Source: Candidatus Moraniibacteriota bacterium (GTDB lineage Bacteria; Patescibacteriota; Minisyncoccia; Moranbacterales; UBA11712). From it: 64,000 nt of DNA. The number at the start of each line of letters is the position of its first letter. Positions within the stretch are counted from its first letter, which is position 1. The translations under genes were made by a program, and so were the position numbers. Below the pieces are notes generated by a model. That model was not told where the DNA came from and made no database searches. It worked only from the letters and a program-made list of their open reading frames with translations. The DNA lies in the NCBI GenBank assembly GCA_028695025.1, contig JAQVJV010000003.1:637-64636 (forward strand). Reading direction: 5' to 3'. Below, piece by piece: positions 1 through 64,000 of the stretch.

Positions 1-458
1 TCTTTTTTGTCATTCATTTTTTCTCCCACAACCTTCTCCGCCGCCGCCACGACCAATCCCCCGATTTCAGATTTTATGTCGGAAATGGTTTTCTGTTTTT
101 CCTGTTCGATTTCCGCTTTGGCCGATTCGACAATTTTCTCCGCGTGGATCTTCGCATCTTCCGCAAGATCCGTCTTCATTTTTTCCGACTGGATCCGAGC
201 CGCCTCCAGGATTTCTCGCGCTTCCGTCCGGGCCTTCGCCAAAATTTCTTTTTCCCTTTTCTCGCTTTCCTCAAGTTTCTTTTTTGCTTCTTCCGCGTCG
301 GCAAGCCCCTTTTCGATTTTTTTCTGGCGCTTTTCAAGCATCGCCACAATCGGCCCGTAGGCAAATTTATACAGTACGAAAAGAAGTACCAAAAAGTTGA
401 TAATCTGCGCGATTAATAGCTTCCAATCAACGCCTAATTTGGTTAATAGCTCGGACAT
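1..458 (-). CDS. atpF: F0F1 ATP synthase subunit b (partial; 3' end runs off the window start)
   Basis: Minus-strand translation from the ATG at 458 gives MSELLTKLGVDWKLLIAQIINFLVLLFVLYKFAYGPIVAMLEKRQKKIEKGLADAEEAKKKLEES..., a single N-terminal TM helix followed by a long charged coiled coil, typical of subunit b. It lies directly downstream of atpE in the a-c-b order. It is absent from the ORF track only because no stop codon falls inside the window. Confidence 0.8.
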   Translation of the reverse strand, partial: MSELLTKLGVDWKLLIAQIINFLVLLFVLYKFAYGPIVAMLEKRQKKIEKGLADAEEAKKKLEESEKREKEILAKARTEAREILEAARIQSEKMKTDLAEDAKIHAEKIVESAKAEIEQEKQKTISDIKSEIGGLVVAAAEKVVGEKMNDKK

Positions 459-571
459 AGTTAAAACAAATTTTACACTAATTACAAACAGATTGGCACA
501 GATTACACAAATTTCTTAATCTGTGTAATCTGCGTGCGATCTGTCAAAAATCCGCGTTCGATTTGTGCGAT

Positions 572-901
<330 letters not shown>

Positions 902-939
902 TTAGAGTCGGAGAAGTAATAGAAACGAGAATTAAAATT

Positions 940-1036
940 TTGAATTATGAATTTGAAATTCGAAATGAATGAGAAAATATCTAAATTTTAAATTTTTTCA
1001 CTTAAAATTAACTTTAAATTTCAAATTGAAAATTTA
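940..1036. repeat. AT-rich intergenic element containing the ATGAATTTGAAATT / TTTCAAATTGAAAATTT motifs; member of a dispersed family (see also 38557..38663)
   Basis: Seen directly in the sequence: it shares several 9-14-mers, in the same order, with the spacer at 38557..38663. It fills the atpE-atpB intergenic gap. Confidence 0.4.
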
Positions 1037-1831
1037 CTAATGCGCTTCCGTTGTCGCCATCTTGAAAAATACCAATGTCAGCATGGAAAATACAAGAGCC
1101 TGCACAAATCCAACGAACAGTTCCAAAAACAAAAACGGGAGCGGAATGAAATACGGGGCGAGAAACAGCATCACCATAAGAAGCACTTCTCCCGCAAAAA
1201 TATTTCCAAACAACCGAAAAGAAAAAGAAATAACCTTCGCCACTTCGGAAACGATTTCCAAAAGCCCTACAAAAGTTCCAACTACATATGGCTTGTGAAA
1301 AGGACTTACAAAAAACTTTTTGGCGTATTTCGTTGCTCCAATCGCCGCAATTCCAAGGATTTGAGCTGAAAACACACTCACAATTGCAATCGCAAGAGTG
1401 AGATTGAGATCGGCGGAACCGCTGCGGATGAAGGGAACCAGCTCCATTTCTTCGCCATGCACCTCATGAAGGCCGATTGTTCCCAATCCCGGAACAAGCT
1501 CAACCCAGTTGGTGAGGATCACAAAAATGAAAATAGTCGCCACAATCGGGAAAAATTTCTTGCTTTGCTTTCTGTCTTGAGTAACAGAATCGATCAAATC
1601 CAAAAGGGCTTCCAGCACCAATTCTACGGTATTTTGAAAGCCCTTGGGAACAAGTCGGATTCGCGATTTCAGGATATATGATGCGACAATGATCAGCAAA
1701 CTGATACACAAAGTCACCAGTACCGTGTTGGTCACTGGAAATCCGAAAATATGAAAAATTGGTTCTGCGGCGATAGAAATATTCATCGGAAATTTTAATA
1801 CTCTTCCAATAAAAAAACCTGCCTGTCTCAA
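1037..1831 (-). CDS. atpB: F0F1 ATP synthase subunit a
   Basis: Polytopic membrane protein (…LFGNIFAGEVLLMVMLFLAPYFIPLPFLFLELFVGFVQALVFSMLTLVFF…) carrying the conserved subunit-a Arg and Glu/Gln helix motif, positioned upstream of atpE. The true start may instead be the internal Met (MNISIAAEP…) at about 1786. Confidence 0.85.
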   Translation of the reverse strand: MRQAGFFIGRVLKFPMNISIAAEPIFHIFGFPVTNTVLVTLCISLLIIVASYILKSRIRLVPKGFQNTVELVLEALLDLIDSVTQDRKQSKKFFPIVATIFIFVILTNWVELVPGLGTIGLHEVHGEEMELVPFIRSGSADLNLTLAIAIVSVFSAQILGIAAIGATKYAKKFFVSPFHKPYVVGTFVGLLEIVSEVAKVISFSFRLFGNIFAGEVLLMVMLFLAPYFIPLPFLFLELFVGFVQALVFSMLTLVFFKMATTEAH

Positions 1832-1859
1832 AGCGATCCTTTACTTGGCTATTATATCT

Positions 1860-2078
1860 CTATTTCCCGATTATGTCCAGTGTTTTTTTCCAAATGAGCC
1901 AGGAGCTCAAAAGGGTTGAAAGCAAGATGCCACCGAGCAAAAACCAAGGGCTGGTTTCCAGTTTTTTGTCGGCGTATCTTCCTGACAACGCAAAAACCAC
2001 AATCGGAACAGCAATTGTATAGCCCATCTCCCAAGCCAAACTCAAAGCGCTAAATGGTCTGTCTGATTTTTTGGACAC
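1860..2078 (-). CDS. AtpZ/AtpI-like small membrane protein of the ATP synthase operon
   Basis: The 72-aa two-helix protein (LSLAWEMGYTIAVPIVVFALSGRYADKKLETSPWFLLGGILLSTLLSSWLIW) matches the ATPase_gene1/AtpZ pattern (G..D..lgT.PwF.l.G.llG). It sits immediately upstream of atpB. Confidence 0.55.
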   Translation of the reverse strand: MSKKSDRPFSALSLAWEMGYTIAVPIVVFALSGRYADKKLETSPWFLLGGILLSTLLSSWLIWKKTLDIIGK

Positions 2079-2149
2079 AGAGTTTTGTTTAAGTCAAAAA
2101 CTTTAGTCTTTTCATTTCTATTTCCCCCAATTGCTCATGAGGTATCGGG

Positions 2150-2193
2150 ATCTCGAAGGCTCAACCTTCCGGTTTCCGAAGGTTGAGCCTTCG
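2150..2193 (-). terminator. Probable intrinsic terminator: perfect 16-bp inverted repeat directly after the stop of the 680-aa gene
   Basis: TCGAAGGCTCAACCTTC-cggtttcc-GAAGGTTGAGCCTTCGA is seen in the sequence. It lacks a clean U-tract, so termination efficiency is uncertain. Confidence 0.4.
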
Positions 2194-2194
2194 A

Positions 2195-4237
2195 CTATTT
2201 GCCGAAGTTGCTCATCAATATTCCCAAGTCGCGAACCGTGCATTGCCCGTCGGAGTTGATGTCGCTCCGGGAATTGGTGAGAGCTGCGGCAAGTTTCAGA
2301 AAATCTGATTTAAGAATGTCAAGGTCTGTTGAATTAATTTTGTAATCTTGATTGAGATCTCCCGCGGAAAATGTACCTGCGGAACAATCCACAGCGCAAC
2401 TTGCTTCTGTTTCTCCACGACTGCTATCGCAAACATCATTCCCACAAAACATTGATTGCATAAGAGTTCGGTATTGAACCATGTCACTTGTCGGAAACTT
2501 TGCTTGGTCGGAAGATGGAATGAAATCATTATACCTATCCCAATCATATATCCAAACATATTCGTAATTATCGAAAAGTCTTTTGATTAGCGGCCTGAAA
2601 TCCTCCAGCGTGTAAACTTCAATTGGATAAACATAATCGCTTGAAGTATAGCCCGTAGAAAGGGCAAGAGAATGCGTTGCTCCCAGCTCGTAATTTGGAT
2701 ACTGCGAGAGATACGAGGCCACCGCCTTATCGCGTTCAGCCAATTGATAATCAAGGGAAAACAGCGAGGGATGGTAATAATGCACTTGTTCTCCACCATC
2801 AATGATTGTAAATGTATAGCCCTTTTCACTGGCTCGCTGAAGCATGCCTTTTATAATATTAGCATAGGAGAGATTTGTGTTATCCAGTTTTGAAAAAGCA
2901 AAAAGAATTTTCGCGTTTGGTAAAATATCGTTGGTTATATCGGCCATCCGCGACCCAATATTTGACAATTTGGAAATTACTTCATCCTTAGAAATACCCT
3001 TTTTACTGCCGATATAACCGACTGAATAAGCACAATCCTGGCCATAAGTTTCAGGATCAACCGAAATTCCGGAGGCACCTGTGCTCTTGCTTAAATTGAG
3101 TCCAAGCGAATACATCTTCAAAAAATCTTCCAACGCCTGATCTCCCGCATCAAGAGCGTAGTAAGAATTGCCGGCAATATACTTGTCAAACTCTGATATT
3201 GGATTGGTTGGCTGAGTATATTTACATCCGCAACTGAAAGTTGTGTCATAGCTTTCGTCACAATATCCCGCCAGCCGCGACATCCAGATCTTGGGCCATA
3301 TTTCTTTCGTTTGTCTATTTATAGCATCAATATTTGCCTGAAAACTTGAAATGTCTGCCGTGCGAAAAGTATCCCCGGAGAAAAGAGGCATTGTTACAAC
3401 ATCAAAAGGCGAGTTATCCAATTTATCCAACTCGCTGTATGTCATACCTTGATAGTGTGCATTTCCCGTCCAGAAAATAAGATTTTTAAGCTTCTGCTTG
3501 AATGACTCTTTTCCCGCATCAATTCTTATTTCATCGTCAGAAAGTTGTCGATTGTACATCTTGAGACCGGATAATCTGCCTTTGAAAAATTTCCCGGTTG
3601 TGTCGGTCGGGGAAAGCCCACCAAGAACAAGGCGGCCGCTATCGGTGAGAAAAGTGCTACCTCTTGGGATATACCCCGTACACACAATATTTCCATCGAC
3701 ATACAGCCGTATATATCTGGTGGGACTCAGCGTCATGGCAATCCGCGACCATTGTGAGGTGGGCAATGCGTAATCGCATGTAGTACCGCCCTTGTAGGTA
3801 GTTCCGTCTTCAGTATACGACACAGTAAAAACCAATTTCTTTTGATCATTTCTCCAATGAAGAGAGAGTCCGCTTTTAGAGATCAAATAATCAAAGACCG
3901 ATCCCGGTTGCGCTGAATTATCTTCGACGTATGCCCAAGTTGAGATAGCAAATGATCGCGAAGAAGAAAGATCAAGGCTGGATGAATCCGGAATTTCTAC
4001 GTAATCATTGCTCCCATCAAAAGACAAAGAGCTGCCGCCAGATGGACCACTTTCCCAAATTGACCCTTGAATCGTCCCGTCATTTCCATTCCCGCTCACA
4101 TCATGAAGAACCACCCCCGATCCCTCATGAAAATCCCAGTGGGCAACGAGGCCATCTTCTGCATGAGCGGCGGATATTTTCATGCCGAAAAAAAGTATGG
4201 CTACGACAATGATGGTTTTAGTTTTTTTACTGTTCAT
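2195..4237 (-). CDS. Secreted LamG-like (concanavalin A-like lectin, Laminin_G_3) protein with an uncharacterised central domain and a C-terminal type-I-like dockerin
   Basis: Signal peptide MNSKKTKTIIVVAILFFGMKISAAHA. The LamG_3 signature LVAHWDFHEGSG…DVSGNGNDGT is present. The C-terminus DLNQDYKINSTDLDILKSDFLK…DINSDGQCTVRDLGILMSNFGK is two dockerin Ca-binding repeats of the D.N.D…D pattern. Confidence 0.8.
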   Translation of the reverse strand: MNSKKTKTIIVVAILFFGMKISAAHAEDGLVAHWDFHEGSGVVLHDVSGNGNDGTIQGSIWESGPSGGSSLSFDGSNDYVEIPDSSSLDLSSSRSFAISTWAYVEDNSAQPGSVFDYLISKSGLSLHWRNDQKKLVFTVSYTEDGTTYKGGTTCDYALPTSQWSRIAMTLSPTRYIRLYVDGNIVCTGYIPRGSTFLTDSGRLVLGGLSPTDTTGKFFKGRLSGLKMYNRQLSDDEIRIDAGKESFKQKLKNLIFWTGNAHYQGMTYSELDKLDNSPFDVVTMPLFSGDTFRTADISSFQANIDAINRQTKEIWPKIWMSRLAGYCDESYDTTFSCGCKYTQPTNPISEFDKYIAGNSYYALDAGDQALEDFLKMYSLGLNLSKSTGASGISVDPETYGQDCAYSVGYIGSKKGISKDEVISKLSNIGSRMADITNDILPNAKILFAFSKLDNTNLSYANIIKGMLQRASEKGYTFTIIDGGEQVHYYHPSLFSLDYQLAERDKAVASYLSQYPNYELGATHSLALSTGYTSSDYVYPIEVYTLEDFRPLIKRLFDNYEYVWIYDWDRYNDFIPSSDQAKFPTSDMVQYRTLMQSMFCGNDVCDSSRGETEASCAVDCSAGTFSAGDLNQDYKINSTDLDILKSDFLKLAAALTNSRSDINSDGQCTVRDLGILMSNFGK

Positions 4238-4276
4238 TTTGTTTTTTATGCCATGTATTTTACATTTTATATGATT

Positions 4277-7200
4277 TTATTTCCCCCACCCACTCATGAG
4301 AATACCAAGGTCTTTCACTGTGCATTGGCCATCCTGGTTGATGTCGGAACGGGGGTTTCCTAGGTTCGCTGTTAGTTTCAGGAAATCGGATTTCAGGATA
4401 TCGAAGTCAGCTTGGTTGACTTGGGTGTCTTGGTTTATGTCAGCCGCTGTGTAGCCTTCCTTGGTAAGATATATCTGGTCAATGGCAGGATCAGGTGTCC
4501 AGTTGCCTTTTTCATCCTTGAACCATACATAGACCAGCTGGTTGCCTTTGGTGTTGTCGAGGGTCCAGTCTTTGGTATGGGAATAGGGATAAGTTTGGGC
4601 GTTTTGGAAATTATTAACGTTGGAGATTTTCATTTCGGTGACATCATGGGCATCGGTGGTTTCCATGGTGAGAGTGACTTGATTGTTATCAGTAAAATTG
4701 TAACCTTCGTTGATTCTTGCGATTCCAGCGGGAGGATCAGAGTCTTTTTGGGATAGGAAGTAGTAAGTAGTGGCACGAGATTGATCTTGCCAAGCGCCGG
4801 AGCTGTTTTTTCCAATTATTGATATTGTATGGGAATCATTGGAAAGGTTTGAAAGATTGATTTTGCTTGCTATAGGGGTTTCATTGCTCCAGGATCCTTC
4901 ATCCAGCTTGTATTTGTAGCTGGTGACATTGGTGCCTTGTGGAGTGAGGGCGAGGGAGCTATCTTCTATTACATCTTGAGGATAGTCGGAGATATATGCG
5001 ATTGGGTTCACTGTACTTTGAGCCTCCCAGGTGGCTGGGTTGGTTCCATAACCCGGATCGGTGCATTTCCATTCATGGGTTTGGCCGGAAATTGGGGTTT
5101 TTAATCTATATATGTCGTTTATGAGGCAATTAGTGGTTGAGGTAGGAGGATTGGCGCCGAGGATGAGACGGTTGCCTTGGTATGTGTTGCCCTCGACACC
5201 AGCTGTTGACCCCGTGCCGGTAGCAATCTTGTTGGCTGATTCATCCAGCTGTGTTTTTTGGTTGGAATAGGTGTTTTCGTTGGGAACAGTGATATTTTCC
5301 TTGAGGCCGGTAGTGGTGTTGCGTATGGTGGCGGGAACGGTGGTGTTTTTGTTTAGCAGAATTGTTCCATAGGCATCCTTGTAGATATTCCCCTGTTGAT
5401 TGACACGGCAAAAGGCTTTTTCGTAGTTCCAGTCAGATTCAGCAAGTCTGGTTTGATAGAGATTAATGAGAGATGTTTTTAGGTTGCTGGCTATTGTCGA
5501 GGAATTTACAAGATTAATGAGATCTTCCTGGAAAAATATTTCGTCCGAAGTCGGATTGGAAAAAAACTGTTCCCAGGAGTTATCCGCACCAAAGATGTTG
5601 GTGACATCGGCTTTCGGAACCCAAACAGCAATATCATAATTAACTGTTCCTCCATTGCAACGAAATACAGAGCCGTTTTTAAGGTTGAAATTGTTTAGAT
5701 TCCAGGTTATACCGCTGAAGGAGGTACTGGTACTGAAGAAATTATCAATCTTACCTTGTGCGTAACCGCCATTAATTGTCACACTATTATTGGCCTCTAG
5801 GTCGTTTGTGGATGTATTGATGCCATAGACCAGATCACTGTCATCAATCGTATCATCTGTCTTGAAGCGGCAATTGTTGAAAATAGCGCTTTTATTTTCC
5901 AGATTTTTAAAACATTTTCCGCCGATCCATTGACAATAGGGCGCATAATATATATTAAAAGTTCGATCTGCCTCGGTTGCTTCGTTTTGCTCTGAATAAA
6001 GAAACTCGGTATTATCAGCTGTGAAATCTTCGGTTGCTAAAATATTCGTATGGCTCGACTTTCCGACAATAATTTTCGAGTCTGTGAGAGATATTTTTCC
6101 TTGCCCAGAAAAAGAAAAGGGATAATTGCTAAATACTTTTTTAATATTAACAGTATTACCTTTTTCCGCACTGTAAGTGATATAACCGCCTTTCAAAAGA
6201 TTCATGTCCTCAAATGATATTTGTGAAGGTGCAATTTCCGGATGATCGCTTAGAGGTTCAGAGTGGACTCCTGTTTTATCTCTGTCTCCAATAGTTGTGA
6301 AATTCCTTACTTTGAGACGGTAGTTTCGCCATTTGTCCGAACCAAATTGAATAGCTCCTCGCCAGAGATTATGGCCGATTACATTATAGACTGTAACATC
6401 TGTATTAATGTAAGAACTTATACCGTCTGCAGTGTTATCTTTCAGGTAGCAGTCTTCGATATATACCCTTAACCTGCCTTGGGAGGTCGATTTTGCCGAA
6501 ATTGAAATCGAGGCATTGTGTTCAAGCTCATAACTTGTATACGGTCCTTGTTCCTGACTATTTCCATCGATAGTAAGGCCTCTTATAATTAAGGGTTTTG
6601 AATCTACGGTATTATTATAGCCATAATAACCATAAGTTCCGTTAAATGGCGTCACCATTGAAGATACCCAATTGCCCGACATCGGCGGAACCTTGAGCGT
6701 TGCTCCATAGCCTTCATAAGTCACGTTATCCCGAATACGGACGCTCTTAGCAATATACGTTCCCTCCGGAAACACTACTACTGCTCCTTTTCCCGTAGAT
6801 CCCCCTCCAGCCGTGTAGGCCGCATCGCAAGCTGCTTGAATGGCAGCAGTATCATCGGTTATTCCATCTCCTTTAGCATTGTAAGGAGAGTCTTTTACGC
6901 TTATGAGGGCGGCCCGATCATCATCAAGAATGGTATAGCTATGATTTGTATTGATTCCTAAATGAGCATTTTGGGGATTGGAGAGGGTAAGATTGAAGGT
7001 TTCATCAGTTTCATTGATGGTATCGTTAATGATGGTGATGTTTATGGTCTTTTCTGTTTCTCCGGGGTTGAAAGTGAGGGTGTTTTTTGCAAATTCATAG
7101 TCTTTTCCAGTTCCCTCGGAAAGGTAATACGCTGTTCCTCCAGAGGTTTGATAGTCCACTTTTGCTATTTGGGATGATGAAGCAGAAAGTTTAACTTTTA

Positions 7201-7360
7201 TACTTGCCGTTGTTTGGGTTTCGGAGTTGGAAGAAGAGGCATTTTCGAAAAATACCGCAGGGGTGGATTGGGAGTGAACAAAATTACGGTGAATTATAAA
7301 TACCGCCAAGATAGTTACTCCGAGGACAATGTATCTTATTTTGATTTTTTTGTAATACAT
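4277..7360 (-). CDS. Secreted/anchored protein: N-terminal Calx-beta domain, pectate-lyase-superfamily right-handed beta-helix, beta-sandwich region, C-terminal dockerin
   Basis: N-terminal signal anchor. Calx-beta-like segment KVDYQTSGGTAYYLSEGTGKDYEFAKNTLTFNPGETEKTINITIINDTINETDETFNLTLS. Pectate_lyase_3 hallmark NAKGDGITDDTAAIQAACDAA. C-terminal DINQDTQVNQADFDILKSDFLK…DINQDGQCTVKDLGILMSGWGK is dockerin and is nearly identical to the C-terminus of the neighbouring 680-aa protein. Confidence 0.8.
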   Translation of the reverse strand: MYYKKIKIRYIVLGVTILAVFIIHRNFVHSQSTPAVFFENASSSNSETQTTASIKVKLSASSSQIAKVDYQTSGGTAYYLSEGTGKDYEFAKNTLTFNPGETEKTINITIINDTINETDETFNLTLSNPQNAHLGINTNHSYTILDDDRAALISVKDSPYNAKGDGITDDTAAIQAACDAAYTAGGGSTGKGAVVVFPEGTYIAKSVRIRDNVTYEGYGATLKVPPMSGNWVSSMVTPFNGTYGYYGYNNTVDSKPLIIRGLTIDGNSQEQGPYTSYELEHNASISISAKSTSQGRLRVYIEDCYLKDNTADGISSYINTDVTVYNVIGHNLWRGAIQFGSDKWRNYRLKVRNFTTIGDRDKTGVHSEPLSDHPEIAPSQISFEDMNLLKGGYITYSAEKGNTVNIKKVFSNYPFSFSGQGKISLTDSKIIVGKSSHTNILATEDFTADNTEFLYSEQNEATEADRTFNIYYAPYCQWIGGKCFKNLENKSAIFNNCRFKTDDTIDDSDLVYGINTSTNDLEANNSVTINGGYAQGKIDNFFSTSTSFSGITWNLNNFNLKNGSVFRCNGGTVNYDIAVWVPKADVTNIFGADNSWEQFFSNPTSDEIFFQEDLINLVNSSTIASNLKTSLINLYQTRLAESDWNYEKAFCRVNQQGNIYKDAYGTILLNKNTTVPATIRNTTTGLKENITVPNENTYSNQKTQLDESANKIATGTGSTAGVEGNTYQGNRLILGANPPTSTTNCLINDIYRLKTPISGQTHEWKCTDPGYGTNPATWEAQSTVNPIAYISDYPQDVIEDSSLALTPQGTNVTSYKYKLDEGSWSNETPIASKINLSNLSNDSHTISIIGKNSSGAWQDQSRATTYYFLSQKDSDPPAGIARINEGYNFTDNNQVTLTMETTDAHDVTEMKISNVNNFQNAQTYPYSHTKDWTLDNTKGNQLVYVWFKDEKGNWTPDPAIDQIYLTKEGYTAADINQDTQVNQADFDILKSDFLKLTANLGNPRSDINQDGQCTVKDLGILMSGWGK

Positions 7361-7592
7361 TCCAATATTTATATTATTTTAACAAAATTAATTTAAAATT
7401 CAAGTGCGTGGACTAAAATCGGGATACAATTAGAACTTATTCCAAAAATCGCTTTCGTGGCGAAAATCTTGAAAAATCTGCAGTGAGTATAGAATTTTTG
7501 AGATAATCCTCAACTTAGAACAATCGATTTACGGGCATTGAACATCCTGTATCGTTTCTCACCAAATACCGGCAATCGGAGTTTTCCGATGG

Positions 7593-7967
7593 ATGCCCAA
7601 CTCTGGCAACGAAGCCAAGAAAATGGAGGCGGAGGTGGAAAAATATACAGGCATCATCAGAAAAGTTTTCATGGACAGTAAAGCGGACGATCAAGGTATG
7701 TATTTCAATATGAAGAAGAATTACCGGATTCAATTGGTGACGAAACCCAGAAAAAACATGAACAAATCCGAATCCAGAAAACGGATGATAGGGGAAATAC
7801 TGACAATCAGAAATATTAATGATTACAAAGAATGTTCTGTTACAATTGAGCCAATGCAGGGACTGACTAAAAATATATTCGAACTGGATAATTGTTGGAT
7901 GAGAGGCAATAGCAGTAATCGCTGGGTATTCGCCGCCATGGGAATTGCAATGCAGATGTCGCAATGA
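7593..7967 (+). CDS. Hypothetical small protein (only plus-strand candidate in a minus-strand block)
   Basis: A 124-aa ORF with protein-like composition. The overlapping minus-strand ORF (7515..7988) is His/Cys/Phe-rich and looks non-coding. No RBS and no recognisable domain, so this call is weak. Confidence 0.3.
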   Translation: MPNSGNEAKKMEAEVEKYTGIIRKVFMDSKADDQGMYFNMKKNYRIQLVTKPRKNMNKSESRKRMIGEILTIRNINDYKECSVTIEPMQGLTKNIFELDNCWMRGNSSNRWVFAAMGIAMQMSQ

Positions 7968-8120
7968 AAAGCTTACCGGAATAATCAATCAACATTTAAT
8001 GTTAAATCGGATGTGTTAGAGATTTAGAGACTCCCCGACCCGTCAGCTAAATAAACGTAAAAATATATTTGCTTATCGAAAAATCGCCCTGCAAGAATCT
8101 GGGGAGTAGGCCCATCTTGA

Positions 8121-11100
8121 CTATTCTCCAAATCTCACCGCGCTTCCTTCGTTCATAACCTGCCGCACCTGCTCCGCTGTCAATGCATAATTATATATCC
8201 GGACATCGTCGATTTGGCCTTGGAAATTATAGGAGCCATTTGAGCGAGCACCGACGGTAAATTTGTAATTATTGTCTATGCTTCCAATGGATGCGTTTGT
8301 TTGTTGATTCTTATATACACCATTCAAATATACTTTAGCCTGCTTCGTTGTTCCTTCAAAAGTTGCAAAATAATGATTCCAATTTGATTTAATAGCGGAT
8401 AAATCACCAACATCGGACTCAACATTGTTTATCCCATCTCCAGCATAAAAATAAAGATGCTGATTGCCGGTTCCCATAAACATGAATCTGTATCCCGCAG
8501 TTGCATAAGCCTCTTGTCCCTTGGATACAGGAAACATCGTGGTCGCATTTGCCCCAAACTTTACCCAAAAGCCAACAGAGAAGCTACCAGTGCCGAAATT
8601 GAAATGTGAAGTATTGGTATCTTCTACCCGATCATCACTCCCATCAAAATCCAAAGCCTTCGCAAATTTCCCATCCACCCAATCCGTCGCCGGATCCATC
8701 GAAGTGAGCGTCCCGGTGTTGCCATTTCCCGAAGAATCATACGCCTTGTCGCCTTGCCCTTCGTCCATTTTCCACCACCCGACGGGCTTCCCGCGGTTAT
8801 AGTCCCAGGCGATTTGCGCCGCGCTGCGGGCGTAGTTGAAAACACTGACTTGATCTATCGAGCCATTAAATTTATACAACTGATCATTTCTAGCACCTAC
8901 ATACGCGTTGGTGGCAGGAGCATTGCTAATAGCACCGACCGAAGCTGTTCCGCTTGGTTTCCCATTAATATAGAACGATAAGTTTGTATCACTATCGCCA
9001 TTCTTTATCACAGTTATATACGTCCATTGATTTAGCGGGATGGTGTCTGTTGAATAACTATCGGTTCCCCCGTTTTTTACAAAATTAAGTTTATTATCAC
9101 TGCTAATCGCGACTCTCCAATAATCACCTGTTGATCCATTTGAATATACACTATGCCAAACTCCACCAACCGTTCTCTTTACCCAAGCGCTAAATGAAAA
9201 GTTAGTCGTAAGACTGCCTATAGGAGGAACCCAAACATAATCATCACTCCCGTTGAAACTCCCCGCATTGTTTGCGTATCCGTCCACCGTCCAATGCGAC
9301 CCCGTTCCGCTCCATGTTCCGTCGTTTCCATTCCCGCTTGTGTCTTTCACAGTGCCTCCGGCTCCTTCATCGAACTTCCATTCCCCCACCGGCGGGTTGC
9401 AGGGAGAAGTGTCGCCAGGAACGCAGTATTCGGCGGCGGCGCCGGTGACGGCCGTACCGTTGTTGTTGGCGGTTTGTCCTCCAAGCACAAGAGATTTTCC
9501 TTGGTTCATATCAATGGCGATTTGATCAGGAGTGAGAGCGGAATTATATATTTTCACTTCGTCCATCATCCCGCTTAGCGCAACTGCTGAATTAGCTGGA
9601 TTAGAGTTGCCAAATCTTATCGCTGTACTGGTGTTTTGAATACCATTCCATGTTTTGGTATTCGATTCGCTGAGAATGCCATCGATATAAACTTCTATTT
9701 TTTTATTAGTCGGGTTAATCACAACTCCAACATAATGCCAGTTTGTGTCATTTATGCTGTTAGTCGGTGTAGCAACCCAATGTTGAGTTGATCCATCGAA
9801 AGTCAAAACGGAAATACAATTTGTGTTGCCCGACCCCTTATCAGCACTTCCAGCCGTATCATCAAACCATATCATCAGAGGCTGATTTGTACTATGCGTT
9901 CCTTTGTATATAAAACCATGGTCTTCCGTGGTGTTGCTTACTTTTGCCCAAAAAGACAGGGTGACGTCCGACAATTCGACAGTGCTCATGTCCGTTGTAT
10001 CCACATAATCATTGCTCCCATCGAAACTCAAAGCCTTTCCAAATTTTCCGGAGTTCGTCCAAGTCGGCGCGGAGGATCCAATACCGAGATTTCCATTATT
10101 GCCGTTTATGCTTGAATCATATGCTGTTCCACCGTTACCCTCATCAAACTTCCAATGAGCGATAGACGAACCCACCGGACTGCCCCCGATCGGATGCCCG
10201 GCGTTCATGTCTTCGATGATTTGCTTCGAAGTCCTAGCGTAGTTATAGACACGGACGTCATCGAGAGAACTATTTGCATACCAGCTACTGCTCCAACCAG
10301 TAGCATGACCCATTTGGACATCATTGGAATTCTTGGCAATACCTTTTGCGGAAACAGACTGTTCTTTGTCCAGGATACCGTTTATATATAACCTGCTCTT
10401 ACCGGCCGCTTGGTCAAATACTCCAGCCAGATGAAACCACTCGCCCTCATCGCCCGAACTCAACTCATCTGTGTTAATCGTATACGCACTCCAACTCTGG
10501 CCTGGGCTGTAGACATTAAAATAAAATTTGTTCACATCCTGCCGCTTGCCTAAAAAATACGAATCGTATTTGAAAATATAAGTCTCGTAGTCTGAATATT
10601 CATCGAAATTAACCCAAGCTTCCAAAGTCAAAGATCCTCCGGCATCAAGACTGTCTGAATCAGCAACATTGACGTAATCATCCACATTATCAAACTTGCA
10701 TGTTCCTCCGTATTTCCCCTGCTGGGTGCAGTCCATTCCGCTCGCATTCGCGCCCCAGTTGGTCGTGCCGTTGTTTCCATTCCCCGATGAATCCACAATT
10801 GTTTGCAAATTTCCGGAAACGTTGTCATCCATCTTCCACCACCCCACCGGACCCGGGCCCCATTCAGCGAGTTGCAAAACTTCATCGGGTGAAAGACCTC
10901 GATTGTAGATACGAACATCATCCATCTCACCTTGAAAATAACCGGCTTCCGTTCTTCCGATCATCAAGTCGTAAACGTTATTTGCTAATGTTTGGCTAAT
11001 TTCTTTACTGGAATAATTTACAAATCCATCACTTCTCCCATTTATATATACTGCTATTTTGTTGTTCCTGATCGTGACAGCTACATGCGTCCACTGATTT

Positions 11101-13577
11101 TGAGATACTTGCGAATTACTGTAGTAAAAAGGATAAGATGACCCAGTACCAAAACTGACGACTATCTTTTTGCTATACCAGGAAGTAGTATGGTACGAAT
11201 ACCCTATTGCCCACTGATCATAACTACAACCGCCGGTACTATGCTTGCCAATAAGTTGCCCTAAATGGCATGATGGACTCAATCCATCAGCACTAGGATT
11301 GATCCACATGGCGAAAGTCGCTTCCCCATTGAAATCGAATGTACTGTTATGAGCCTTTCTTAAATAATCATTATCCCCCCCAAAACCCAACCCATTTCCA
11401 AATCTCCCTCCGGTCTGGTGCCTCACTTCATAGGCGCAGGAATTGGGTGTGTCTGCAAGGGTCGCCACGGTGAAGGTTCTGGTGGAGCCAGTGTAGTCCG
11501 TGATGGTGCGTTCGGTGCCACTCGTGATCGATCCGCAGGCGGCGGTGAAATAAAGAATCATGTTGTTATAGGCATCATCAGAGGAGGAAAGAGATGATCC
11601 GTCCGTGTCGACCATAGTTGTTGTTGTGTTTCCGCTTGCGTCCGACGTTCCTGACTCTTGAGCGTTCGTGAGTGTGCCGTCATTTCCGTTCTTGGAAACG
11701 TCCTCAACGGTGGTTCCGCTCAATTCGTCCATTTTCCAGTGGCCGACAAGCCCGTCCGTCATCCATTTAGGGGATTCGCCTCCGACCGAAACAGATGAGC
11801 CGGTGTTCGTCGCCATGCCGGCTAGTCCGGCGTTATAGTCTTGCTTTATCTGGTCGGCCGTGCGGGCGTAAGAATAGAACTTCATTTCGTCGATGGATGC
11901 TTGCCCGTAGTTTGTTGAAACTTGGCCGATTTTGATGGCTGATCCCGTCAAACCTCCGGTTGTGGTAACAGTAATATAGTGCCATTTGTTGGCGGTGATA
12001 GCCGTTCCTGTTTTTCCATCAACATATACGGTTTCTGTTCCAAAACTATTGGCTGTGATGGCTCCTGAAACGGATTGGATATAGTCGGTGCCGTTGAGGT
12101 CAATAAGTTGTTCCGTGGTGCTGGTTGAATTCACTCTTGCCCAAAAAGATACCGTTTGGATGTTGTTTGCCGTGGAAGCGACCGTCACAACATCATTTGT
12201 GCCGTCAAAGCTCAGACATTTCCCACTCACACATTCCGACTCCGGTTTCCAGGTGGCGCCGGAAATGGCTCCGTCGTTGTTGTTCACTGTTGCGTCCTCG
12301 GCCGTCGTCCCCTGCCCTTCGTCGAAGCGCCAGTAGGCAATCGGTCCGGGACCGGTTTCTTCAGATCCGGCAGAAGTGGTGGGATCAGTGGAGGCGTATT
12401 TGCGGACAAGTACCCAGTCGGTTACCAAATCAGTTATATCTGCTGTCCCCGAGCCAGAACCCAAGAAATAACCCAACCATAAATACGGTGCGTCAGTCCA
12501 GGTCCCTGCATAAGGATTGGTTTGAGACCGATTGTGATAAAAACGCACATAGCTGGCATCGACTGAAAAACCATCGACATAATAGTTATCAAAAGTTGCA
12601 TTATACTGATTAGTTCCGCTAACAATATTGTAGCTACTGACAGAACCATCCGCACCAAAAGCAGCGACTAAACTATTAGACATAGAAGTGTCGAAGTAAA
12701 CAAGTTTTCTAGCTGGGCTATTGCTACCATAGGTTCGTTGCGTATTGGCAATATTAAGACCAGAGTAGCTCACACCAGTTCCTGTCCATTTGCGCCTGGT
12801 TTCATAAACATAATTCTGCGCTCCATCGGTGGCGGTGTTTTTGGTATAGACCGCTCCAGTAGTGGTGGTGAGGGCTCCTCCGGAAATGGAATAGCTTCCG
12901 GTGGCGGTCCATTTGCTGACATCCAAAGCAGAATTGTTGAAATCATCGAAGAATGGGAATACATCGCTTCCGTTTTGGCTCGCAGTGGCACTCGAGTTTC
13001 CGTAATACATATATATAGAGGTGGCGTTGGTTCCATTGAAGACTTTGGGGACTTTGATCCAGATTTTGGTGGCGGCGTTTCCGCAACCGGGGTTGTTTTC
13101 TTCGATCCAGTAGTCGAGTTGTTGGCCGTTGTTCGAGGTGAATCTCATGTCCGAGCAGGTTCCAGTCATTTTTCCGGCGGTGATGAGAGAGGCCGTATCA
13201 ACAGTCATGGAAACTTGGAAATCGGTGAGATCGGCTCCGGTGGAGTTGGTGAGGGATATTTTTTGACGATAAGCCCAATTATCATCCCACCAGGCGGCTT
13301 TGGCAACATTGCGGAAAAAGAGGAATTGGATGGGGGCGACGATGAAAAGGACGATCAGAATCGAAGAAACAATTCTTCTCGGCAGAGTCGCCCAACACCA
13401 TTTGGCGGCTTTCTTCCAAACATTCAATGTTAGGACACTCCGAACATTGAATGTTAGGAGAGATTCCCGAACCGCGCGAAAAAAGCGTTTTGGATGACGG
13501 AAAGCATACCAAAAAGCGACGAAGAATATTTTCAGCTTGAATGTCAGTTTTTGTTTTAGGTGTTTTAGCTTTTGCAT
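8121..13577 (-). CDS. Giant surface protein: N-terminal DUF2341 domain followed by at least five LamG-like (Laminin_G_3) lectin-fold domains
   Basis: N-terminal TM segment, then the DUF2341 hallmark AAWWDDNWAYRQKISLTN…YWIEENNPG…IWIKVP. Recurrent LamG_3 units each carry W(K/R)(F/M)DEG.G…D.SGNGN.G…(V/I)Y.YAR(T/S)..QI (for example PVGWWKMDEGQGDKAYDSSGNGNTGT…VFNYARSAAQIAWDYN). Confidence 0.8.
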   Translation of the reverse strand: MQKLKHLKQKLTFKLKIFFVAFWYAFRHPKRFFRAVRESLLTFNVRSVLTLNVWKKAAKWCWATLPRRIVSSILIVLFIVAPIQFLFFRNVAKAAWWDDNWAYRQKISLTNSTGADLTDFQVSMTVDTASLITAGKMTGTCSDMRFTSNNGQQLDYWIEENNPGCGNAATKIWIKVPKVFNGTNATSIYMYYGNSSATASQNGSDVFPFFDDFNNSALDVSKWTATGSYSISGGALTTTTGAVYTKNTATDGAQNYVYETRRKWTGTGVSYSGLNIANTQRTYGSNSPARKLVYFDTSMSNSLVAAFGADGSVSSYNIVSGTNQYNATFDNYYVDGFSVDASYVRFYHNRSQTNPYAGTWTDAPYLWLGYFLGSGSGTADITDLVTDWVLVRKYASTDPTTSAGSEETGPGPIAYWRFDEGQGTTAEDATVNNNDGAISGATWKPESECVSGKCLSFDGTNDVVTVASTANNIQTVSFWARVNSTSTTEQLIDLNGTDYIQSVSGAITANSFGTETVYVDGKTGTAITANKWHYITVTTTGGLTGSAIKIGQVSTNYGQASIDEMKFYSYARTADQIKQDYNAGLAGMATNTGSSVSVGGESPKWMTDGLVGHWKMDELSGTTVEDVSKNGNDGTLTNAQESGTSDASGNTTTTMVDTDGSSLSSSDDAYNNMILYFTAACGSITSGTERTITDYTGSTRTFTVATLADTPNSCAYEVRHQTGGRFGNGLGFGGDNDYLRKAHNSTFDFNGEATFAMWINPSADGLSPSCHLGQLIGKHSTGGCSYDQWAIGYSYHTTSWYSKKIVVSFGTGSSYPFYYSNSQVSQNQWTHVAVTIRNNKIAVYINGRSDGFVNYSSKEISQTLANNVYDLMIGRTEAGYFQGEMDDVRIYNRGLSPDEVLQLAEWGPGPVGWWKMDDNVSGNLQTIVDSSGNGNNGTTNWGANASGMDCTQQGKYGGTCKFDNVDDYVNVADSDSLDAGGSLTLEAWVNFDEYSDYETYIFKYDSYFLGKRQDVNKFYFNVYSPGQSWSAYTINTDELSSGDEGEWFHLAGVFDQAAGKSRLYINGILDKEQSVSAKGIAKNSNDVQMGHATGWSSSWYANSSLDDVRVYNYARTSKQIIEDMNAGHPIGGSPVGSSIAHWKFDEGNGGTAYDSSINGNNGNLGIGSSAPTWTNSGKFGKALSFDGSNDYVDTTDMSTVELSDVTLSFWAKVSNTTEDHGFIYKGTHSTNQPLMIWFDDTAGSADKGSGNTNCISVLTFDGSTQHWVATPTNSINDTNWHYVGVVINPTNKKIEVYIDGILSESNTKTWNGIQNTSTAIRFGNSNPANSAVALSGMMDEVKIYNSALTPDQIAIDMNQGKSLVLGGQTANNNGTAVTGAAAEYCVPGDTSPCNPPVGEWKFDEGAGGTVKDTSGNGNDGTWSGTGSHWTVDGYANNAGSFNGSDDYVWVPPIGSLTTNFSFSAWVKRTVGGVWHSVYSNGSTGDYWRVAISSDNKLNFVKNGGTDSYSTDTIPLNQWTYITVIKNGDSDTNLSFYINGKPSGTASVGAISNAPATNAYVGARNDQLYKFNGSIDQVSVFNYARSAAQIAWDYNRGKPVGWWKMDEGQGDKAYDSSGNGNTGTLTSMDPATDWVDGKFAKALDFDGSDDRVEDTNTSHFNFGTGSFSVGFWVKFGANATTMFPVSKGQEAYATAGYRFMFMGTGNQHLYFYAGDGINNVESDVGDLSAIKSNWNHYFATFEGTTKQAKVYLNGVYKNQQTNASIGSIDNNYKFTVGARSNGSYNFQGQIDDVRIYNYALTAEQVRQVMNEGSAVRFGE

Positions 13578-13617
13578 ACCAAAAAAATTGGGCTTTTGCC
13601 TTTCTTGGATTATATCA

Positions 13618-13650
13618 CGAAAAAAAGAGTCCGGGAAGGCTCTTTTTTCT
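13618..13650 (-). terminator. Intrinsic terminator (A-tract / stem / T-tract) downstream of the 577-aa gene
   Basis: GAAAAAAAGAGtccgggaaggCTCTTTTTTCT is seen in the sequence; on the minus strand the hairpin is followed by TTTTTTT. A TATAAT-like -10 for the 1818-aa gene lies just beyond it at about 13607..13616. Confidence 0.45.
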
Positions 13651-13720
13651 AGGTTTAAAGGCTAAATTCCAAAGACTAAAGCGATGAAGCATAAAGTCAA
13701 CAACTTTGGCCTTTTCGTTG

Positions 13721-15310
13721 CTATTTCCCCACATTGAAACTGATAAGCACAAACCCGGCCGTGGCGTTTCCGCTTTCATCTTGGCAGCGGACATAGTACT
13801 TATAGCTCTTTCCACTTTCAACATCCACTTTAGTTGAATGGTCTTTTCCTCCCGTCGTTGAAAAAGTATTGGTCAAACGATTGTAGAGCAGAGAGCTTGT
13901 TCCGTATTTGCAAGTTGCGTCCTCGTTGGTGTGGATCTGCAAAGTGGCTTCCGTCGTGCCGGCCGGAAGAGACCCAGAAGGCGAAGGATCGCTCATGGTC
14001 GGCGGTGTTGTGTCTCCTGAACCCCCCGCCACCGAAAAGCTCACTACATAGTCACTCGTGTTTGCGTTCCCGCTTCCGTCCTGGCATCTTACGTAATAGT
14101 TATAGCTCTGGCCATTCTCCAAACCGTCAATTTTGGTGCTGCTAACTTTGTCGCCTGTTTTGGAGAAAGTATTCTTTATCGAGGAATAACTAGTTTCGGA
14201 CGAGGAGGAATATTTGCAAGTGGCATTGACACTGGTCGCAATTTTCAAGGTGATGGATTTTGTTCCGGCCGCCAACTCTCCGCTAGGCGAGGATTTGGTT
14301 ATGGCAGGGCCGTCGCCTGTTTTGGATCCACCCCCTGAATCCACGGAAAAGCTCACTGTGTAATCGCTGTCATTGACATTGCCGGCCGTGTCTTTGCACC
14401 TGACGTAATATTTGTAGGCCTGGCCGTCTTCCAAGCTGGTCAAACTGCTCGTATGATTTTTCCCGCCGGTATTTGTGAAGTCATTCGCCATTGAGCTGTA
14501 AGCATTGTCTTTTGTTTCGCCATATTTGCAAGTCGCGTTTTCGTTGGTGAGCACCCGCAAAGTGGTTGAGGCTGTTCCGGAAGATAAAGTTCCGCTTGGC
14601 GATCCTCCTGAAACTATCGGCGGCGTGCTATCCGTCACGGAAGGGCTGGTGACGACGTTTTTCACTTGCGTGAGGATGTTGGTCCCGTTCCCATCATCTT
14701 CAATAGCCGCCGAGTCGTCTACGGCTGCCGTCGAATCAAATTTGAGGGTGAGCGCGCTTCCGGAAAAATCAGTGAGGGCTTTCACGGTGATATCGACAAC
14801 CTTAGCCGTTATGGAATTCACACCGGGGGTCGGCTTCCCAAGCGCCACAAAAATTTTTCCGTTTTCGCTATCATCCTCATTTTTTACCTCATAGGGAAAA
14901 TCCGAGGTTGAATCGTCGATCGAAACAATTTGCACCTTGGCACTGTCATAAGTGGCAATCGCCTGCACCGCCACCGCCGCTTTCGTTCCCGTGTCGAGCA
15001 AGATGTGGTCGGTATATTCATCGCCGGCTTTCCGCGCATCCGTATCCGTCACCACCGACATGATCACCGGCGGATTATCCGCCTTGATGCCGACATACCA
15101 GCTGTTCATGGCAGTGAATATGATGGCTGCAAAAAACCCTCCCACAAAAAGGACGATGAGGTAGGCTTTCCAGGCGGCAACTTCCTTGCGGGAAATCAGG
15201 GCGAACTGGTCTCCCAAACCTTGTGTGGCACTGGCCACAGTTTGATCGATTTTTCTTTGTTTGTTATTTTCCATTTTTTTTGGCTTAAAGAGACTTTTTA
15301 TGTCCGGCAT
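13721..15310 (-). CDS. Membrane-anchored surface protein with three tandem ~95-aa Ig/FN3-like repeats
   Basis: One TM helix (AYLIVLFVGGFFAAIIFTAM). The C-terminal half is three repeats following the pattern P.SG.L..GT…TL…T…ATCKY……Y……F..TG…H……L..G..Y.YYVRC.D..GN.N.SDY..SF.V. The ORF track starts at 15454, but that would overlap the CBS gene; I prefer the Met at 15310 (MPDIKSLF…) or 15274 (MENNKQ…), so the start is uncertain. Confidence 0.65.
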   Translation of the reverse strand: MPDIKSLFKPKKMENNKQRKIDQTVASATQGLGDQFALISRKEVAAWKAYLIVLFVGGFFAAIIFTAMNSWYVGIKADNPPVIMSVVTDTDARKAGDEYTDHILLDTGTKAAVAVQAIATYDSAKVQIVSIDDSTSDFPYEVKNEDDSENGKIFVALGKPTPGVNSITAKVVDITVKALTDFSGSALTLKFDSTAAVDDSAAIEDDGNGTNILTQVKNVVTSPSVTDSTPPIVSGGSPSGTLSSGTASTTLRVLTNENATCKYGETKDNAYSSMANDFTNTGGKNHTSSLTSLEDGQAYKYYVRCKDTAGNVNDSDYTVSFSVDSGGGSKTGDGPAITKSSPSGELAAGTKSITLKIATSVNATCKYSSSSETSYSSIKNTFSKTGDKVSSTKIDGLENGQSYNYYVRCQDGSGNANTSDYVVSFSVAGGSGDTTPPTMSDPSPSGSLPAGTTEATLQIHTNEDATCKYGTSSLLYNRLTNTFSTTGGKDHSTKVDVESGKSYKYYVRCQDESGNATAGFVLISFNVGK

Positions 15311-15425
15311 TTTTTTATTTTTAAGGTTATAAAAGAAATTATAAAAAAAACCTTGTTGCAGATATCTTCTCCCGGCAGGAATGATTTTTTTTCTCTTCGG
15401 ATCCATATTCTGTTTTAAATTATTT

Positions 15426-15917
15426 TTATTTTTTCTCTCCTGCGATGAAATCAACTTCTTCTTCCCGAAATTTTCCGACCAGACCCAACACGTCCGCCTT
15501 GCTGACTATCCCAAGCAACTTTTTGTTTTCATCCACGACGGGAATAGGGTTGACTTTTTTTTCCTGGATAAGCCTGATAAGGTTGGTCACCTTTTCATCC
15601 GGCCGGATCGTGACCGCGTCAATCGACATTATGGAGGAAGCGTCAGCCGATAAGATCTCTTTCAAATTACCAGCTTTCTCCGGGAAATACTTGGAAATTT
15701 TAAGATCTTCCAAAATTTTTATGAGCGACGGGATATGCAATTTCTCAAAATCCCGGGTAAGAAAGTCGTTTTCAGTTATCATCCCGACCAATGCGCCGTC
15801 CTCAACCACGGGAATTCCGCGAAAATTATGATCAATCATCATCTTCGCCACTTCACTGATTTTCGTTTTTGGATCGACCGAAACCACCTCCTTGGTCATT
15901 ATGTCTTCTACTTTCAT
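15426..15917 (-). CDS. CBS-domain pair protein
   Basis: Two CBS modules (…EVVSVDPKTKISEVAKMMIDHNFRGIPVVEDGALVGMITENDFL… and …IMSIDAVTIRPDEKVTNLIRLIQEKKVNPIPVVDENKKLLGIVSKADVL…). Confidence 0.8.
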   Translation of the reverse strand: MKVEDIMTKEVVSVDPKTKISEVAKMMIDHNFRGIPVVEDGALVGMITENDFLTRDFEKLHIPSLIKILEDLKISKYFPEKAGNLKEILSADASSIMSIDAVTIRPDEKVTNLIRLIQEKKVNPIPVVDENKKLLGIVSKADVLGLVGKFREEEVDFIAGEKK

Positions 15918-16032
15918 AAAAAATCTCCTATTGATTTATTATAGCACAAACGCAATCATTCCGTCATTCAGAGTCTGTTAAAAATCTCTTTTTTGGAATT
16001 TGCGGCAGAATACGAAGATTCTGAACAGGCTC

Positions 16033-18948
16033 TTATATAATTCGGAGCCGGATTTTCCGCGAAACGGCGTTTCCGGCTTTGTCATAAACTTTCACGCGCA
16101 AGGTGTGGTATCCTAGACGGATATCCGATTTCAAATAGAAATGTTTGCGGGTAGTTTTGGAAATTTTTCCGTCCAGCTCAATCTTGTAGCGGTCCACGCC
16201 TTCATTGTCCTTGGCCTCCCACCAAATTTTCGCTCCCGGCCGCTTGGTGAGCTCTTGCGGAAGATCCGTGAATTCAGGCCGGTGTTTGTCCACCCCGATC
16301 TTGAAATCTCCCGATGACTTCACCTGCTCGCCGGCACTGTCATAATATTTGAAATTCAATCTGTACACTTTCTGTTTTTTTACCCTGACGCGCTGGCTCC
16401 ATTTGCCGCCTGAAGAAACCTCCGCCGTTTTCAAAAGTTTTCTTCCGCCGTATATCTTCACCGTCCCGTCCTCGATCCCCTTTGTGCTCGCCCTGAACAC
16501 AAAAGTTTTTGAAGAACTCCAGTATATTTTTTTCGGCTTCATATCGATCGTCTCGCCATTGAGCCTTATCTTCGGCTTGGGGATGCTGATGTCTTCCGCC
16601 GCGTCCGGATCAATTACGTAAGTTTCCGTATTGATACTTTCGCTGTTTCCAAGGCTGTCCTTCGCGAAAAACTTGAGCGTAGTGTCGGCGGAAATTTCGA
16701 TCGGGTCGGCATAAACATCCGACCCGGTATCCGGATCACTGCCGTCGATGGTGTAATAAATATCCGCTTCGCTGTCGTTGCAAGTGAGCGTCACTGTTTG
16801 CGCCTCATCATAGGTCCCGCCTTCCGGATTAGCCGTGGTGGTCGGCGCCGTGTTGTCCGTGTTCAATTGTCCGACCAGTTGGTATCCGGTGTTGGAATAT
16901 TCGTCGGTCGCCATGACGCAGAGATATTCGGTATGGTTTCCGGATATGGCGAAGTCAGTGGCGCTCGTGAAAGAATTGCCATAGGTGTCGGATCCGTTGC
17001 AGGTCGAATCAGATGAATAGCCGTATTCGCTCGCGGTGATGGAACTCGCGTCAGTCACTGTCACGTTGATCGTGTCGGTTTGCGTGGGGCCGGTGTCGGT
17101 GCCTTCGTTCACGGTGAAGGTGGGGGCGTCGGATTCCACTCCCGTATCAACGTTGATATCATTCGCGCTCGCAAGCGTATCGTAGTTTCCGGCCGCGTCA
17201 TCCCCATAAAGACAAATATATTTTCCGTTATTGGTTTCATCCGTCTGGTTCATGGAATCGGAATCAGTTTTGGTGTAATCTCCCGAACTGGTGGAACAAG
17301 TGCCGTCAGTGTCATAATCCCAAAGTTTGGTGCTGGCATCTCCCCAACTTCCGGTGACAGTGTCCGAAGCGACAGGGCCCGCCGCCACATTGTCAGTGAA
17401 AGAAAGGGTCGGCGCCGTGTTGTCCGTGTTCAATTGTCCGACCAGTTGGTATCCGGTGTTGGAATATTCGTCGGTCGCCATGACGCAGAGATATTCGGTA
17501 TGGTTTCCGGATATGGCGAAGTCAGTGGCGCTCGTGAAAGAATTGCCATAGGTGTCGGATCCGTTGCAGGTCGAATCAGATGAATAGCCGTATTCGCTCG
17601 CGGTGATGGAACTCGCGTCAGTCACTGTCACGTTGATCGTGTCGGTTTGCGTGGGGCCGGTGTCGGTGCCTTCGTTCACGGTGAAGGTGGGGGCGTCGGA
17701 TTCAGCCGGGATATATTCATAAGCCCCATCATCGTCGGCCGATCCCTGGGGACGGCCCACTTGGTCGAGGTCATGATCCGGCGCGTCCGCGGCATAGGAA
17801 TGGCTGATAGCCGGCGAAGCGTCGGCGAGGTGATAGTCATTGTTTCCCGAGTCGACAAAGAGCGTGTCGGTGATATCAAGCTGGTTTTCGGAACGGGTGA
17901 TCGCGCCGGAAGGATAATTGATATCGATCGCCGATTCGGTCGAAGTGTTGTTCCGGATATATGCCGAGGTCGCAGTATAACTATTTGAATACCAGTAAAC
18001 CAGGGAGTCAATCGACCCGTAGGAAATGTTGTTGGATATAATCACATTGGTCACCTGATCGTTTGAGTGATTTTCGATGATGATTTGCCCCGACTCGCCG
18101 TCGCCGCAAGCCACTCCGGAAAAAGTGTTGTTGGAGACTTGGATGTTTTGCGAACCACTGGTGTCTCCATCGTCGGATATGTCTACCATCCATCCGGAAT
18201 AGTCATTATAGAAAACGTTGTTGGTGATCGTATGGCCGTACCCGAAAAGATATATGGCGTGGTCGATATGCGAGCCTGCCGCGTCCGTCCGGCCGATGTC
18301 GTTCAAAGTGTTCGAGTCGATCGTGAAATTATAGGAATGGGCGGGGGCGGTGATTCCAGTCCTTGAGGTCGTATCCGGATTCAAATCATCCCTCGCGATG
18401 TTGTCAATCTGGTTCCGGGAAATGGTAATGTCATGGATCTCGTCTCCGGATGAAACATAGCCGTCCCCCTTGATTCCGGAATATGTATAATTTTTGATTT
18501 CAAAACCCTGTATGACTATGTGGTGAACCCCAGTCGCAAAGCCGATTCCAAATTCAGAAAAACCGGAGTCATCGATGACCGCCCCCAGATTATTTTCGGC
18601 TTGAATTGTGATTGGCGACCCGCTTGAACCGCTGGTTGTGATGTATACGGCGTAGTCGCCGTCAGTCTGGGTGGACGAGTCCGCGTAAGTTCCGTCTTCG
18701 ACAATGACCGTATCGCCGGCAGTGGCGGTGTCCGCCCCGTGCTGGATGGTCGCGAAAGGCTCCGCCTGGGTTCCCGGATTACCATCATCTCCTGTCGTTG
18801 AGACATAATAAGTCGCCGCGCTTGCCGGACGCGCGGACGCAAAAAAGAACAGCGCCATGGCACAGACAACCGGCAATAATATCAATTGTCTTTTTGTTTT
18901 CATTTTCCCGAAAGATGAAATTTTATTTTCTTGTATATATTGTAGCAT
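16033..18948 (-). CDS. Secreted right-handed parallel beta-helix protein with a duplicated ~100-aa module and a C-terminal CHB_HEX_C/FN3-like domain plus Ig-like domains
   Basis: Signal peptide …FFFASARPASAATYYV. Beta-helix repeats are present (DITISRNQIDNI…, HAIYLFGYGHTITNNVFYND, NIQVSNNTFSGV, VIISNNISYGS). The module SDAPTFTVNEGTDTGPTQTDTINVTVTDASSITASEYGYSSDSTCNG…QLVGQLNTDNTAPT occurs twice. The CHB_HEX_C-like stretch reads GGTYDEAQTVTLTCNDSEADIYYTIDGSDPDTGSDVYADPIEISADTTLKFFAKDSLGNSE. Confidence 0.8.
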   Translation of the reverse strand: MLQYIQENKISSFGKMKTKRQLILLPVVCAMALFFFASARPASAATYYVSTTGDDGNPGTQAEPFATIQHGADTATAGDTVIVEDGTYADSSTQTDGDYAVYITTSGSSGSPITIQAENNLGAVIDDSGFSEFGIGFATGVHHIVIQGFEIKNYTYSGIKGDGYVSSGDEIHDITISRNQIDNIARDDLNPDTTSRTGITAPAHSYNFTIDSNTLNDIGRTDAAGSHIDHAIYLFGYGHTITNNVFYNDYSGWMVDISDDGDTSGSQNIQVSNNTFSGVACGDGESGQIIIENHSNDQVTNVIISNNISYGSIDSLVYWYSNSYTATSAYIRNNTSTESAIDINYPSGAITRSENQLDITDTLFVDSGNNDYHLADASPAISHSYAADAPDHDLDQVGRPQGSADDDGAYEYIPAESDAPTFTVNEGTDTGPTQTDTINVTVTDASSITASEYGYSSDSTCNGSDTYGNSFTSATDFAISGNHTEYLCVMATDEYSNTGYQLVGQLNTDNTAPTLSFTDNVAAGPVASDTVTGSWGDASTKLWDYDTDGTCSTSSGDYTKTDSDSMNQTDETNNGKYICLYGDDAAGNYDTLASANDINVDTGVESDAPTFTVNEGTDTGPTQTDTINVTVTDASSITASEYGYSSDSTCNGSDTYGNSFTSATDFAISGNHTEYLCVMATDEYSNTGYQLVGQLNTDNTAPTTTANPEGGTYDEAQTVTLTCNDSEADIYYTIDGSDPDTGSDVYADPIEISADTTLKFFAKDSLGNSESINTETYVIDPDAAEDISIPKPKIRLNGETIDMKPKKIYWSSSKTFVFRASTKGIEDGTVKIYGGRKLLKTAEVSSGGKWSQRVRVKKQKVYRLNFKYYDSAGEQVKSSGDFKIGVDKHRPEFTDLPQELTKRPGAKIWWEAKDNEGVDRYKIELDGKISKTTRKHFYLKSDIRLGYHTLRVKVYDKAGNAVSRKIRLRII
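16840..17148. repeat. Copy A of a ~309-bp perfect intragenic direct repeat (period 569 bp)
   Basis: The nucleotide string GGTCGGCGCCGTGTTGTCCGTGTTCAATTGTCC…GGTGGGGGCGTCGGATTC is identical to 17409..17717; seen in the sequence. Confidence 0.85.
17409..17717. repeat. Copy B of the ~309-bp perfect intragenic direct repeat
   Basis: Identical to 16840..17148. It encodes the second copy of the duplicated protein module in the 971-aa beta-helix protein. Confidence 0.85.
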
Positions 18949-19298
18949 TTTTTTTATAGTTAGTTGAACGTGCTTTTGGTTTATTTTAGGGATATGGGAA
19001 TCAACTATTTTATTTCAACTTAATAAAATCTTGGAAGTTTTTTAGGCGCATACTGCCCATCAATCCTCAATTGATTTTCCGGCAATTTCATTATCCTTAA
19101 AGACCCCCTTCCTCCTGCTATTTTCACGACTGCAATAATTCATCCCATTATTTCTTTTATAGAAGCCAATAAAAATGTTTCACGGAAGTTTTGTCTTGAC
19201 CCTTATTCCGAGTTACTCCAAGAAATCCGATATTTTTTATATTGGCTTGCATATAGGAAATAATGGATTTTTTTAACTTAAATTTCAAAATTCAAAAT

Positions 19299-22200
19299 TT
19301 ACTTCTCCTCCACGATAAACCAACTGAATTTGATGTCTTGTGCAATAGCTTCCAAAACGTTTACTGAAAATTCTCCCGTGAGCCTCCCTGTTTCCGCATC
19401 GCGGATTTTTTCGATCCAATAGCGGCTCCCGGGATCGCCCTCGAAGCTCACGAAGATTTTGGCTGTTTCCGTCACCGCCGCAGTCTCCACACGCGCGCTT
19501 TTTCCGTCTACTTTCGTGATATCATCCCAACCGTCATTGTCATCATCTTTTTTTACTGAAAGAACAGTTCCGTCTCCCACTGTTGGCGCGTCCTCGTCGT
19601 TTTTCACCGAATAGGCTCCCGCCACCGTTTCATCCGCTTTCACTTTTTCAGCCTGGACAACTTTGGCTTCGAACAATCCGGCGAGCTTCACGTTTCCGTC
19701 TTCGTCGGTTGTCACGATATTCTCCGGAATCTCCCCGCCTGCCGTGACAGTCATTGTCGCCAATTTGTCCTCAAGATCCTTGATACGATCTTCGTGGTCA
19801 AACACCCGCGCGGTGAGTGTTTTTTCCGTTTCGATCATGGCGCCCAAAGTATCGTTCACCGATGTTTCAAAAGCGAGCAGATTATTTTCGCTTTCAGTGA
19901 GCCTTGTTTCAGCATCGGCAAGTTGAGATTGGAGAGTTGAAATTTGCAACTGCTGGTCGCTGATCGCCGTACCGACTATATTCAATTTATCATTCACCGC
20001 CGTCTGCAGTTCCGCTACGCTGGTTGACTGGCTTTCAATTTGCAACTGCTGGTCGCTGATCGTTGATCCTTGTTCGTTGATCATCGCCTGCTGTTCCTGT
20101 ATCGCCTTTGTGAGCATCGGCGTGAACATGGCATAGCTCAAACCTTTGTATCCGCTAGCGTTGGTGGAAACAAGTTCCGGTGAAATTTTTTCCACGTCCT
20201 GCGCGATGAACCCGGCATGGAGAGGGTCGGAACTATCCTCGCTCTTCATGTGGAAAGTCACCGGATCAAGCGCCATCACCTTGTCGAGCGCGGAATCCAT
20301 GGACTCGATATCTTTTTTCATCCGTACGTCGGAAGTGCTTCCCCAAGTTCCGTCAGAAGTGACGACATAACCCGTCGCTGTTCCGGTATATACTTCGAGT
20401 TTGTAGCCCGGGGCAGTCGTCCCGATGCCGACATTGCCAGCGAAATAGTTTTTATTTGAAGAAGAATATTGATAAACGCCCCAAGTGTTTGTGCCTCCGA
20501 TTGAATCAATATACAGTCCATAGCTATTTGTCACGGTGCCTGTGGCAGAAACACGCGCATATAAAGCTCGCGCATCAGAGATTGTCCCTCCTGATCCTTG
20601 CTGTTCAATATTTCCCACTACTCCATAAGCATTATTTACCGTTCCTGATGTATGAGTTCCGATTACGTAACCTCTTACTCCGGTTATTGAAGTAGCGGTA
20701 TATCCTGCCGGGTTCGTAACAACACCATCAAGTGCCCATAAATTTAGGGCATGTCCATTTTGATTTGAATAATTTGTAGCATTAGCCCTAAATGAAACTG
20801 CGTAATGATCGCCTGTCAACGTTCCTGAAGTTTTAAGGTCGCTGACGGTCAGAAATCGGCTTGCGCTTGAAATATCCACACTATTATCATTTACATACAG
20901 TTTTGCCCCCGGAGTCGTCGTCCCTATCCCCACATTCCCGGAAGTTGCCTGTATCATTGCTCCAAGTGCTGCCGAATTGCTAACGCGAAAATAAATGTCT
21001 GAGGCTGATCTCAACGTCACATCGTCTGATGCCCCCCCTGTAGTTCCGATAAGATCAGAAGATCCAATTAATCCTGAATTTGTTTCCCCGCTGTTCAATA
21101 GTAAATAGGAGTCAAATCGGCTTGTGCCGTTGACATGAAGAAGTCTTTGCGGATTCGTCGTCCCTATCCCCACATTCCCCTGCAATATGGTCTTCGTGAT
21201 CGAGGTGTTTCCGAGGGTTACGGAGTTGCTTCCCGCCCCGATGGCGGAAGCTCCGATGACGATTTCATTCGTGTCCCCGTCGGCGAGGGCTCTCGTGTCA
21301 TATCCGAGATAGAGAGAACTGTAGGAAGTCTGGTTGTTTCCCCCGCCGGAGATGTATCTTCCGGAATAATATCCCAGGGCGGTGTTATTGTATCCGGTGG
21401 TGTTGGAGTAGAGGGAATTCACTCCCAGGGCGGTGTTATTGTATCCGGTGGTGTTGTATTGGAGGGAATTCACTCCCAGGGCGGTGTTATAGTATCCGGT
21501 GGTGTTGGAGTAGAGGGAATTTACTCCCAGAGCAACATTTTGGTATCCGGTGGTGTTGGAGTAGAGGGAACTTGTTCCCAGAGAGGTGTTCGAGTATCCA
21601 GTGGTGTTGGAGTAGAGGGATTGATATCCCAGGGCGGTGTTATTGTATCCGGTGGTGTTGGAGTAGAGGGAATTCACTCCCAGGGCGGTGTTATTGTATC
21701 CGGTGGTGTTGCAGTAGAGGGAATATGTTCCCAGAGCGGTATTAGAGTATCCGGTGGTGTTGCAGTAGAGGGATTGATATCCCAGGGCGGTGTTATTGTA
21801 TCCGGTGGTGTTGTATCTTCCGCCGTATCTTCCGATGAAAGTGTTTGCTAAACTGGCCGTTGACGAGCGGATTTCCAGGGCGGAAGTCCCCGTGCTGTCG
21901 TTCAAGACGTAGGTCGGGCTGTATGTTCCGGTGATCCTTTTTATGGAAATGACAATGGTCCCGTTGAAGTCGGAGGTCGGGGTGATGGAAAGGGTTCCGG
22001 TTCCGGTGGCTTTCGGCCCCCATGTCCCGGTGGAATACAAACCGCCCTTGCTTTCCGAACCGAAAGAGATGGTGAATGTTCCAGCCGTCCTTCCGGTGAC
22101 GGTATAGGATATTTGGTAGAGATAATTTGTGGTGGGAACAACGGTGGTATCGGTGAGGGCGTCCGTGTATCCTGTCGTATGGGTGAATCCGCTGGCGAAG

Positions 22201-25200
22201 TCTCCCGTCCAGTTAGTGGTTCCCCAAGTGTCTCCCGCGGAAAGGAGTTCCGAAGAAAGAGGGGCGGATTCATAGGAAGAGGTGGACTGCATGGTGAGGA
22301 GAGCGGTCGGGCTTGTGGTGCCGATGCCGACGTTCGTTCCATTGTTGAAAAGGTTTCCGGTGGGTGTCCATTGGGTGGTGGAATTGTTCCAATAGAGGGT
22401 TTGTCCTGTATAGGTTCCGGCTTGGGTGATGGCGACAGAGGTTCCTCCGATTGAGAGGTTGGTGGCGTTGATGGTTCCGTTGACGTTCAGGCGATATGTT
22501 CCGATTGCGGTGGTTCCGATTCCCACGTTGGTTCCGTTGTCATATATCGATCCGGTGGAAAGGGTATTGGTTCCGTTCCATCGGGCGACATAGTTTGCAA
22601 GTCCCGTTCCCACGACGGCGGTTCCCGAGGTTCCGACCGAGAGGGTGTTTGATCCTAGGGTAAGGGTTCCGGTGCCTGTTGTGATTGTGTTTCCGTTGTA
22701 GGTTCCTCCCGTCACGTTGCCGGAGGAGGAAACGGTGAAGACATCGGCACCGATCACAAATTTGGAAGTTGGATTCGTCGTTCCTATCCCCACATTCCCC
22801 GAGGAATTCACGGTAACCACCGGAGCTCCGCCAGTGGCTCCCACTCCCAGATTGAAGCGACTGTTAGTCGCGTCGTAGCTCATCCAGGTTTCAGCGGCGG
22901 CGGAGGCGCCGAGGTGAATAGTGTCGCCCCCGAGCCATAGGTTAGCAAAGCGGTAGGAGTTCGATCCGAGATCATAGGTATCATTGGTCATCGGCGTGAT
23001 CGTTTGCGATTGTGCAGAATCGTTGAGAATGACGTAGCCGGAATTTGCCGCAGAGAGATAAAGATTTAAGTTCTCACTCGCCGACTCCGTCTGGATATAT
23101 CCCGGACCGTTGAATTTGATGTATCCAGCGGTGGTGTTAGTCATGTAGAAATCATAGGCCATGGAAACATCTCCCATCGAATTGAAGGTGGTCGGGACGT
23201 TGAAGATGGCTTGAGATGAGCTCACGGTGAGAAGATCAGTGCCGGCGTAGTTCAAGGTGAGAAGATTTCCGGTTCCGTCGCTTCGGACATAGAGGCCGGC
23301 GGCGGCCGCGTTGGTGGAGGAGTTGTAGAAATATCCGATGTAGTCGGAAACTGATCCGCGGGTGTCGAAAATATGGGTCGGGTTGGTGTTTCCTATTCCA
23401 ACATTTCCTCCGCGGGTGACGTTGAGAACTGCCGCGGTATCACCGCGAACTTCAAAAAGTGAGGATGGGCTGGTGGTGCCGATTCCCACATTTCCGGTTG
23501 TCGCCGAGACAAAGAACGGTGTCGTGGCTCCGATCCCGACTTGGAAAAGTCCGGTCGGGCTCGTCGTCCCGATCCCCACGTTCGTTCCATTGTTGAAAAG
23601 GTTTCCCGTGGGTGTCCATTGGGTGGTGGAATTGTTCCAATAGAGGGTTTGTCCGGTATAGGTTCCCGCGGTGGTGAGGGCGAGGGCGGTTCCGTTCATA
23701 TAATAGGAAGCGGCGTTGAGGGAACCGTTGACGTTCAGTTTGTAGGTTCCGACTGATGTGGTGCCGATTCCCACATTCGTCCCGTTGTCATATATCGATC
23801 CGATGGAGAGGGTGTTCGCGTCTGTCCATCTGGCGAGATAGTTTTGGGTTCCGGTTCCAAGAGCCGCGGTTCCTGTTGCGGGAATTGTGAGGGTGTAGGA
23901 CCCCGTGTTAATCGTTCCCGATCCGGAGAGAGTGACGCCGTTGTAGGTCGTGGCATACATTCCCCCGTTCACTTCGAGTTTGTAGTTGGGGTTGGTGGTG
24001 CCGATGCCGACATTGCCTCTAAAATAACTGTTTATTCCGCCGTAGTCCATTCCAATTCTTGCAACTTCTGTATTGGAGCTACCACCAGTAAACTGTAGAC
24101 CGTGGAAGGAACGAAAAATTGCGTTACTTCCATAGGTAGTTTCAATTTTATTATACGAATCCCCTCCATATTGGAAATTCACTGTGTGACCAGAAGTTAA
24201 GCCGCTTATCCCCCAAATCCTGCCATTTGCTGACTGAACAAGTAAATCCCCATTGACAAAAAGTTTGGCACTTGGCGAAGCGCTACCGATTCCTACATTT
24301 GTTCCGTTGTCATATATAACACCGGAAGAAATGGTGTTGGTTCCGGTCCAGCGAGTGACATAGTTTGCAAGTCCCGTTCCCACGGCGGCGGTTCCCGAGG
24401 TTCCGACCGAGAGGGTGTTTGATCCCAGGGTGAGGGTTCCGGTGCCTGTTGTGATTGTGTTTCCGTTGTAGGTTCCTCCCGTCACATTGCCGGAGGAGTT
24501 CACCTGGAATTGGGAAGTGGCACCCACGGAGAGGAGAGCGAGAGGGTTTGTTGTCCCAATTCCGACACTTCCACCGCTTAATATTGTAAGTCTCTCAGAA
24601 ACTCCGCTTTCGACTATATTAAAACTATTATTAGAATCATATCTGTTCATATGCCATTCATTGGCTCCGTTGTCCTTAAATACCAAGCCTTGGTCAGCAA
24701 CACTGTCTATTGCGATATTCCCGTCATATACATGTAATCTTTCACTAGGACTAGATGTCCCGATTCCAACATTGCCGGAAGCAACATTTACTGACAACCA
24801 TTCAATCGGATCGGGTGTGGCTGCAGCATTATAGATAGCGACATTACCCGTACTATCGAGATAACCAACAGCTCCCTTATCTGTTCCGTTTGTTTTGAAA
24901 CGTAATGTGCTTTCACCTCCCGTGCCAGTCGTGTCAATAGTCACATAGGTTGAAGCATTAGTCGCTTTGAATCTTGCGACTCCAATGCCAGTAATATGAA
25001 CTCCGAAAACATCGAGTTTTGTATTCGGACTCGTCGTCCCGATCCCCACGTTGGTTCCGTTGAAGTAGAAGTTGTCGCTTCCGGTGATGATGCCTTGGCC
25101 GGAGAAGTATGATACCTGGTATTGGCTCCCCGTTCCTCCGGCGACATAGTCAGTGCCGGCTGTGGCGGTGGAAAGGGCTCCGGTGCCGGTGGTGACTTTC

Positions 25201-28200
25201 AAGAGTCCCGTGGAAAGGGCGGAACTGACATAGGCTTGGGCGGTGTCGGCGCTCACCGTGGAACCGGAGATGGTGAGGGCAGTGAAGTTTCCGGTTCCGT
25301 TCACGTTCAGCTTGTAGGTTCCGACCGAAGTGGTGCCGATTCCCACGTTGGTTCCGTTGTCATAGATGACAGAACTTGAGATAGCACTGGTTCCATTTCC
25401 TTTGAGGAGATAATTGGAAGAGAAGGTTCCGGCTCCCGTGCCTCCCTGGGAAACATTGAGGTATTGCTGGGAAGTTATGGAGTTGGTTCCGTTCCAGACA
25501 GCTACATAGCCGTTGGTTCCGGTTCCAGTGACAGGATTGGTAAGAGCCGTTTGGAAGTATGAGGCATCGTGTCCTTGGAGATAGTTAGCGTTTAAATTGG
25601 TTATCTCGGTGGAATTGAGGACGGTGAAAGGGGCTCCGGAGTTGTAGTTGAAGGATAGCTGGTTTGTTGTTGATGCCCCTCTTCCGGTGACTGTTGCCAG
25701 GGTGTCAGCTTCTGTTGCGGTAATGGTAAGAGTATCCCCGGAGATTGCCGTTGTGGCTATTCCTCCACCATTGATGGTGAGAGTGTCGGTGGTTGAATTG
25801 GCAGTGGTGTTTCCAGATTGGGAGTTGATGGTGGCCCAGAGGTTTTGGTCTCCGGTGTTGGCGCCGGAGGAACTGCCGGTAAAGTTGGCGGCGGTGATGT
25901 TTCCGGTGAACTCTCCATTTCCTCCCACAGTGAGATTAGAGATGATGTTCGCGCTCCCTCCGATTCTCACATTTCCGGCGACATCAAGTTTCTGGCTCGG
26001 ATTCGTCGTCCCTATCCCCACATTCGTCCCATCATTGAAGAGATTGGCGTTGGCTGTCCAAGCCGATCCGTTCCAATAGAGGGTTTGGCCGGTGATTGAT
26101 CCGTTGGCAGGAAGTCCGGTGGCCAGGGTTCCTGCGGTATATAGACCGTTGGTAAAAGTAAGTCCTCCTGTTGTTTGGGAAGCTCCCGCTGTTCCTCCGG
26201 CATAGTATCCGGTAGCGTTCAAGCTTCCGTTCACGTTTACTCGGTAGGTTCCCACTCCGGTCGTCCCGATCCCCACGTTGGTTCCGTTGAAGTAGAAGTT
26301 GTCGCTTCCGGTGATGATGCCTTGGCCGGAGAAGTATGATACCTGGTATTGGCTCCCCGTTCCTCCGGCGACATAGTCAGTGCCGGCTGTGGCGGTGGAA
26401 AGGGCTCCGGTGCCGGTGGTGACTTTCAAGAGTCCCGTGGAAAGGGCGGAACTGACATAGGCTTGGGCGGTGTCGGCGCTCACCGTGGAACCGGAGATGG
26501 TGAGGGCAGTGAAGTTTCCGGTTCCGTTCACGTTCAGCTTGTAGGTTCCGACCGAAGTGGTGCCGATTCCCACGTTGGTTCCGTTGTCATAGATGACAGA
26601 ACTTGAGATAGCACTGGTTCCATTTCCTTTGAGGAGATAATTGGAAGAGAAGGTTCCGGCTCCCGTGCCTCCCTGGGAAACATTGAGGTATTGCTGGGAA
26701 GTTATGGAGTTGGTTCCGTTCCAGACAGCTACATAGCCGTTGGTTCCGGTTCCAGTGACAGGATTGGTAAGAGCCGTTTGGAAGTATGAGGCATCGTGTC
26801 CTTGGAGATAGTTAGCGTTTAAATTGGTTATCTCGGTGGAATTGAGGACGGTGAAAGGGGCTCCGGAGTTGTAGTTGAAGGATAGCTGGTTTGTTGTTGA
26901 TGCCCCTCTTCCGGTGACTGTTGCCAGGGTGTCAGCTTCTGTTGCGGTAATGGTAAGAGTATCCCCGGAGATTGCCGTTGTGGCTATTCCTCCACCATTG
27001 ATGGTGAGAGTGTCGGTGGTTGAATTGGCAGTGGTGTTTCCAGATTGGGAGTTGATGGTGGCCCAGAGGTTTTGGTCTCCGGTGTTGGCGCCGGAGATAC
27101 TCGCATTTCCCGCCAAAGTGAAGGTGTATGATCCCGAACCTGTCACAATCGTTCCGTTTCCGGAAAGGGTTACTCCGTTATACGTCGCGGCCGTCACCGC
27201 TCCCGCGTTTGTCACCTGGAACTGGTTGGCCGTCCCGACCGCGAGGCCATTGGTCCCGTCCGTCGGGAAAATAGCCCCCCCTGCTAGGCTCCAGATCGTT
27301 CCCGGCCCCCCGCTTGAGATGGCCGTATCCAGATCAGCCAGCACTTCCTGGACGTTCGCGGAGCTTGAGTTCGTGAACCCGCCAGTGAAGGCTCCGACCA
27401 TGTACGCGCCCGAATCGATGGCACTCGTCGCTTCCCCTAGCGACGTGGTTCCGCCGAAGATAAGATTATTCGATGAATTAATATTAATGTTACCGTTTGC
27501 GGTGATATCCGTGAAAGTAGGGCTTGCAACTGTATTGAGTGTGAGACTGATCCCTCCGCCAGCCGTACCGGTTCCTCCGCCGGTGAGATTTCCGGCCGTG
27601 TTCACGACAATCGGAGTAGAACCTTCCGCGACCGTGTTGTTGCTCGAGCCATAGACCGGAGAAATGGTGAGTGTGTTTAAATTGCGGGAAGTCGCGATTC
27701 CGTCGGCGCCCTCGAAGATCGCGCCTTTCTTGGTTTTGATCTGCACTCCGGCATCGGTGGCGGATGTCTGAAGTTTCCAGGAAACATAGTTATCATAATC
27801 CCCTGCCGCCTGATAGTTTCCCGCGGCTTGGAAATAGCTCGCCTTGTGCCCGCCCAAAAGTTCCGCGTTGAGATTCACGTTCAATATCCCGTTCGAAAGC
27901 GGTATGCTTCCGGCGGCGTTCCCGATCGTCTGGCCGGCAATGTTCATGGCCGTGCGTGCGAGCGGCACCGCGCCGATCCTTTTTCGGGGAATCATTTCCG
28001 CATCCTCTCCAACCCGGATGCCGACAAAATAGTTTTCGGCAGCGAAATTCAAATTGGGAAGCGGATTTGCTTCGCCGAGATAAACATCAAGAAGTCCGTT
28101 TTCGACCGCAACCTTTCGGGTTTCTTCCCAAATGCGCGTTCCGGCATCAGTGTCGGAAGGATACGGATCGCTTTCGGTCCGGTCAGCCGTATATATGGAA

Positions 28201-29447
28201 AAGCGGACATCGTATTCTCCGTTGGTGAGTTCCTTGTTCTGGCTGTCCATCAAGTAGGCGGATATTTCGATGTCACCCGGATGCGCTTCAAGGATTTGAT
28301 CGCCGGTTTCGGCCGCTAAGACCAAACCTTTATTGTTTTCCTGTCCACTGCCGCCGGAAGTTTCAGATAATTCATTCACAGCCTCAACTCCCGCGACTTG
28401 TCCCTTGTCCTCTTCATTACTGCCGGTAAGACGCAAACCTGACTTCTCTTCAAACTCTTGTACTTTCTGATGGCGGAACGCATCCTTCGCAAGTTCCGCG
28501 AACTTGTCGGCGCCTACTTTCAGCTGATCCACATTTTCTGCGACCTGGCTTCCCGCAAAACCAGCGACTTTGGAAAGCGCATCCACCCCGCGGTTATATG
28601 AAGCGTAAATTTTTTTCTCGCCCAGGTTTTCCCAATAGGCGAGATCCTTTGAAGTTATGTTACCGACTGCCATCAAAACGACCAGTAAGATGAAAGCCAA
28701 AGCCGGTTTCAAATTGTTGGATGAAAATTCCCGCAGGCTCGCCGACTCGATTTTTTTTCTCAAATCGAACTTCCTGATATTGATCTTATTGGGTTCCCCG
28801 ATCTTGGAAAGTTTAGAAAAACTTTTCTTGATCCCGGCCAGCGCTCCCGCGGACAACCGGCGCAACTCTTCCCAAACAATATCACCTTGAACTTCGCCCC
28901 GGTTTTCGGAAACGGTTTTTTCAATTTCAGCCGGTCCGGAAACAACGCTTCCTTTCTTTTCCGCCTCATCCGTTTTTGCGATTTTGGCGGCGGGCGCTTC
29001 CTTGGGAGAGTTGAGGGAAATGGAATCGCTTTTCAAGAATTCTCTCAACTCCGCTTTTCTTGCCTCGACTTCATCAACCGCGGCTTCCGGAATGGAAATT
29101 TCTTTTGCCGAAATTTTTTCTTCTTTCTTCTCCGCCGCACCTTCTTTTCCGCCGAGTTCTTTCGAAAGCCTTTCTTTGTATTTTTTCTTTTTTTCCTGGG
29201 ACGCTTTTGTGAACTCATTAAGCCATTCTTCGGTCGTATGCCATACGCCTTTTATTTTCTCCGCCTTGAGTTTCCCCTGCCGCGCGGAAAAGTTTATGTA
29301 GTTTTTCGAGTACGCTGAAGTCTTCGCGATTTCAGATAGCGGGATAAAATTCGTCTCTTGTCCGTCTTTTTCAGAAAGCAAAAAACGGCCCTTTTCGGAA
29401 GCGTTTTTGGAATTGATTTTCGGTTTTTTTGTTTCTGTCTTTTTCAT
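19299..29447 (-). CDS. 3382-aa membrane-anchored giant tail-fibre-like protein: cytoplasmic HTH_17 (excisionase-family) N-terminus, single TM, phage-tail-fibre repeat arrays, C-terminal Peptidase_S74 intramolecular chaperone domain and coiled coil
   Basis: The N-terminus FIPLSEIAKTSAYSKNYINFSARQGKLKAEKIKGVWHTTEEWLNEF fits the HTH_17 consensus (…GeL.a.kiGgrWri…). A TM helix follows at LKPALAFILLVVLMAVGN. The extracellular part has dozens of NGTNVGIGTT(S/N)P…L.V.G repeats plus a block of 20-aa NTTGYNNTALGxxSLYS repeats (Phage_fiber_2-like). The C-terminal SDVRMKKDIESMDSALDKVMALDPVTFHMK…HAGFIAQDVEKISPELV matches the S74 autoproteolytic chaperone, followed by a Q-rich coiled coil. Confidence 0.85.
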   Translation of the reverse strand: MKKTETKKPKINSKNASEKGRFLLSEKDGQETNFIPLSEIAKTSAYSKNYINFSARQGKLKAEKIKGVWHTTEEWLNEFTKASQEKKKKYKERLSKELGGKEGAAEKKEEKISAKEISIPEAAVDEVEARKAELREFLKSDSISLNSPKEAPAAKIAKTDEAEKKGSVVSGPAEIEKTVSENRGEVQGDIVWEELRRLSAGALAGIKKSFSKLSKIGEPNKINIRKFDLRKKIESASLREFSSNNLKPALAFILLVVLMAVGNITSKDLAYWENLGEKKIYASYNRGVDALSKVAGFAGSQVAENVDQLKVGADKFAELAKDAFRHQKVQEFEEKSGLRLTGSNEEDKGQVAGVEAVNELSETSGGSGQENNKGLVLAAETGDQILEAHPGDIEISAYLMDSQNKELTNGEYDVRFSIYTADRTESDPYPSDTDAGTRIWEETRKVAVENGLLDVYLGEANPLPNLNFAAENYFVGIRVGEDAEMIPRKRIGAVPLARTAMNIAGQTIGNAAGSIPLSNGILNVNLNAELLGGHKASYFQAAGNYQAAGDYDNYVSWKLQTSATDAGVQIKTKKGAIFEGADGIATSRNLNTLTISPVYGSSNNTVAEGSTPIVVNTAGNLTGGGTGTAGGGISLTLNTVASPTFTDITANGNININSSNNLIFGGTTSLGEATSAIDSGAYMVGAFTGGFTNSSSANVQEVLADLDTAISSGGPGTIWSLAGGAIFPTDGTNGLAVGTANQFQVTNAGAVTAATYNGVTLSGNGTIVTGSGSYTFTLAGNASISGANTGDQNLWATINSQSGNTTANSTTDTLTINGGGIATTAISGDTLTITATEADTLATVTGRGASTTNQLSFNYNSGAPFTVLNSTEITNLNANYLQGHDASYFQTALTNPVTGTGTNGYVAVWNGTNSITSQQYLNVSQGGTGAGTFSSNYLLKGNGTSAISSSVIYDNGTNVGIGTTSVGTYKLNVNGTGNFTALTISGSTVSADTAQAYVSSALSTGLLKVTTGTGALSTATAGTDYVAGGTGSQYQVSYFSGQGIITGSDNFYFNGTNVGIGTTGVGTYRVNVNGSLNATGYYAGGTAGASQTTGGLTFTNGLYTAGTLATGLPANGSITGQTLYWNGSAWTANANLFNDGTNVGIGTTNPSQKLDVAGNVRIGGSANIISNLTVGGNGEFTGNITAANFTGSSSGANTGDQNLWATINSQSGNTTANSTTDTLTINGGGIATTAISGDTLTITATEADTLATVTGRGASTTNQLSFNYNSGAPFTVLNSTEITNLNANYLQGHDASYFQTALTNPVTGTGTNGYVAVWNGTNSITSQQYLNVSQGGTGAGTFSSNYLLKGNGTSAISSSVIYDNGTNVGIGTTSVGTYKLNVNGTGNFTALTISGSTVSADTAQAYVSSALSTGLLKVTTGTGALSTATAGTDYVAGGTGSQYQVSYFSGQGIITGSDNFYFNGTNVGIGTTSPNTKLDVFGVHITGIGVARFKATNASTYVTIDTTGTGGESTLRFKTNGTDKGAVGYLDSTGNVAIYNAAATPDPIEWLSVNVASGNVGIGTSSPSERLHVYDGNIAIDSVADQGLVFKDNGANEWHMNRYDSNNSFNIVESGVSERLTILSGGSVGIGTTNPLALLSVGATSQFQVNSSGNVTGGTYNGNTITTGTGTLTLGSNTLSVGTSGTAAVGTGLANYVTRWTGTNTISSGVIYDNGTNVGIGSASPSAKLFVNGDLLVQSANGRIWGISGLTSGHTVNFQYGGDSYNKIETTYGSNAIFRSFHGLQFTGGSSNTEVARIGMDYGGINSYFRGNVGIGTTNPNYKLEVNGGMYATTYNGVTLSGSGTINTGSYTLTIPATGTAALGTGTQNYLARWTDANTLSIGSIYDNGTNVGIGTTSVGTYKLNVNGSLNAASYYMNGTALALTTAGTYTGQTLYWNNSTTQWTPTGNLFNNGTNVGIGTTSPTGLFQVGIGATTPFFVSATTGNVGIGTTSPSSLFEVRGDTAAVLNVTRGGNVGIGNTNPTHIFDTRGSVSDYIGYFYNSSTNAAAAGLYVRSDGTGNLLTLNYAGTDLLTVSSSQAIFNVPTTFNSMGDVSMAYDFYMTNTTAGYIKFNGPGYIQTESASENLNLYLSAANSGYVILNDSAQSQTITPMTNDTYDLGSNSYRFANLWLGGDTIHLGASAAAETWMSYDATNSRFNLGVGATGGAPVVTVNSSGNVGIGTTNPTSKFVIGADVFTVSSSGNVTGGTYNGNTITTGTGTLTLGSNTLSVGTSGTAVVGTGLANYVARWNGTNTLSTGSIYDNGTNVGIGTTAIGTYRLNVNGTINATNLSIGGTSVAITQAGTYTGQTLYWNNSTTQWTPTGNLFNNGTNVGIGTTSPTALLTMQSTSSYESAPLSSELLSAGDTWGTTNWTGDFASGFTHTTGYTDALTDTTVVPTTNYLYQISYTVTGRTAGTFTISFGSESKGGLYSTGTWGPKATGTGTLSITPTSDFNGTIVISIKRITGTYSPTYVLNDSTGTSALEIRSSTASLANTFIGRYGGRYNTTGYNNTALGYQSLYCNTTGYSNTALGTYSLYCNTTGYNNTALGVNSLYSNTTGYNNTALGYQSLYSNTTGYSNTSLGTSSLYSNTTGYQNVALGVNSLYSNTTGYYNTALGVNSLQYNTTGYNNTALGVNSLYSNTTGYNNTALGYYSGRYISGGGNNQTSYSSLYLGYDTRALADGDTNEIVIGASAIGAGSNSVTLGNTSITKTILQGNVGIGTTNPQRLLHVNGTSRFDSYLLLNSGETNSGLIGSSDLIGTTGGASDDVTLRSASDIYFRVSNSAALGAMIQATSGNVGIGTTTPGAKLYVNDNSVDISSASRFLTVSDLKTSGTLTGDHYAVSFRANATNYSNQNGHALNLWALDGVVTNPAGYTATSITGVRGYVIGTHTSGTVNNAYGVVGNIEQQGSGGTISDARALYARVSATGTVTNSYGLYIDSIGGTNTWGVYQYSSSNKNYFAGNVGIGTTAPGYKLEVYTGTATGYVVTSDGTWGSTSDVRMKKDIESMDSALDKVMALDPVTFHMKSEDSSDPLHAGFIAQDVEKISPELVSTNASGYKGLSYAMFTPMLTKAIQEQQAMINEQGSTISDQQLQIESQSTSVAELQTAVNDKLNIVGTAISDQQLQISTLQSQLADAETRLTESENNLLAFETSVNDTLGAMIETEKTLTARVFDHEDRIKDLEDKLATMTVTAGGEIPENIVTTDEDGNVKLAGLFEAKVVQAEKVKADETVAGAYSVKNDEDAPTVGDGTVLSVKKDDDNDGWDDITKVDGKSARVETAAVTETAKIFVSFEGDPGSRYWIEKIRDAETGRLTGEFSVNVLEAIAQDIKFSWFIVEEK
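21365..21835. repeat. Tandem 60-bp repeat, ~8 copies, encoding 20-aa Phage_fiber_2-like units (NTTGYNNTALGxxSLYS)
   Basis: Seen in the sequence: units of TCCCAGGGCGGTGTTATTGTATCCGGTGGTGTTGGAGTAGAGGGAATTCAC with minor variation. It lies inside the giant gene, is in frame, and has no spacers. Confidence 0.8.
25036..25880. repeat. Copy 1 of a ~845-bp perfect direct repeat inside the giant gene (period 1227 bp)
   Basis: Identical nucleotide blocks at 25036..25880 and 26263..27107. Encoded peptides in the ORF track, including antisense ones, are identical (for example 25122..25379 equals 26349..26606). Confidence 0.8.
26263..27107. repeat. Copy 2 of the ~845-bp perfect direct repeat inside the giant gene
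   Basis: See copy 1. On the minus strand both copies encode GANTGDQNLWATINSQSGNTTANSTTDTLTINGGGIATTAISGDTLTITATEADTLATVTGRGASTTNQLSFNYNSGAPFTVLNSTEITNLNANYLQGHDASYFQ…. Confidence 0.8.
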
Positions 29448-29747
29448 CCCTTGTTAATTCCCTTTTTTATCAGATTTAACCGCTGTATTTATTGGAAAAA
29501 TCGCCTTTTTCTTTTTTATTTTTATTCCCCAGTTTTTTGCGGCTGTTATTTGCTTTATATAAGAGATATAACACTTTATATAATAATTATATTTTTACTA
29601 AAAAATGGCGCAAATGATTTCGCAAAAAGACAGCCTCTTTTTTTAATACAAACCAATTTAGTGAAATTAGCGTATTTGGTTATTGTTTTTCTGGAAAATT
29701 ATTTCTTATTTTTATAAAATTTTAATAATATTTACTTAAGTAAAATA

Positions 29748-29795
29748 AAAACCGATATTTATTTTATATCGATCTTTTTCAAAAATATCGGTTTT
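29748..29795 (-). terminator. Perfect 13-bp inverted repeat (AAAACCGATATTT … AAATATCGGTTTT) flanked by A/T runs, between the ABC operon and the giant gene; candidate terminator or operator
   Basis: Seen in the sequence. The stem is AT-rich, so stability is modest, and it sits in a ~590-bp AT-rich region upstream of the giant gene. Confidence 0.3.
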
Positions 29796-29960
29796 TATTA
29801 AAACACTACTTATCGGATTTCTTATATTTTATTTTATTTATAATTTCGGAGAAACAACCCATCTGATATTTCTATAAAAAATTATTTGCTACAAAAAAAT
29901 TTTGTCAAATCGCCTCAAAAAAATTCGCCGGGAAATATAGTTATCCACAGTTAATTTCAG

Positions 29961-30033
29961 CGAACAGTGAAGAAAGATCGATGAACAATATTTCGCGATT
30001 GATCACTGTTCGCTGATCATTGTTCATCGATCG
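29961..30033 (-). promoter_or_regulatory. Two interleaved perfect inverted repeats immediately 3' of the 216-aa gene stop (CGAACAGTGA/TCACTGTTCG and GATCGATGAACAAT/ATTGTTCATCGATC)
   Basis: Seen in the sequence. The arms are arranged A1-B1-A2-B2, so the hairpins are mutually exclusive or form a pseudoknot. They abut the stop at 30034, and no clean U-tract follows. Confidence 0.3.
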
Positions 30034-30684
30034 TTATCTCTTCGCCCAGCCGAACATCTGGCCGAAAGCGTCGCTCAAAAGATCGAAGATGGAAACGTTC
30101 GGCGCTCCGGTATAGAAAGCGAGCTTTCCGGATTCCGCAAAATTCCCCCATTTGTCTTTTGCGTTCACGACATATGAGTAGGAAGTGCTGTAATTCAATT
30201 TGGTTATTTCGGCGCTATGCACGAATCCATAACCGTCTTCGGAAATTATTTTTCCCTCCGTCTGCCCTTCGCGCATATACTCGATCGAAGAGAGGCACGG
30301 CTTGTTGGTCGTCCAGCTCAAAAGGAACCGGACTTCTTCATCTGTTTTGGTCATCAAAAGTTCTGAGCGCAAATCTTCGATTTCGGGAGCGAGCGACTGC
30401 TGGCCTGACGGAACCGTAATGGCCGCTCCTCCGAAATTGATGTGCGGCGTCCGGAAGTTTTCACTTGAAAAAGAATTTGTCGCATTTTGATTCTCCTCTT
30501 CGCCCAAGACGGATCCGCTCGGACTTTGCTCGTTTGAAATACTGGCCGTTTCCACGTTCGTTTTCTTCTCAATATATTTTGAATAAAGGTACGGAGAAAA
30601 ATATCCGAGTGAAAATATGATCGTGGCCAGGAGCGCGTATTTTGAAAATTTTTTTAATTTCATAAATCCTGAATTATAAATCAA
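30034..30684 (-). CDS. Membrane-anchored small secreted protein with a purple-acid-phosphatase-N-terminal-like (FN3) domain
   Basis: N-terminal anchor KYALLATIIFSLGYF. The C-terminal VRFLLSWTTNKPCLSSIEYMREGQTEGKI…HSAEITKLNYSTSYSYVV resembles the Pur_ac_phosph_N beta-sandwich. The start may be the internal Met (MKLKKF…). Confidence 0.6.
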   Translation of the reverse strand: MIYNSGFMKLKKFSKYALLATIIFSLGYFSPYLYSKYIEKKTNVETASISNEQSPSGSVLGEEENQNATNSFSSENFRTPHINFGGAAITVPSGQQSLAPEIEDLRSELLMTKTDEEVRFLLSWTTNKPCLSSIEYMREGQTEGKIISEDGYGFVHSAEITKLNYSTSYSYVVNAKDKWGNFAESGKLAFYTGAPNVSIFDLLSDAFGQMFGWAKR

Positions 30685-30686
30685 AT

Positions 30687-31865
30687 TTATCGCGAGCTCA
30701 AAGCCTCAAGCGGATCAAGCGAACTCGCCCGTTTGGCCGGACCGATCCCGGTCGCGAACCCGATCACGATCGAGAACAGCAGGATGAATCCCAAAAACCA
30801 CAAAGGATAAGCAAAGAGATCCATCGGCTTCCCGCCGAAATATTTGGCCGCCAGATTGACGATTATATTCACCGCCTGCCCCGACAAAAATCCAAAAAAC
30901 AAACCGGCCAGCCCGCCGCAAAGGCCCATGAGCGTTGATTCAATCACGAATAGAGAAAGAATATCCGTTTTCGAAGCGCCGATTGAGCGCATGATCCCGA
31001 TCTCATTTGTCCTTTCAAGAAGAGTGACCGTCATCGTGTTGAACATTCCGATCGCGGAAACGGCAAGAGTGATGATTCCGAACAAGCCCAGAATGATATT
31101 CACAACACGGAAAAGCTTGTTTACCTCCGCCACCGTTTCCGAAAGGGATGAAACCGTGAAGCCTATTCCGGAAATTTTTTCTTTCACGGAATCCATCACC
31201 TCGCTCGATCGGCATCCCACCTTCGCTTTGGCATACTGCAAACCGCCGGGGAGGTTTAGGTTATCCGGAAGGACGTAGAAAATCGTGTCCTCCCCTTCAA
31301 CAACTCCCGCTATTGCAAAATCAGGCTCATCGATATTGGAACTGCCCTTCCCAGCCGGGGAAAGCAGCGTGAAAGATATCTTCTGGCCGGCCAATTCTTC
31401 CGGATTTTTTCCAAGCGTTTTCCCGATGGCCGCAGTCACCAAAATTTCCTTGGAACTGCTTTTGCCAAGCATTTCTCCTGAAAACACTTTGAGCCCCTCA
31501 AGATTGAGATACCCGAGGGTCGCCACCTCCGCCCGCGAATCAAGGCTTGTATCGCCCAGCGACATCCGCGAATTGAAATTGAAGCTGGTCTCCACGCCGG
31601 AGACGCCTTCTATTTTTTTCATTTCATCAATAGCTTGGCCCGTCAAAAAAATTGCGTCCTGCTCGTTGGGAGAAACGTCAAGCGAGGTGAGCGCCCCGGA
31701 AGCAGTGATTGTCTCAAGAAGGGCGTCCTGGAGGCCGTACCCGAGCGAAACCAAAAACAGGATCGCGCCAAATCCGATCCCCATACCTAAAACCGTGAGG
31801 ATGGTCCTCCCTCTTCGGGCCGTGAACATGCGGGTGGAAAGTTTGAGTATATCGCGGGCAGTCAT
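30687..31865 (-). CDS. ABC transporter permease, MacB/FtsX family, with a large extracytoplasmic domain
   Basis: TM1 is followed by a ~200-aa periplasmic domain and then three C-terminal TMs of the FtsX pattern (…ERTNEIGIMRSIGASKTDILSLFVIESTLMGLCGGLAGL…). It lies immediately downstream of the ATPase gene. Confidence 0.8.
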   Translation of the reverse strand: MTARDILKLSTRMFTARRGRTILTVLGMGIGFGAILFLVSLGYGLQDALLETITASGALTSLDVSPNEQDAIFLTGQAIDEMKKIEGVSGVETSFNFNSRMSLGDTSLDSRAEVATLGYLNLEGLKVFSGEMLGKSSSKEILVTAAIGKTLGKNPEELAGQKISFTLLSPAGKGSSNIDEPDFAIAGVVEGEDTIFYVLPDNLNLPGGLQYAKAKVGCRSSEVMDSVKEKISGIGFTVSSLSETVAEVNKLFRVVNIILGLFGIITLAVSAIGMFNTMTVTLLERTNEIGIMRSIGASKTDILSLFVIESTLMGLCGGLAGLFFGFLSGQAVNIIVNLAAKYFGGKPMDLFAYPLWFLGFILLFSIVIGFATGIGPAKRASSLDPLEALSSR

Positions 31866-31880
31866 AGAAAAGTTTAAAAA

Positions 31881-33488
31881 TTACATAGAATATCTCGCCA
31901 GCATGATGATCTCCATCTCCCGCGCCACTTTCACCGCCGTGCGCCGGTCAAGCCCCACCCCGCCTTTCATGACCGGTCGGTCGGCAAGATCAAGGAATTC
32001 ATCCATATTAAGCTCGTTCATGAGGCGCATCTTTACATATTCCACGAATTTCGTCTTTTCCATATCTTCCATTCTCAACTTGAATTTTTCAATCAGATAA
32101 TCGGAAATATCCTTCGTCGATATTTCAATATTCCCGAAATCAATTTTTTTTACCTGATCGAAAATTTCCCGCACGCCTTCGACCAGTTTTTTAGCCTGAT
32201 ACTTGTCCCACCCCGCTCCGCCCTTTTCCTCTGATTCAGCAAGCCTTTTTTCCAAATCTTCTGCGGTTATTCCTCCTGCGATATAATCCTGAAAAATCTT
32301 TTTAGCTTCATTCAGCTGGGCGTCAGGAATATGGAAAAAGACATGGGAAAATATTTGCTGGGCCTTGAAAGGAATGAGCAATGTCCCGAGCTGGTCCGGC
32401 GTCAGATTGCGAAATGATTGCATAAGGGCCAACAGTTCCGGAGCAATTTTTTCTTTGCGCCGCTCTCCCAGCTCGCTTTTTTTCACCAGCTCGTATTCTC
32501 CGCCCAATTCCCAGTCTTCTCCCAATTTCCCTTCCTTGAAAGCTTTCCAGGCCTTGGCAAGTTCGTCCTTTTTCACCAATTCCCATTCCTGATCGAGCTG
32601 TCCTTTCTGATGAAGCTCCCAGGCTTTGCCCAATGTCCCTTTCTTGAAAGCCGCCCATTCTTCATCCATTTTCTGTTTTTCCTTGAGATATTTTTCGTCT
32701 ATTTCCACTCCCGGCTTCTTTTTGTCCATGACCTCGACCACTTTGGTAACTTTTCCGTCCTGCATATGTATCACCTTGTCGCCGTATTCCAGATGAGTCG
32801 GATCATGGGTTACCAGAATGACCAATTTTTTATCCACTTCGTTGAGTTCCTTGAGGATGGTAAGCACGTTATACGTCGCTTTGGAATCCAGGTTTCCCAC
32901 CGGCTCGTCGGCAACGATTATGGCCGGGCTGTTGATGAGCGACCGCGCAATAGCCACCCTTTGCCTTTGCCCGCCGGAAAGGTCGGCCGGAAACTTTTCG
33001 CCTTGCGCTTCGATCCCGAATCTTTTGAGGAGATTCAAAGCGTCTTTTTTTCTGGTCTCGGGATCATCATTGACAAAAGCCCGTGGAAGACAAACGTTAT
33101 CGGCTATCGACAGTGTGGGAACCAGATAGAACGATTGGAAAATCATACCGACTTTGCGCCGATGATATTCCAGCTTGTCCTTTTCCGTGAAGGCCGATAT
33201 GTCCCGGCCGTCAACCTCCACTTTTCCGCTTGTCGGCGGAAGCAGCCCGGAAATGACGTTGAGAAGCGTGGACTTCCCGCAACCGGAAGGCCCGAAAAGG
33301 ATCACGTATTCATGGGGATAAAATTCAAGGTTGATATTCTCCAGGGTATGCGCTTCATTCAATTTTCCCCGATTGAAAATAATATTCAGGTTTTCGATTT
33401 TGATAAGGGGCTTCAATGTTTCATTCATGACTATTAGTATATCATAAAAATTATTTTTACCGGAAAAGAAAAACAAAAAAAATCCCAT
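31881..33488 (-). CDS. ABC transporter ATP-binding protein (MacB/LolD-like) with a ~280-aa non-canonical C-terminal extension containing Trp-centred 12-aa repeats
   Basis: Walker A GPSGCGKST; ABC signature LSGGQRQRVAIARSL; Walker B IIVADEPVGNLD; H-loop VTHD. After about aa 255 the sequence is repeats LGKAWELHQKG / QLDQEWELVKKD / ELAKAWKAFKEG / KLGEDWELGGEY followed by an uncharacterised helical domain. Confidence 0.8.
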   Translation of the reverse strand: MGFFLFFFSGKNNFYDILIVMNETLKPLIKIENLNIIFNRGKLNEAHTLENINLEFYPHEYVILFGPSGCGKSTLLNVISGLLPPTSGKVEVDGRDISAFTEKDKLEYHRRKVGMIFQSFYLVPTLSIADNVCLPRAFVNDDPETRKKDALNLLKRFGIEAQGEKFPADLSGGQRQRVAIARSLINSPAIIVADEPVGNLDSKATYNVLTILKELNEVDKKLVILVTHDPTHLEYGDKVIHMQDGKVTKVVEVMDKKKPGVEIDEKYLKEKQKMDEEWAAFKKGTLGKAWELHQKGQLDQEWELVKKDELAKAWKAFKEGKLGEDWELGGEYELVKKSELGERRKEKIAPELLALMQSFRNLTPDQLGTLLIPFKAQQIFSHVFFHIPDAQLNEAKKIFQDYIAGGITAEDLEKRLAESEEKGGAGWDKYQAKKLVEGVREIFDQVKKIDFGNIEISTKDISDYLIEKFKLRMEDMEKTKFVEYVKMRLMNELNMDEFLDLADRPVMKGGVGLDRRTAVKVAREMEIIMLARYSM

Positions 33489-33536
33489 ACGGGACTTGCT
33501 AAAATTATCCGCTTAATTTTGAATTTCCCTGGAGAC

Positions 33537-34463
33537 TCAACTCGCTTGGACAGAAATCTGCTTTAGTCCAAAAAATTTTATCGCCGTATCATCAGTCGCT
33601 TCTTCCACTTCGGTGAATCCGATATTTTTTATTTCAGCTATTTTTTGAGCAATATATCGGATATATATCGGTTCATTCCTTTTTCCCCGAAATTCCTGCG
33701 GGGCAAGAAATGGAGAGTCCGAATCAAGCATGATCCTGTCAATTGGAATCATCTTGATTGCCTCCGCTAAATCATTAGCTCTCTCCGCCGGCTTCGGATA
33801 AGTGATATTTCCCGAAAAAGAAAAATATATATCCGGCAATTCCAGAAACTTTTCCGTGTCGTTTTTATTTCCGGAATAGCAATGAAGGACGAATTTCGTC
33901 AAGGTTTGGCCTTGAGGAATTCCGAAAGCTTTGCTTGAGGAAGGGAAAGGCCGAACCTTAGACGAAATTGGATTTTTTTTCAGATTTAGATCTTGATTTT
34001 TATTAGATATTGGATATTGGATATTGGATATTATTTCATAAACATCATCCCAAGCATCGCGGCAATGAACCACAACCGGCAAATTCAAATCTTCAGCAAT
34101 ACTTAATTGTTTTTCGAATAGCGCTTTTTGCTGTTTGATCTGGTCTGGATTTTTGTAACAGGAATAATCAAGGCCGATTTCACCAATCGCTTTGACCTTT
34201 GGATTGGCAGCTATTTTTTTCAATTCCTCCATATTGTCATCCGTCGGCAAGGAAAGTTTTTCCGAAGCGTCATGGGGGTGAAATCCAACGGAAGAAAAAA
34301 TATTTTCATAATTCTCCGCGAGATCGATGCTCTTTTTGCTTGTTGCCAGGTCTACTCCAATATTCACGATCGCTTTTCCACCCCCGGCAAAAAACCGCGC
34401 AATCACTTCGTCGCGGTCTTCATCGAATTTTTCAAAATCCAAATGGGCGTGAGTGTCAATCAT
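33537..34463 (-). CDS. tatD: TatD-family metal-dependent deoxyribonuclease/hydrolase with a ~38-aa low-complexity insertion
   Basis: MIDTHAHLD; …GEIGLDY…; …LPVVVHCRDAWDDV… ; …VLHCYSG…; …MLDSDSPFLAP. The insertion ISNIQYPISNKNQDLNLKKNPISSKVRPFPSSSKAFGIPQGQTLTK lies between the third and fourth metal-ligand motifs and contains a 7-bp microsatellite (GATATTG x4) at about 34020..34050. Confidence 0.8.
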   Translation of the reverse strand: MIDTHAHLDFEKFDEDRDEVIARFFAGGGKAIVNIGVDLATSKKSIDLAENYENIFSSVGFHPHDASEKLSLPTDDNMEELKKIAANPKVKAIGEIGLDYSCYKNPDQIKQQKALFEKQLSIAEDLNLPVVVHCRDAWDDVYEIISNIQYPISNKNQDLNLKKNPISSKVRPFPSSSKAFGIPQGQTLTKFVLHCYSGNKNDTEKFLELPDIYFSFSGNITYPKPAERANDLAEAIKMIPIDRIMLDSDSPFLAPQEFRGKRNEPIYIRYIAQKIAEIKNIGFTEVEEATDDTAIKFFGLKQISVQAS

Positions 34464-34476
34464 AAAAATATAAAAA

Positions 34477-35895
34477 CTATCTTATTCTTGGAAACAGCGC
34501 TTCTGTTTTTCCGATCTCAATTGCTTTTAATATTTTTCCCGAAGTTTCCGGCATGAAAAATTTTAGGAGATTCGCAATACCAAATAAATCGCCCAATAAT
34601 TTTCCCATAACTTCATCGAATTTTTTCTTGTTAGTTTTTGCCAACTCCCACGGCTTCATCTCTTCGATAAATTTATTATTTTCCCGAACAATATTCCATA
34701 TATAATCTAAAGCTTTATCAGGCTCTATTTTATCCAAGAAATTTGAAATTTTCTCATTGGTATTTATTTTAGACAATTGAATATCAGATAGTGAAATCAA
34801 CTTTAACACTCTTGAAACCAAGTTTCCAAGACCATTAGCCAAATCCGCATTGTATTTTTCCGTCATCCGCTCCATTGTCACGTCAACGTCTTCTCCAAAA
34901 GTCCCCGCGCCCATGAGGAGATACCGTGTTCCGTCCGTTCCGAATTTTTCCAGCATCTCGTCGATGGAAATAACATTGCCGATTGTTTTTGACATTTTGC
35001 GCCCGCCGGAAAGCAGATGCCCGTGCACAAACATTTTTTTAGGAAGTTCAATTCCGAGATGCAAAAGCATAATCGGCCAAATCGTAGCATGCACCCGCAA
35101 AATATCTTTTCCAATAAACTGCACGTCCGCCGGCCATTGCCATGGAATATTTTTCTTATCACCACCCCACCCCAAACCCGTGAGATAACTCAAAAACGCA
35201 TCAAACCAGACATAAGTCGTGTGGCTTTCATCAAACGGCAAGGGTATCCCCCATTTCACATTTTTTCTCGAAATGGAAATATCTTTCAATTTTTCTTTTT
35301 TGAGGAACGACAAAATCTCACGTTTGTATTTCTCCGGCTGGATTAAGAATTTATCACTTTCGATTTTCGCAATCAACTTATCTTGCATATCAGCCATCTT
35401 GAGAAGATAGCTTTCCTCTTTCACGCGCTCACAAACAGTATCGTGATCAGGACATCGGCCATTTACTAAATCTCCTTCGTTTTTGAATTGCTCACAACCA
35501 ACGCAATACAGTCCCTCATATTCGCCTTTGTATATCACGCCTTCGCCATAAAGCTTCTGCAAAACTTTTTGGACGGCTTTTTCATGATTTGGATCAGTGG
35601 TTCGGATGAAGTTATCATATTTGATATTCAGGCTTTCCCAGAGGCTTGTGAACTCTTGCGAAAATTTATCTACAAATTCTTTCGGATCCTTTCCGGATTC
35701 CTCGGCTTTCTTCTCAATTTTGAGGCCATGCTCGTCAGCCCCCGCCAGTAAGAATACATCTTTGTCTCGCTCTCGATGAAACCGCGCCAGCACGTCTCCG
35801 GCAACCGTTGTGTACGCATGTCCGATATGGGGCTTGGCGTTGACGTAATATACCGGCGTGGTGATATAAAATTTGTTTTTTTTGTTTTCTGGCAT
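34477..35895 (-). CDS. metG: Methionyl-tRNA synthetase (short form, no C-terminal tRNA-binding extension)
   Basis: HIGH motif (PHIGHAYT), zinc knuckle CVGCEQF…CPDHDTVC, KMSKS motif (KMSKTIGN). Confidence 0.9.
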   Translation of the reverse strand: MPENKKNKFYITTPVYYVNAKPHIGHAYTTVAGDVLARFHRERDKDVFLLAGADEHGLKIEKKAEESGKDPKEFVDKFSQEFTSLWESLNIKYDNFIRTTDPNHEKAVQKVLQKLYGEGVIYKGEYEGLYCVGCEQFKNEGDLVNGRCPDHDTVCERVKEESYLLKMADMQDKLIAKIESDKFLIQPEKYKREILSFLKKEKLKDISISRKNVKWGIPLPFDESHTTYVWFDAFLSYLTGLGWGGDKKNIPWQWPADVQFIGKDILRVHATIWPIMLLHLGIELPKKMFVHGHLLSGGRKMSKTIGNVISIDEMLEKFGTDGTRYLLMGAGTFGEDVDVTMERMTEKYNADLANGLGNLVSRVLKLISLSDIQLSKINTNEKISNFLDKIEPDKALDYIWNIVRENNKFIEEMKPWELAKTNKKKFDEVMGKLLGDLFGIANLLKFFMPETSGKILKAIEIGKTEALFPRIR

Positions 35896-35930
35896 AAAAA
35901 AGAATTTAATAAAAAAGAAAGAAACAGAAA

Positions 35931-36239
35931 TTATAGAAATGATTGGGTTTTCTCAATGAACTTTTTTACTGCATCGACATCTTTTTGCTCTTTTATTCTT
36001 GGCAAGTCATTGTTGAATTCTGCCACTATTCTATCCACCTCCCTTTTAGATTCCCGATTGCTTCTCCCAACCATCTCATATTTATTTTGTCTTTTTAAAT
36101 ATTCCTCGTAAGTTTCAACTGGTTCCAACTTTTCAAAATCATCTATCATTGCAAACATTAAAGATTGTAGGATATTTCTATAATGCGTATATAATCCTTT
36201 TTCACTAAATCGATGTTCTTCCATTTTTTCGATGACCAT
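35931..36239 (-). CDS. Hypothetical small protein
   Basis: A 102-aa ORF with ordinary composition, co-directional with its neighbours. No recognisable motif. Confidence 0.45.
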   Translation of the reverse strand: MVIEKMEEHRFSEKGLYTHYRNILQSLMFAMIDDFEKLEPVETYEEYLKRQNKYEMVGRSNRESKREVDRIVAEFNNDLPRIKEQKDVDAVKKFIEKTQSFL

Positions 36240-36266
36240 AAAATTTATAAATTTAGATAAATTAAT

Positions 36267-36968
36267 TTAATATGAAACAATCACGAACTCTCCTTTCAAG
36301 TTTTTTTTATTTTTCCAGTAACTTTTTATTTCTTGAATATTCCCTCGCTGAATTTCTTCAAACATTTTTGTAAGTTCGCGACCCACTACAATTTTAGCAT
36401 TTGGCTTGAATTTTTCTAAAAGTTCGAGGTTTTTGAAAAACCGGTGCGGCGAGTCAAAATAGACAATCGGGTATTTTGATTCCGCCATTTCCCGGAAAAA
36501 AGTTTCCCGCCCTTTTTTGTGAGGGGGAAAACCCAGAAATAGGAATTTATCCATGCTAATTCCAGCAGCACTCGCGATCGTTGCTACCGCCGATGGCCCT
36601 GGAATAGGAATAATTTCGACCTCTCCCTCACCCCCTCTCCTTGGTAAGGAGAGGGTTGGGGTGAGGTTTGCAATCAATCTATTTCCCGGATCAGAAATTC
36701 CCGGCGTTCCCGCGTCTGAAACCAGCGCCAAATCCTTACCGTTTTCAAGATGCTCCATGATTTTTTCCGTCCTGGAAAGTTTCGAATGATGATGGTAAGA
36801 TAAGAGAGGTTTTTTGATTTTGTAGCGGTCGAGCAGTTTCCTGGTGACACGCGTATCCTCGCAAAGTATCAGGTCGACCTCTCTCAGTACGCGCAAAGCC
36901 CGAAGAGTGATATCCTCAAGATTGCCTATCGGGGAGGCGACGATATATAACTTACCTAACTGATCCAT
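36267..36968 (-). CDS. rsmI: 16S rRNA (cytidine1402-2'-O)-methyltransferase RsmI (tetrapyrrole-methylase fold) carrying a short in-frame palindromic insertion
   Basis: LYIVASPIGNLEDITLRALRVLREVDLILCEDTRVTRKLL… and LVSDAGTPGISDPG match the family. There are about 11 extra residues (TPTLSLPRRGGEGEV) relative to the family spacing before IPIPGPSA. Confidence 0.8.
   Translation of the reverse strand: MDQLGKLYIVASPIGNLEDITLRALRVLREVDLILCEDTRVTRKLLDRYKIKKPLLSYHHHSKLSRTEKIMEHLENGKDLALVSDAGTPGISDPGNRLIANLTPTLSLPRRGGEGEVEIIPIPGPSAVATIASAAGISMDKFLFLGFPPHKKGRETFFREMAESKYPIVYFDSPHRFFKNLELLEKFKPNAKIVVGRELTKMFEEIQRGNIQEIKSYWKNKKNLKGEFVIVSY
36626..36666. repeat. Imperfect inverted repeat inside the rsmI coding sequence
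   Basis: CCTCACCCCCTCTCCTT-ggt-AAGGAGAGGGttggGGTGAGG, a 10+6 bp stem, seen in the sequence. It coincides exactly with the extra peptide in RsmI. Confidence 0.6.
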
Positions 36969-37044
36969 AAAAAAATTTTAAATGAAAAGTGATCACAGCG
37001 AACACCAAAACTTTTCACTTTTCATTTTTAACTTTTAACTTATT

Positions 37045-37515
37045 ATGATCCTGGCTTCCCATATATTATCCGGCGCTGTTATCGGTGAAAATATCAATAA
37101 TCCCTATATTGTAGCCATTTCCGCAGTCGCCGTCCATTTCCTCCTCGATTTCGTTCCGCACGGAGATTATCTTGATAAAAAATCGAAATTCCAGGAGTTT
37201 TGGAAGGTGGCGTTGGATCTTTTGTCCGGCCTGGGAATTGTATTTGCAATCCTATATTTCCAAAAAGCGGATTTTACTTTTCATCAAATCCAAAATACCG
37301 CCATCGGGATTTTTTTCTCGCTCCTTCCGGACGGACTTACGCTTCTCTATTGGAAAATGGGGATGAAGTTCCTTGGCCCGATTTACCGCTTCCATCAAAA
37401 ACTTCATCTCATCCACTATCCTGATTTCGCGCCGGAACGCGAATTCCGCCTCAAAAACAATTTGGGCGATGTTTTTGTGTCGTTTCTTTCTATTTTTATC
37501 CTTATAATATTCTAG
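37045..37515 (+). CDS. Hypothetical integral membrane protein (possibly DUF457-like membrane-bound metal-dependent hydrolase)
   Basis: Four or five hydrophobic helices with conserved His/Asp (AVHFLLDFVPHGDY). It is divergent from rsmI across a short AT-rich spacer containing a 12-bp inverted repeat (AAATGAAAAGTG…CACTTTTCATTT). Confidence 0.45.
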   Translation: MILASHILSGAVIGENINNPYIVAISAVAVHFLLDFVPHGDYLDKKSKFQEFWKVALDLLSGLGIVFAILYFQKADFTFHQIQNTAIGIFFSLLPDGLTLLYWKMGMKFLGPIYRFHQKLHLIHYPDFAPEREFRLKNNLGDVFVSFLSIFILIIF

Positions 37516-38558
37516 CTATCTTTTTTAGCAGCCGGGAGAGACTCGTGTGAATCCTTGATCACGTCTCTCAAGATTTCCCAAATCACCGTCGCCACCGGGA
37601 TAGCAATAAGCGCCCCGATAATTCCGCCAAGTTCAAACCCAACCAAAAGGGCGACGATGACAATCACCGGATTGAGCCCGACCGCTTTTTTCATGACGAG
37701 CGGCGTGATCGCGTTTCCCTCAAGCTGCTGGACCAGTGTGAAGAGAACCAAGACCGAAACTCCCATCCAGGGATTATGGAAAAAACCGATAAGCGCGGCA
37801 ACTGCGATTGAGACAATCGGTCCGACATAGGGAATGACTTCAAGGAGCCCGGCGACGAGAGCCAGGATCAAGGCATAAGGCATCCCAATGATCAGCATTC
37901 CGACATAATCCAAAGTAAAAACGACCGCGATAAGCGCTAATTGGCCCAGAAGCCAGCGGCCCATTTTGTATTCAATCCGGTCAATCAGCGCCGAGATATA
38001 CTCTTCGTGTTCTTTCGGAGTGATTGAAGTGAAAAATTTTTTGACTCCCTTCTCCTGGACAGACATATAGAAAGAAATTGACAAAATAACCACGAAAGAA
38101 AAGATACCGCCGATGAAAGAGATTGTCCCGCTGAAAAGATTGGTGCCGAGTTGAGATATCTGTGTGTTAAAATTGGAAGAGAAATTGCTGACCTGGCTGC
38201 TCACATTGTGTTGGACGGCAAAATTATTCAGCCCCTGAAAATATTCCGACACTTTTTCCAGCATCACAGGAAAGTTTTGTCCGAGATTGTTAAGTTCGGA
38301 AGAAAGGGGCGAAACAAGAAAATATATCGCCGCGGTAACGATAGAGAAAGCCAGGATGTATATCAGGAATACGGATAGGGCCCGAGGCACCCTTTTTCTT
38401 TGTAGCCAATCGACAATCGGGTCAATGGCGCAGACGATTATGAGTGCCATAAAAACCAGCACCAAAATTCCCCGGATCAGAAACAAAAACCAGAGAAGCA
38501 ACACCATGAATATTGTCCGCAAGATAGTGCCGGATGAAATTTCGATGGGACTGTTCAT
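37512..38558 (-). CDS. AI-2E family transporter (PerM/UPF0118)
   Basis: Eight TM segments and the characteristic C-terminal region …LVAGLLEVIPYVGPIVSIAVAALIGFF…QQLEGNAITPLVMKKAVGLNPVIVIVALLVGFELGGIIGALIAIPVA. Confidence 0.85.
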   Translation of the reverse strand: MNSPIEISSGTILRTIFMVLLLWFLFLIRGILVLVFMALIIVCAIDPIVDWLQRKRVPRALSVFLIYILAFSIVTAAIYFLVSPLSSELNNLGQNFPVMLEKVSEYFQGLNNFAVQHNVSSQVSNFSSNFNTQISQLGTNLFSGTISFIGGIFSFVVILSISFYMSVQEKGVKKFFTSITPKEHEEYISALIDRIEYKMGRWLLGQLALIAVVFTLDYVGMLIIGMPYALILALVAGLLEVIPYVGPIVSIAVAALIGFFHNPWMGVSVLVLFTLVQQLEGNAITPLVMKKAVGLNPVIVIVALLVGFELGGIIGALIAIPVATVIWEILRDVIKDSHESLPAAKKDS

Positions 38559-38663
38559 GAATTTGAAATTACAAATTTGAAATTTAAAATCAATCCAAAA
38601 TTACTAAATTTAAGGTTTATTGGCTTAAAATTCATTTCAAATTTTAAATTTAGACTTTCAAAT
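38557..38663. repeat. AT-rich intergenic element of the ATGAATTTGAAATT family, filling the entire spacer between the M16 peptidase stop and the AI-2E transporter start
   Basis: It shares the ordered motifs ATGAATTTGAAATT, CTTAAAATT and TTTCAAATT with 940..1036; seen in the sequence. Confidence 0.4.
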
Positions 38664-39953
38664 TCATAAGGCAAGTATTTTTTCCAAAAAAACTTTATCT
38701 TCAATCGGCCCGATGAACGCCAAGTTGAGTTTTTCATTGGCAAAAACATCTTTTGCCACTTTCAATATATCATCTCGGCTGATTTTTTCAATTTTGGCAA
38801 GAATTTGCTCCGGTGTTTTTATTTCCCGCCGCGCGAGTTCCTGACCGGCAAAATATGAAGCCACTTCATCTGAAGATTCAAGCGTGAGAGCCATTCTCCC
38901 GCGTAGATTATCCTTGGCGCTTTGAAGCTCTTTAGCCGTCACTCCTTTTGCAAGAGTTTTTTTCACTTCTGCAAGAATTGTCTTCACAGTTTTTTCGATT
39001 TTTCTCCGGTCGGTGTCCACTCCGGCCCGTACCGAAAAATACCCGCAATCGGAATATTCTTCCGTCCCGGCTTTTACGTAGTAGGCAAGTCCCTGCCGCT
39101 CCCGGACGGAAAGAAACAGCCGGCTGCTCATCGTCCCGCCGAGGATATTCGCAAGAAGCGCGAGGGCATATCGGTCGGGATGGAACATGCCGTATCCGCG
39201 AAAACCGAGAATCAGATGCACCTGGTCGGTTTTTTTATGTTTGATCTTGATGTTAGGACCGCTTTGCCGTTCAACCGTTTTCACTTTTCCGTTCACTCCG
39301 CCCTTCTTCATCTTGGAAAATATTTTTTTGACATCCCGGATCACTTTTTCTTCCCCCTCTTCGCCAAAATTTCCCGCGACGCAAACGACCGTATTTTCCG
39401 CGTTATACAGCTTGGCGCGGTAATCCAGAAAATTCTTCCGCGTGACGCGTTTGATATTTTCCTTCGTCCCGATCACCTTCCACCCCGCCGGCTGGTCGCC
39501 GTACAGAAGATGTTCGAATTCCTCCTGGACGGCCGCCATCGGCGTGTCTTCATACATGTTTATTTCCTGAAGAATCACTCCCCGCTCTTTTTCGATTTCT
39601 TTGGCTTCGATTTTGGAATTCAAGAATATGTCCGACACGACATCCACCGCCAGCCCGACGTGCGCCTTGTCCACCTTGGCATAATAGGCCGTGCTCTCCT
39701 CGGACGTAAACGCGTTGAATTCGCCGCCGACCGCATCAAGCGCCTGCGCGATATCTTTTGTCTTCGGCCGTTTTTTGGTTCCCTTGAACATCATATGCTC
39801 CAGGAAATGAGAAAGGCCGTTCAAATTCTTTGTCTCATATTTCGAACCGGCCGCCACCGCCACGATCACCGTCGCCGTATTCGTGTCTTTCATCGGCGCC
39901 GTCACCAGCCGCAATCCGTTCTTGAAAGTTGTTTTTTTAAAATGCATAGCCAC
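38664..39953 (-). CDS. M16-family zinc peptidase (insulinase/pitrilysin-like)
   Basis: Inverted zincin motif HFLEHMMFKGT (HxxEH) plus a downstream Glu, with two-domain length. Confidence 0.85.
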   Translation of the reverse strand: MAMHFKKTTFKNGLRLVTAPMKDTNTATVIVAVAAGSKYETKNLNGLSHFLEHMMFKGTKKRPKTKDIAQALDAVGGEFNAFTSEESTAYYAKVDKAHVGLAVDVVSDIFLNSKIEAKEIEKERGVILQEINMYEDTPMAAVQEEFEHLLYGDQPAGWKVIGTKENIKRVTRKNFLDYRAKLYNAENTVVCVAGNFGEEGEEKVIRDVKKIFSKMKKGGVNGKVKTVERQSGPNIKIKHKKTDQVHLILGFRGYGMFHPDRYALALLANILGGTMSSRLFLSVRERQGLAYYVKAGTEEYSDCGYFSVRAGVDTDRRKIEKTVKTILAEVKKTLAKGVTAKELQSAKDNLRGRMALTLESSDEVASYFAGQELARREIKTPEQILAKIEKISRDDILKVAKDVFANEKLNLAFIGPIEDKVFLEKILAL

Positions 39954-39982
39954 AAATTATGGATTAAACAAATATACAAAAT

Positions 39983-40948
39983 CTATTTTTTCCCAAATCT
40001 CTTCACCCTCGTTAATCCCGAAAATGGAATGATTTCAATTCCCTTTTTCTCAAGCTCGTCCAAAAACAAATTCATGCCGATCGAATCCGACTGGGTATCG
40101 CCGCAAATGACCACATTGATGTGATGCTTTTCGGCCTCTTTCCTCCATTCTTCCCTCATATGCATTCCAACAATTGTCCCGATGCCCGCCTGTGAAGCAT
40201 GTTTGTATATTTCTTTGGCTCCGTTTGTTCCGCCCGCATATTCATAGGCAATTTTTCCAACCCGCGCTTCTTTTCTTCCGGTGACAATCTGCGGGCCTGC
40301 CTTGAATTTTTTCGCTTCTTTATACTCGGGAATTCCGTCAATAATCTCCAGAAGCTCTTCAAGCGTTTCCGGATTTTGTTTTTTTATCTCCCGGTCGATG
40401 AAATTTGCCACCAGATTATCAGCCGGCGTATGGACACACATGAGAGGCAATCCCAAAAGTTCAGCCGCCTGTACCGTCCGGCCATAGTTTTCACTCTGAA
40501 AAATCAAACGGGAAATTTCGGTGATCCGCGGAAGCATCACCGATTCGGCAATGTTTATCGGCACTCCGTGGCGCGCCAAAACATCCGCTTGGAGATGCAT
40601 CACGTCAGCCAAATCATTAAGCGCTTCACCGATGGGATGATGCCCGATCACAAGATCAATCTCCTTATTTTTGTCGCTAAAATAGCGGGCAATCATCAGC
40701 TCGGACGGATCGACATCGATGCCGACCATCACTCTTTTCACTTTTTTCTTCGGATCGCCAAAGAGGATCCGTGAGTCGGAATAGGGATTCCAAAGTTTTT
40801 CTTGGTCAAAATCCGCTTTTTTTTCTTTGGATAATTTTTCAAATTTTTCCTTTGTTTTTTTGAGCTGTTTTTTTACGAATTCCTTCCCGCGCATATCCGC
40901 CCCGATTCCCATTTCAACCGCCAGCTTGAAAATTTGTTCGATGGTCAT
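39983..40948 (-). CDS. Conserved hypothetical protein (possibly a metal-dependent enzyme; weak Nif3-like HH motif)
   Basis: Non-membrane composition; motif VIGHHPIGEAL and conserved Asp/His clusters. No confident family assignment. Confidence 0.4.
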   Translation of the reverse strand: MTIEQIFKLAVEMGIGADMRGKEFVKKQLKKTKEKFEKLSKEKKADFDQEKLWNPYSDSRILFGDPKKKVKRVMVGIDVDPSELMIARYFSDKNKEIDLVIGHHPIGEALNDLADVMHLQADVLARHGVPINIAESVMLPRITEISRLIFQSENYGRTVQAAELLGLPLMCVHTPADNLVANFIDREIKKQNPETLEELLEIIDGIPEYKEAKKFKAGPQIVTGRKEARVGKIAYEYAGGTNGAKEIYKHASQAGIGTIVGMHMREEWRKEAEKHHINVVICGDTQSDSIGMNLFLDELEKKGIEIIPFSGLTRVKRFGKK

Positions 40949-40958
40949 AAATGCTTTC

Positions 40959-42359
40959 TTACGCTTCTAATTTTTCTCTTAAATATCCGGCCAACTCGTC
41001 TATTTTTATCCGTTCCTGCTCCATCGTATCCCGGTCGCGCACTGTGACGGCCTTGTCGTCCAAGGTGTCGAAATCCACCGTCACGCAATACGGCGTCCCG
41101 ATCTCGTCCTGGCGGCGATAGCGCCGGCCGATGGATTGGGTTTCGTCATATTCGGACATGAAGTGCATTTTCAGTTCATTCCATAAATCCTTGGCCGGTT
41201 TCACAAGTTCCTCTTTTTTTGAGAGAGGCAAGACCGCCACTTTGATCGGCGCAAGCCTTTTGTCAAATTTCAAAACAACTCTCGTTTCATCCCCGACTTT
41301 TTCTTCATTGTACGCTTGATCAATAAACATGAAAACATGCCTGTTCAAGCCGGCTGAAGTTTCCATGATATGGGGGATGAATTTTTCACCGGTCTTTTCA
41401 TCGAAATAGCCGAGATCAACCCCTGAAAATTTTGAATGCTGGGAAAGGTCCCAATCGCCGCGCGCATGAATGCCTTCGACTTCCTTGAAACTTCCCAAGG
41501 ACTTGAAATTATATTCGACGTCATAGGCTTCAGACGCATAATGGGCAAGTTTCTCATGTTTGTACCAGCGGATTTCATTTTCTTCCAGGCCGTATTCCAA
41601 ATACCAATTCCAACGGATTTCTTTCCACATGTCATATTTTTCTTTCATGACGCCCGGATGCAAAAAATATTGCATTTCCATCTGCTCAAATTCGCGCGTC
41701 CGGAAAATGAATTGCCGCGCCACAATTTCATTTCGGAAAGCCTTTCCCACTTGGGCAATTCCGAAAGGCAATTTCATATGGAGCGAATCAAGGGTGTTTT
41801 TATACTCCAGATAAATTCCGCCGCAAGTTTCTGGACGCAAATAGACCGCATTTTCCTCGCTAAGGGCGTCCGTGGGAGATCCCAAGTTTGATTTCACCAT
41901 CAGGGAAAATCTTTTGGCCGGCGTGAGATCATCTGATCCGCAAGAGACACATTTCAACTTTTTTGCCGCCCTCAATTCGTCGATTTTCCCGTTGATGAAT
42001 TCGATCGGCGCTTTGTCGGCGCTTATGCCGTGTTCTTCCAGGACATGGTCGGCCCGCATCCGGGCTTTGCATTTCCTGCAATCGATTTGCGGATCATCGA
42101 ATCCTTCAACATGCCCGGAAGCGATCCAAGTGGTCGGGTGCATGAATATGGCGCTGTCAAGCCCCACGACATCATCGCGGAACTGAACCATGCTTTTCCA
42201 CCAAGCATCGCGTATATTGTTTTTGAGAAGCGTTCCGTAGTGGCCATAGTCATAGATAGCCTGCATCCCTCCATATATTTCCGACGACGGAAAAACAAAT
42301 CCCCGCCGCTTGCAAAGCGACACGATTTTTTCCATCAGGTTTTCTTTTTTTTCTGACAT
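40959..42359 (-). CDS. glyQS: Glycyl-tRNA synthetase, alpha2 (archaeal/eukaryal-like) type
   Basis: The N-terminus RRGFVFPSSEIYGG…YDYGHYG and the class-II motifs are present. The single ~466-aa chain is typical of alpha2 GlyRS. Confidence 0.85.
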   Translation of the reverse strand: MSEKKENLMEKIVSLCKRRGFVFPSSEIYGGMQAIYDYGHYGTLLKNNIRDAWWKSMVQFRDDVVGLDSAIFMHPTTWIASGHVEGFDDPQIDCRKCKARMRADHVLEEHGISADKAPIEFINGKIDELRAAKKLKCVSCGSDDLTPAKRFSLMVKSNLGSPTDALSEENAVYLRPETCGGIYLEYKNTLDSLHMKLPFGIAQVGKAFRNEIVARQFIFRTREFEQMEMQYFLHPGVMKEKYDMWKEIRWNWYLEYGLEENEIRWYKHEKLAHYASEAYDVEYNFKSLGSFKEVEGIHARGDWDLSQHSKFSGVDLGYFDEKTGEKFIPHIMETSAGLNRHVFMFIDQAYNEEKVGDETRVVLKFDKRLAPIKVAVLPLSKKEELVKPAKDLWNELKMHFMSEYDETQSIGRRYRRQDEIGTPYCVTVDFDTLDDKAVTVRDRDTMEQERIKIDELAGYLREKLEA

Positions 42360-42736
42360 ATGTTTTTAGCTAAAAAATAAAATGGTTGTGAGATCAGCGA
42401 ACTCCAAAATTTTGCATTTTTATTTTTTAATTTTGAATTTTTTAAAAAAATCGCCCGTCCTGAATATCCAAAAAACTTTTCAGATATTCGGGACGAGCCG
42501 TTTATGTATCAAGTATGTCGTACATGTATAATGTATCGAAATAAATACACCATACATTATACTTTATACATCATACAAAATTGGTCCGCGGTTCCACCCG
42601 ATTTCCTTGACCGCCTGCTTTTTTCGGAGAAATAGCGGCGGGTTCCGGCGCTTTGAGATATTGATTTTTCGCGTTTGCGCGAAGCTGCCAACCCTCGCAG
42701 TTTGAATAATAGGTTACTTATTGATCTTCGTCAATA

Positions 42737-43471
42737 TCAGCCCGCATTATCCAACAGGGTGAAAAGCACTTCGCACTGGTTGACCACCGCCCGCAAAAAA
42801 TCCGCGATATCCGGCTCCAAGCTGGAACCATTCTGAAAAATGAGGAAAACTTTCCTTTCCATCGGTCCGGATCCGGCCGATCCGAAAACATGAAAATCTT
42901 TCTTTTCCGCGCTTGGCTTTTCCGAATCCCATTTCACAATATCCTTGTTCCCGATTTTTATCCCCTTCGCTTTCGCATCTTGCTTTTCCCCCGCCACAAA
43001 AGACCAGTATTCTTTTTGCGTCTTGAGGTTTTTCATGTCAATCGCCCGAAGCGTCACCCATCTTTTCCCGCTCAAGGAAAGGGCGATTTTGAGAATTTCC
43101 TGGATATAACCCTCCGCCTCTTTCTGGTCCGAAGGGGCTTTCAATTTTTTCAAGAAAGTTTTGATGAGAGAGACCTGCACATTCACTTTCCCGAGATAAG
43201 CGAAAGCCTCAAGCAGTTCTTTTTCCCTTTTTTGGTATTCTTTTTCCAATTTTTGCAGTTCTTTTTCCCGATGATCGACGCTTTTTTCATAAAGCCGGAA
43301 AATCTGCCAGGCAATCGACACTTGGACAAGCAAGAGGACTGATTCCAATATTTCTTCGGAGAAAATGGATATGCCGCCTTGCACAATCAAGGGAGTGAAG
43401 ATCATCGTTATGACCAAAAAGAAGAATATATAGAAGAAGAAGTTTCTTAATTTGTCTATTTTTGAGCCCAT
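42737..43471 (-). CDS. Hypothetical membrane protein with a coiled-coil region
   Basis: N-terminal TM helices (FFFYIFFFLVITMIFTPLIV…) followed by a KE-rich coiled coil. Confidence 0.5.
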   Translation of the reverse strand: MGSKIDKLRNFFFYIFFFLVITMIFTPLIVQGGISIFSEEILESVLLLVQVSIAWQIFRLYEKSVDHREKELQKLEKEYQKREKELLEAFAYLGKVNVQVSLIKTFLKKLKAPSDQKEAEGYIQEILKIALSLSGKRWVTLRAIDMKNLKTQKEYWSFVAGEKQDAKAKGIKIGNKDIVKWDSEKPSAEKKDFHVFGSAGSGPMERKVFLIFQNGSSLEPDIADFLRAVVNQCEVLFTLLDNAG

Positions 43472-43600
43472 ACGGAAACGGTTATTTTAGGTAATTTGAA
43501 TCCCCCGGCCCGGCATTGACTTTTTATAGTACGCAACCCGATAATTTTATATTCAAAACGGCCGCTCTTTAAAAAAAGGCCTCTCCGCGAGGCCTTTCTG

Positions 43601-44269
43601 CTATTTCAGGGTGAAACTTTTCACAATTTCATTCGCGAGGTTGCATCTTGCAACTATATTTCCCGGACAATCGTCGGCCATAGTGTAGGCATAAACATAA
43701 TCTTCATCAACTTTTGCGCCATCTGCCTGAAGATCAATTTTTTTTCCGGCCAAATCACACACTTTTTGGCCTTCTTTCTCACAATCTTTTTGGATATCCG
43801 CCCATTCTTCAGCTGTCATTTTCCGAATGGTCAGGATCTCTTTGTACTGCTTGTCCATATCATTGTAGTTTTTCCCGGGAAAAGGAATATATATTTTCAA
43901 ATATTGGTCCGAAAGGCTTTCGTCGGTGAGGCTTTGCACATGGCCTGTTTTATAAAGCCATTTCCCCATCTGGGCCGGAACAGCCAACGTAAAGCCGAGA
44001 TTTTCATCGTCCAGAACATCATTTTGGAAAGCCATGGCCTGTTGCTTATTCAATTCTATTGGATAATAATTGGCTTGCGGCATTCCCTTGCCGCTCCCTA
44101 AAGTCCGGTTGAGCGACACCAAAAAAAGCATGGAGGAAAAGGTAAGCATCCCGATGAGAATCACCAAGGACACGTCGAAACGTTTGACCTTTGATTTTTT
44201 CGACGCTATGCTTGTTTTTGCCGCGGTTTTTCTCCCGCCGGTTTTTTTTGCGCTTATTTTCCTGGACAT
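43601..44269 (-). CDS. Hypothetical membrane-anchored protein
   Basis: Basic N-terminus, one TM helix (VSLVILIGMLTFSSMLFLVSL), then an extracytoplasmic domain. Confidence 0.5.
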   Translation of the reverse strand: MSRKISAKKTGGRKTAAKTSIASKKSKVKRFDVSLVILIGMLTFSSMLFLVSLNRTLGSGKGMPQANYYPIELNKQQAMAFQNDVLDDENLGFTLAVPAQMGKWLYKTGHVQSLTDESLSDQYLKIYIPFPGKNYNDMDKQYKEILTIRKMTAEEWADIQKDCEKEGQKVCDLAGKKIDLQADGAKVDEDYVYAYTMADDCPGNIVARCNLANEIVKSFTLK

Positions 44270-44363
44270 TTTGTTTTTTGATTTTTTAAGTATGTTTTTT
44301 CATATTTTAGCATAAATCGGTTTTTCGTGCAATATCCAAAAGTCCGAATATCCCGGTTATTCC

Positions 44364-45554
<1,191 letters not shown>

Positions 45555-47492
45555 TTATTCCTCCACCCTCCCCGCGTCTCCCACGCTCAAATCTTCTGTG
45601 AGATTTGTACTTTTTCCGCCCAGTTCCACTTTCGAAGCTTGGCCGGTGAAAGCGTCTTTTGCCGAGAAAACCGTGCTCGAAATGAGCGTCGGATAAGTAC
45701 TTGTCTGGTTTTGCGACGGCGTCACCCCAAGTTGGAAAATCAGCTCTCTGGGATCGGTGATTATTCCGGTTCCCGCCGAAAGGCTGCCAATATTCCAAAC
45801 CAGTTCATTGGTCCGGCCGTTATAGCTCATCGAAGCGTCGTTGGGAATGAAATTGCTTTTCCAACTGACGCCCGGCCCCAGCGTCATTGTAACCCTGGCA
45901 TCGGTTATGTCATTTGAAACATTGGAAACCTTGAGGTGCAGGGTGAACGTGGTTTCCTGTCCGACTTTGAGCGGCAACTCTCCCGTGTTCTGAATTTCCG
46001 AGTCGTTATAGAATCCTTGAAGATCAACTAACAATTTCGAATTAAGCTTAACCGTCAACGAGTTTGAGGCCACGATCTTGTTGGCTCCTTCCGAAGTGGG
46101 AATGTCCGGGCTGTCCATGTATGCCACCGCCGAAAAAGAAAAGTTCTTGTCATTCGAGCTGGAAACGGGAATGATATTTTTCACCGGGACGGAAAAACTT
46201 ACATATCCCGAATCGCCGGGAGCCAGCGTTTTGAAAGCGGGAATGTCCGAAGCTTTCCAGGTGATCGTTTTTTTGCCCGAGTCGAATTCCCCTTTCCTGT
46301 CCAGCATATCCACTTGGCCATAGTCCAAAATCGGGCTGTTTATGTCCACTGAAAGTATCGCGTCCCGGAGAGAAATCTCCCCGGCATTGCGGTAGCCCAC
46401 CCTGAACATGAGCGAGTCTCCCGCGCTTACCATGGAATTTTCGCTTTTCCCGTTCATTTCCACATTGAGGGCAAGAGGCGAACCGATGATCTTGAGGGAA
46501 CTTTCAGCCTCGGCATAGGCGATGAAAGAGTTTTCGGACCCGATCTGGCCGATGGAAATTTTGACGCTTTTTTGCTGGTCGCGCGCGCCGCTGATTTTCC
46601 CGCTGATCGTGATTTTCCCGGATTGGCCGGGCGCAAGCGTCCCGACATACCAGATATTTTCCTGGGCCGGCAAAGGATCCGAATTCGAAAAAGAGAAACC
46701 TTCCGGAAAATCGGCTTTGATTTTGAGATCGTTGAAATCCGTTTGTCCGGTATTTTGGTAAGTGGCGACATATGAAACGGCATTTCCATCGGCGGCATTT
46801 TGAGGTCCGCCCACTTCGATATTGATCGGGCTTGACACGATGAAAACATTGGAAGTCCCTTCCGCCGCGAAAGTTGAATTGAAAACTGACGGCTTGTATT
46901 CCAATTTGGCTTTTACATAAACCAGGGCATCAGTCGCTCCGAAAAATTTTCCTTGGATAGTCACTTTTCCGCTTGATTTCCCGGAAACGGATCCGACATT
47001 GAATTTGCTGACCGTCGGCCCTTCAACTTCAAATTGCAAATTTCCGGCCGGCTGAAAATTTTCCGAATAGCTCACATAAAGGACCGCGCTCCCGAGTGAC
47101 GCCCTGTTCAGATTTTGATAACTGATATCGATGCTCACGCTTTCTCCGCTCATTACTTTCTCTGGGCCAGAAAGGCTCACTTTTACCTGATCGGCCGAAA
47201 AAGAAGTTTTGCGGATATAGAGCGCCAGCCAAACACCGCCGGCCGCAAGCAAAACCGCGCCCGTAATAATAGCCGCTATCGTGTAAGCTCTTTTTCTTTT
47301 TGTCTTTTTTTCTTCCTGGCTCCTGGCCCAATCCTCCTGTTTTTTTTCAAGGTCGGAAGCGCCGAATGATGAAGCGAAAAAAGGAGATTCCGCAGGTTTT
47401 TGGGAGCTCGAACCCATCGGGCCGCCCAGCCCGCCAGCCGGATTCTCCTCCGGACGCTTGTATATTTTTCTTTCTGTTTCCTGAAGAGACAT
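45555..47492 (-). CDS. Membrane-anchored surface protein with repeated DUF11/CARDB-like beta-sandwich domains
   Basis: N-terminal TM (YTIAAIITGAVLLAAGGVWLALYI) followed by several ~110-aa beta-rich repeats. The domain assignment is tentative. Confidence 0.5.
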   Translation of the reverse strand: MSLQETERKIYKRPEENPAGGLGGPMGSSSQKPAESPFFASSFGASDLEKKQEDWARSQEEKKTKRKRAYTIAAIITGAVLLAAGGVWLALYIRKTSFSADQVKVSLSGPEKVMSGESVSIDISYQNLNRASLGSAVLYVSYSENFQPAGNLQFEVEGPTVSKFNVGSVSGKSSGKVTIQGKFFGATDALVYVKAKLEYKPSVFNSTFAAEGTSNVFIVSSPINIEVGGPQNAADGNAVSYVATYQNTGQTDFNDLKIKADFPEGFSFSNSDPLPAQENIWYVGTLAPGQSGKITISGKISGARDQQKSVKISIGQIGSENSFIAYAEAESSLKIIGSPLALNVEMNGKSENSMVSAGDSLMFRVGYRNAGEISLRDAILSVDINSPILDYGQVDMLDRKGEFDSGKKTITWKASDIPAFKTLAPGDSGYVSFSVPVKNIIPVSSSNDKNFSFSAVAYMDSPDIPTSEGANKIVASNSLTVKLNSKLLVDLQGFYNDSEIQNTGELPLKVGQETTFTLHLKVSNVSNDITDARVTMTLGPGVSWKSNFIPNDASMSYNGRTNELVWNIGSLSAGTGIITDPRELIFQLGVTPSQNQTSTYPTLISSTVFSAKDAFTGQASKVELGGKSTNLTEDLSVGDAGRVEE

Positions 47493-47565
47493 CTTATGGT
47501 TTATTATATACTATCTCGCCGTTTTCTGGAAATAATATCTATTTATGCAGATATATAAAGCAATT

Positions 47566-48264
47566 TTAATAATTATATTTTTCAAAATCGTTTCTCAATC
47601 TCGAAAGACCAACCGTCTCTCCTTCACCAATTTTCACTTTCACTATTTTTTCAAGCGGATTTCCAAGAATAATTCTCAAGAATTTTATTTGATTTGAATT
47701 TATTTCTAAAATATTATCTTCCCTTCCAAAACATTTCTCACAAATAACACCGCCTCTCGCAGTTGAAAAAAATTTGCGCTCATTTTCTTTGAGAATATCC
47801 TCACAGCGCAAGCACTTTTTCATTTCCGGTCGATTCCCCATCAAATCAAAAAGTTTCCACCAAAAGGCTTCTTCGATAATTTTTATATTTTCCGCCGAAT
47901 TTAACACTTTCAAAAAACTGGAAAGCAGATCAAAAATGCTCTCGTCTTTTTCTTCTTCCGCGAATTTGCGCGCCATGAACTTGAAGACATCAAGGGCCGC
48001 TGAAATTTTTTCGAAATCTTTTTTTATGCCTTCAAAATTATCCACCGTGATCGCGCTTGTGATCTGGCCGATGCCTCTTGAGCGGGCAATGTATATTTCA
48101 GAATGCGTCCCCGGCTCGAGATGCCCCGCCAGTTTCGCTTGCGGCTTTCTCACTCCCTTTCCCATCACGCGCACAAGGCCCGCTTCCCGGGCATAAAGAA
48201 AATACATCCGGTCGAACTCGCCAATGTCGCGCGAAGACAAAATTATGGCCAGATACTTGTTCAT
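47566..48264 (-). CDS. recO: DNA repair protein RecO
   Basis: N-terminal OB-fold region (LAIILSSRDIGEFDRMYFLYAREAGLVRVMGKGVRKPQAKL…) and a C-terminal Cys4 zinc finger (CLRCEDI…CEKCF). Confidence 0.8.
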   Translation of the reverse strand: MNKYLAIILSSRDIGEFDRMYFLYAREAGLVRVMGKGVRKPQAKLAGHLEPGTHSEIYIARSRGIGQITSAITVDNFEGIKKDFEKISAALDVFKFMARKFAEEEKDESIFDLLSSFLKVLNSAENIKIIEEAFWWKLFDLMGNRPEMKKCLRCEDILKENERKFFSTARGGVICEKCFGREDNILEINSNQIKFLRIILGNPLEKIVKVKIGEGETVGLSRLRNDFEKYNY

Positions 48265-48267
48265 TTG

Positions 48268-48356
48268 CTATGTTTGTCATCCCGCACTTGATGCGGGATC
48301 CAGGGAATAAAATTTTAGCTAAAACCCTGGATCCTGGCTCGGAGGCCGGGATGACA
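48268..48356 (-). promoter_or_regulatory. Nested-hairpin structured element in the recO 5' leader (possible ncRNA, operator or MITE remnant)
   Basis: Seen in the sequence: hairpin CCCGCA-cttga-TGCGGG; perfect 10-bp hairpin GGATCCAGGG-20 nt-CCCTGGATCC; both enclosed by GTCATCCCG…CGGGATGAC. It lies between a TGGTATAAT extended -10 at about 48385..48393 (minus strand) and the recO ATG. Confidence 0.4.
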
Positions 48357-48402
48357 TAAATTTGTGATAAATATTATTAAGTACCTCATTATACCAACCG
48401 CC

Positions 48403-48446
48403 CGGGCAAAATAAAAGCAGGGATCGGTCTCCGTTCCGTCCCTGCT
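48403..48446 (-). terminator. Rho-independent terminator (minus strand) ending the small-gene operon upstream of recO
   Basis: AAGCAGGGA-cggaacggagaccga-TCCCTGCTT followed by TTATTTT on the minus strand. Confidence 0.55.
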
Positions 48447-48475
48447 TGAAAACTCGTTTTCACTGCAATTACCTC

Positions 48476-48730
48476 CTAAAATTCCAATACGCCATCTTCA
48501 ATGGCTTGGCGCTGTTCGGGAGTAGGAATCTGTGCTGGATCCCCTCCCGTAACTTTTACGATAAATTTCAGTTGCTCAATTTCCCGCGCCGCGTGCCGCT
48601 TCACCACCCGAAGTAAAACAGCATCGGAAAGTTAGCTGATTTTCAACACTTTGCACGGCCCTTCTTGTCTCTTCGGTTCTATTTGCTTCCGTCGCTTTGA
48701 TTGGTCAAGAAGAGTAACTTTTGATTCCAT
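48476..48730 (-). pseudogene. Small ORF with a strong RBS interrupted by an in-frame TAA (32 aa, then 51 protein-like aa); candidate disrupted gene, read-through site or sequencing error
   Basis: AAAGGAGGcaccaATG gives MESKVTLLDQSKRRKQIEPKRQEGPCKVLKIS-TAA-LSDAVLLRVVKRHAAREIEQLKFIVKVTGGDPAQIPTPEQRQAIEDGVLEF-TAG. The distal part is amphipathic and protein-like and is followed by the terminator above. Confidence 0.3.
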
Positions 48731-48753
48731 TGGTGCCTCCTTTGAACTAAAGG

Positions 48754-49059
48754 TTATTTGATTTCCCTGCCGTCCAGATAAATAATAGCAACCATATCCT
48801 CATCCTCCTTTATTTCAAATTGGGGACTATAAAATTGCTTTCCGCAGTCCTTGCCTAAACACGTAAAGATATAATGGATTCTTTCGGGATTGGGATCGAT
48901 AGTGTCATCCTTTAGAACAAAATGACAATGAACTTCTTCGTTCTCTAACTCTACCCTCTTACATCCGCAGTATGGACAGGGCGGATAGATCAAATGAGCC
49001 ACAAGACATCTCAAATAAAAATAAGATGTCCACAGAAAGCCAGTTATCTCAAAATACAT
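48754..49059 (-). CDS. Hypothetical Cys-rich (zinc-ribbon-like) small protein
   Basis: CPPCPYCGC…HCHF…CLGKDCGK is seen in the sequence. AT-rich and co-directional with the small genes on either side. Confidence 0.45.
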   Translation of the reverse strand: MYFEITGFLWTSYFYLRCLVAHLIYPPCPYCGCKRVELENEEVHCHFVLKDDTIDPNPERIHYIFTCLGKDCGKQFYSPQFEIKEDEDMVAIIYLDGREIK

Positions 49060-49076
49060 AACACCTTCCTTCTAAA

Positions 49077-49301
49077 TTAATTTTTGGGGACGTGCCAGGT
49101 TAGTCCGCATTTTTTGCAACCATACACTAACTCTGTACTATCACCCGCAGAGTGACCAAGATACTCCGTCTCTCCATCACATTTCCCACCCGGATGTTTT
49201 GGATATTTAGGTGAAAGAAGATTGTAAAAAAATAGAGCCATAGCACACAGTATGGCTATAACCCCAATAATTACAACATAAACAGGCATATTAAATTCCA
49301 T
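49077..49301 (-). CDS. Hypothetical small membrane protein with a C-terminal zinc-ribbon-like motif
   Basis: TM helix PVYVVIIGVIAILCAMALFFY followed by GGKCDGETEYLGH…CKKCGLTWHVP. Confidence 0.45.
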   Translation of the reverse strand: MEFNMPVYVVIIGVIAILCAMALFFYNLLSPKYPKHPGGKCDGETEYLGHSAGDSTELVYGCKKCGLTWHVPKN

Positions 49302-49350
49302 GGTAATTCTCCTCCTCTAAATCCGAAGTTTGATTGACAAAAAACAACTC

Positions 49351-52305
49351 TCATACCCTTCTTAACCATACCTTGACCGGCGTGGTTTCGAGGGCAACCA
49401 ATTCTGATATTTCGGCCGCCGGCTCTTCGGCCGATTCAATCACTTGGTCAGCCAGCGTTTCCTTAGCGATTAATTCACTAAAACGACCGAATATTTCAGA
49501 TCCTCCTTTATAGTATAATTCAATCCTGTTGTCAACTTGAAAACCGGCCTTTTTTCGCAACTCCTGGATCCGCCGGATGAGCTCGCGCGCTTCGCCCTCA
49601 AGGCGCAAATCGTCCGTAATGGACGTATCAAGCCCCACCTCCCAAGTGATTTCTTCCTGGCGCACAAAACCGGGCTCGTCGGAAACGCCTCCGGCAAAAT
49701 GCACTTTTTTCACATTCACCTCATCTTTCACAAGTTCCGCCATTTCTCCGCCGATATCTTCGTTGATCTTGAGTTCTGCGAGCGGCTGGCGCACCTTGAT
49801 GCCGACTTTCGCCCGCGCGGCGAGCCCCAGCTTCACGAACCGGCGGGTGATCCGCATTTTTTGGTTCAGATCTTCGTCGATCAACTCTTCATCGGCTTGG
49901 GGATAGTTTTCGAGATGGACGGATTGCAGAAACGCAAAATCTTGCGTCTTTATGGAAGCCAAATTCCGATAAATTTCTTCGGCAACAAACGGCATGAACG
50001 GCGCCATGAGTTTTGCGAGCTCCACCAAGACATAATGCAAAGTTTCATAGGCTTCGTTTTTGTCCCCATCATTTTCCGATTTCCAAAAACGCTTCCTCGA
50101 ACGTCTCACATACCAATTGGAAAGATGATCCACAAATTCCGGGAATAATCTCACGGCTTTGTTAAGCTCATATTTTTCCATATGCAAATTCACGTTTTTG
50201 ATAAGCGCGTTAAGCTCGGAAATAATCCACTTATCCAGCAAGTTTTTAGTTTGTATCTTGTAGTTTGTAGTTTGTGGATCAAACTCATCAATGTTCGCAT
50301 AGAGCACGAAAAATGAGTACGTGTTCCAAAGCATCCGAAGCATCCCTCGTACGTTTTCCGCAAGATCTTTCTCAAGAAAAAGAAAATTTTCCGCGGCCAC
50401 AACGGGAGAAGCCATAAGATAGTATCGAAGCGCGTCCGCTCCGTATTTCTTCATCATTTCAGCCGGATCCGGATAGTTTTTGAGACGCTTTGAAAGTTTT
50501 TTTCCGTCCGAACCGACCACAATCCCGTTCACGATGACGTTTTTGTAGGCTTTTGAATCTTTGATGCCGGTCGCGATCGCATGGAGATAATAGAACCAAG
50601 CCCGCGTTTGATCCACTCCTTCCGCAATGAAATCCGCCGGGAAACTTTTTTCGAACTCCTCTTTATTTTCAAACGGATAGTGTGCTTGCGCGTACGGCAT
50701 CGACCCGGAATCGAACCACGTGTCGAGCACATCCGGGATCCGCTTCATCTCCCCGCCGCATTTTTCACATTTGAAGGTGATTTTGTCGACGACGTGCTTG
50801 TGAAGATCAGAAATTTTTTCTCCGCTTAATTTTTCTAATTCGTCCACCGAACCGACCACTTTCGTTTCTCCGCATTTCTCGCACCGCCAAATCGGAATGA
50901 CCGAAGCCCAAAAACGCTGGCGGGAAATTGACCAGTCGCGCGCGCCTTCGAGCCAGTTGCCGAATCTTCCAACCTTGATATGCTCCGGCGACCAGTTGAT
51001 ACCACCCGCCAGTTCCAGCATCCGCTCTTTGATTTTCAAGATATTCACGAACCAGGATGAGGTTGCGTAGTTCAGGAGCGGCGTATCGCACCGCCAGCAA
51101 TGCGGATAGCTGTGTTCATATTTGGCTTTTGCAAACAATAGATTTTTTTTAGCAAGAAATTTGATGATTTCAACATCTGTTTTCTGGCTATCGTCGATCG
51201 GCTTCACGTCGAGTCCGGAAAAATCTTTCGCTTCCGGCCGGATGGTTCCGTCCATATCCACGTGCGACACGAACGGCAAATCGTATTTTTGTCCCAGTTT
51301 CAAATCGTCCTCTCCGAAAGCGGGAGCAATATGCACAATTCCCGTCCCTTCCTCCGTTGTCACAAAGTCGCCCGCGTAAACTTTCCAGCCGTTTTCGCGA
51401 TTTTTGAGGCTTTCGTTCGAAGAATAGTAATCAAAAACCGGTTTGTATTTCATCCCCACCAAATCTTTTCCGGAAATTTCTCGGACTATTTCATAATCTT
51501 TTCCGGAAAATACTTCCGGCGCGCGATCTTTTGCGACAATATAATATTCACTTTCAAATTTAACTAAAACATATTCAATGTTCTCCCCCACAGCAAGCGC
51601 CATATTACCAATCAACGTCCAAGGTGTTGTCGTCCATGCGAGGAGATAAGTCCCCGGTTCATCGATCAATTCAAACTTCACGATCGCCGACAAATCCTTC
51701 ACTATCTTGTATCCTTCCGCCACTTCCGACTGCGAAAGCGTCGTCTCGCACCGCGGACAGATGTGCATTGAGCGATAGCCTTCGTATATCAAGCCCCTGT
51801 TCCAAAGTTCCTTGAAAACCCACCAGACCGATTCCATGAACGGAAGATCCATCGTGCGGTAGCTGTTTTCCATATCCGCCCAGCGGCCGAGACGCCGGAT
51901 TATTTTTTTCCATTCGGCGACATATTCCAAAACTTTCGAGCGGCAAATTTCATTGAATTTTTGGACTCCGTATTTTTCAAGAATCTCTTTCTTGCGTGCG
52001 ACACCCAATTCTTTTTCGGCGATGTTCTCGATCGGAAGGCCGTGGCAGTCCCACCCCCAAACCCGCGGAACCCGGTATCCCCGCATCGTCCAATATCGCG
52101 GCACGACATCTTTCATCGTGCTTGCGACGATGTGGCCGTAGTGCGGGAGACCCGTCGCGAACGGCGGCCCGTCATAAAAAGAATAAAGCGGCGCATTTTT
52201 GCGCGCTTCCAAAGATTTCTCGAATATTTGATTTTCTTCCCAAAATTTCAAAATATTCTCCTCCATCTCCGGAAGAGACTGTTTGGGATCAACAGGGTTG
52301 AACAT
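49351..52305 (-). CDS. ileS: Isoleucyl-tRNA synthetase, type 2 (eukaryote/archaea-like)
   Basis: FYDGPPFATGLPHYGHIV (HIGH region, type-2 form), WDCHGLPIE, the editing domain, KLSKRLKNYPDP (KMSKS), and WSISRQRFW. Confidence 0.9.
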   Translation of the reverse strand: MFNPVDPKQSLPEMEENILKFWEENQIFEKSLEARKNAPLYSFYDGPPFATGLPHYGHIVASTMKDVVPRYWTMRGYRVPRVWGWDCHGLPIENIAEKELGVARKKEILEKYGVQKFNEICRSKVLEYVAEWKKIIRRLGRWADMENSYRTMDLPFMESVWWVFKELWNRGLIYEGYRSMHICPRCETTLSQSEVAEGYKIVKDLSAIVKFELIDEPGTYLLAWTTTPWTLIGNMALAVGENIEYVLVKFESEYYIVAKDRAPEVFSGKDYEIVREISGKDLVGMKYKPVFDYYSSNESLKNRENGWKVYAGDFVTTEEGTGIVHIAPAFGEDDLKLGQKYDLPFVSHVDMDGTIRPEAKDFSGLDVKPIDDSQKTDVEIIKFLAKKNLLFAKAKYEHSYPHCWRCDTPLLNYATSSWFVNILKIKERMLELAGGINWSPEHIKVGRFGNWLEGARDWSISRQRFWASVIPIWRCEKCGETKVVGSVDELEKLSGEKISDLHKHVVDKITFKCEKCGGEMKRIPDVLDTWFDSGSMPYAQAHYPFENKEEFEKSFPADFIAEGVDQTRAWFYYLHAIATGIKDSKAYKNVIVNGIVVGSDGKKLSKRLKNYPDPAEMMKKYGADALRYYLMASPVVAAENFLFLEKDLAENVRGMLRMLWNTYSFFVLYANIDEFDPQTTNYKIQTKNLLDKWIISELNALIKNVNLHMEKYELNKAVRLFPEFVDHLSNWYVRRSRKRFWKSENDGDKNEAYETLHYVLVELAKLMAPFMPFVAEEIYRNLASIKTQDFAFLQSVHLENYPQADEELIDEDLNQKMRITRRFVKLGLAARAKVGIKVRQPLAELKINEDIGGEMAELVKDEVNVKKVHFAGGVSDEPGFVRQEEITWEVGLDTSITDDLRLEGEARELIRRIQELRKKAGFQVDNRIELYYKGGSEIFGRFSELIAKETLADQVIESAEEPAAEISELVALETTPVKVWLRRV

Positions 52306-52311
52306 AAAATC

Positions 52312-53460
52312 TCAGATATTTTTATAAACCTCGAGCGTTTCCTTCGCCGTTTTTTCCCAGCTGAATTTCTGCGCCTGTTTCACGCCAGAGGCGGATAAGC
52401 GCGTCCTTAAATCCTTATCAATTGCCAAATTCTTCATAGCACCCGCGATCCCGTCCGTGTCATGCGGATCGACATAGGCCGCCGCCTCGCCAGCCACTTC
52501 CGGAATTGAAGAAACTTTCGAAAGAAGGCAAGGCGCGCCGCAAGCCATCGCTTCAGCCACCGTTTGCCCGAAGCCTTCCCAAAGCGACGGCATCACAAAA
52601 AATTGGGCGTTCGCGTAGAGCGGCTTGAGCTCGTCCCCGCCGACATATCCGGTGAAAACAACATTTTCCTTCACTCCCAAATCCTCCACCTGCTGAAAAT
52701 ATTCTTTGAAAAGCCAGCCTCGTTTTCCGGCAACGACCAATTGATAGTCAAAATTTCCGCCGTATCCTTTTTTGAAACGCGCGAAAGCGTCGAGCACCCG
52801 CGTCAAGTTTTTCCGCGGTTCAAGCGTTCCAAGAAACAAAATATACTTGTCGGCCAAGTTATACAGCTTCTTCACTTCTTCCCATTTCATTCCGCCCTCG
52901 CCGAAAAATCTTTTGTCGATTCCGTTGTAGACGGTGGTGATTTTTTCCAGCGGATATCCCAAAAATTCGTGCGCGTCTTGCTTGGTCGAATCCGAAACGG
53001 CAATGATCCGGCCGGATTTGGCCGCCGCGAAGCTATAAAGCGTTTTCAATTTGGCCGTTGAAAGCCGCGGAAAAAATTCCGGAACGTGATACGGCGCGAA
53101 ATCGTAGAAAGTAGTCACCACTTTTCCGCGATAGCTGGCCGGGACGCGATAGAGCGGCGAAGTGACATGAAGCACGTCGATTTTCTCGCGAGCAAGTGTT
53201 GCCATTCCCAAAATTTCCGAATACGCCGCCGGCATATATTTTTTGTAGTCCGAAAAAGGATAGAACTTGATTTTCACGTTCGGCTGGGAAAAGCGCTTCA
53301 CGTCTTTGTCGCGCACTTTGAAATCGAAAAACAGGGTATATTGGTTGCTTTTGTCAATTTCGAGAAGATTTTTGACCAAATGCCAAACATAGTTCGCCAC
53401 CCCGGTGGGCGCCGATTTTTCCGGATTCAGTATGGCTCGCGCGTCAATTCCGATCCGCAT
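52312..53460 (-). CDS. Glycosyltransferase family 4 (GT-B, group-1 glycosyl transferase)
   Basis: C-terminal EGFGQTVAEAMACGAPCLLSKVSSIPEVAG… matches the GT4 E-x7-E region, and the protein has two-Rossmann-domain length. Confidence 0.8.
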   Translation of the reverse strand: MRIGIDARAILNPEKSAPTGVANYVWHLVKNLLEIDKSNQYTLFFDFKVRDKDVKRFSQPNVKIKFYPFSDYKKYMPAAYSEILGMATLAREKIDVLHVTSPLYRVPASYRGKVVTTFYDFAPYHVPEFFPRLSTAKLKTLYSFAAAKSGRIIAVSDSTKQDAHEFLGYPLEKITTVYNGIDKRFFGEGGMKWEEVKKLYNLADKYILFLGTLEPRKNLTRVLDAFARFKKGYGGNFDYQLVVAGKRGWLFKEYFQQVEDLGVKENVVFTGYVGGDELKPLYANAQFFVMPSLWEGFGQTVAEAMACGAPCLLSKVSSIPEVAGEAAAYVDPHDTDGIAGAMKNLAIDKDLRTRLSASGVKQAQKFSWEKTAKETLEVYKNI

Positions 53461-53607
53461 AAAACTAGCCTTAAAGTCTTAATTTCATCTAAAATATATC
53501 CCTTTTCGGGAAAAAAAGCAAGTTCATATCTTACTACGCGCCAAAAAAATTATTGATGAAAAAAGCAAGAGACAGCTTTGTTTATGCGCCATCACCGTGC
53601 CTGATTT

Positions 53608-54438
53608 TTATTGCAAGCCTATTATCTTGTAGTTGCACTCCCCGTCCTGGGTGAGGGCGTTTGCTGTCAGAAATTGGACGCCGCCTATCTCCGCCCCGAT
53701 GTCGTAGTGCCAATGCCCCGTGAGCACATATTTCACGTTCGGCGTGAGCGCGTTGAAAAAATTTTCAAAAAGAGGCTCTTTGTCGCGCGTATATATGTCC
53801 TCCCGCGAGTTATAGAAAAAAGGAGGATGGTGCATGGCGATTACCACCTGCTTGTCCGTGCCGAGCGAATCCCGCAAAAAATTCAGCTGGGCATCGTCAA
53901 GGTATCCGGTCGAACTGCCGAATTGCTCGGCGGTGTCCAAAACTATAACGCGCAAATTGTCATAATCGGAAGAGTAATAGTTTTTGTCGGACAAAATTTT
54001 GAAATCGTCCGAGTCGTGGTTCCCCTTCACCCAAAGAAATTTGCGGCCGCCGACGATTGCTTTCATGTCGTTGTAATATTCAGCGCCTCCATTGTTCGTG
54101 TTGTCTCCCGTGGCGATGACCAAGTCTGTTCCGAGGCCGAGCACTTGTTCCAAACATTCCTTGTATTTGTTCGGGTAGATTATATTGTCACCCTCCTCCC
54201 GCTTGTTTTTCTTGTCCGCGTGGATGTCGGTGATCCAGGCGATTTTGGAAATGGCATTTTTGGGATGATCTTCGGGGCGTTCCTCCGCAAAAGCCGCCTG
54301 GCTTTCTTCAGTGCGGTTTTGTTTTTTTGCTTTGCCAACAAAAAAGATCAGCCCGATAGCAGCCAAAAAAACAATTATAGCTATTGTCGAAAATATTTTT
54401 TTGTTGAGTTTTTGCTCCATTACCAGCCATTTTAGCAT
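53608..54438 (-). CDS. Membrane-anchored calcineurin-like metallophosphoesterase
   Basis: N-terminal TM, then WITDIHAD, ATGDNTNNG, VKGNHD, and GHWHYDIG metal-ligand motifs. Confidence 0.8.
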   Translation of the reverse strand: MLKWLVMEQKLNKKIFSTIAIIVFLAAIGLIFFVGKAKKQNRTEESQAAFAEERPEDHPKNAISKIAWITDIHADKKNKREEGDNIIYPNKYKECLEQVLGLGTDLVIATGDNTNNGGAEYYNDMKAIVGGRKFLWVKGNHDSDDFKILSDKNYYSSDYDNLRVIVLDTAEQFGSSTGYLDDAQLNFLRDSLGTDKQVVIAMHHPPFFYNSREDIYTRDKEPLFENFFNALTPNVKYVLTGHWHYDIGAEIGGVQFLTANALTQDGECNYKIIGLQ

Positions 54439-54482
54439 ATCCGCGAAAACCTACCAATTTTTTCACGGATAAAATACACCGG

Positions 54483-55676
54483 CTATCGGCCGCCTTTGGA
54501 CAACAGCCCGTCGATCACGTCTTCATCCTTGCAACTGTACGCGTCGGAAGGAGAATAAAAGCCTTTTTTCGGGCCGTAGCATCCGCCGTTTTCTTTATAA
54601 AGCACGCCGAAATACGGCATGAGAAATCCCATATTCTTTTTGGAATCGAAATATTTATAAAGTTTTCGAAGGGTTTTTGCCCGTGTTTTCTCATCCATCC
54701 GGGCGAAAATATCAAGATCGTCCGAGGAAATTCCCGTCCAATCCAAGTGGAGCAAAACATTTTTCGCTTTCGAAGCATAAGCCTTGTTCCAAAGGAGCGC
54801 CCAACAGCTTCCGCGGCTGGAAAGGCACGGCCCGTCTTCGATATTTCCGGCGGCGTCAATTCCCACTCCCCCCTCGATATAGTCAAAAAGTTCGAGGTAT
54901 TTTTCGTCGGTAATGCTTCCCGTCTGCGCGCCGATCACCACATCCATGCCTTTTTTCTTGGCATAGCTACGGATATCTTTCACGATTTCGGGAGCGTAAT
55001 CTTTTTTTCCGCTCTCCTGCATATAAATTTGTCCAAAAGTGAAGCTTTGAACGCCGAGGTCAATCGCTTTTCGGGTAATATACTTTATGTAGCGTCGGTA
55101 TTCCGAGCTGGAAAAAGTCGGCACACACGTACGCTCTCCCCATTCATTCATTGTGTCCTCATGGCACATTTTCCGGAAATTGAAAACGTGACCGTCGTCG
55201 TCTTCGTAGCCGTCCTTGAAACGGATGGCTTCCGCGATGAACATGCCATAGACCACGTCCGACTTTGAGATTTGCGCCATGTTTTTTTCAATCACCTCGA
55301 AATCAGGCGGCTTGAGCCATGTTTCGACCGAACGATGGAGATAGTAACAACTCGAACGGTTGATGAGCTGGATGAATTCGCCTTGGTCGGGATTGTATTC
55401 CGTGAGAAGCCCGTCCGCCACGCAACCTTGGGACTTGAGCCGGTCCATATCCACCGGGGGAGGCGGCGCTTTTTCAATCCAAGCGGGCAAAACCCCGAGA
55501 AAAGAGTCAACCGCCGATTCCGAGACGCTCGGAACCCGCTCGGGCCCGGCTTCCGCGCTGGCTTTTTCCGTTTTTTTCCGGAATTCCAGATAGCCAAAAA
55601 CACCCGCCGCGAGAAAAACAACCGCGAGAACGGCCAAAAAATAGGGGTTTATTTTCCGCTTTTTCTTCCGTCTCAT
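54483..55676 (-). CDS. Hypothetical membrane-anchored protein (possibly a glycoside-hydrolase-like TIM-barrel domain)
   Basis: N-terminal TM (YFLAVLAVVFLAAGVFGYL) followed by a ~350-aa soluble domain with no firm family match. Confidence 0.5.
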   Translation of the reverse strand: MRRKKKRKINPYFLAVLAVVFLAAGVFGYLEFRKKTEKASAEAGPERVPSVSESAVDSFLGVLPAWIEKAPPPPVDMDRLKSQGCVADGLLTEYNPDQGEFIQLINRSSCYYLHRSVETWLKPPDFEVIEKNMAQISKSDVVYGMFIAEAIRFKDGYEDDDGHVFNFRKMCHEDTMNEWGERTCVPTFSSSEYRRYIKYITRKAIDLGVQSFTFGQIYMQESGKKDYAPEIVKDIRSYAKKKGMDVVIGAQTGSITDEKYLELFDYIEGGVGIDAAGNIEDGPCLSSRGSCWALLWNKAYASKAKNVLLHLDWTGISSDDLDIFARMDEKTRAKTLRKLYKYFDSKKNMGFLMPYFGVLYKENGGCYGPKKGFYSPSDAYSCKDEDVIDGLLSKGGR

Positions 55677-55740
55677 AGCTTCTCACTTTAGCCTACTTTT
55701 TCTTACGCGGCAAGCGGGAAATTGCATTTGGCAAAAAACA

Positions 55741-55778
55741 AAAAACCCGCACGGGATTGTGCGGATTTTTTCGCGAAA
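55741..55778 (-). terminator. Rho-independent terminator after the lipoprotein gene
   Basis: Minus strand: CCGCACAATCCCGTGCGG followed by GTTTTTTGTTTTTT. Confidence 0.55.
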
Positions 55779-55787
55779 AAAGTTTTT

Positions 55788-56459
55788 TTATTCTTGGCAA
55801 GCCGCCTGGCATTGGGCCTTGGCACCAGCATCCGGGATGGAATCGCACATTTCGCAAGAAATTGCCGGCATTTGCTGTTGAGCTTTGTTTTTCATATCTT
55901 CCATGATTTTTGATTGGTCGACAAAATCCACTTCTGTCGGGACCGAAAACATTGAGTCGTCCGCTTTCCAAGATTCGCAGTCAAAATCCATCTTTTCATC
56001 GAGTTGATTTTCGGCGGGAGCTGGAGCCGGTGCTCCCGGGGAATTTTCTCCGGACGAGGGCATATTTTGAGCTTCTTCGATATTTATCTTCATTCCTGAA
56101 GCGTTTCCTTCGTTCCAGGAATACATCCAGCCATCAGCAATGATCACGTGAGCGGTGGTTTGGGACGAGTCTCCGGCTTGCGACGTGACATCCGACCGGA
56201 TTTTCCCGTCGGCAACATAAGTCGTGCCGCTTGAGCTGAATTTGCCGTCGCTGTTCGAATAGGCGCACTTGAGCGACCCGCCTTTGGCCAGCAAGTCTTT
56301 CATGCTCCCGGAAAATTTGTTTCCCTGGTTTTGATCGACCGTTTTATTTTGATTCTCTGCGGATTGTTCCGAGTTCGATGCCGGCTGATTCTTCGCGCCG
56401 CACCCGGCCAGAAAAACAACACCAAGCGCCAACGCGGCCGCAGTAATAATTTTTTTCAT
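55788..56459 (-). CDS. Lipoprotein, hypothetical, with a Cys-rich C-terminus
   Basis: Lipobox MKKIITAAALALGVVFLAGC and a C-terminal CEMCDSIPDAGAKAQCQAACQE. Confidence 0.65.
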   Translation of the reverse strand: MKKIITAAALALGVVFLAGCGAKNQPASNSEQSAENQNKTVDQNQGNKFSGSMKDLLAKGGSLKCAYSNSDGKFSSSGTTYVADGKIRSDVTSQAGDSSQTTAHVIIADGWMYSWNEGNASGMKINIEEAQNMPSSGENSPGAPAPAPAENQLDEKMDFDCESWKADDSMFSVPTEVDFVDQSKIMEDMKNKAQQQMPAISCEMCDSIPDAGAKAQCQAACQE

Positions 56460-56530
56460 TTTTATGTTCTTAAGAATTAGCTGATTCTTATTATAATCCG
56501 GGGAAACCGCGCGGTCAAAGAATTATTTCG

Positions 56531-57199
56531 CTATGTTTTTAATTTTCCCGACCGGAAACTTTTTCCGACCACAGCGCCGATCACCGCCCCCGCGATCGCT
56601 CCCGCCAAAAAATCGGAAAACCAGTGAATCGTCGCCGAAACTCCAATCCCGATATAAAAAGCATAAGCCAAGGCGATATATTTCAGAAACTTGTCCTTTG
56701 GGCGAAGCGTGATGAGCGCCAACGCCATCGAAAAAGCCACCGCCGTGTGCGACGATGGCCAGCCAAAAAAAATCCCTCCGCGCCCGAGGCCGAAACGAAA
56801 AATGTGGCTCGTATCGGAGATTAATCCTCCTGCTATAATCCCAGGCGGTTCCGGGCGACCCGTGAAAAATTTGAAGAAAGAAGACACAAGCCAGCCAAGA
56901 ACCACCGCCTGGCCAACGGCAAAAGCGACGATTTCAAGTTTTCTTTTTTTCGCCCAAGAACTCAAAAGCCAAAACGGCAGGATTCCAAACATCGGGACAA
57001 ACCCGCCCAAAAGCACTGCCGGCCAAAGAATATTTTGGAGAATGGCATTGCGCGTCAATTCAAAATACCGCCAATCAAAACCGGAAAAAACCAAAATGCC
57101 GGTCAAGACAAACGCCGCCAAAATCCAAACCAAATTCCACCCCGAAAAAACGCGGGCGATGTTTTTGGAAATATTTCGAAAAAATCCAAATGTAGCCAT
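56531..57199 (-). CDS. PAP2-family (type-2 phosphatidic acid / undecaprenyl-PP) phosphatase
   Basis: The polytopic membrane protein carries the PAP2 PSGH motif (WPSSHTAVAF) and the C3 His…Asp motif (TIHWFSDFLAG). Confidence 0.75.
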   Translation of the reverse strand: MATFGFFRNISKNIARVFSGWNLVWILAAFVLTGILVFSGFDWRYFELTRNAILQNILWPAVLLGGFVPMFGILPFWLLSSWAKKRKLEIVAFAVGQAVVLGWLVSSFFKFFTGRPEPPGIIAGGLISDTSHIFRFGLGRGGIFFGWPSSHTAVAFSMALALITLRPKDKFLKYIALAYAFYIGIGVSATIHWFSDFLAGAIAGAVIGAVVGKSFRSGKLKT

Positions 57200-57450
57200 A
57201 GGTGAAATCTTATTCTTATTTTATCACAAACAAAACCCGCCTCGAAATTGAGACGGGCGGTTGATAAACACAACGTGAGCATATCACCGGCCGGAAACCG
57301 AAGTTTCGAGGAATTGATAAGGGGTTGGGAATTCTCTTTCGAAATGCAATAATCTTCCTCCGGATCGGGTAATACTTTTTAGCTGACCAATAATTGAAAA
57401 GTTATGTAAATGCAGTATGCTAAAATAGGGGGAGAGGCGGATTATATTTT

Positions 57451-57624
57451 ATGCGTTCGAAATTATTTCTCCTTTCATTTTTGATTTTGGTTTTGGCGGC
57501 AGGAATGATTGCTTGTTTCTTTTTGCCAAAGCGAAACCTACCGGAATTTATCAAAGATAAATCCTTTTTTCATAAAAGGAATTTTTTCGGAAATTTTGAT
57601 CACCGCGCCAGCGTGCTGATGTAG
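57451..57624 (+). CDS. Possible small membrane protein (57 aa)
   Basis: GGGGGAGAGG lies 9 nt upstream of the ATG. The N-terminal hydrophobic helix is LFLLSFLILVLAAGMIACFF. It overlaps the convergent small ORF below, so at most one of the two is likely real. Confidence 0.25.
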   Translation: MRSKLFLLSFLILVLAAGMIACFFLPKRNLPEFIKDKSFFHKRNFFGNFDHRASVLM

Positions 57625-57764
57625 CTGCCGAGATAGTACGGCCAGACGACGACCGCCAGCACGCCCGTCCAAAACGAGAGATGGAGGAAACCGATCGTGA
57701 ACAGCCAGCCGGCGAACCAGGAAAACGCCGAGAAGCTATGGTTTTCGATTTTTATCTTTTCCAT
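57600..57764 (-). CDS. Possible small membrane protein (54 aa)
   Basis: A GC-rich island in an AT-rich spacer. Product MEKIKIENHSFSAFSWFAGWLFTIGFLHLSFWTGVLAVVVWPYYLGSYISTLAR. Confidence 0.3.
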   Translation of the reverse strand: MEKIKIENHSFSAFSWFAGWLFTIGFLHLSFWTGVLAVVVWPYYLGSYISTLAR

Positions 57765-58165
57765 GGCTTTATTTTATCATCCTTCGGGAAAAATAATAGG
57801 GCCGGCCGTTTAGCCTGCCCTATTTCTGGCAAAAATTAACGCAATCTTTTTCAATTTCTTGGAGATTCAGGGGATTGTTACCGCAACTGCAGTAATAAGC
57901 CGGTCTCCCTCACCTTTCACCAAGAAAAATAAAATGGTTTCCAATTTCTTCATAGAAACCGCTGATGATTCCCTTTGCCCGGAGCAAACCGCGATCGTGC
58001 ATAGACAGCTTTTCAATTTGATCCAGTGGTAAAAAGTACAATGTTTCCCTCCTCAAAATATAATTTGATCAACTTTTTATAACTTTATCATAATGCATTT
58101 GACTTACGGCAACAATAAAATAGAATTTTTATAGCCCACTAACAATTTGAAAGGAGAAGGAAAAA

Positions 58166-58504
58166 TTGGATACAATAACTCCAGAGATAATAGACGCTGT
58201 CCAGAAAATTTTGGACCAGCAGGGTTTTTCGGATGAGAAGATTGAAGCTCTGCATAAAATTCATCCGAACTGGCGATTGATAGCTAAGCAATTATCGCAA
58301 GAAATGGCACAAAAAAATCCCATACAGATAACGCAAGTCCGTATCGGCATGGGAGTAATCACCAAAAAAGATACTCTATTCCGAGACCAATTTGAAAAAA
58401 TCAAACTACAAAAAAGAAATTGCCCTGGTTTTTTTGCGTGCGGTGCAGGCTCCAAAAGCCGAAGCTGGCCTGAATTTACCTGCGAAAATTGTCCTTATTA
58501 TTAA
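58166..58504 (+). CDS. Hypothetical protein with a C-terminal Cys cluster (TTG start)
   Basis: AAAGGAGAAGG lies 7 nt upstream of the TTG. The C-terminus is CPGFFACGAG…CENCPYY. It is followed by a terminator. Confidence 0.5.
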   Translation: MDTITPEIIDAVQKILDQQGFSDEKIEALHKIHPNWRLIAKQLSQEMAQKNPIQITQVRIGMGVITKKDTLFRDQFEKIKLQKRNCPGFFACGAGSKSRSWPEFTCENCPYY

Positions 58505-58515
58505 GGAACCCGAAT

Positions 58516-58560
58516 AGCCTTGGCGAAACCGCCCGGGCTATTATCTTTTTCTTGACATAT
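58516..58560 (+). terminator. Rho-independent terminator
   Basis: AATAGCC-ttggcgaaaccgcccg-GGCTATT followed by ATCTTTTTCTT. Confidence 0.5.
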
Positions 58561-58580
58561 ATCGAAAATTTGCTAGACTT
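58551..58580 (+). promoter_or_regulatory. Candidate sigma70-type promoter for the RND efflux operon
   Basis: TTGACA (58551..58556), a 17-bp spacer, then TAGACT. The position is appropriate for the RND operon, but the -10 match is weak. Confidence 0.3.
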
Positions 58581-58641
58581 GAGAACTAAAAAATGATGGC
58601 TGAAAAACGTCATTTTTTTGTGGAAAAAATAATTTTTTAGC

Positions 58642-59802
58642 TTGAATTTTCCAATGAAAAGAAAAGATATTGTGACTTTTGGACTAATTATTCTCACTGC
58701 GGTTTTTTTCGTCGCCGTTGCCGTTCATTTTCGAAAAACTTCCACTCCCGCTCCGGAAACTTCCCGGCCGGCACCTGAAGTCACCGTCCAGTCTGTTGCC
58801 GCGAGCCACATCTATATGGAATCGGTCCAATATCCGGCGAATATTGTCGGCGATCAGGAAATCCAAGTGGCAGCCACCGCGACCGGAACTGCGACCGTGG
58901 CTAATTTTTCGCTTGGAGATTATGTCCCAGCGGGAGCCTTGCTTGTGAAAATTGATAACATCGGGCCGAATCTCAAAACCGAAAAAGCTGGATTCGAGAG
59001 TAGCGCCGTGCAGCAATCCTACCTCTCAGTCAAACAAGCAGAAGAAAATCTCGATCTTGCCGAGGAAAATTATGACAATATCAAAGACCAATACGATTAT
59101 CAAAAGAAAAATCCAACCGCCGCCCAAACCGTCACTAAAGCCGATCGCGACGCCGCCAAAAAAGCAGTCGACCTCGCCGAAATCGCGCTTGAAAACGCCA
59201 AGGTGGGATACAAAGGCACACTTGATAATCACTTGGTGACAAGCCCGATCAGCGGATACGTCACCGAAAAATCAGTGAGCGCTGGCGATTCCGTTTCAAA
59301 TGGACAAACCCTTTTCTCAATCAGCAAAACTAAAAAGGTAAAAGTTCAGTTTTTCGTTGATGAAAACCAATTGTCTTCGCTCGCCAAAGGGCAAATCATC
59401 ACCCTCGCTGACAATTCCGGAAATCAAATTCCAGTCGTCATTCAGAACGTTTCCCCGCAGGCTGATACAGCCACCAAACGATTTTTGATTGAAGCCTATC
59501 CCAAAAGTCCGAACGAAAACACTCTCATCGCCGGAACAGTAGTAGGTGTCTCTTTCTTTTTTTCTAAAAATCCCAGCCAGCCGGACACTCTCATTCTGCC
59601 TCTTGCCGCACTCAACGTCGGACAAAACGAGAATTATATCTTCACCGCCGAAGACGGAAAAGCCAAGAAAGTGAATGTGGACGTGGTTCAGGTGAGTGGG
59701 CAAACAGTTGAGATAAAAGCCGGCCTCTCCTCGGATGCTGAAATCATTATCAACGGAAGCAAACTCGTCCGGGACGGCCAAGTGATAAATATTTCGAAAT
59801 AG
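58642..59802 (+). CDS. Efflux RND transporter periplasmic adaptor subunit (membrane fusion protein, HlyD/AcrA family)
   Basis: N-terminal TM anchor, a biotinyl/lipoyl-like hairpin region, a coiled coil (SYLSVKQAEENLDLAEENYDNIKDQYD…), and beta-barrel/MP domains. It lies immediately upstream of the RND permease. Confidence 0.8.
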   Translation: MNFPMKRKDIVTFGLIILTAVFFVAVAVHFRKTSTPAPETSRPAPEVTVQSVAASHIYMESVQYPANIVGDQEIQVAATATGTATVANFSLGDYVPAGALLVKIDNIGPNLKTEKAGFESSAVQQSYLSVKQAEENLDLAEENYDNIKDQYDYQKKNPTAAQTVTKADRDAAKKAVDLAEIALENAKVGYKGTLDNHLVTSPISGYVTEKSVSAGDSVSNGQTLFSISKTKKVKVQFFVDENQLSSLAKGQIITLADNSGNQIPVVIQNVSPQADTATKRFLIEAYPKSPNENTLIAGTVVGVSFFFSKNPSQPDTLILPLAALNVGQNENYIFTAEDGKAKKVNVDVVQVSGQTVEIKAGLSSDAEIIINGSKLVRDGQVINISK

Positions 59803-59805
59803 ACC

Positions 59806-62800
59806 ATGGAAAATCCGGAAAACAACCGAAAACCCGAATATACCACAACTGATTCGGCCTACCTCGACCGGCTTGAATTCAAGCCGGAATTGCGCAAAAC
59901 TTGGCTCAATTTTTTCGTCACCCGCTGGCGGGTGGTCGCGCTTTTGATTCTGCTTGTTTCGGTTTGGGGGATTTATTCTTTCTTCCAGCTCCCCCGCGAA
60001 TCAAATCCGGAAGTGAAAATTCCGATTGCCGTAATCACCGATGTATATCCCGGCGCATCCCCTTCCGATGTCGAAGAGCTCGTCACTAAAAAAATCGAAA
60101 CGGATATTTCGGGTGTGGCCGGCATAGATAAAATCACTTCAAGTTCAACCAATTCTTTTTCCGCTGTCACGGTAGAATTTGATTCGGACCAAGATATCGA
60201 CAATTCCATCCGCAGCCTGCGCGACAAGTTGAGTTCAATCCGGAATGACATCCCGGAAGACGCCAACGATCCGGAAGTGGTGGAAATATCTTTTGACGAC
60301 ACGCCGATTGTCACTTTCGAACTCGTCGGGCCCTATGACGGTTTCCAGATGCGCCAATATGCCGAAACCATCCAGAATGAGCTGGAGAAAAATCCGGGAA
60401 TCCGCGAAGTGCAAGTTGACGGTGGGGACGAACGCGAATTTGACGTCGCTTATGACCCGCAAAAACTGACTTTTTACGGCATAACCATCGACCAGGCCAA
60501 CCAGGCCATCGCCGCCACCAACAAGGCTGTTCCGGCCGGAAATTTCAAAGGCGCCGAGTTTGATTATTCCGTGCGCTCCGACGCCCGCCTTTTTGACGCG
60601 GCCGCATTCGGAAATATCCCCGTTTCGCACACCGGTTTGGGAGCCATTGTTTTTCTCAAAGACATCGCCGATGTGAAAGAAACCTCCATTGAAAAAACCG
60701 TCCTTTCGAGATTTTCCATCAACGGCAAAACGCCGCAGAACGCCGTCACTATCCAAGTCGTGAAACGTGTCGGCGGAAATATCCTGGAAACAGTTGACGA
60801 ATCCAAGCAAACCATCGACGACTTAACCAAAACCTTCCCGCCGGGAATCGAATACCGGACTACCGTGAACATGGCCGAGGAAATCAACAAGGATTTCGCC
60901 CAACTCCAGCACGATTTTCTTTTGACGCTCTCTCTGGTCATGATCATTTTATTCCTCATTGTAGGGCTCAAGGAAGCACTGGTTGCAGGACTTGCGATCC
61001 CTTTGGTTTTTTTCGTCACCTTCGGAGTGATGAAAGGGACCGGGACAACCCTGAACTTCCTTTCAATTTTTTCCTTGCTTCTTTCTCTCGGCCTTTTGGT
61101 GGATGACGCCATCGTGGTGGTTTCCGCCACCAAGCAATATATGAAAACCGGAAAATACACGCCGGAAGAAGCCGTCCTTCTGGTGCTTAATGATTTCAAA
61201 ATCGTGCTCACCACAACAACGCTTGCCACTGTTTGGGCTTTTCTTCCTCTTCTTCTTTCGACCGGCATCATCGGCGAATTTATCAAATCCATTCCAATCA
61301 CTGTCTCCGTTACGCTCACCGCCTCCCTCCTTATCGCGCTCATGATTAACCATCCGTTGGCAGCGGTGCTCGAGCGCATCCGTTTCACCAAGGGATTCTA
61401 TGCCGTCACCATATTCCTCCTTCTCGCCCTCGGCTCATTCGGCGCTTATCAGCACAATATCATCGGCTATGCCATCGCCATCCTTTCCTTCTTCATCCTC
61501 GCCTGGCTCATTTTTTGGTATTCACAATCCGGAAAAAATATTCTTGTACGCAACCAGGCTTTGATGGAACGCGAAAGCGCCGATGACAGGCTCATCAAAG
61601 AAAAACTTTTGAAACAAGGGAACCGCGAAGAATCCACCCTTGCGGAAAAAATCATCCACGGGATCATCCGGTTCGACGCGGTCTTGCCTGTTTATGAAAA
61701 ATATCTTCGCAAGCTCTTAGTCACCCAAAAAAGGCGCGCCTTTACGCTTGTCGGAACCCTTGCCTTGTTTTTGGCCGCGTTTTCCCTTTTGGCCTTCGGG
61801 GTTGTGAAGACGGAATTTTTTCCACCCCAGGACTCCGAAAATCTCTATGTTTCCATCGAAGGTCCGCCGGGACTCGACTTGGACCAGACCAACCTGATCG
61901 CCGAAAAGGTGGAAGAGCGCTTGCTTAAATATCCGGAAATACTGAATTTTTCTACGCTGGTCGGAAATCCCGGAAGCGACGGCGGAAGTATTTCCGTGAG
62001 CCAGAACACTTCAAACACCGCTTCGATGACCGTCAAGCTGACAGACACTTCGGATCGTTCCATTGCTTCCTATGATATTGCCGCCAAAATACGCGCGGAT
62101 ATTTCCGATATCCAGGGCGCGACCATTTCCGTCACCACTCCGAGCGGCGGACCGCCTTCCGGTTCCGCTTTTCAAGCCCAAATTTCCGGCGACGATTTGC
62201 AAACGCTCGACGAAATCGCCCATGATCTGAAACCGATCCTCGATTCCATACCCGGCGCCGTGAACAGCGACATTTCTTTCAAAAACGCACCAGCTGAATA
62301 CACTTTTCAGCTCGATCCGGCCAAAATGGAGCTTTACGGCCTCACGGCAAACTCGGTCGGATCAACTCTCCGCACTGCCATCTCCGGAACAACTGTAAGT
62401 ACCGTCATCGCCAGAAACAAAACTATCGATGTCGTCGCCAAATTTTCCGAAGAAAAAATCCCCGATCTCGACGCGCTTCAAAATCTTGAGATCATGAACA
62501 GCGCCAGCCAGCCGGTTTTCGTGAAGGACGTGGCCACGGTGAAGCTCATCCCCTCCGTGGACACCATCACCCGCCTCGACCAAAAACGCACGGTATACAT
62601 CACCGCCGACGTTTCGGGCGAAAACAGTTCTACCCAAGTCGTGAAAGAGTTCCAAGATAAATTGGCCGCCGAATACCAGCTCCCCGACGGCTACGCCATT
62701 TCCTACGGCGGGGAAGAAGAACAGAATACCGAATCAGTGGTTTCCATCCTGCGGGCCATGATTATCGCTGCCGTGCTCATCATCGCCACCCTGGTCATCC

Positions 62801-63231
62801 AGTTTGATTCTTTCATCGAAGCCTTTGTCGTTCTCGCGACCCTGCCGCTTGCTCTCATCGGCGTATTCATCGGCATGGCCATCTTCAACGTGAGTTTGAG
62901 TTTTCCGGGACTTATCGGGATCCTCGCGCTTTTCGGCATTGTCGTGAAGAATGCCATCATCCTTATCGACAAGATCAATTTAAACATACGCACTGGAATA
63001 CCCTTTGAGACTTCCGTGATCGACGCCGGGAAATCACGGCTCGAGGCGATCTTCATCACTTCATTTTGCACAATTGCGGGGATCATCCCTATCACCCTTT
63101 CCAACGAACTCTGGCGGGCTCTCGGAAGCGCCATCATTTTCGGCCTTTCCATTTCCTCTTTCTTCACCCTTTTCATCATCCCGACGCTCTATATCTCTTT
63201 CGTAAAAAACAAAAAGAAGCAAAACTTGTAG
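59806..63231 (+). CDS. Efflux RND transporter permease (AcrB/AcrD/AcrF family)
   Basis: 1141 aa, 12 TM helices with two large periplasmic loops, and the typical N-terminus (VTRWRVVALLILLVSVWGIYSFFQLPRESNPEVKIPIAVITDVYPGASP). Confidence 0.9.
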   Translation: MENPENNRKPEYTTTDSAYLDRLEFKPELRKTWLNFFVTRWRVVALLILLVSVWGIYSFFQLPRESNPEVKIPIAVITDVYPGASPSDVEELVTKKIETDISGVAGIDKITSSSTNSFSAVTVEFDSDQDIDNSIRSLRDKLSSIRNDIPEDANDPEVVEISFDDTPIVTFELVGPYDGFQMRQYAETIQNELEKNPGIREVQVDGGDEREFDVAYDPQKLTFYGITIDQANQAIAATNKAVPAGNFKGAEFDYSVRSDARLFDAAAFGNIPVSHTGLGAIVFLKDIADVKETSIEKTVLSRFSINGKTPQNAVTIQVVKRVGGNILETVDESKQTIDDLTKTFPPGIEYRTTVNMAEEINKDFAQLQHDFLLTLSLVMIILFLIVGLKEALVAGLAIPLVFFVTFGVMKGTGTTLNFLSIFSLLLSLGLLVDDAIVVVSATKQYMKTGKYTPEEAVLLVLNDFKIVLTTTTLATVWAFLPLLLSTGIIGEFIKSIPITVSVTLTASLLIALMINHPLAAVLERIRFTKGFYAVTIFLLLALGSFGAYQHNIIGYAIAILSFFILAWLIFWYSQSGKNILVRNQALMERESADDRLIKEKLLKQGNREESTLAEKIIHGIIRFDAVLPVYEKYLRKLLVTQKRRAFTLVGTLALFLAAFSLLAFGVVKTEFFPPQDSENLYVSIEGPPGLDLDQTNLIAEKVEERLLKYPEILNFSTLVGNPGSDGGSISVSQNTSNTASMTVKLTDTSDRSIASYDIAAKIRADISDIQGATISVTTPSGGPPSGSAFQAQISGDDLQTLDEIAHDLKPILDSIPGAVNSDISFKNAPAEYTFQLDPAKMELYGLTANSVGSTLRTAISGTTVSTVIARNKTIDVVAKFSEEKIPDLDALQNLEIMNSASQPVFVKDVATVKLIPSVDTITRLDQKRTVYITADVSGENSSTQVVKEFQDKLAAEYQLPDGYAISYGGEEEQNTESVVSILRAMIIAAVLIIATLVIQFDSFIEAFVVLATLPLALIGVFIGMAIFNVSLSFPGLIGILALFGIVVKNAIILIDKINLNIRTGIPFETSVIDAGKSRLEAIFITSFCTIAGIIPITLSNELWRALGSAIIFGLSISSFFTLFIIPTLYISFVKNKKKQNL

Positions 63232-63400
63232 GATCTCGCCCCGAAGATTTGCCAGGAAAAAGATTGCTTGATAAAATTCATCTGTGCAAGACATCTATCG
63301 CTATTCCAACCGAAGGTACCGGTTCAATCCTCCTCCCAAAAAACCAAAATCAAAATCCGGTTTTCTGGTTTTTTTTCTTTTTCTCCTTGTCATTTTGATC

Positions 63401-64000
63401 ATGGTCCGCTTTTTCACGTATCGGGACAATGATGCACAGCCGGTCGATTCGGTTCAAGCAAGCCCCACCCCCGCCGAAGAAGAAAAACCGAAAATCGAGC
63501 CGTTGAAAGCGCAAGCCGTGGATAATCCGGAATACGAGCCGGTGCGCGACGAAGACATGCCGGATCTCGCCATCCCTACTGCTCACGCTTTTTCCGTCGT
63601 TGATGCCGATACGGGACAAATTCTCGCCGGAAACCACGAAGATGACCAACGGCAAATCGCCTCGCTCACCAAGATGATGACGGCGATACTCGTGATGGAG
63701 AAAATAAAAGACCTCGACAAGCCGATTGACATCGATGAAGAAGCGGTCTATGTCGAGGGAACCCGGATCGGCTGCCCCCGAAGCGGGTATTGCATCACTC
63801 CGCGGCTTAAAGTCGGCGAACAAGTTTCCGCCCGAAATCTCCTGAAAGCAATGCTTATGAACAGCGCAAACGACGCCGCCATTGCCCTCGCGAAAGACAT
63901 TTCCGGATCGCAAGAAAAATTTGCCGGCCTCATGAATGAAAAAGCGGGACAAATGGAACTTGCCAATACTCATTTTTGCACCCCTTCCGGGCTGGAAATA
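63401..64000 (+). CDS. D-alanyl-D-alanine carboxypeptidase (peptidase S11, PBP5/DacA-like); partial, continues beyond the window
   Basis: SxxK motif (IASLTKMMT), SxN motif (LMNSANDAAIALA), and a TM-like leader FLVFFLFLLVILIM immediately upstream in frame. The true start may be an upstream GTG at about 63284. Confidence 0.75.
   Translation, partial: MVRFFTYRDNDAQPVDSVQASPTPAEEEKPKIEPLKAQAVDNPEYEPVRDEDMPDLAIPTAHAFSVVDADTGQILAGNHEDDQRQIASLTKMMTAILVMEKIKDLDKPIDIDEEAVYVEGTRIGCPRSGYCITPRLKVGEQVSARNLLKAMLMNSANDAAIALAKDISGSQEKFAGLMNEKAGQMELANTHFCTPSGLEI

What the first reader, a model, noticed from the sequence alone, without database searches (positions are those of the whole stretch)
29200..29447. 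Excisionase/MerR-type HTH at the extreme N-terminus of a 3382-aa surface protein
Reported separately because it is the least expected module. HTH_17 domains normally occur in ~60-100-aa excisionase / Xis-like DNA-binding proteins. Here one is fused, with no intervening stop, to a Lys/Glu-rich cytoplasmic linker, a TM helix and a giant extracellular fibre.
Basis: partly seen in the sequence, partly recalled or inferred. Interest (0 to 1): 0.6.

Follow-up and report, generated by a model that had tools for sequence, protein, structure and literature searches.

The report
Cytoplasmic excisionase-type HTH anchoring giant fibre
The first ~100 codons of a 3382-residue surface-fibre gene of a tiny candidate-phyla (Moraniibacteriota) bacterium encode a real, strongly conserved excisionase-type DNA-binding fold that stays inside the cell, and the same module heads thousands of other membrane-anchored surface proteins in these bacteria, with no described function.

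Summary
ORF 19299..29447(-) is uninterrupted (3382 aa), with a TAA three codons upstream of its ATG. The window sequence gives no Pfam HTH_17 or NCBIfam hit of its own. However, a profile of homologues built without it matches aa 25-112 at E 1.5e-14. 81/121 and 61/78 of those homologues hit HTH_17. AlphaFold gives a confident winged helix (pLDDT 85-93) whose best fold match is a phage excisionase (1.4 A). The HTH is the best-conserved part of the protein: 74-76% identity to orthologues, against 14-28% in the linker, with mainly third-codon-position changes. One TM helix (aa 246-265) follows, then a tail-fibre-like body and a C-terminal Peptidase_S74 chaperone. The fusion is not a one-off. In nearly all full-length family members examined, 1-3 N-terminal copies precede a single TM helix and ectodomains of up to 6890 aa. 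Three other proteins combine the HTH, a TM helix and S74. In 25/80 species-level loci the family gene follows ftsW/rodA. Best reading: a shared cytoplasmic docking module, most likely DNA-binding. A RodZ-like protein adaptor is the main rival. Function is inferred, not shown.

The parts
19299..29447 (-). Complete gene: 3382-aa bitopic surface-fibre protein
   Evidence: A single ORF with ATG start. A TAA lies 3 codons upstream. Orthologues are colinear over aa 2-711.
29358..29447 (-). Basic, disordered N-terminal tail (aa 1-30, net charge +5)
   Evidence: Composition. pLDDT 34-39. Most orthologues carry an extra ~90-200-aa conserved extension here, which the window protein and P0146/L003 lack.
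29148..29357 (-). Excisionase/MerR-class winged helix-turn-helix (aa 31-100; core b-a1-a2-wing aa 34-72 = nt 29232-29348; long helix a3 to aa 99)
   Evidence: Family profile 69.9 bits, E 1.5e-14. AF2 pLDDT 84-93. Fold matches to excisionases and MerR-type domains. 74-76% identity to orthologues, with substitutions mainly at the third codon position. No direct Pfam hit.
28713..29147 (-). Lys/Glu-rich cytoplasmic linker (aa 101-245), mostly disordered
   Evidence: K+R 22% and D+E 18% over aa 83-245. pLDDT 27-47, except one helix at aa 121-140. Only 14-28% identity to orthologues.
28653..28712 (-). Single transmembrane helix / signal anchor (aa 246-265), N-in C-out
   Evidence: It is the only strongly hydrophobic 19-mer in the protein: KD 2.17 against 1.04 for the next best. 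It is predicted helical at aa 247-261. Across the family, TM-flank net charge averages +2.2 on the N side and +0.4 on the C side.
28383..28652 (-). Juxtamembrane helical ectodomain (aa 266-355)
   Evidence: Helices at aa 275-336 with pLDDT ~70. 38-47% identity to orthologues.
20334..28271 (-). Fibre body (aa 393-3038): G/T/S/N-rich (51%), with 18 'N[VI]GIG[TSN]' motifs and internal repeats
   Evidence: Composition. Motif count. Repeats: 8 x 51 nt at 21321-21881, and a perfect 837-nt duplication, 25033-25869 = 26260-27096.
19299..20333 (-). C-terminal intramolecular-chaperone region (Peptidase_S74 at aa 3039-3093, starting at Ser3039 in 'S-D-V-R-M-K-K-D-I') plus acidic C-terminal part
   Evidence: Pfam PF13884, E 2.8e-16. 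Motif position. The same domain sits at the C-end of the HTH-bearing relatives P0034, P0117 and P0114.
29448..30033 (-). 586-nt AT-rich upstream region with elements conserved in four orthologous Moraniibacteriota loci
   Evidence: The conserved elements are:
- CTGTGGATAACT, which resembles a DnaA box, at -503.
- TTGACA-16-AATAAT at 29908-29881.
- A 17-bp hairpin plus T-run at 29744-29799.
- TTGCGC-16-TATAAT, with its -10 near -145.
- CAAAGCAAATAACAG at -109.
- An SD-like AAAGGGA.
Source.
30034..30684 (-). Upstream gene (216 aa; TM plus fn3-like ectodomain), last gene of an ABC-FtsX/MacB operon. Its ectodomain is homologous to that of HTH-TM proteins in other CPR lineages.
   Evidence: Pfam Pur_ac_phosph_N, 24 bits. 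33-43% identity, E 1e-35 to 1e-40, to the ectodomains of the HTH-TM proteins in L009, L010, L012, L016 and L031.

Best explanation
The gene encodes a type-II (N-in, C-out) single-pass membrane protein.

Cytoplasmic part. The N-terminal ~100 residues fold into an excisionase/MerR-class winged HTH that stays in the cytoplasm. A ~145-residue flexible K/E-rich linker joins it to one TM helix.

Outside part. Everything beyond the TM helix is a tail-fibre-like, presumably trimeric, surface fibre. Its C-terminal S74 intramolecular chaperone would drive trimerisation and then cut itself off at Ser3039.

Role of the HTH. It is the shared cytoplasmic docking module of a very large CPR family of bitopic surface proteins. 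I commit to this reading: the module binds DNA, either non-specifically or at a motif common to the whole family. It thereby ties the cytoplasmic foot of the fibre to the nucleoid, which in these ultra-small cells lies against the membrane. That would give the fibre an intracellular anchor, and possibly a contact-to-chromosome signalling route. It is not a gene-specific transcription factor and not a recombination directionality factor.

Shown: continuity of the ORF, homology, predicted fold, predicted topology, conservation, recurrence of the architecture.
Inferred: DNA as the ligand, trimerisation and self-cleavage, and the biological purpose.
For: Fold and homology to the HTH_17/TIGR01764 class. 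To my knowledge, the characterised members of that class (Xis, TorI, AlpA, BldC, TraN, MerR N-domains) bind DNA.

The family keeps the class signature R-x-G-K-L-x-A-x-K-x-G-R-x-W-x-T, with basic residues in helix 2 and the wing at 70-90% frequency.

Domain instances are basic: mean net charge +4.1 over 282 instances, about 90% of them positive.

Most relatives carry 2-3 tandem copies only ~62 residues apart start to start. That fits reading along a periodic polymer, as the internal dimer of TraN and the head-to-tail arrays of Xis/BldC do (my knowledge).

The module is always cytoplasmic. No hydrophobic segment precedes it in any of 154 proteins and 80 genomic loci. One TM helix follows in nearly all full-length members, and flank charges obey positive-inside.

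Strong purifying selection singles out the HTH within the protein.

The same HTH-TM-fibre-S74 build occurs in P0114, P0117 and P0034.
Against: No binding experiment exists and no DNA target was identified.

The window copy itself scores below every curated HTH model.

Foldseek E-values against PDB are weak (0.2-1) because the domain is short.

The putative recognition helix is nearly the same in paralogues with unrelated ectodomains. This argues against specific operators, and a single conserved protein partner would explain it equally well.

One subfamily sits directly behind ftsW/rodA in 25/80 loci. RodZ shows that an N-terminal HTH in exactly this topology can bind a cytoskeletal protein instead of DNA (my knowledge).

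It is not obvious what a cell gains by tying many surface proteins to its chromosome.

The 'near invariance' is partly a selection effect, because only the 150 best-scoring hits were examined.
Confidence: 0.4

Rival explanations
1. RodZ-like protein adaptor. The cytoplasmic HTH does not bind DNA. It docks onto a conserved cytoplasmic protein polymer or machine (MreB, FtsA/FtsZ, or the SEDS-bPBP wall synthase). This would position, or mechanically couple, the fibre and the other family ectodomains to the cytoskeleton or cell-wall machinery.
For: The topology is identical to RodZ: N-terminal cytoplasmic HTH, basic linker, one TM helix, outside domain (RodZ from my knowledge).

In 25 of 80 species-level loci the family gene lies immediately downstream, on the same strand, of an FtsW/RodA/SpoVE gene (PF01098, E 1e-85 to 1e-87).

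Helix 2 is almost invariant across paralogues with unrelated ectodomains, as expected for one common partner.

The rodA-adjacent subfamily carries a short conserved linker motif, PP(E/K)NLP(V/I), which looks like a peptide-docking site.

MerR-like folds can bind proteins: CbpM appears among the fold hits.
Against: The HTH is of the HTH_17 class, not the Xre class of RodZ. No member hits the RodZ-type Pfam families.

The window gene is not next to a SEDS or mre gene; its neighbours are ABC-FtsX/MacB and surface proteins.

The basic charge and the retained DNA-binding signature need no such explanation.

The adjacency could be inherited synteny within one CPR subgroup.
Confidence: 0.3
2. Topogenic or export element only. 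The small, fast-folding, positively charged domain forces N-in orientation of the signal anchor. Alternatively it is the n-region of an extended cleavable signal peptide, as in the long leader peptides of giant Gram-positive adhesins. In either case it has no ligand of its own. After signal-peptidase cleavage the fibre would be released or held by other means.
For: The hydrophobic stretch of the window subfamily is short: 15 uncharged residues, or 19 if N, I, T and S are counted. It is followed by A-V-G|N, a possible signal-peptidase site. Positive-inside bias is present. The ectodomains are unrelated to one another, so the module acts as a generic N-terminal cassette.
Against: A mere stopper would not keep surface-exposed basic and aromatic residues at 70-90% frequency across phyla. 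Nor would it be the best-conserved segment of the protein.

Family TM segments have a median of 20 uncharged residues, which fits anchors rather than signal peptides, and the -3/-1 rule is not met in several orthologues.

NCBIfam models, which include the KxYKxGKxW signal-peptide model (my recollection of its accession: TIGR03715), gave no hit at E<=1.

Tandem duplication of a stopper has no clear rationale.
Confidence: 0.13
3. ToxR/CadC-type one-component regulator. The fibre is a sensor of host contact, and the tethered HTH binds a specific operator, for example in its own conserved upstream region, to switch particular genes.
For: It has the same N-in HTH-TM-sensor topology as ToxR, CadC and VtrA (my knowledge).

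The 586-nt upstream region carries several blocks conserved across five loci at fixed distances. These include CAAAGCAAATAACAG downstream of a TATAAT promoter and could be operators.
Against: The recognition helix barely varies among paralogues with different ectodomains, unlike families of specific regulators.

A 3100-residue fibre is an implausible allosteric transmitter through a single TM helix and a disordered 145-residue linker.

The HTH class differs from the OmpR-type of ToxR.
Confidence: 0.12
4. Artefact. A missed stop, a frameshift or an assembly chimera joins a small HTH gene to the fibre gene.
For: The gene contains a perfect 837-nt repeat that could mislead assemblers. In two related contigs (L001, L002) the gene is split into many ORFs.
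Against: The frame is open throughout.

L001 and L002 also split their housekeeping genes (MetRS, ABC, FtsX), which indicates an error-prone assembly.

At least six independent assemblies keep HTH, linker, TM and ectodomain in one frame.

Nearly all full-length members among the 150 cluster representatives examined and the 80 genomic loci show the same fusion.

The repeat lies 1.5 kb or more from the N-terminal region.
Confidence: 0.02

Closest known systems
Excisionase-family / HTH_17 DNA-binding domains (Pfam PF12728, TIGR01764; e.g. Tn916 Xis, TorI, AlpA, BldC)
   Same: Same fold class (b-a-a-wing) and the same signature, R.G.L.A.K.G..W. Most family members match the profiles. The best structural match is a phage excisionase at 1.4 A.
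   Different: It is not a 60-100-aa free protein. No recombinase or mobile element is nearby. It is tethered to the membrane. The window copy is too divergent to hit the curated models.
RodZ (bitopic cell-shape protein; cytoplasmic HTH binds MreB)
   Same: N-terminal cytoplasmic HTH, charged linker, one TM helix and a variable outside domain. A family subgroup is encoded next to rodA/ftsW in 25/80 loci.
   Different: The HTH is of a different class (HTH_17, not Xre-type). There is no DUF4115-type outside domain. The window gene is not in a rod/divisome context. The partner is unknown.
ToxR / CadC / VtrA membrane-bound one-component regulators
   Same: Predicted N-in DNA-binding domain, single TM helix, extracytoplasmic domain.
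   Different: Those use an OmpR-type winged helix and compact periplasmic sensors. Here the HTH is excisionase-type, often in tandem, and the outside part can be a fibre of several thousand residues. The near-invariant helix 2 argues against specific operators.
Phage tail fibres/spikes with C-terminal intramolecular chaperone (Peptidase_S74; endosialidase, T5 L-shaped fibre)
   Same: A C-terminal S74 domain beginning at the conserved Ser (S-D-x-R-x-K), and a long repetitive G/T/S/N-rich shaft.
   Different: The N-terminal virion-attachment domain is replaced by a cytoplasmic HTH plus a TM anchor. The gene lies in a cellular chromosome among housekeeping genes.
TraN of Enterococcus pIP501 (two tandem excisionase-like domains forming an internal dimer on DNA) and RacA (MerR-like wHTH that tethers the chromosome to the cell pole)
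   Same: Both appear among the fold matches. TraN parallels the tandem copies seen in most family members. RacA parallels the idea of a DNA-to-envelope tether.
   Different: Neither is an integral membrane protein with an ectodomain. No sequence-level similarity was detectable.

Membership tests
HTH_17 / excisionase-family DNA-binding domain (PF12728, TIGR01764) | The sequence itself matches the curated profile above threshold | tested here: not met
   There is no hit for aa 1-300, aa 1-100, aa 32-83 or the whole protein, even at E<=10 (Pfam) or E<=1 (NCBIfam).
HTH_17 / excisionase-family DNA-binding domain (PF12728, TIGR01764) | Homology to bona fide members through an intermediate profile | tested here: met
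   A profile built without the window subfamily hits aa 25-112 at 69.9 bits, E 1.5e-14. 81/121 and 61/78 homologues match PF12728. P0004, P0006 and P0008 pass the TIGR01764 cut-off.
HTH_17 / excisionase-family DNA-binding domain (PF12728, TIGR01764) | Winged-helix fold: strand, helix-turn-helix, beta-hairpin wing | tested here: met
   AF2 gives pLDDT 84.6, with elements E14-15, H16-22, H27-36, E42-44, E47-50 and H52-73. The same fold appears in the 420-aa model. Best fold match: BFVD excisionase, TM 0.67, rmsd 1.4 A.
HTH_17 / excisionase-family DNA-binding domain (PF12728, TIGR01764) | Binds DNA | not testable with these tools
   There is indirect support only: basic charge (+4.1 mean) and a retained basic wing.
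Excisionase (recombination directionality factor) as a protein | Small free protein encoded beside an integrase/recombinase in a mobile element | tested here: not met
   The protein is 3382 aa and membrane-anchored. Its neighbours are an ABC transporter, FtsX/MacB, TatD, tRNA synthetases and surface proteins. No integrase or phage gene was found among the ORFs scanned. A few smaller window ORFs were not scanned.
MerR-family transcription regulators | wHTH followed by a dimerising coiled coil and a C-terminal effector-binding domain; match to MerR/MerR_1 | tested here: not met
   Only 1 of 78 relatives touches MerR_1 (E 6e-4), and the window protein does not. After helix 3 comes a disordered linker and a TM helix.
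RodZ | N-terminal cytoplasmic HTH, single TM helix, external domain | tested here: met
   Hydropathy and charge bias. The architecture recurs across the 154 proteins and 80 loci examined.
RodZ | Xre-type HTH and RodZ C-terminal domain (sequence membership) | tested here: not met
   RodZ-type Pfam families are absent from the 25 most frequently matched families in the two family-wide scans (199 proteins). They are also absent from the individual scans.
RodZ | Genomic or functional link to the Rod/SEDS machinery; binds MreB | tested here: inconclusive
   25/80 family loci lie directly downstream of FtsW/RodA. The window gene does not. MreB binding is not testable here.
ToxR/CadC-type membrane-bound regulators | OmpR-type (Trans_reg_C) winged helix at the N-terminus | tested here: not met
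   There is no Trans_reg_C hit in the window protein or in the relatives scanned individually. It is also not among the most frequently matched families of the family-wide scans.
Tail-fibre/endosialidase-type proteins with an intramolecular chaperone | C-terminal Peptidase_S74 domain starting at the catalytic/cleavage Ser | tested here: met
   PF13884, E 2.8e-16, aa 3039-3093. Ser3039 lies in 'TSDVRMKKDI'. Self-cleavage and trimerisation are not testable.
KxYKxGKxW-type extended signal peptides of giant Gram-positive adhesins | Match to the signal-peptide model; cleavable leader | tested here: not met
   The NCBIfam scan gave no hit at E<=1 for aa 1-300. I did not independently confirm that this model is in the copy searched. 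Cleavage itself is not testable.

The most novel reading that the evidence does not exclude
Candidate-phyla (Patescibacteria) bacteria possess a lineage-wide system in which surface adhesins, fibres and wall-associated proteins all carry the same cytoplasmic excisionase-type HTH. That HTH physically couples them to one intracellular polymer, either the chromosome or the actin/tubulin-like cytoskeleton. This would give these minimal epibionts a direct outside-to-nucleoid (or outside-to-cytoskeleton) link for host-contact sensing, for placing surface organelles, or for chromosome-envelope tethering, in place of the classical signalling systems they largely lack.
Probability: 0.3. Interest if true: 0.8.

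Novelty: new variant of a known kind. Interest (0 to 1): 0.58.

Why it matters
Giant surface proteins of CPR/Patescibacteria are prime candidates for host attachment, yet how they are anchored and whether they signal inward is unknown. This analysis shows that the N-terminal HTH is not an annotation curiosity. It is the most conserved part of the fibre, and it defines a family with at least ~1600 distinct cluster representatives. That family includes proteins of up to 6890 residues and a subgroup encoded next to the cell-wall polymerase gene ftsW/rodA. The result is a concrete, cheap experiment: find what a ~70-residue soluble domain binds. The answer could explain how many CPR surface proteins are organised. 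I found no paper describing this architecture. The search covered only open-access full text, so this is absence of evidence, not proof of novelty.

Tried and rejected
- Direct Pfam and NCBIfam scans of the window N-terminus gave no HTH model hit.
- Profile searches of PDB sequences with A1 and A2 gave nothing meaningful.
- A genome-contig scan with the single protein gave 412 pattern matches but no relative.
- Alignment A2 was too diverse for pattern design. A1 worked.
- Eight literature searches found no description of the architecture. The terms were HTH_17 + CPR; Patescibacteria + HTH + TM + giant; HTH_17 + transmembrane; excisionase + Saccharibacteria; CPR + giant + tail fiber; excisionase family + Parcubacteria; membrane-anchored N-terminal HTH; RodZ + Patescibacteria. 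One paper, PMC13059738, notes only that very large patescibacterial proteins tend to be surface-targeted.
- Rfam on the upstream region gave only sub-threshold chance hits.
- Prophage or excisionase context was rejected, because the neighbours are housekeeping and surface-protein genes.
- A second copy of the module in the window was sought by a six-frame motif scan. Only the one copy was found.
- The idea that single-copy HTH correlates with trimeric S74 fibres was rejected. By the family profile, P0034, P0114 and P0117 each have two copies.
- The short (<110 aa) 'stand-alone' homologues are mostly truncated or frameshifted fragments, so they say nothing about free forms.

Full report
**1. 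What is in the sequence**

The minus-strand ORF 19299..29447 is a single open frame of 3382 codons beginning with ATG. An in-frame TAA lies three codons upstream, so the N-terminus cannot be longer. Before residue 300 the only Met codons are M1 and M259, and M259 lies inside the hydrophobic segment.

The protein has exactly one strongly hydrophobic 19-mer, at aa 246-264 with Kyte-Doolittle 2.17. The next best in the protein scores 1.04. Upstream of it lies a basic and acidic, Lys/Glu-rich stretch (K+R 22%, D+E 18% for aa 83-245). Downstream lie ~2600 residues that are 51% Gly/Thr/Ser/Asn. GC content drifts smoothly through the 5' end of the gene with no break.

**2. Is the N-terminus an HTH_17?**

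Pfam and NCBIfam give no HTH hit for aa 1-300, aa 1-100, aa 32-83 or the whole protein, even at permissive thresholds. The only Pfam domain of the whole protein is Peptidase_S74 at aa 3039-3093 (E 2.8e-16).

The indirect evidence is nevertheless strong.
- A search with aa 1-342 found seven relatives. Three of them carry PF12728 above the gathering score (38, 36 and 28 bits).
- A 56-position profile of the module (A1) finds 4660 cluster representatives (50% identity clusters) at E<=1e-3 and 1592 at E<=1e-10.
- 81 of 121 short members and 61 of 78 mid-sized members match HTH_17 (best E 1.2e-10 and 1.7e-13). P0004, P0006 and P0008 pass the TIGR01764 'excise' cut-off.
- A profile built without the window protein and its near-identical relative hits window aa 25-112 at 69.9 bits, E 1.5e-14 for a 1.8-billion-sequence search space.
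- AlphaFold2 with the 121-sequence alignment predicts strand, helix, helix, beta-hairpin, long helix with mean pLDDT 84.6. The same domain is the only confidently folded cytoplasmic element in a model of aa 1-420 (pLDDT 84-93; linker 27-47).
- Foldseek against PDB gives weak E-values (0.2-1), as expected for a 74-residue query. Its best-fitting hits are all MerR-class winged helices: CueR (prob 0.90, 2.4 A over 55 residues), HiNmlR, TraN, CarH, BldC, RacA and GlnR.
- Against predicted viral structures the top hit is an 'excisionase family' protein (TM 0.67, rmsd 1.4 A, 27% identity, prob 1.0). Next come mycobacteriophage Excise, PrtN and AlpA-like proteins.

I conclude that aa 31-100 (nt 29148-29357) is a divergent member of the excisionase/HTH_17 fold class.

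**3. Is the fusion real?**

Reads are not available, but several independent lines of evidence agree.
- Orthologues from other assemblies are colinear with the window protein through HTH, linker, TM helix and ectodomain. These are P0270 and P0146 (Moranbacteria/Moraniibacteriota), P0271, and loci L003-L006. Identity is 42-50% over aa 2-711.
- Within these alignments the HTH is the best-conserved segment: 74-76% identity, against 14-28% in the linker and 38-47% just outside the membrane.
- At the DNA level, differences in the HTH fall mostly on third codon positions (for example 7/9/36). There are 18-26 synonymous codon changes in 67 codons. The region is therefore translated in this frame and under purifying selection.
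- Two syntenic contigs from one sample (L001, L002) split the gene into many ORFs. They also split MetRS, the ABC ATPase and FtsX, so those breaks are sequencing errors.
- The 586-nt upstream region aligns block by block with four orthologous loci, and the start codons coincide.

Most orthologues have an extra ~90-200-residue conserved segment before the HTH. The window protein and P0146/L003 lack it. 'Extreme N-terminus' is therefore true here but not for the whole subfamily.

**4. The family**

I examined the 150 best representatives plus the earlier hits. In these the module, present in 1-3 tandem copies (two is commonest; median start-to-start distance 62 residues), is never preceded by a hydrophobic segment. 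In nearly every protein of 230 residues or more it is followed by a single TM segment 20-150 residues later. The parts beyond the membrane range from about 100 to 6890 residues, and 12 proteins besides the window protein exceed 2000 aa.

The same holds in 80 species-level genomic loci; only four HTH-bearing ORFs lack a detectable TM segment. Record titles name Moraniibacteriota (closest, 67-81% identity in the HTH), Paceibacterota, Parcubacteria, Saccharibacteria, and Komeili-, Portnoy-, Nealson- and Gribaldobacteria. All of these belong to the Patescibacteria group. A few MAGs carry other taxonomic labels.

TM segments have a median of 20 uncharged residues. Flank charges average +2.2 on the N side and +0.4 on the C side, consistent with N-in signal anchors.

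The ectodomains are mostly without Pfam matches; a few have collagen or fn3-like domains. Three other proteins repeat the window's full build, with the module at the N-terminus, one TM segment and a C-terminal S74 domain:
- P0114: HTH_17 38.7 bits plus S74.
- P0117: HTH_17 24.8 bits, below the gathering score, plus S74.
- P0034: TIGR01764 at E 9e-4, below cut-off, plus S74 at 79.8 bits.

The cassette is modular. The gene just upstream of the fibre (30034-30684; TM plus fn3-like domain; last gene of an ABC-FtsX/MacB operon) is homologous to the ectodomain of HTH-TM proteins in other CPR lineages. In the window lineage it has no HTH.

**5. Context**

The window is an ordinary chromosomal region. 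It encodes an ATP synthase a subunit, MetRS, IleRS, a class II aminoacyl-tRNA synthetase, TatD, TGT, RecO, a glycosyltransferase and an AcrB-like pump. It also holds a run of large surface proteins with LamG, dockerin, Calx-beta and CHB_HEX_C domains. No integrase, recombinase or phage gene was found among the ORFs scanned, so this is not an excisionase in the functional sense.

Across the family, an all-against-all comparison of neighbouring ORFs gave an unexpected result. In 25 of 80 loci the HTH-TM gene lies immediately downstream, on the same strand, of an FtsW/RodA/SpoVE gene (PF01098, E 1e-85 to 1e-87). That gene is itself preceded by ligA and by three or four type-IV-pilin-like genes. 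That subgroup also carries a conserved PP(E/K)NLP(V/I) motif in its cytoplasmic linker. The window gene does not lie in that context.

**6. Mechanism**

Shown:
- a cytoplasmic, folded, basic, strongly conserved excisionase-class wHTH;
- a flexible linker;
- one signal-anchor helix;
- a tail-fibre-like ectodomain ending in an S74 intramolecular chaperone whose Pfam match starts at Ser3039 within S-D-V-R-M-K-K-D-I.

From what is established for S74 domains, I infer that the fibre trimerises from its C-terminus and sheds the chaperone. This would leave a trimer rooted in the cell membrane, with three HTH domains at its cytoplasmic foot.

For the HTH itself I favour DNA binding (confidence about 0.4). 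Four points support this:
- the class is, to my knowledge, DNA-binding wherever it has been characterised;
- the basic residues of helix 2 and the wing are retained at 70-90% frequency;
- domain instances average a net charge of +4.1;
- tightly spaced tandem copies suggest reading along a periodic polymer, as in TraN or Xis/BldC arrays.

Helix 2 is nearly the same in paralogues with unrelated ectodomains. I therefore expect non-specific binding or a common-motif ligand, a nucleoid tether, rather than gene-specific regulation.

The main rival (about 0.3) is a RodZ-like protein adaptor. It is supported by the identical topology, the rodA/ftsW adjacency of one subgroup, the linker motif and the invariance of helix 2. 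Less likely are a purely topogenic or cleaved-leader role (about 0.13) and a ToxR-like specific regulator (about 0.12). An artefact is very unlikely (about 0.02).

A caveat on 'invariance': only the 150 best-scoring family members were inspected, which biases them towards the consensus.

**7. Comparison with known systems and novelty**

At domain level this is a divergent HTH_17. At protein level it is neither an excisionase, a MerR regulator, RodZ nor ToxR; the defining features of each were tested and not met (see the membership table). In topology it works like the RodZ and ToxR class of bitopic proteins with an N-terminal cytoplasmic HTH. In its ectodomain it works like a phage tail fibre whose virion-binding end has been replaced by a membrane anchor.

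Eight full-text literature searches found no description of this architecture. I rate it a new variant of a known kind. It is moderately to quite interesting because the family is large, appears specific to this lineage on the names seen, includes the largest proteins of these organisms, and offers a simple decisive experiment.

Noticed in passing
window 30034-30684 (-); loci L009:5950-6999, L010:3502-4560, L012, L016, L031: The 216-aa gene upstream of the fibre has a TM segment and an fn3-like ectodomain ending in FGWAKR. It abuts the FtsX/MacB gene, so it is probably the last gene of an ABC-FtsX operon. It is homologous (33-43% identity, E 1e-35 to 1e-40) to the TM-plus-ectodomain part of HTH-TM proteins in other CPR lineages. 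The HTH cassette therefore sits on different ectodomains in different lineages.
   Followed up: partly
25 of 80 family loci, e.g. L025:772-6558, L050, L053, L011: A conserved gene string: 3-4 type-IV-pilin-like genes (N_methyl motif), NAD-dependent DNA ligase LigA, FtsW/RodA (SEDS, PF01098, E 1e-87), then the HTH-TM family gene. All lie on one strand. The ectodomain of the HTH-TM protein varies from 189 to more than 1300 aa.
   Followed up: partly
linkers of rodA-adjacent HTH-TM proteins (e.g. L047, L049, L055, L065, L079, L081; also P0007, P0162): A short conserved motif, PP(E/K)NLP(V/I), lies between the HTH and the TM helix. It looks like a peptide-docking site and is absent from the window protein.
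   Followed up: no
L037, L046, L048, L074, L081: Two HTH-TM genes lie side by side on the same strand: a small one (129-196 aa) followed by a large one (539 to more than 1800 aa).
   Followed up: no
window 25033-25869 and 26260-27096: A perfect 837-nt direct repeat inside the fibre gene, spaced 1227 nt (409 codons) apart and in frame. The copy number in the assembly, and hence the true protein length, is uncertain.
   Followed up: partly
window 21321-21881: Eight tandem 51-nt (17-residue) units, 70-84% identical, encoding NTTGYNNTALGxxSLYS-type repeats in the distal fibre.
   Followed up: no
window 29448-30033 (-); L003-L006 upstream regions: The long AT-rich (22% GC) upstream region keeps its layout in five loci. 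It holds CTGTGGATAACT at -503, which resembles a DnaA box and is present in 4 of 5 loci. It also holds TTGACA-16-AATAAT/A at about -461, a block AAATCCGAT, and a 17-bp hairpin plus T-run ending at about -299. Further on come a second promoter with a perfect TATAAT at about -145, CAAAGCAAATAACAG at -109 and an SD-like AAAGGGA. The first promoter plus hairpin could be a ~125-nt small RNA or an attenuator. Rfam finds nothing.
   Followed up: partly
orthologues P0270, P0271, P0001, P0002, L004-L006 (N-termini): Most orthologues have a conserved ~90-200-residue segment before the HTH (DIFFGKAGEVF..RLFL..K..KI..E.KA..R.KL.ELYG). It is deleted in the window protein and in P0146/L003.
   Followed up: no
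window aa 262-268 (about nt 28644-28664) and orthologues: Directly after the TM helix the subfamily conserves N-(I/F/A/V)-(T/S)-K-A-D-L, an N-x-S/T sequon-like motif at the outer membrane face. Its significance is unknown.
   Followed up: no
L001 and L002 (ENA ERZ25039477 contigs 68000 and 77810): These close syntenic relatives are riddled with frameshifts. MetRS, the ABC ATPase, FtsX and the fibre gene are all split. The short 'HTH-only' proteins from this sample, such as P0126, are therefore assembly artefacts.
   Followed up: yes
window 2195-18948 (-): Downstream of the fibre lies a run of large secreted or surface proteins: 971 aa (CHB_HEX_C/Fn3_assoc), 577 aa (fn3-like repeats), 1818 aa (five LamG, DUF2341), 1027 aa (Calx-beta, pectate-lyase-like, dockerin) and 680 aa (LamG, dockerin). 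Together they form a surface-protein island.
   Followed up: partly

Follow-up and report, generated by a model that had tools for sequence, protein, structure and literature searches.

A predicted type VII ABC operon with a conserved helical ATPase tail, upstream of a giant fibre gene in Moranbacteria

Organization of the locus

The window, i.e., the whole 64,000-nucleotide stretch of DNA that was analysed, contains three open reading frames on the minus strand where a preliminary description had placed them. In the direction of transcription they encode an ABC ATPase, a permease with MacB_PCD and FtsX domains, and a small anchored FN3-like protein; a 586-nt gap and a giant S74 fibre gene follow.

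31881..33428, minus strand: ABC ATPase gene (PF00005), most likely 515 aa; the open reading frame extends up to 33488 (535 aa)
30687..31865, minus strand: MacB-type permease, 392 aa (PF12704 MacB_PCD and PF02687 FtsX)
30034..30684, minus strand: small anchored FN3-like protein, 216 aa from TTG 30684 or 209 aa from ATG 30663
19299..29447, minus strand: giant fibre gene, 3382 aa, context outside the ABC operon
33480..33497, minus strand: terminator-like hairpin after TatD, overlapping the nominal ATG of the long ATPase reading frame
29976..30032, minus strand: strong hairpin right after the small-gene stop, then CUUUCUUC; probable operon terminator
29881..29908, minus strand: promoter-like site TTGACA-16-AATAAT in the gap upstream of the giant gene, by consensus match

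Upstream of the ATPase gene lie TatD, MetRS, and rsmI, and downstream of position 29447 the window holds a ~30-kb block of large surface proteins. The ATPase stop is separated from the permease gene by 15 nt, and the permease gene from the small gene by at most 23 nt. With this operon-like spacing, the ATPase, permease, and small-protein genes probably form one operon.

The ATPase had been described as a 535-aa protein. Its start is most likely M21 (33428, 515 aa), because the first 20 codons of the long reading frame (MGFFLFFF...) coincide with the T-run of the terminator-like hairpin (33497-33480) and because, among the eight closest orthologues, the longest possible reading frame measures 515-518 aa in seven and 543 aa in one.

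The ABC genes had also been placed directly upstream of the giant gene. They are indeed co-oriented with it, but the intervening 586 nt are AT-rich and contain a strong hairpin and a promoter-like site. The hairpin reaches a minimum free energy of -38.7 kcal/mol over a 121-nt stretch (z = -4.25), matched by none of 200 shuffles, and the promoter-like site agrees with 11 of 12 consensus positions, the best of the scanned region. An Rfam search of the gap returned sub-threshold chance matches only. Hairpin and promoter-like site together suggest that the giant gene is probably transcribed on its own, apart from the ABC operon.

The small gene may start at ATG 30663 (209 aa). Its product had been presented as an anchored protein with a PAP-N/FN3 domain; the protein is there, but its match to the Pur_ac_phosph_N/FN3-like family PF16656 is weak (E 5e-5, 24 bits versus a cut-off of 30), and the N-terminal hydrophobic anchor, as read from the residues, falls below the hydropathy threshold. 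A C-terminal motif, (V/I)S(V/I)FDL...FGWA.K, is conserved.

The giant fibre protein has a conserved cytoplasmic N-terminal motif of ~45 aa, common to giant fibres and the long-form small proteins described below, one transmembrane (TM) segment (243-270), and a fibre-base domain at about 392-516. A Peptidase_S74 (PF13884) intramolecular chaperone lies near the C-terminus (residues 3039-3093, E 2.8e-16) and is also present in the giant orthologues of loci L009 and L089. By eye, the N-terminal motif has an excisionase-like resemblance; in Pfam it matched no HTH family.

The ATPase-permease pair and known ABC systems

The ATPase matches PF00005 ABC_tran (E 1.1e-35), and its nucleotide-binding domain (NBD) is canonical, as previously claimed, with Walker A, Walker B, signature, and H-loop all located:

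32733..33407, minus strand: NBD, residues about 8-232 of the 515-aa protein
33270-33293, minus strand: Walker A, GPSGCGKS
32958-32981, minus strand: signature, LSGGQRQR
32901-32921, minus strand: Walker B, IIVADEP
32802-32816, minus strand: H-loop, LVTHD

A Q-loop is also present, and AF2 models the NBD with a pLDDT of 92-98. The permease carries MacB_PCD at residues 21-230 (E 1.4e-11) and FtsX at residues 261-385 (E 9e-19). Hydropathy delineates four hydrophobic segments (19-45, 250-280, 302-340, and 348-378), and the large extracytoplasmic domain noted earlier corresponds to an ectodomain of ~200 aa between TM1 and TM2. The best solved relatives are YtrE, MJ0796, and LolD for the NBD, and YtrF, MacB, and LolC/E/F for the permease.

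Type VII ABC systems (MacB, LolCDE, FtsEX, YbbAP, BceAB) use ATP hydrolysis in the cytoplasm to drive work beyond the membrane. The matches to PF00005, MacB_PCD, and FtsX bear out the earlier assignment to this class: a canonical NBD is combined with four TM segments, a large TM1-TM2 ectodomain, and an FtsX-type C-terminal TM domain. On sequence grounds, the set is a type VII (MacB/FtsX, 'ABC3') system, and mechanotransmission itself is predicted.

Among NCBIfam models, LolD, DarD, DevA, MacB, and FtsE ranked highest for the ATPase, all under their curated cut-offs. We rejected a MacAB-TolC pump, as NF007826 gave 178 and 82 bits against a cut-off of 966 and the genes are unfused and without an adaptor, and likewise LolCDE (TIGR02211 192.5 versus 307.75, lolCE 47 versus 362; single permease gene). 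A defence-system reading was also discarded, only generic NBD matches having appeared. With MacB, as found in MacAB-TolC, the pair shares the MacB_PCD ectodomain, the FtsX TM domain, and a LolD/MacB-like NBD. Unlike in MacB, NBD and permease are encoded by separate genes, and unlike in MacAB-TolC, the operon contains neither a MacA-type adaptor nor an HlyD-family gene. We know of no comparable C-terminal cytoplasmic domain in MacB.

Patescibacteria have no outer membrane. YtrEF is a type VII ABC pair from the ytrGABCDEF operon, and the Bacillus subtilis pair (PDB 9o9x/9o9y) provided the best solved-structure match (YtrE E 2e-48, YtrF E 4.4e-22). Like the pair in the window, it combines a separate NBD with a 4-TM permease whose ectodomain is large, and it comes from an organism that lacks an outer membrane. 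The likeness to YtrF is confined to the TM region of the permease (residues 218-389), and YtrE (251 aa) lacks a C-terminal domain, whereas the window ATPase has one. Identity with YtrEF was rejected, since the genes do not sit in an operon of the ytrGABCDEF type, with its GntR repressor and its YtrBCD: YtrA, YtrB, YtrC, YtrD, and YtrG genes are all absent from the locus, and the neighbours are TatD, MetRS, rsmI, the small protein, and the giant.

The C-terminal tail of the ATPase

Beyond the NBD, the ATPase continues for ~280 residues, which comprise Trp repeats and a helical domain. The periodicity test and an all-helical prediction for the part past the repeats uphold this element of the preliminary description.

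32454..32669, minus strand: Trp-repeat linker, residues 254-325, with five 12-aa units (W every 12 residues) and one degenerate unit
31884..32456, minus strand: C-terminal helical domain, residues 325-515, ~190 aa, family of 316 representatives
32355-32381, minus strand: near-invariant motif LLIPFKAQQ, preceding the duplicated units
32151-32324 and 31893-32066, minus strand: two ~58-aa units with GGxG[LW]D[KR]R loops

Four 12-aa repeats had been reported. The repeats are genuine, but their number needs correction to five Trp-bearing 12-mers plus a sixth, degenerate unit. Their periodicity exceeds chance, as the 18 of 60 lag-12 identities in the linker were reached in none of 20,000 shuffles. 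Tandem Repeats Finder detected no DNA-level tandem repeat in the ATPase gene, which suggests that the Trp repeats are old and maintained at the protein level. They are conserved, with fixed length, only in the window and in L008-L015 (the closest clade), and AF2 assigns the linker a pLDDT of 41-65. The linker part of the tail is variable, and the Trp repeats are a clade-limited insertion that expands it here.

Each ~58-aa unit of the helical domain consists of a helix, a Gly-rich loop, and a second helix, with the motif GGxG[LW]DKRTAxK. Comparison by hhalign supports an internal duplication (probability 98.5%, E 3.7e-15), and a few family members carry three units. Within the full-length AF2 model the domain has a pLDDT of 90-97; the model as a whole has a pTM of 0.52, with no confident packing of NBD and tail predicted. 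An exhaustive HMMER scan (E<=1e-3) recovered 316 cluster representatives of the family. Nearly all of the 24 close clusters are NBD-fused, and ten divergent members examined for domains all had ABC_tran and no other domain. When a profile of a single 58-aa unit was sought in other protein contexts, it returned two fragments of the same family only.

The extension had been thought to have no described counterpart, and wider searching agrees. The C-terminal domain found no match in Pfam, NCBIfam, PADLOC, PHROGs, PDB sequences, or PDB/viral folds, and these fold and sequence searches yielded no relative offering a functional hint. The extension alone gave nothing significant against Pfam at E<=10 (VbhA at E 0.046 only) and no match against NCBIfam, PADLOC, or PHROGs. 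Known ABC C-terminal domains (TOBE, NIL, CBS, DUF4162, ABC_tran_CTD) are rejected in the absence of any Pfam or NCBIfam match on the extension. In literature on Moranbacteria or Patescibacteria with FtsX, MacB, S74, or YtrEF, we found no description of the domain or the gene set. We are aware of no described type VII ABC system whose NBD is followed by a large folded domain.

The Gly-rich loop and basic helix start, present twice per chain, recall by eye a helix-hairpin-helix (HhH)-like or phosphate-binding module, which would tether the ABC machine to nucleic acid, to a second messenger of nucleotide type, or to the head groups of lipids. The canonical HhH motif is GhGxxxA, within hxxhxGhGxxxAxxhh. 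The spacing in the tail departs from it, neither a Pfam HHH match (even at E<=10) nor a PDB fold or profile match was obtained, and a weak single-sequence match to a degenerate EF-hand pair of EFCAB6 (E 4.6e-4) was not reproduced by the family profile. We dismiss EF-hand kinship as spurious and regard an HhH-like tether as the least probable of the readings considered.

MetN, ModC, MalK, and OpuAA carry C-terminal regulatory domains with beta-rich or CBS folds that have Pfam models, all on importers. As with C2/NIL in MetN, TOBE in ModC/MalK, and CBS in OpuAA, the extra domain here follows the NBD and would sit beneath the NBD dimer, a plausible control point. Unlike those domains, the tail is all-helical, internally duplicated, and part of a type VII system. 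The analogy with the C-terminal domains of MetN, ModC, and MalK, and with the docking of FtsE to divisome proteins, suggests that the tail may be a cytoplasmic control or docking module.

Gene neighbourhoods and possible roles

In species-representative genomes, 179 loci encode the C-terminal domain. Of the 80 listed, nearly all are titled Moranbacteria or unclassified Patescibacteria, and as far as our scans show the tail is restricted to Moranbacteria. Where sequence downstream of the extended ATPase is available, the permease lies next to it, about two loci excepted, and at about 50 loci the pair has neither small protein nor fibre within 10 kb. It is a widespread stand-alone pair in Moranbacteria, which points to general envelope work, by mechanotransmission or extraction, as its probable basic job rather than fibre handling.

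These counts bear on the proposal in the preliminary description that the ABC system with the extended ATPase serves specifically to mature or release the giant S74 fibre beside it. In its favour, the two are neighbours of like orientation in the window and its relatives, and small protein and fibre always keep company. However, at 51 of the 66 informative loci the four genes downstream of the pair include no large gene in the same orientation. In substance the pair is thus conserved without a giant fibre, counted by locus rather than by whole genome, a situation that the proposal itself had named as telling against it. Moreover, S74 domains are self-cleaving intramolecular chaperones, so that maturation needs no ABC system, the giant gene is probably transcribed separately, and two loci (L106, L111) have fibre and small protein without the ABC pair, with GyrB upstream instead. 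Dedication of the extension or the pair to the fibre is therefore very improbable.

The small protein tells a different story from the pair. In all 27 informative loci with a fibre of the window's type, its gene comes immediately before the fibre gene, the two loci without the ABC pair included. Its orthologues are conserved directly after the permease in about 26 loci; nine loci have it after the ABC pair without a fibre. The short form always follows the pair, tightly spaced, wherever upstream sequence is available, and in a long form (L106, L109-L111, L113) the ectodomain is fused to the fibre-type N-terminal motif. The three genes behave as one indel unit, since orthologous flanks (52-90% identity) enclose the module in L117 but not in L115 or L122. 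In ten loci that lack the ABC module, an orthologous giant gene still occupies this site, which counts against the explanation favoured below. Adjacency of module and fibre persists through a full change of upstream synteny, from rsmI-MetRS-TatD to 354-334-411. Among related genomes, adjacency of small protein, fibre, and ABC genes may in part reflect inherited synteny, not selection.

An ordinary MacB/YtrEF-like exporter or extractor (of peptides, lipids, or drugs) with a lineage-specific decoration would suit the closest solved relatives (YtrEF, MacB, LolCDE) and the housekeeping genes that surround the pair in most loci. Proximity to small protein and fibre would then be a historical accident: a giant neighbour is unsurprising beside a ~30-kb surface-protein block, and hairpin and promoter-like site divide the operon from the giant gene. 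Against such an accident stand the short-form small protein always close beside the permease, the movement of the set as a single indel unit, and the adjacency that outlasts the synteny change. We consider a plain exporter unlikely, though a serious contender.

At nine sampled loci without the small gene, and right after the small gene in L020 and L031, the neighbours are unrelated housekeeping genes, among them FolD, a P-type ATPase, a Mur ligase, PGK, and Nramp. A Mur ligase (L045) and MreB/DUF4012 (L003) beside the pair, together with the type VII fold and wide conservation as a stand-alone pair, would fit an FtsEX-like regulator of cell-wall hydrolysis or division, in which cytoskeletal or divisome proteins would bind the ATPase through its C-terminal domain; FtsE is known to contact divisome proteins (PMC3735124). 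However, the scores lie far under NCBIfam cut-offs (FtsE, TIGR02673, 174.5 versus 264.85; FtsX models at most 45.7 versus at least 225), the ectodomain matches MacB_PCD, with no FtsX-specific ectodomain family reported, and no PG hydrolase or coiled-coil activator was seen beside the pair in any sampled locus. Other Patescibacteria papers name FtsE and FtsX, so a separate FtsEX may exist. We rejected identity with FtsEX, and find an FtsEX-like regulator improbable. As a working analogy, FtsEX with EnvC, PcsB, or CwlO remains instructive, in that, according to the literature, cytoplasmic ATP hydrolysis is passed to an extracytoplasmic partner and the ATPase receives cytoplasmic input. Unlike there, the candidate partner here is an FN3-like anchored protein, neither a hydrolase nor a hydrolase activator.

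Taken as a whole, the operon is best explained, in our tentative view, as a type VII ABC system for general envelope work, with the tail as control or docking module and the small protein as target. The permease would form a homodimer of 4-TM subunits with MacB-type ectodomains, and in the window's lineage its extracytoplasmic target would be the small FN3-like protein. As this protein is an obligate neighbour of the fibre type, the machine may act on the fibre base, in assembly, anchoring, or release. What we observe directly is the domain architecture, the gene spacing, the size and distribution of the family, the internal duplication, and the adjacency counts; from these we infer every contact between the proteins, regulation through the tail, and any effect on the fibre. 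The 27 of 27 fibres preceded by the small protein, and the short form always following the ABC pair, make a lineage-limited functional chain from ABC system through small protein to fibre plausible, and to this extent a role in fibre handling survives from the preliminary description. Given the about 50 loci with neither, any fibre role of the pair would be secondary.

A bolder and highly improbable extension is that the duplicated tail domain is a new cytoplasmic adaptor recognising the ~45-aa N-terminal motif of fibres and long-form small proteins, giving ATP-dependent inside-out control of fibre anchoring, deployment, or release. If true, an ultrasmall episymbiotic bacterium would use a type VII mechanotransmitter to control the giant fibre with which it contacts its host. 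More generally, much of a candidate phylum has a type VII ATPase bearing a conserved, confidently folding, duplicated domain without detectable relatives, and this suggests that mechanotransmission receives a cytoplasmic input so far unrecognised. As a side finding that may matter, the small protein stands invariably ahead of giant S74 fibres and exchanges a cytoplasmic anchor motif with them. Giant surface proteins are candidates for attachment to the host, and this link provides a concrete, testable way into the question of how Patescibacteria mount theirs.

Gene order and probable transcription units around the ABC genes

In the ORF map, every relevant gene of the window is encoded on the minus strand, in the order listed here.

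Features of the ABC locus in the window
36968..36267, minus strand: rsmI, upstream neighbour
35895..34477, minus strand: MetRS, between rsmI and TatD
34463..33537, minus strand: TatD, immediately upstream of the ABC ATPase
33488..31881, minus strand: ABC ATPase, longest ORF (PF00005, E 1.1e-35)
31865..30687, minus strand: permease (MacB_PCD and FtsX domains)
30684..30034, minus strand: small protein (N-terminal anchor, weak Pur_ac_phosph_N/FN3-like match)
586-nt gap, minus strand: small gene to giant gene, with a hairpin and a promoter-like site inside
29447..19299, minus strand: giant gene, 3382 aa (Peptidase_S74 at residues 3039-3093)

The components named in the preliminary description are all present: the ATPase carries the complete set of canonical NBD motifs, the permease has four hydrophobic segments around a large extracytoplasmic domain of ~200 aa, the small anchored protein follows it, and the S74 gene lies downstream in the same orientation. 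With intergenic gaps of 15 nt (ATPase/permease) and 2-23 nt (permease/small gene), the spacing of the three genes is operon-like.

Two details of the earlier layout had to be adjusted. The ATPase ORF extending to 33488 exists, but its first 20 codons (MGFFLFFF...) coincide with the T-run that belongs to a terminator-like hairpin after TatD (33497-33480). Of the eight closest orthologues, seven have a maximal ORF of 515-518 aa and one has a maximal ORF of 543 aa. Because of these two features, the start is most likely at 33428, giving a protein of 515 aa. Likewise, the ABC genes had been placed directly upstream of the giant gene; the latter is indeed the next co-oriented gene, but the 586-nt gap contains a 15-bp-stem hairpin directly 3' of the small-gene stop, followed by a U-rich run (-38.7 kcal/mol and z = -4.25 for the 121-nt stretch with the hairpin), and then the best-scoring promoter-like site of the region (TTGACA-16-AATAAT, 29908-29881). 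We infer that the giant gene is its own transcription unit. A further hairpin, AT-rich (AAAACCGATATTT ... AAATATCGGTTTT) and with a T-rich run behind it, was read from the sequence at 29748-29796 (minus strand). Its position, downstream of the promoter-like site and within what would be a long 5' leader for the giant gene, makes it a possible attenuator.

The C-terminal extension of the ATPase

The extension was previously described as four 12-aa Trp repeats followed by a helical domain. Both elements were confirmed, but the linker (residues 254-325; 32669..32454) comprises five 12-aa units, with Trp spaced by exactly 12, and a sixth degenerate unit. Identities at lag 12 amount to 18/60, a value equalled by none of 20,000 shuffles, and no tandem repeat was found in the linker at the DNA level. 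The window shares the block, conserved and constant in length, with the eight species-level genomes closest to it (L008-L015); the block does not occur in other lineages, certain of which have a single related element, FKEGKxxEDL, in the linker position. It looks like an old linker expansion under selection. The AF2 model gives the linker low confidence (pLDDT 41-65).

A conserved, all-helical domain occupies residues 325-515 (pLDDT 90-97 in the full-length AF2 model). It begins with a near-invariant LLIPFKAQQ, after which a ~58-aa unit consisting of two helices, a Gly-rich loop (GGxG[LW]DKR) and a long helix is duplicated in tandem; hhalign matched the two halves with a probability of 98.5% (E 3.7e-15), and in a few members of the family the unit occurs three times. 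At a pTM of 0.52, the full-length model gives no prediction of how the domain is placed against the NBD. The expectation that the extension was undescribed was borne out: no match was obtained in Pfam (to E<=10), NCBIfam, PADLOC or PHROGs, and nothing significant in PDB (sequence and profile searches) or by Foldseek against PDB and BFVD. The helical domain is therefore undescribed in every library searched. A profile of the single ~58-aa unit found no relatives outside the context of the extended ATPase.

A word-indexed search returned 24 close clusters, nearly all ABC_tran fusions, and 1.84 billion representatives, scanned exhaustively with HMMER, yielded 316 proteins at E<=1e-3 (223 at E<=1e-10). 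Ten out of ten divergent members examined contained ABC_tran and no other Pfam domain. With one genome per species, 179 loci carry the extension domain, and nearly all of the 80 loci listed are titled Moraniibacteriota/Moranbacteria or unclassified Patescibacteria. Given this spread, the window belongs to a Moranbacteria genome, and the extension is a hallmark of the Moranbacteria lineage and not an oddity of the window locus. Some metagenome-assembled genomes titled 'Bathyarchaeia archaeon' or 'uncultured Bdellovibrionales' also bear a Moranbacteria-type locus, including L008 (DATGZC010000105.1), which has rsmI-MetRS-TatD synteny in common with the window, and many CAZ*/CAY* records; here the taxonomic label, or else the binning, is probably in error.

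Neighbourhood of the ABC pair in other genomes

ORF maps were drawn for 87 loci. With about two exceptions, a permease was called beside the extended ATPase wherever the sequence continues past the latter, and a small-protein homologue follows in ~26 loci; in ~50 the ABC pair stands on its own. A check for co-occurrence of extension and giant had been suggested; in these neighbourhoods, only 15/66 informative loci have a large co-oriented gene within four genes downstream, three of these being RND or polytopic membrane proteins. In nine sampled loci without the small gene, and after the small gene in L020 and L031, the neighbours include FolD, P-type ATPases, Mur ligase, PGK and Nramp. Since large downstream genes are few and the neighbours are of housekeeping type, the pair is not fibre-dedicated.

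In L001 (12807-13166) and L007 (11094-11462 and 12260-12625), genes for ~120-aa four-helix bundles interrupt the series permease, small gene, giant; they match PF05635 (23S_rRNA_IVP), to which DGR Avd proteins also belong. Comparably sized ORFs occupy this position in L011, L017, L089, L097 and L099; the window has no such insertion.

The giant fibre gene, the small protein and a possible role

The giant protein has an N-terminal cytoplasmic motif of ~45 aa, LxPLSEIAKxSxYSxxYIxxxxRQGKLKAxKIxGxWHTTxEWLxEF (29447..29100, residues about 30-110), and a single TM segment (residues 243-270). The motif has no match in Pfam and resembles an excisionase-type HTH by eye alone. It also occurs in L006, L007, L009, L012-L015, L027, L035 and L088-L134.

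The giant gene contains an exact 837-nt duplication (25033-25869 and 26260-27096, offset 1227 nt), either a very recent event or an assembly artefact, and ~11 tandem 51-nt (17-aa) units of 70-84% identity (21321-21881) encoding NTALGxxSLYSNTTGY-type repeats. The genes downstream form a block encoding more large proteins of secreted or surface type; dockerin domains are unusual for a Patescibacteria genome.

Large proteins encoded downstream of the giant gene (window 1..19000)
1818 aa: Laminin_G_3/DUF2341
1027 aa: Calx-beta/pectate-lyase/dockerin
971 aa: chitobiase C-terminal domain
680 aa: Laminin_G/dockerin

A reverse scan of metagenome contigs with the conserved N-terminal motif of the giant yielded 47 loci. 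Close relatives keep the order ATPase, permease, small protein, giant without exception. Three distant relatives (L117, L120, L123) have the arrangement 354-334-411-[ATPase, permease, small]-giant, and ten further loci have the same flanks (52-90% identity) and the giant in the same place with the three-gene ABC module absent. The orthologous flanks comprise the giant at one end and, at the other, genes of -965 (ABC-like), 354, about 340 and about 411-490 aa. The module is cleanly polymorphic between them, being absent in L115, L122 and eight similar loci and present in L117, L120, L123 and L027. As the flanks are orthologous with and without it, the module behaves as a single indel; the giant is retained where the module is missing.

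The small-protein gene lies immediately upstream of 27/27 fibres that have the base domain (giant residues about 392-516) and sufficient upstream sequence, including L096, where the ORF picker had missed it and tblastn recovered it. The short form always follows the ABC pair where upstream sequence exists. Long forms (330-650 aa) in five loci carry the entire small ectodomain behind a TM segment and an N-terminal motif of the giant type. In L106, L109 and L111 the fibre encoded by the next gene has a signal peptide of its own, and its N-terminus is 50-53% identical to giant residues 392-516. Domains are shuffled between these adjacent genes (L106:3797-6853, L109:461-2775, L111:7962-10638): motif and TM segment are on the small FN3-like protein there and on the fibre in the window, whose small protein has an anchor only. 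Considering that GyrB, not the ABC pair, lies upstream in L106 and L111, and that nine loci have ABC genes and small protein without a fibre, the small protein is tied by adjacency to the ABC pair and to the fibre independently.

Judged by sequence, this is a type VII ABC machine that does not qualify as MacAB, LolCDE, FtsEX or YtrEF. The distribution of the pair points to general envelope work as its ancestral role, and by analogy a cytoplasmic module for control or docking is the most plausible reading of the tail. A dedicated role in fibre maturation, as originally suggested, is not supported: S74 domains are self-processing, the pair is widespread without fibres, and fibres are found without the pair. 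A lineage-limited link between ABC system and fibre has some support. In the window lineage, the best candidate for an extracytoplasmic partner is the adjacent small FN3-like protein, which may give the machine a way to act on the fibre base. The system is real and previously unannotated; it is valuable chiefly for the new conserved domain that its mechanotransmission ATPase carries, and it offers a tractable small-protein/fibre pairing in Patescibacteria.
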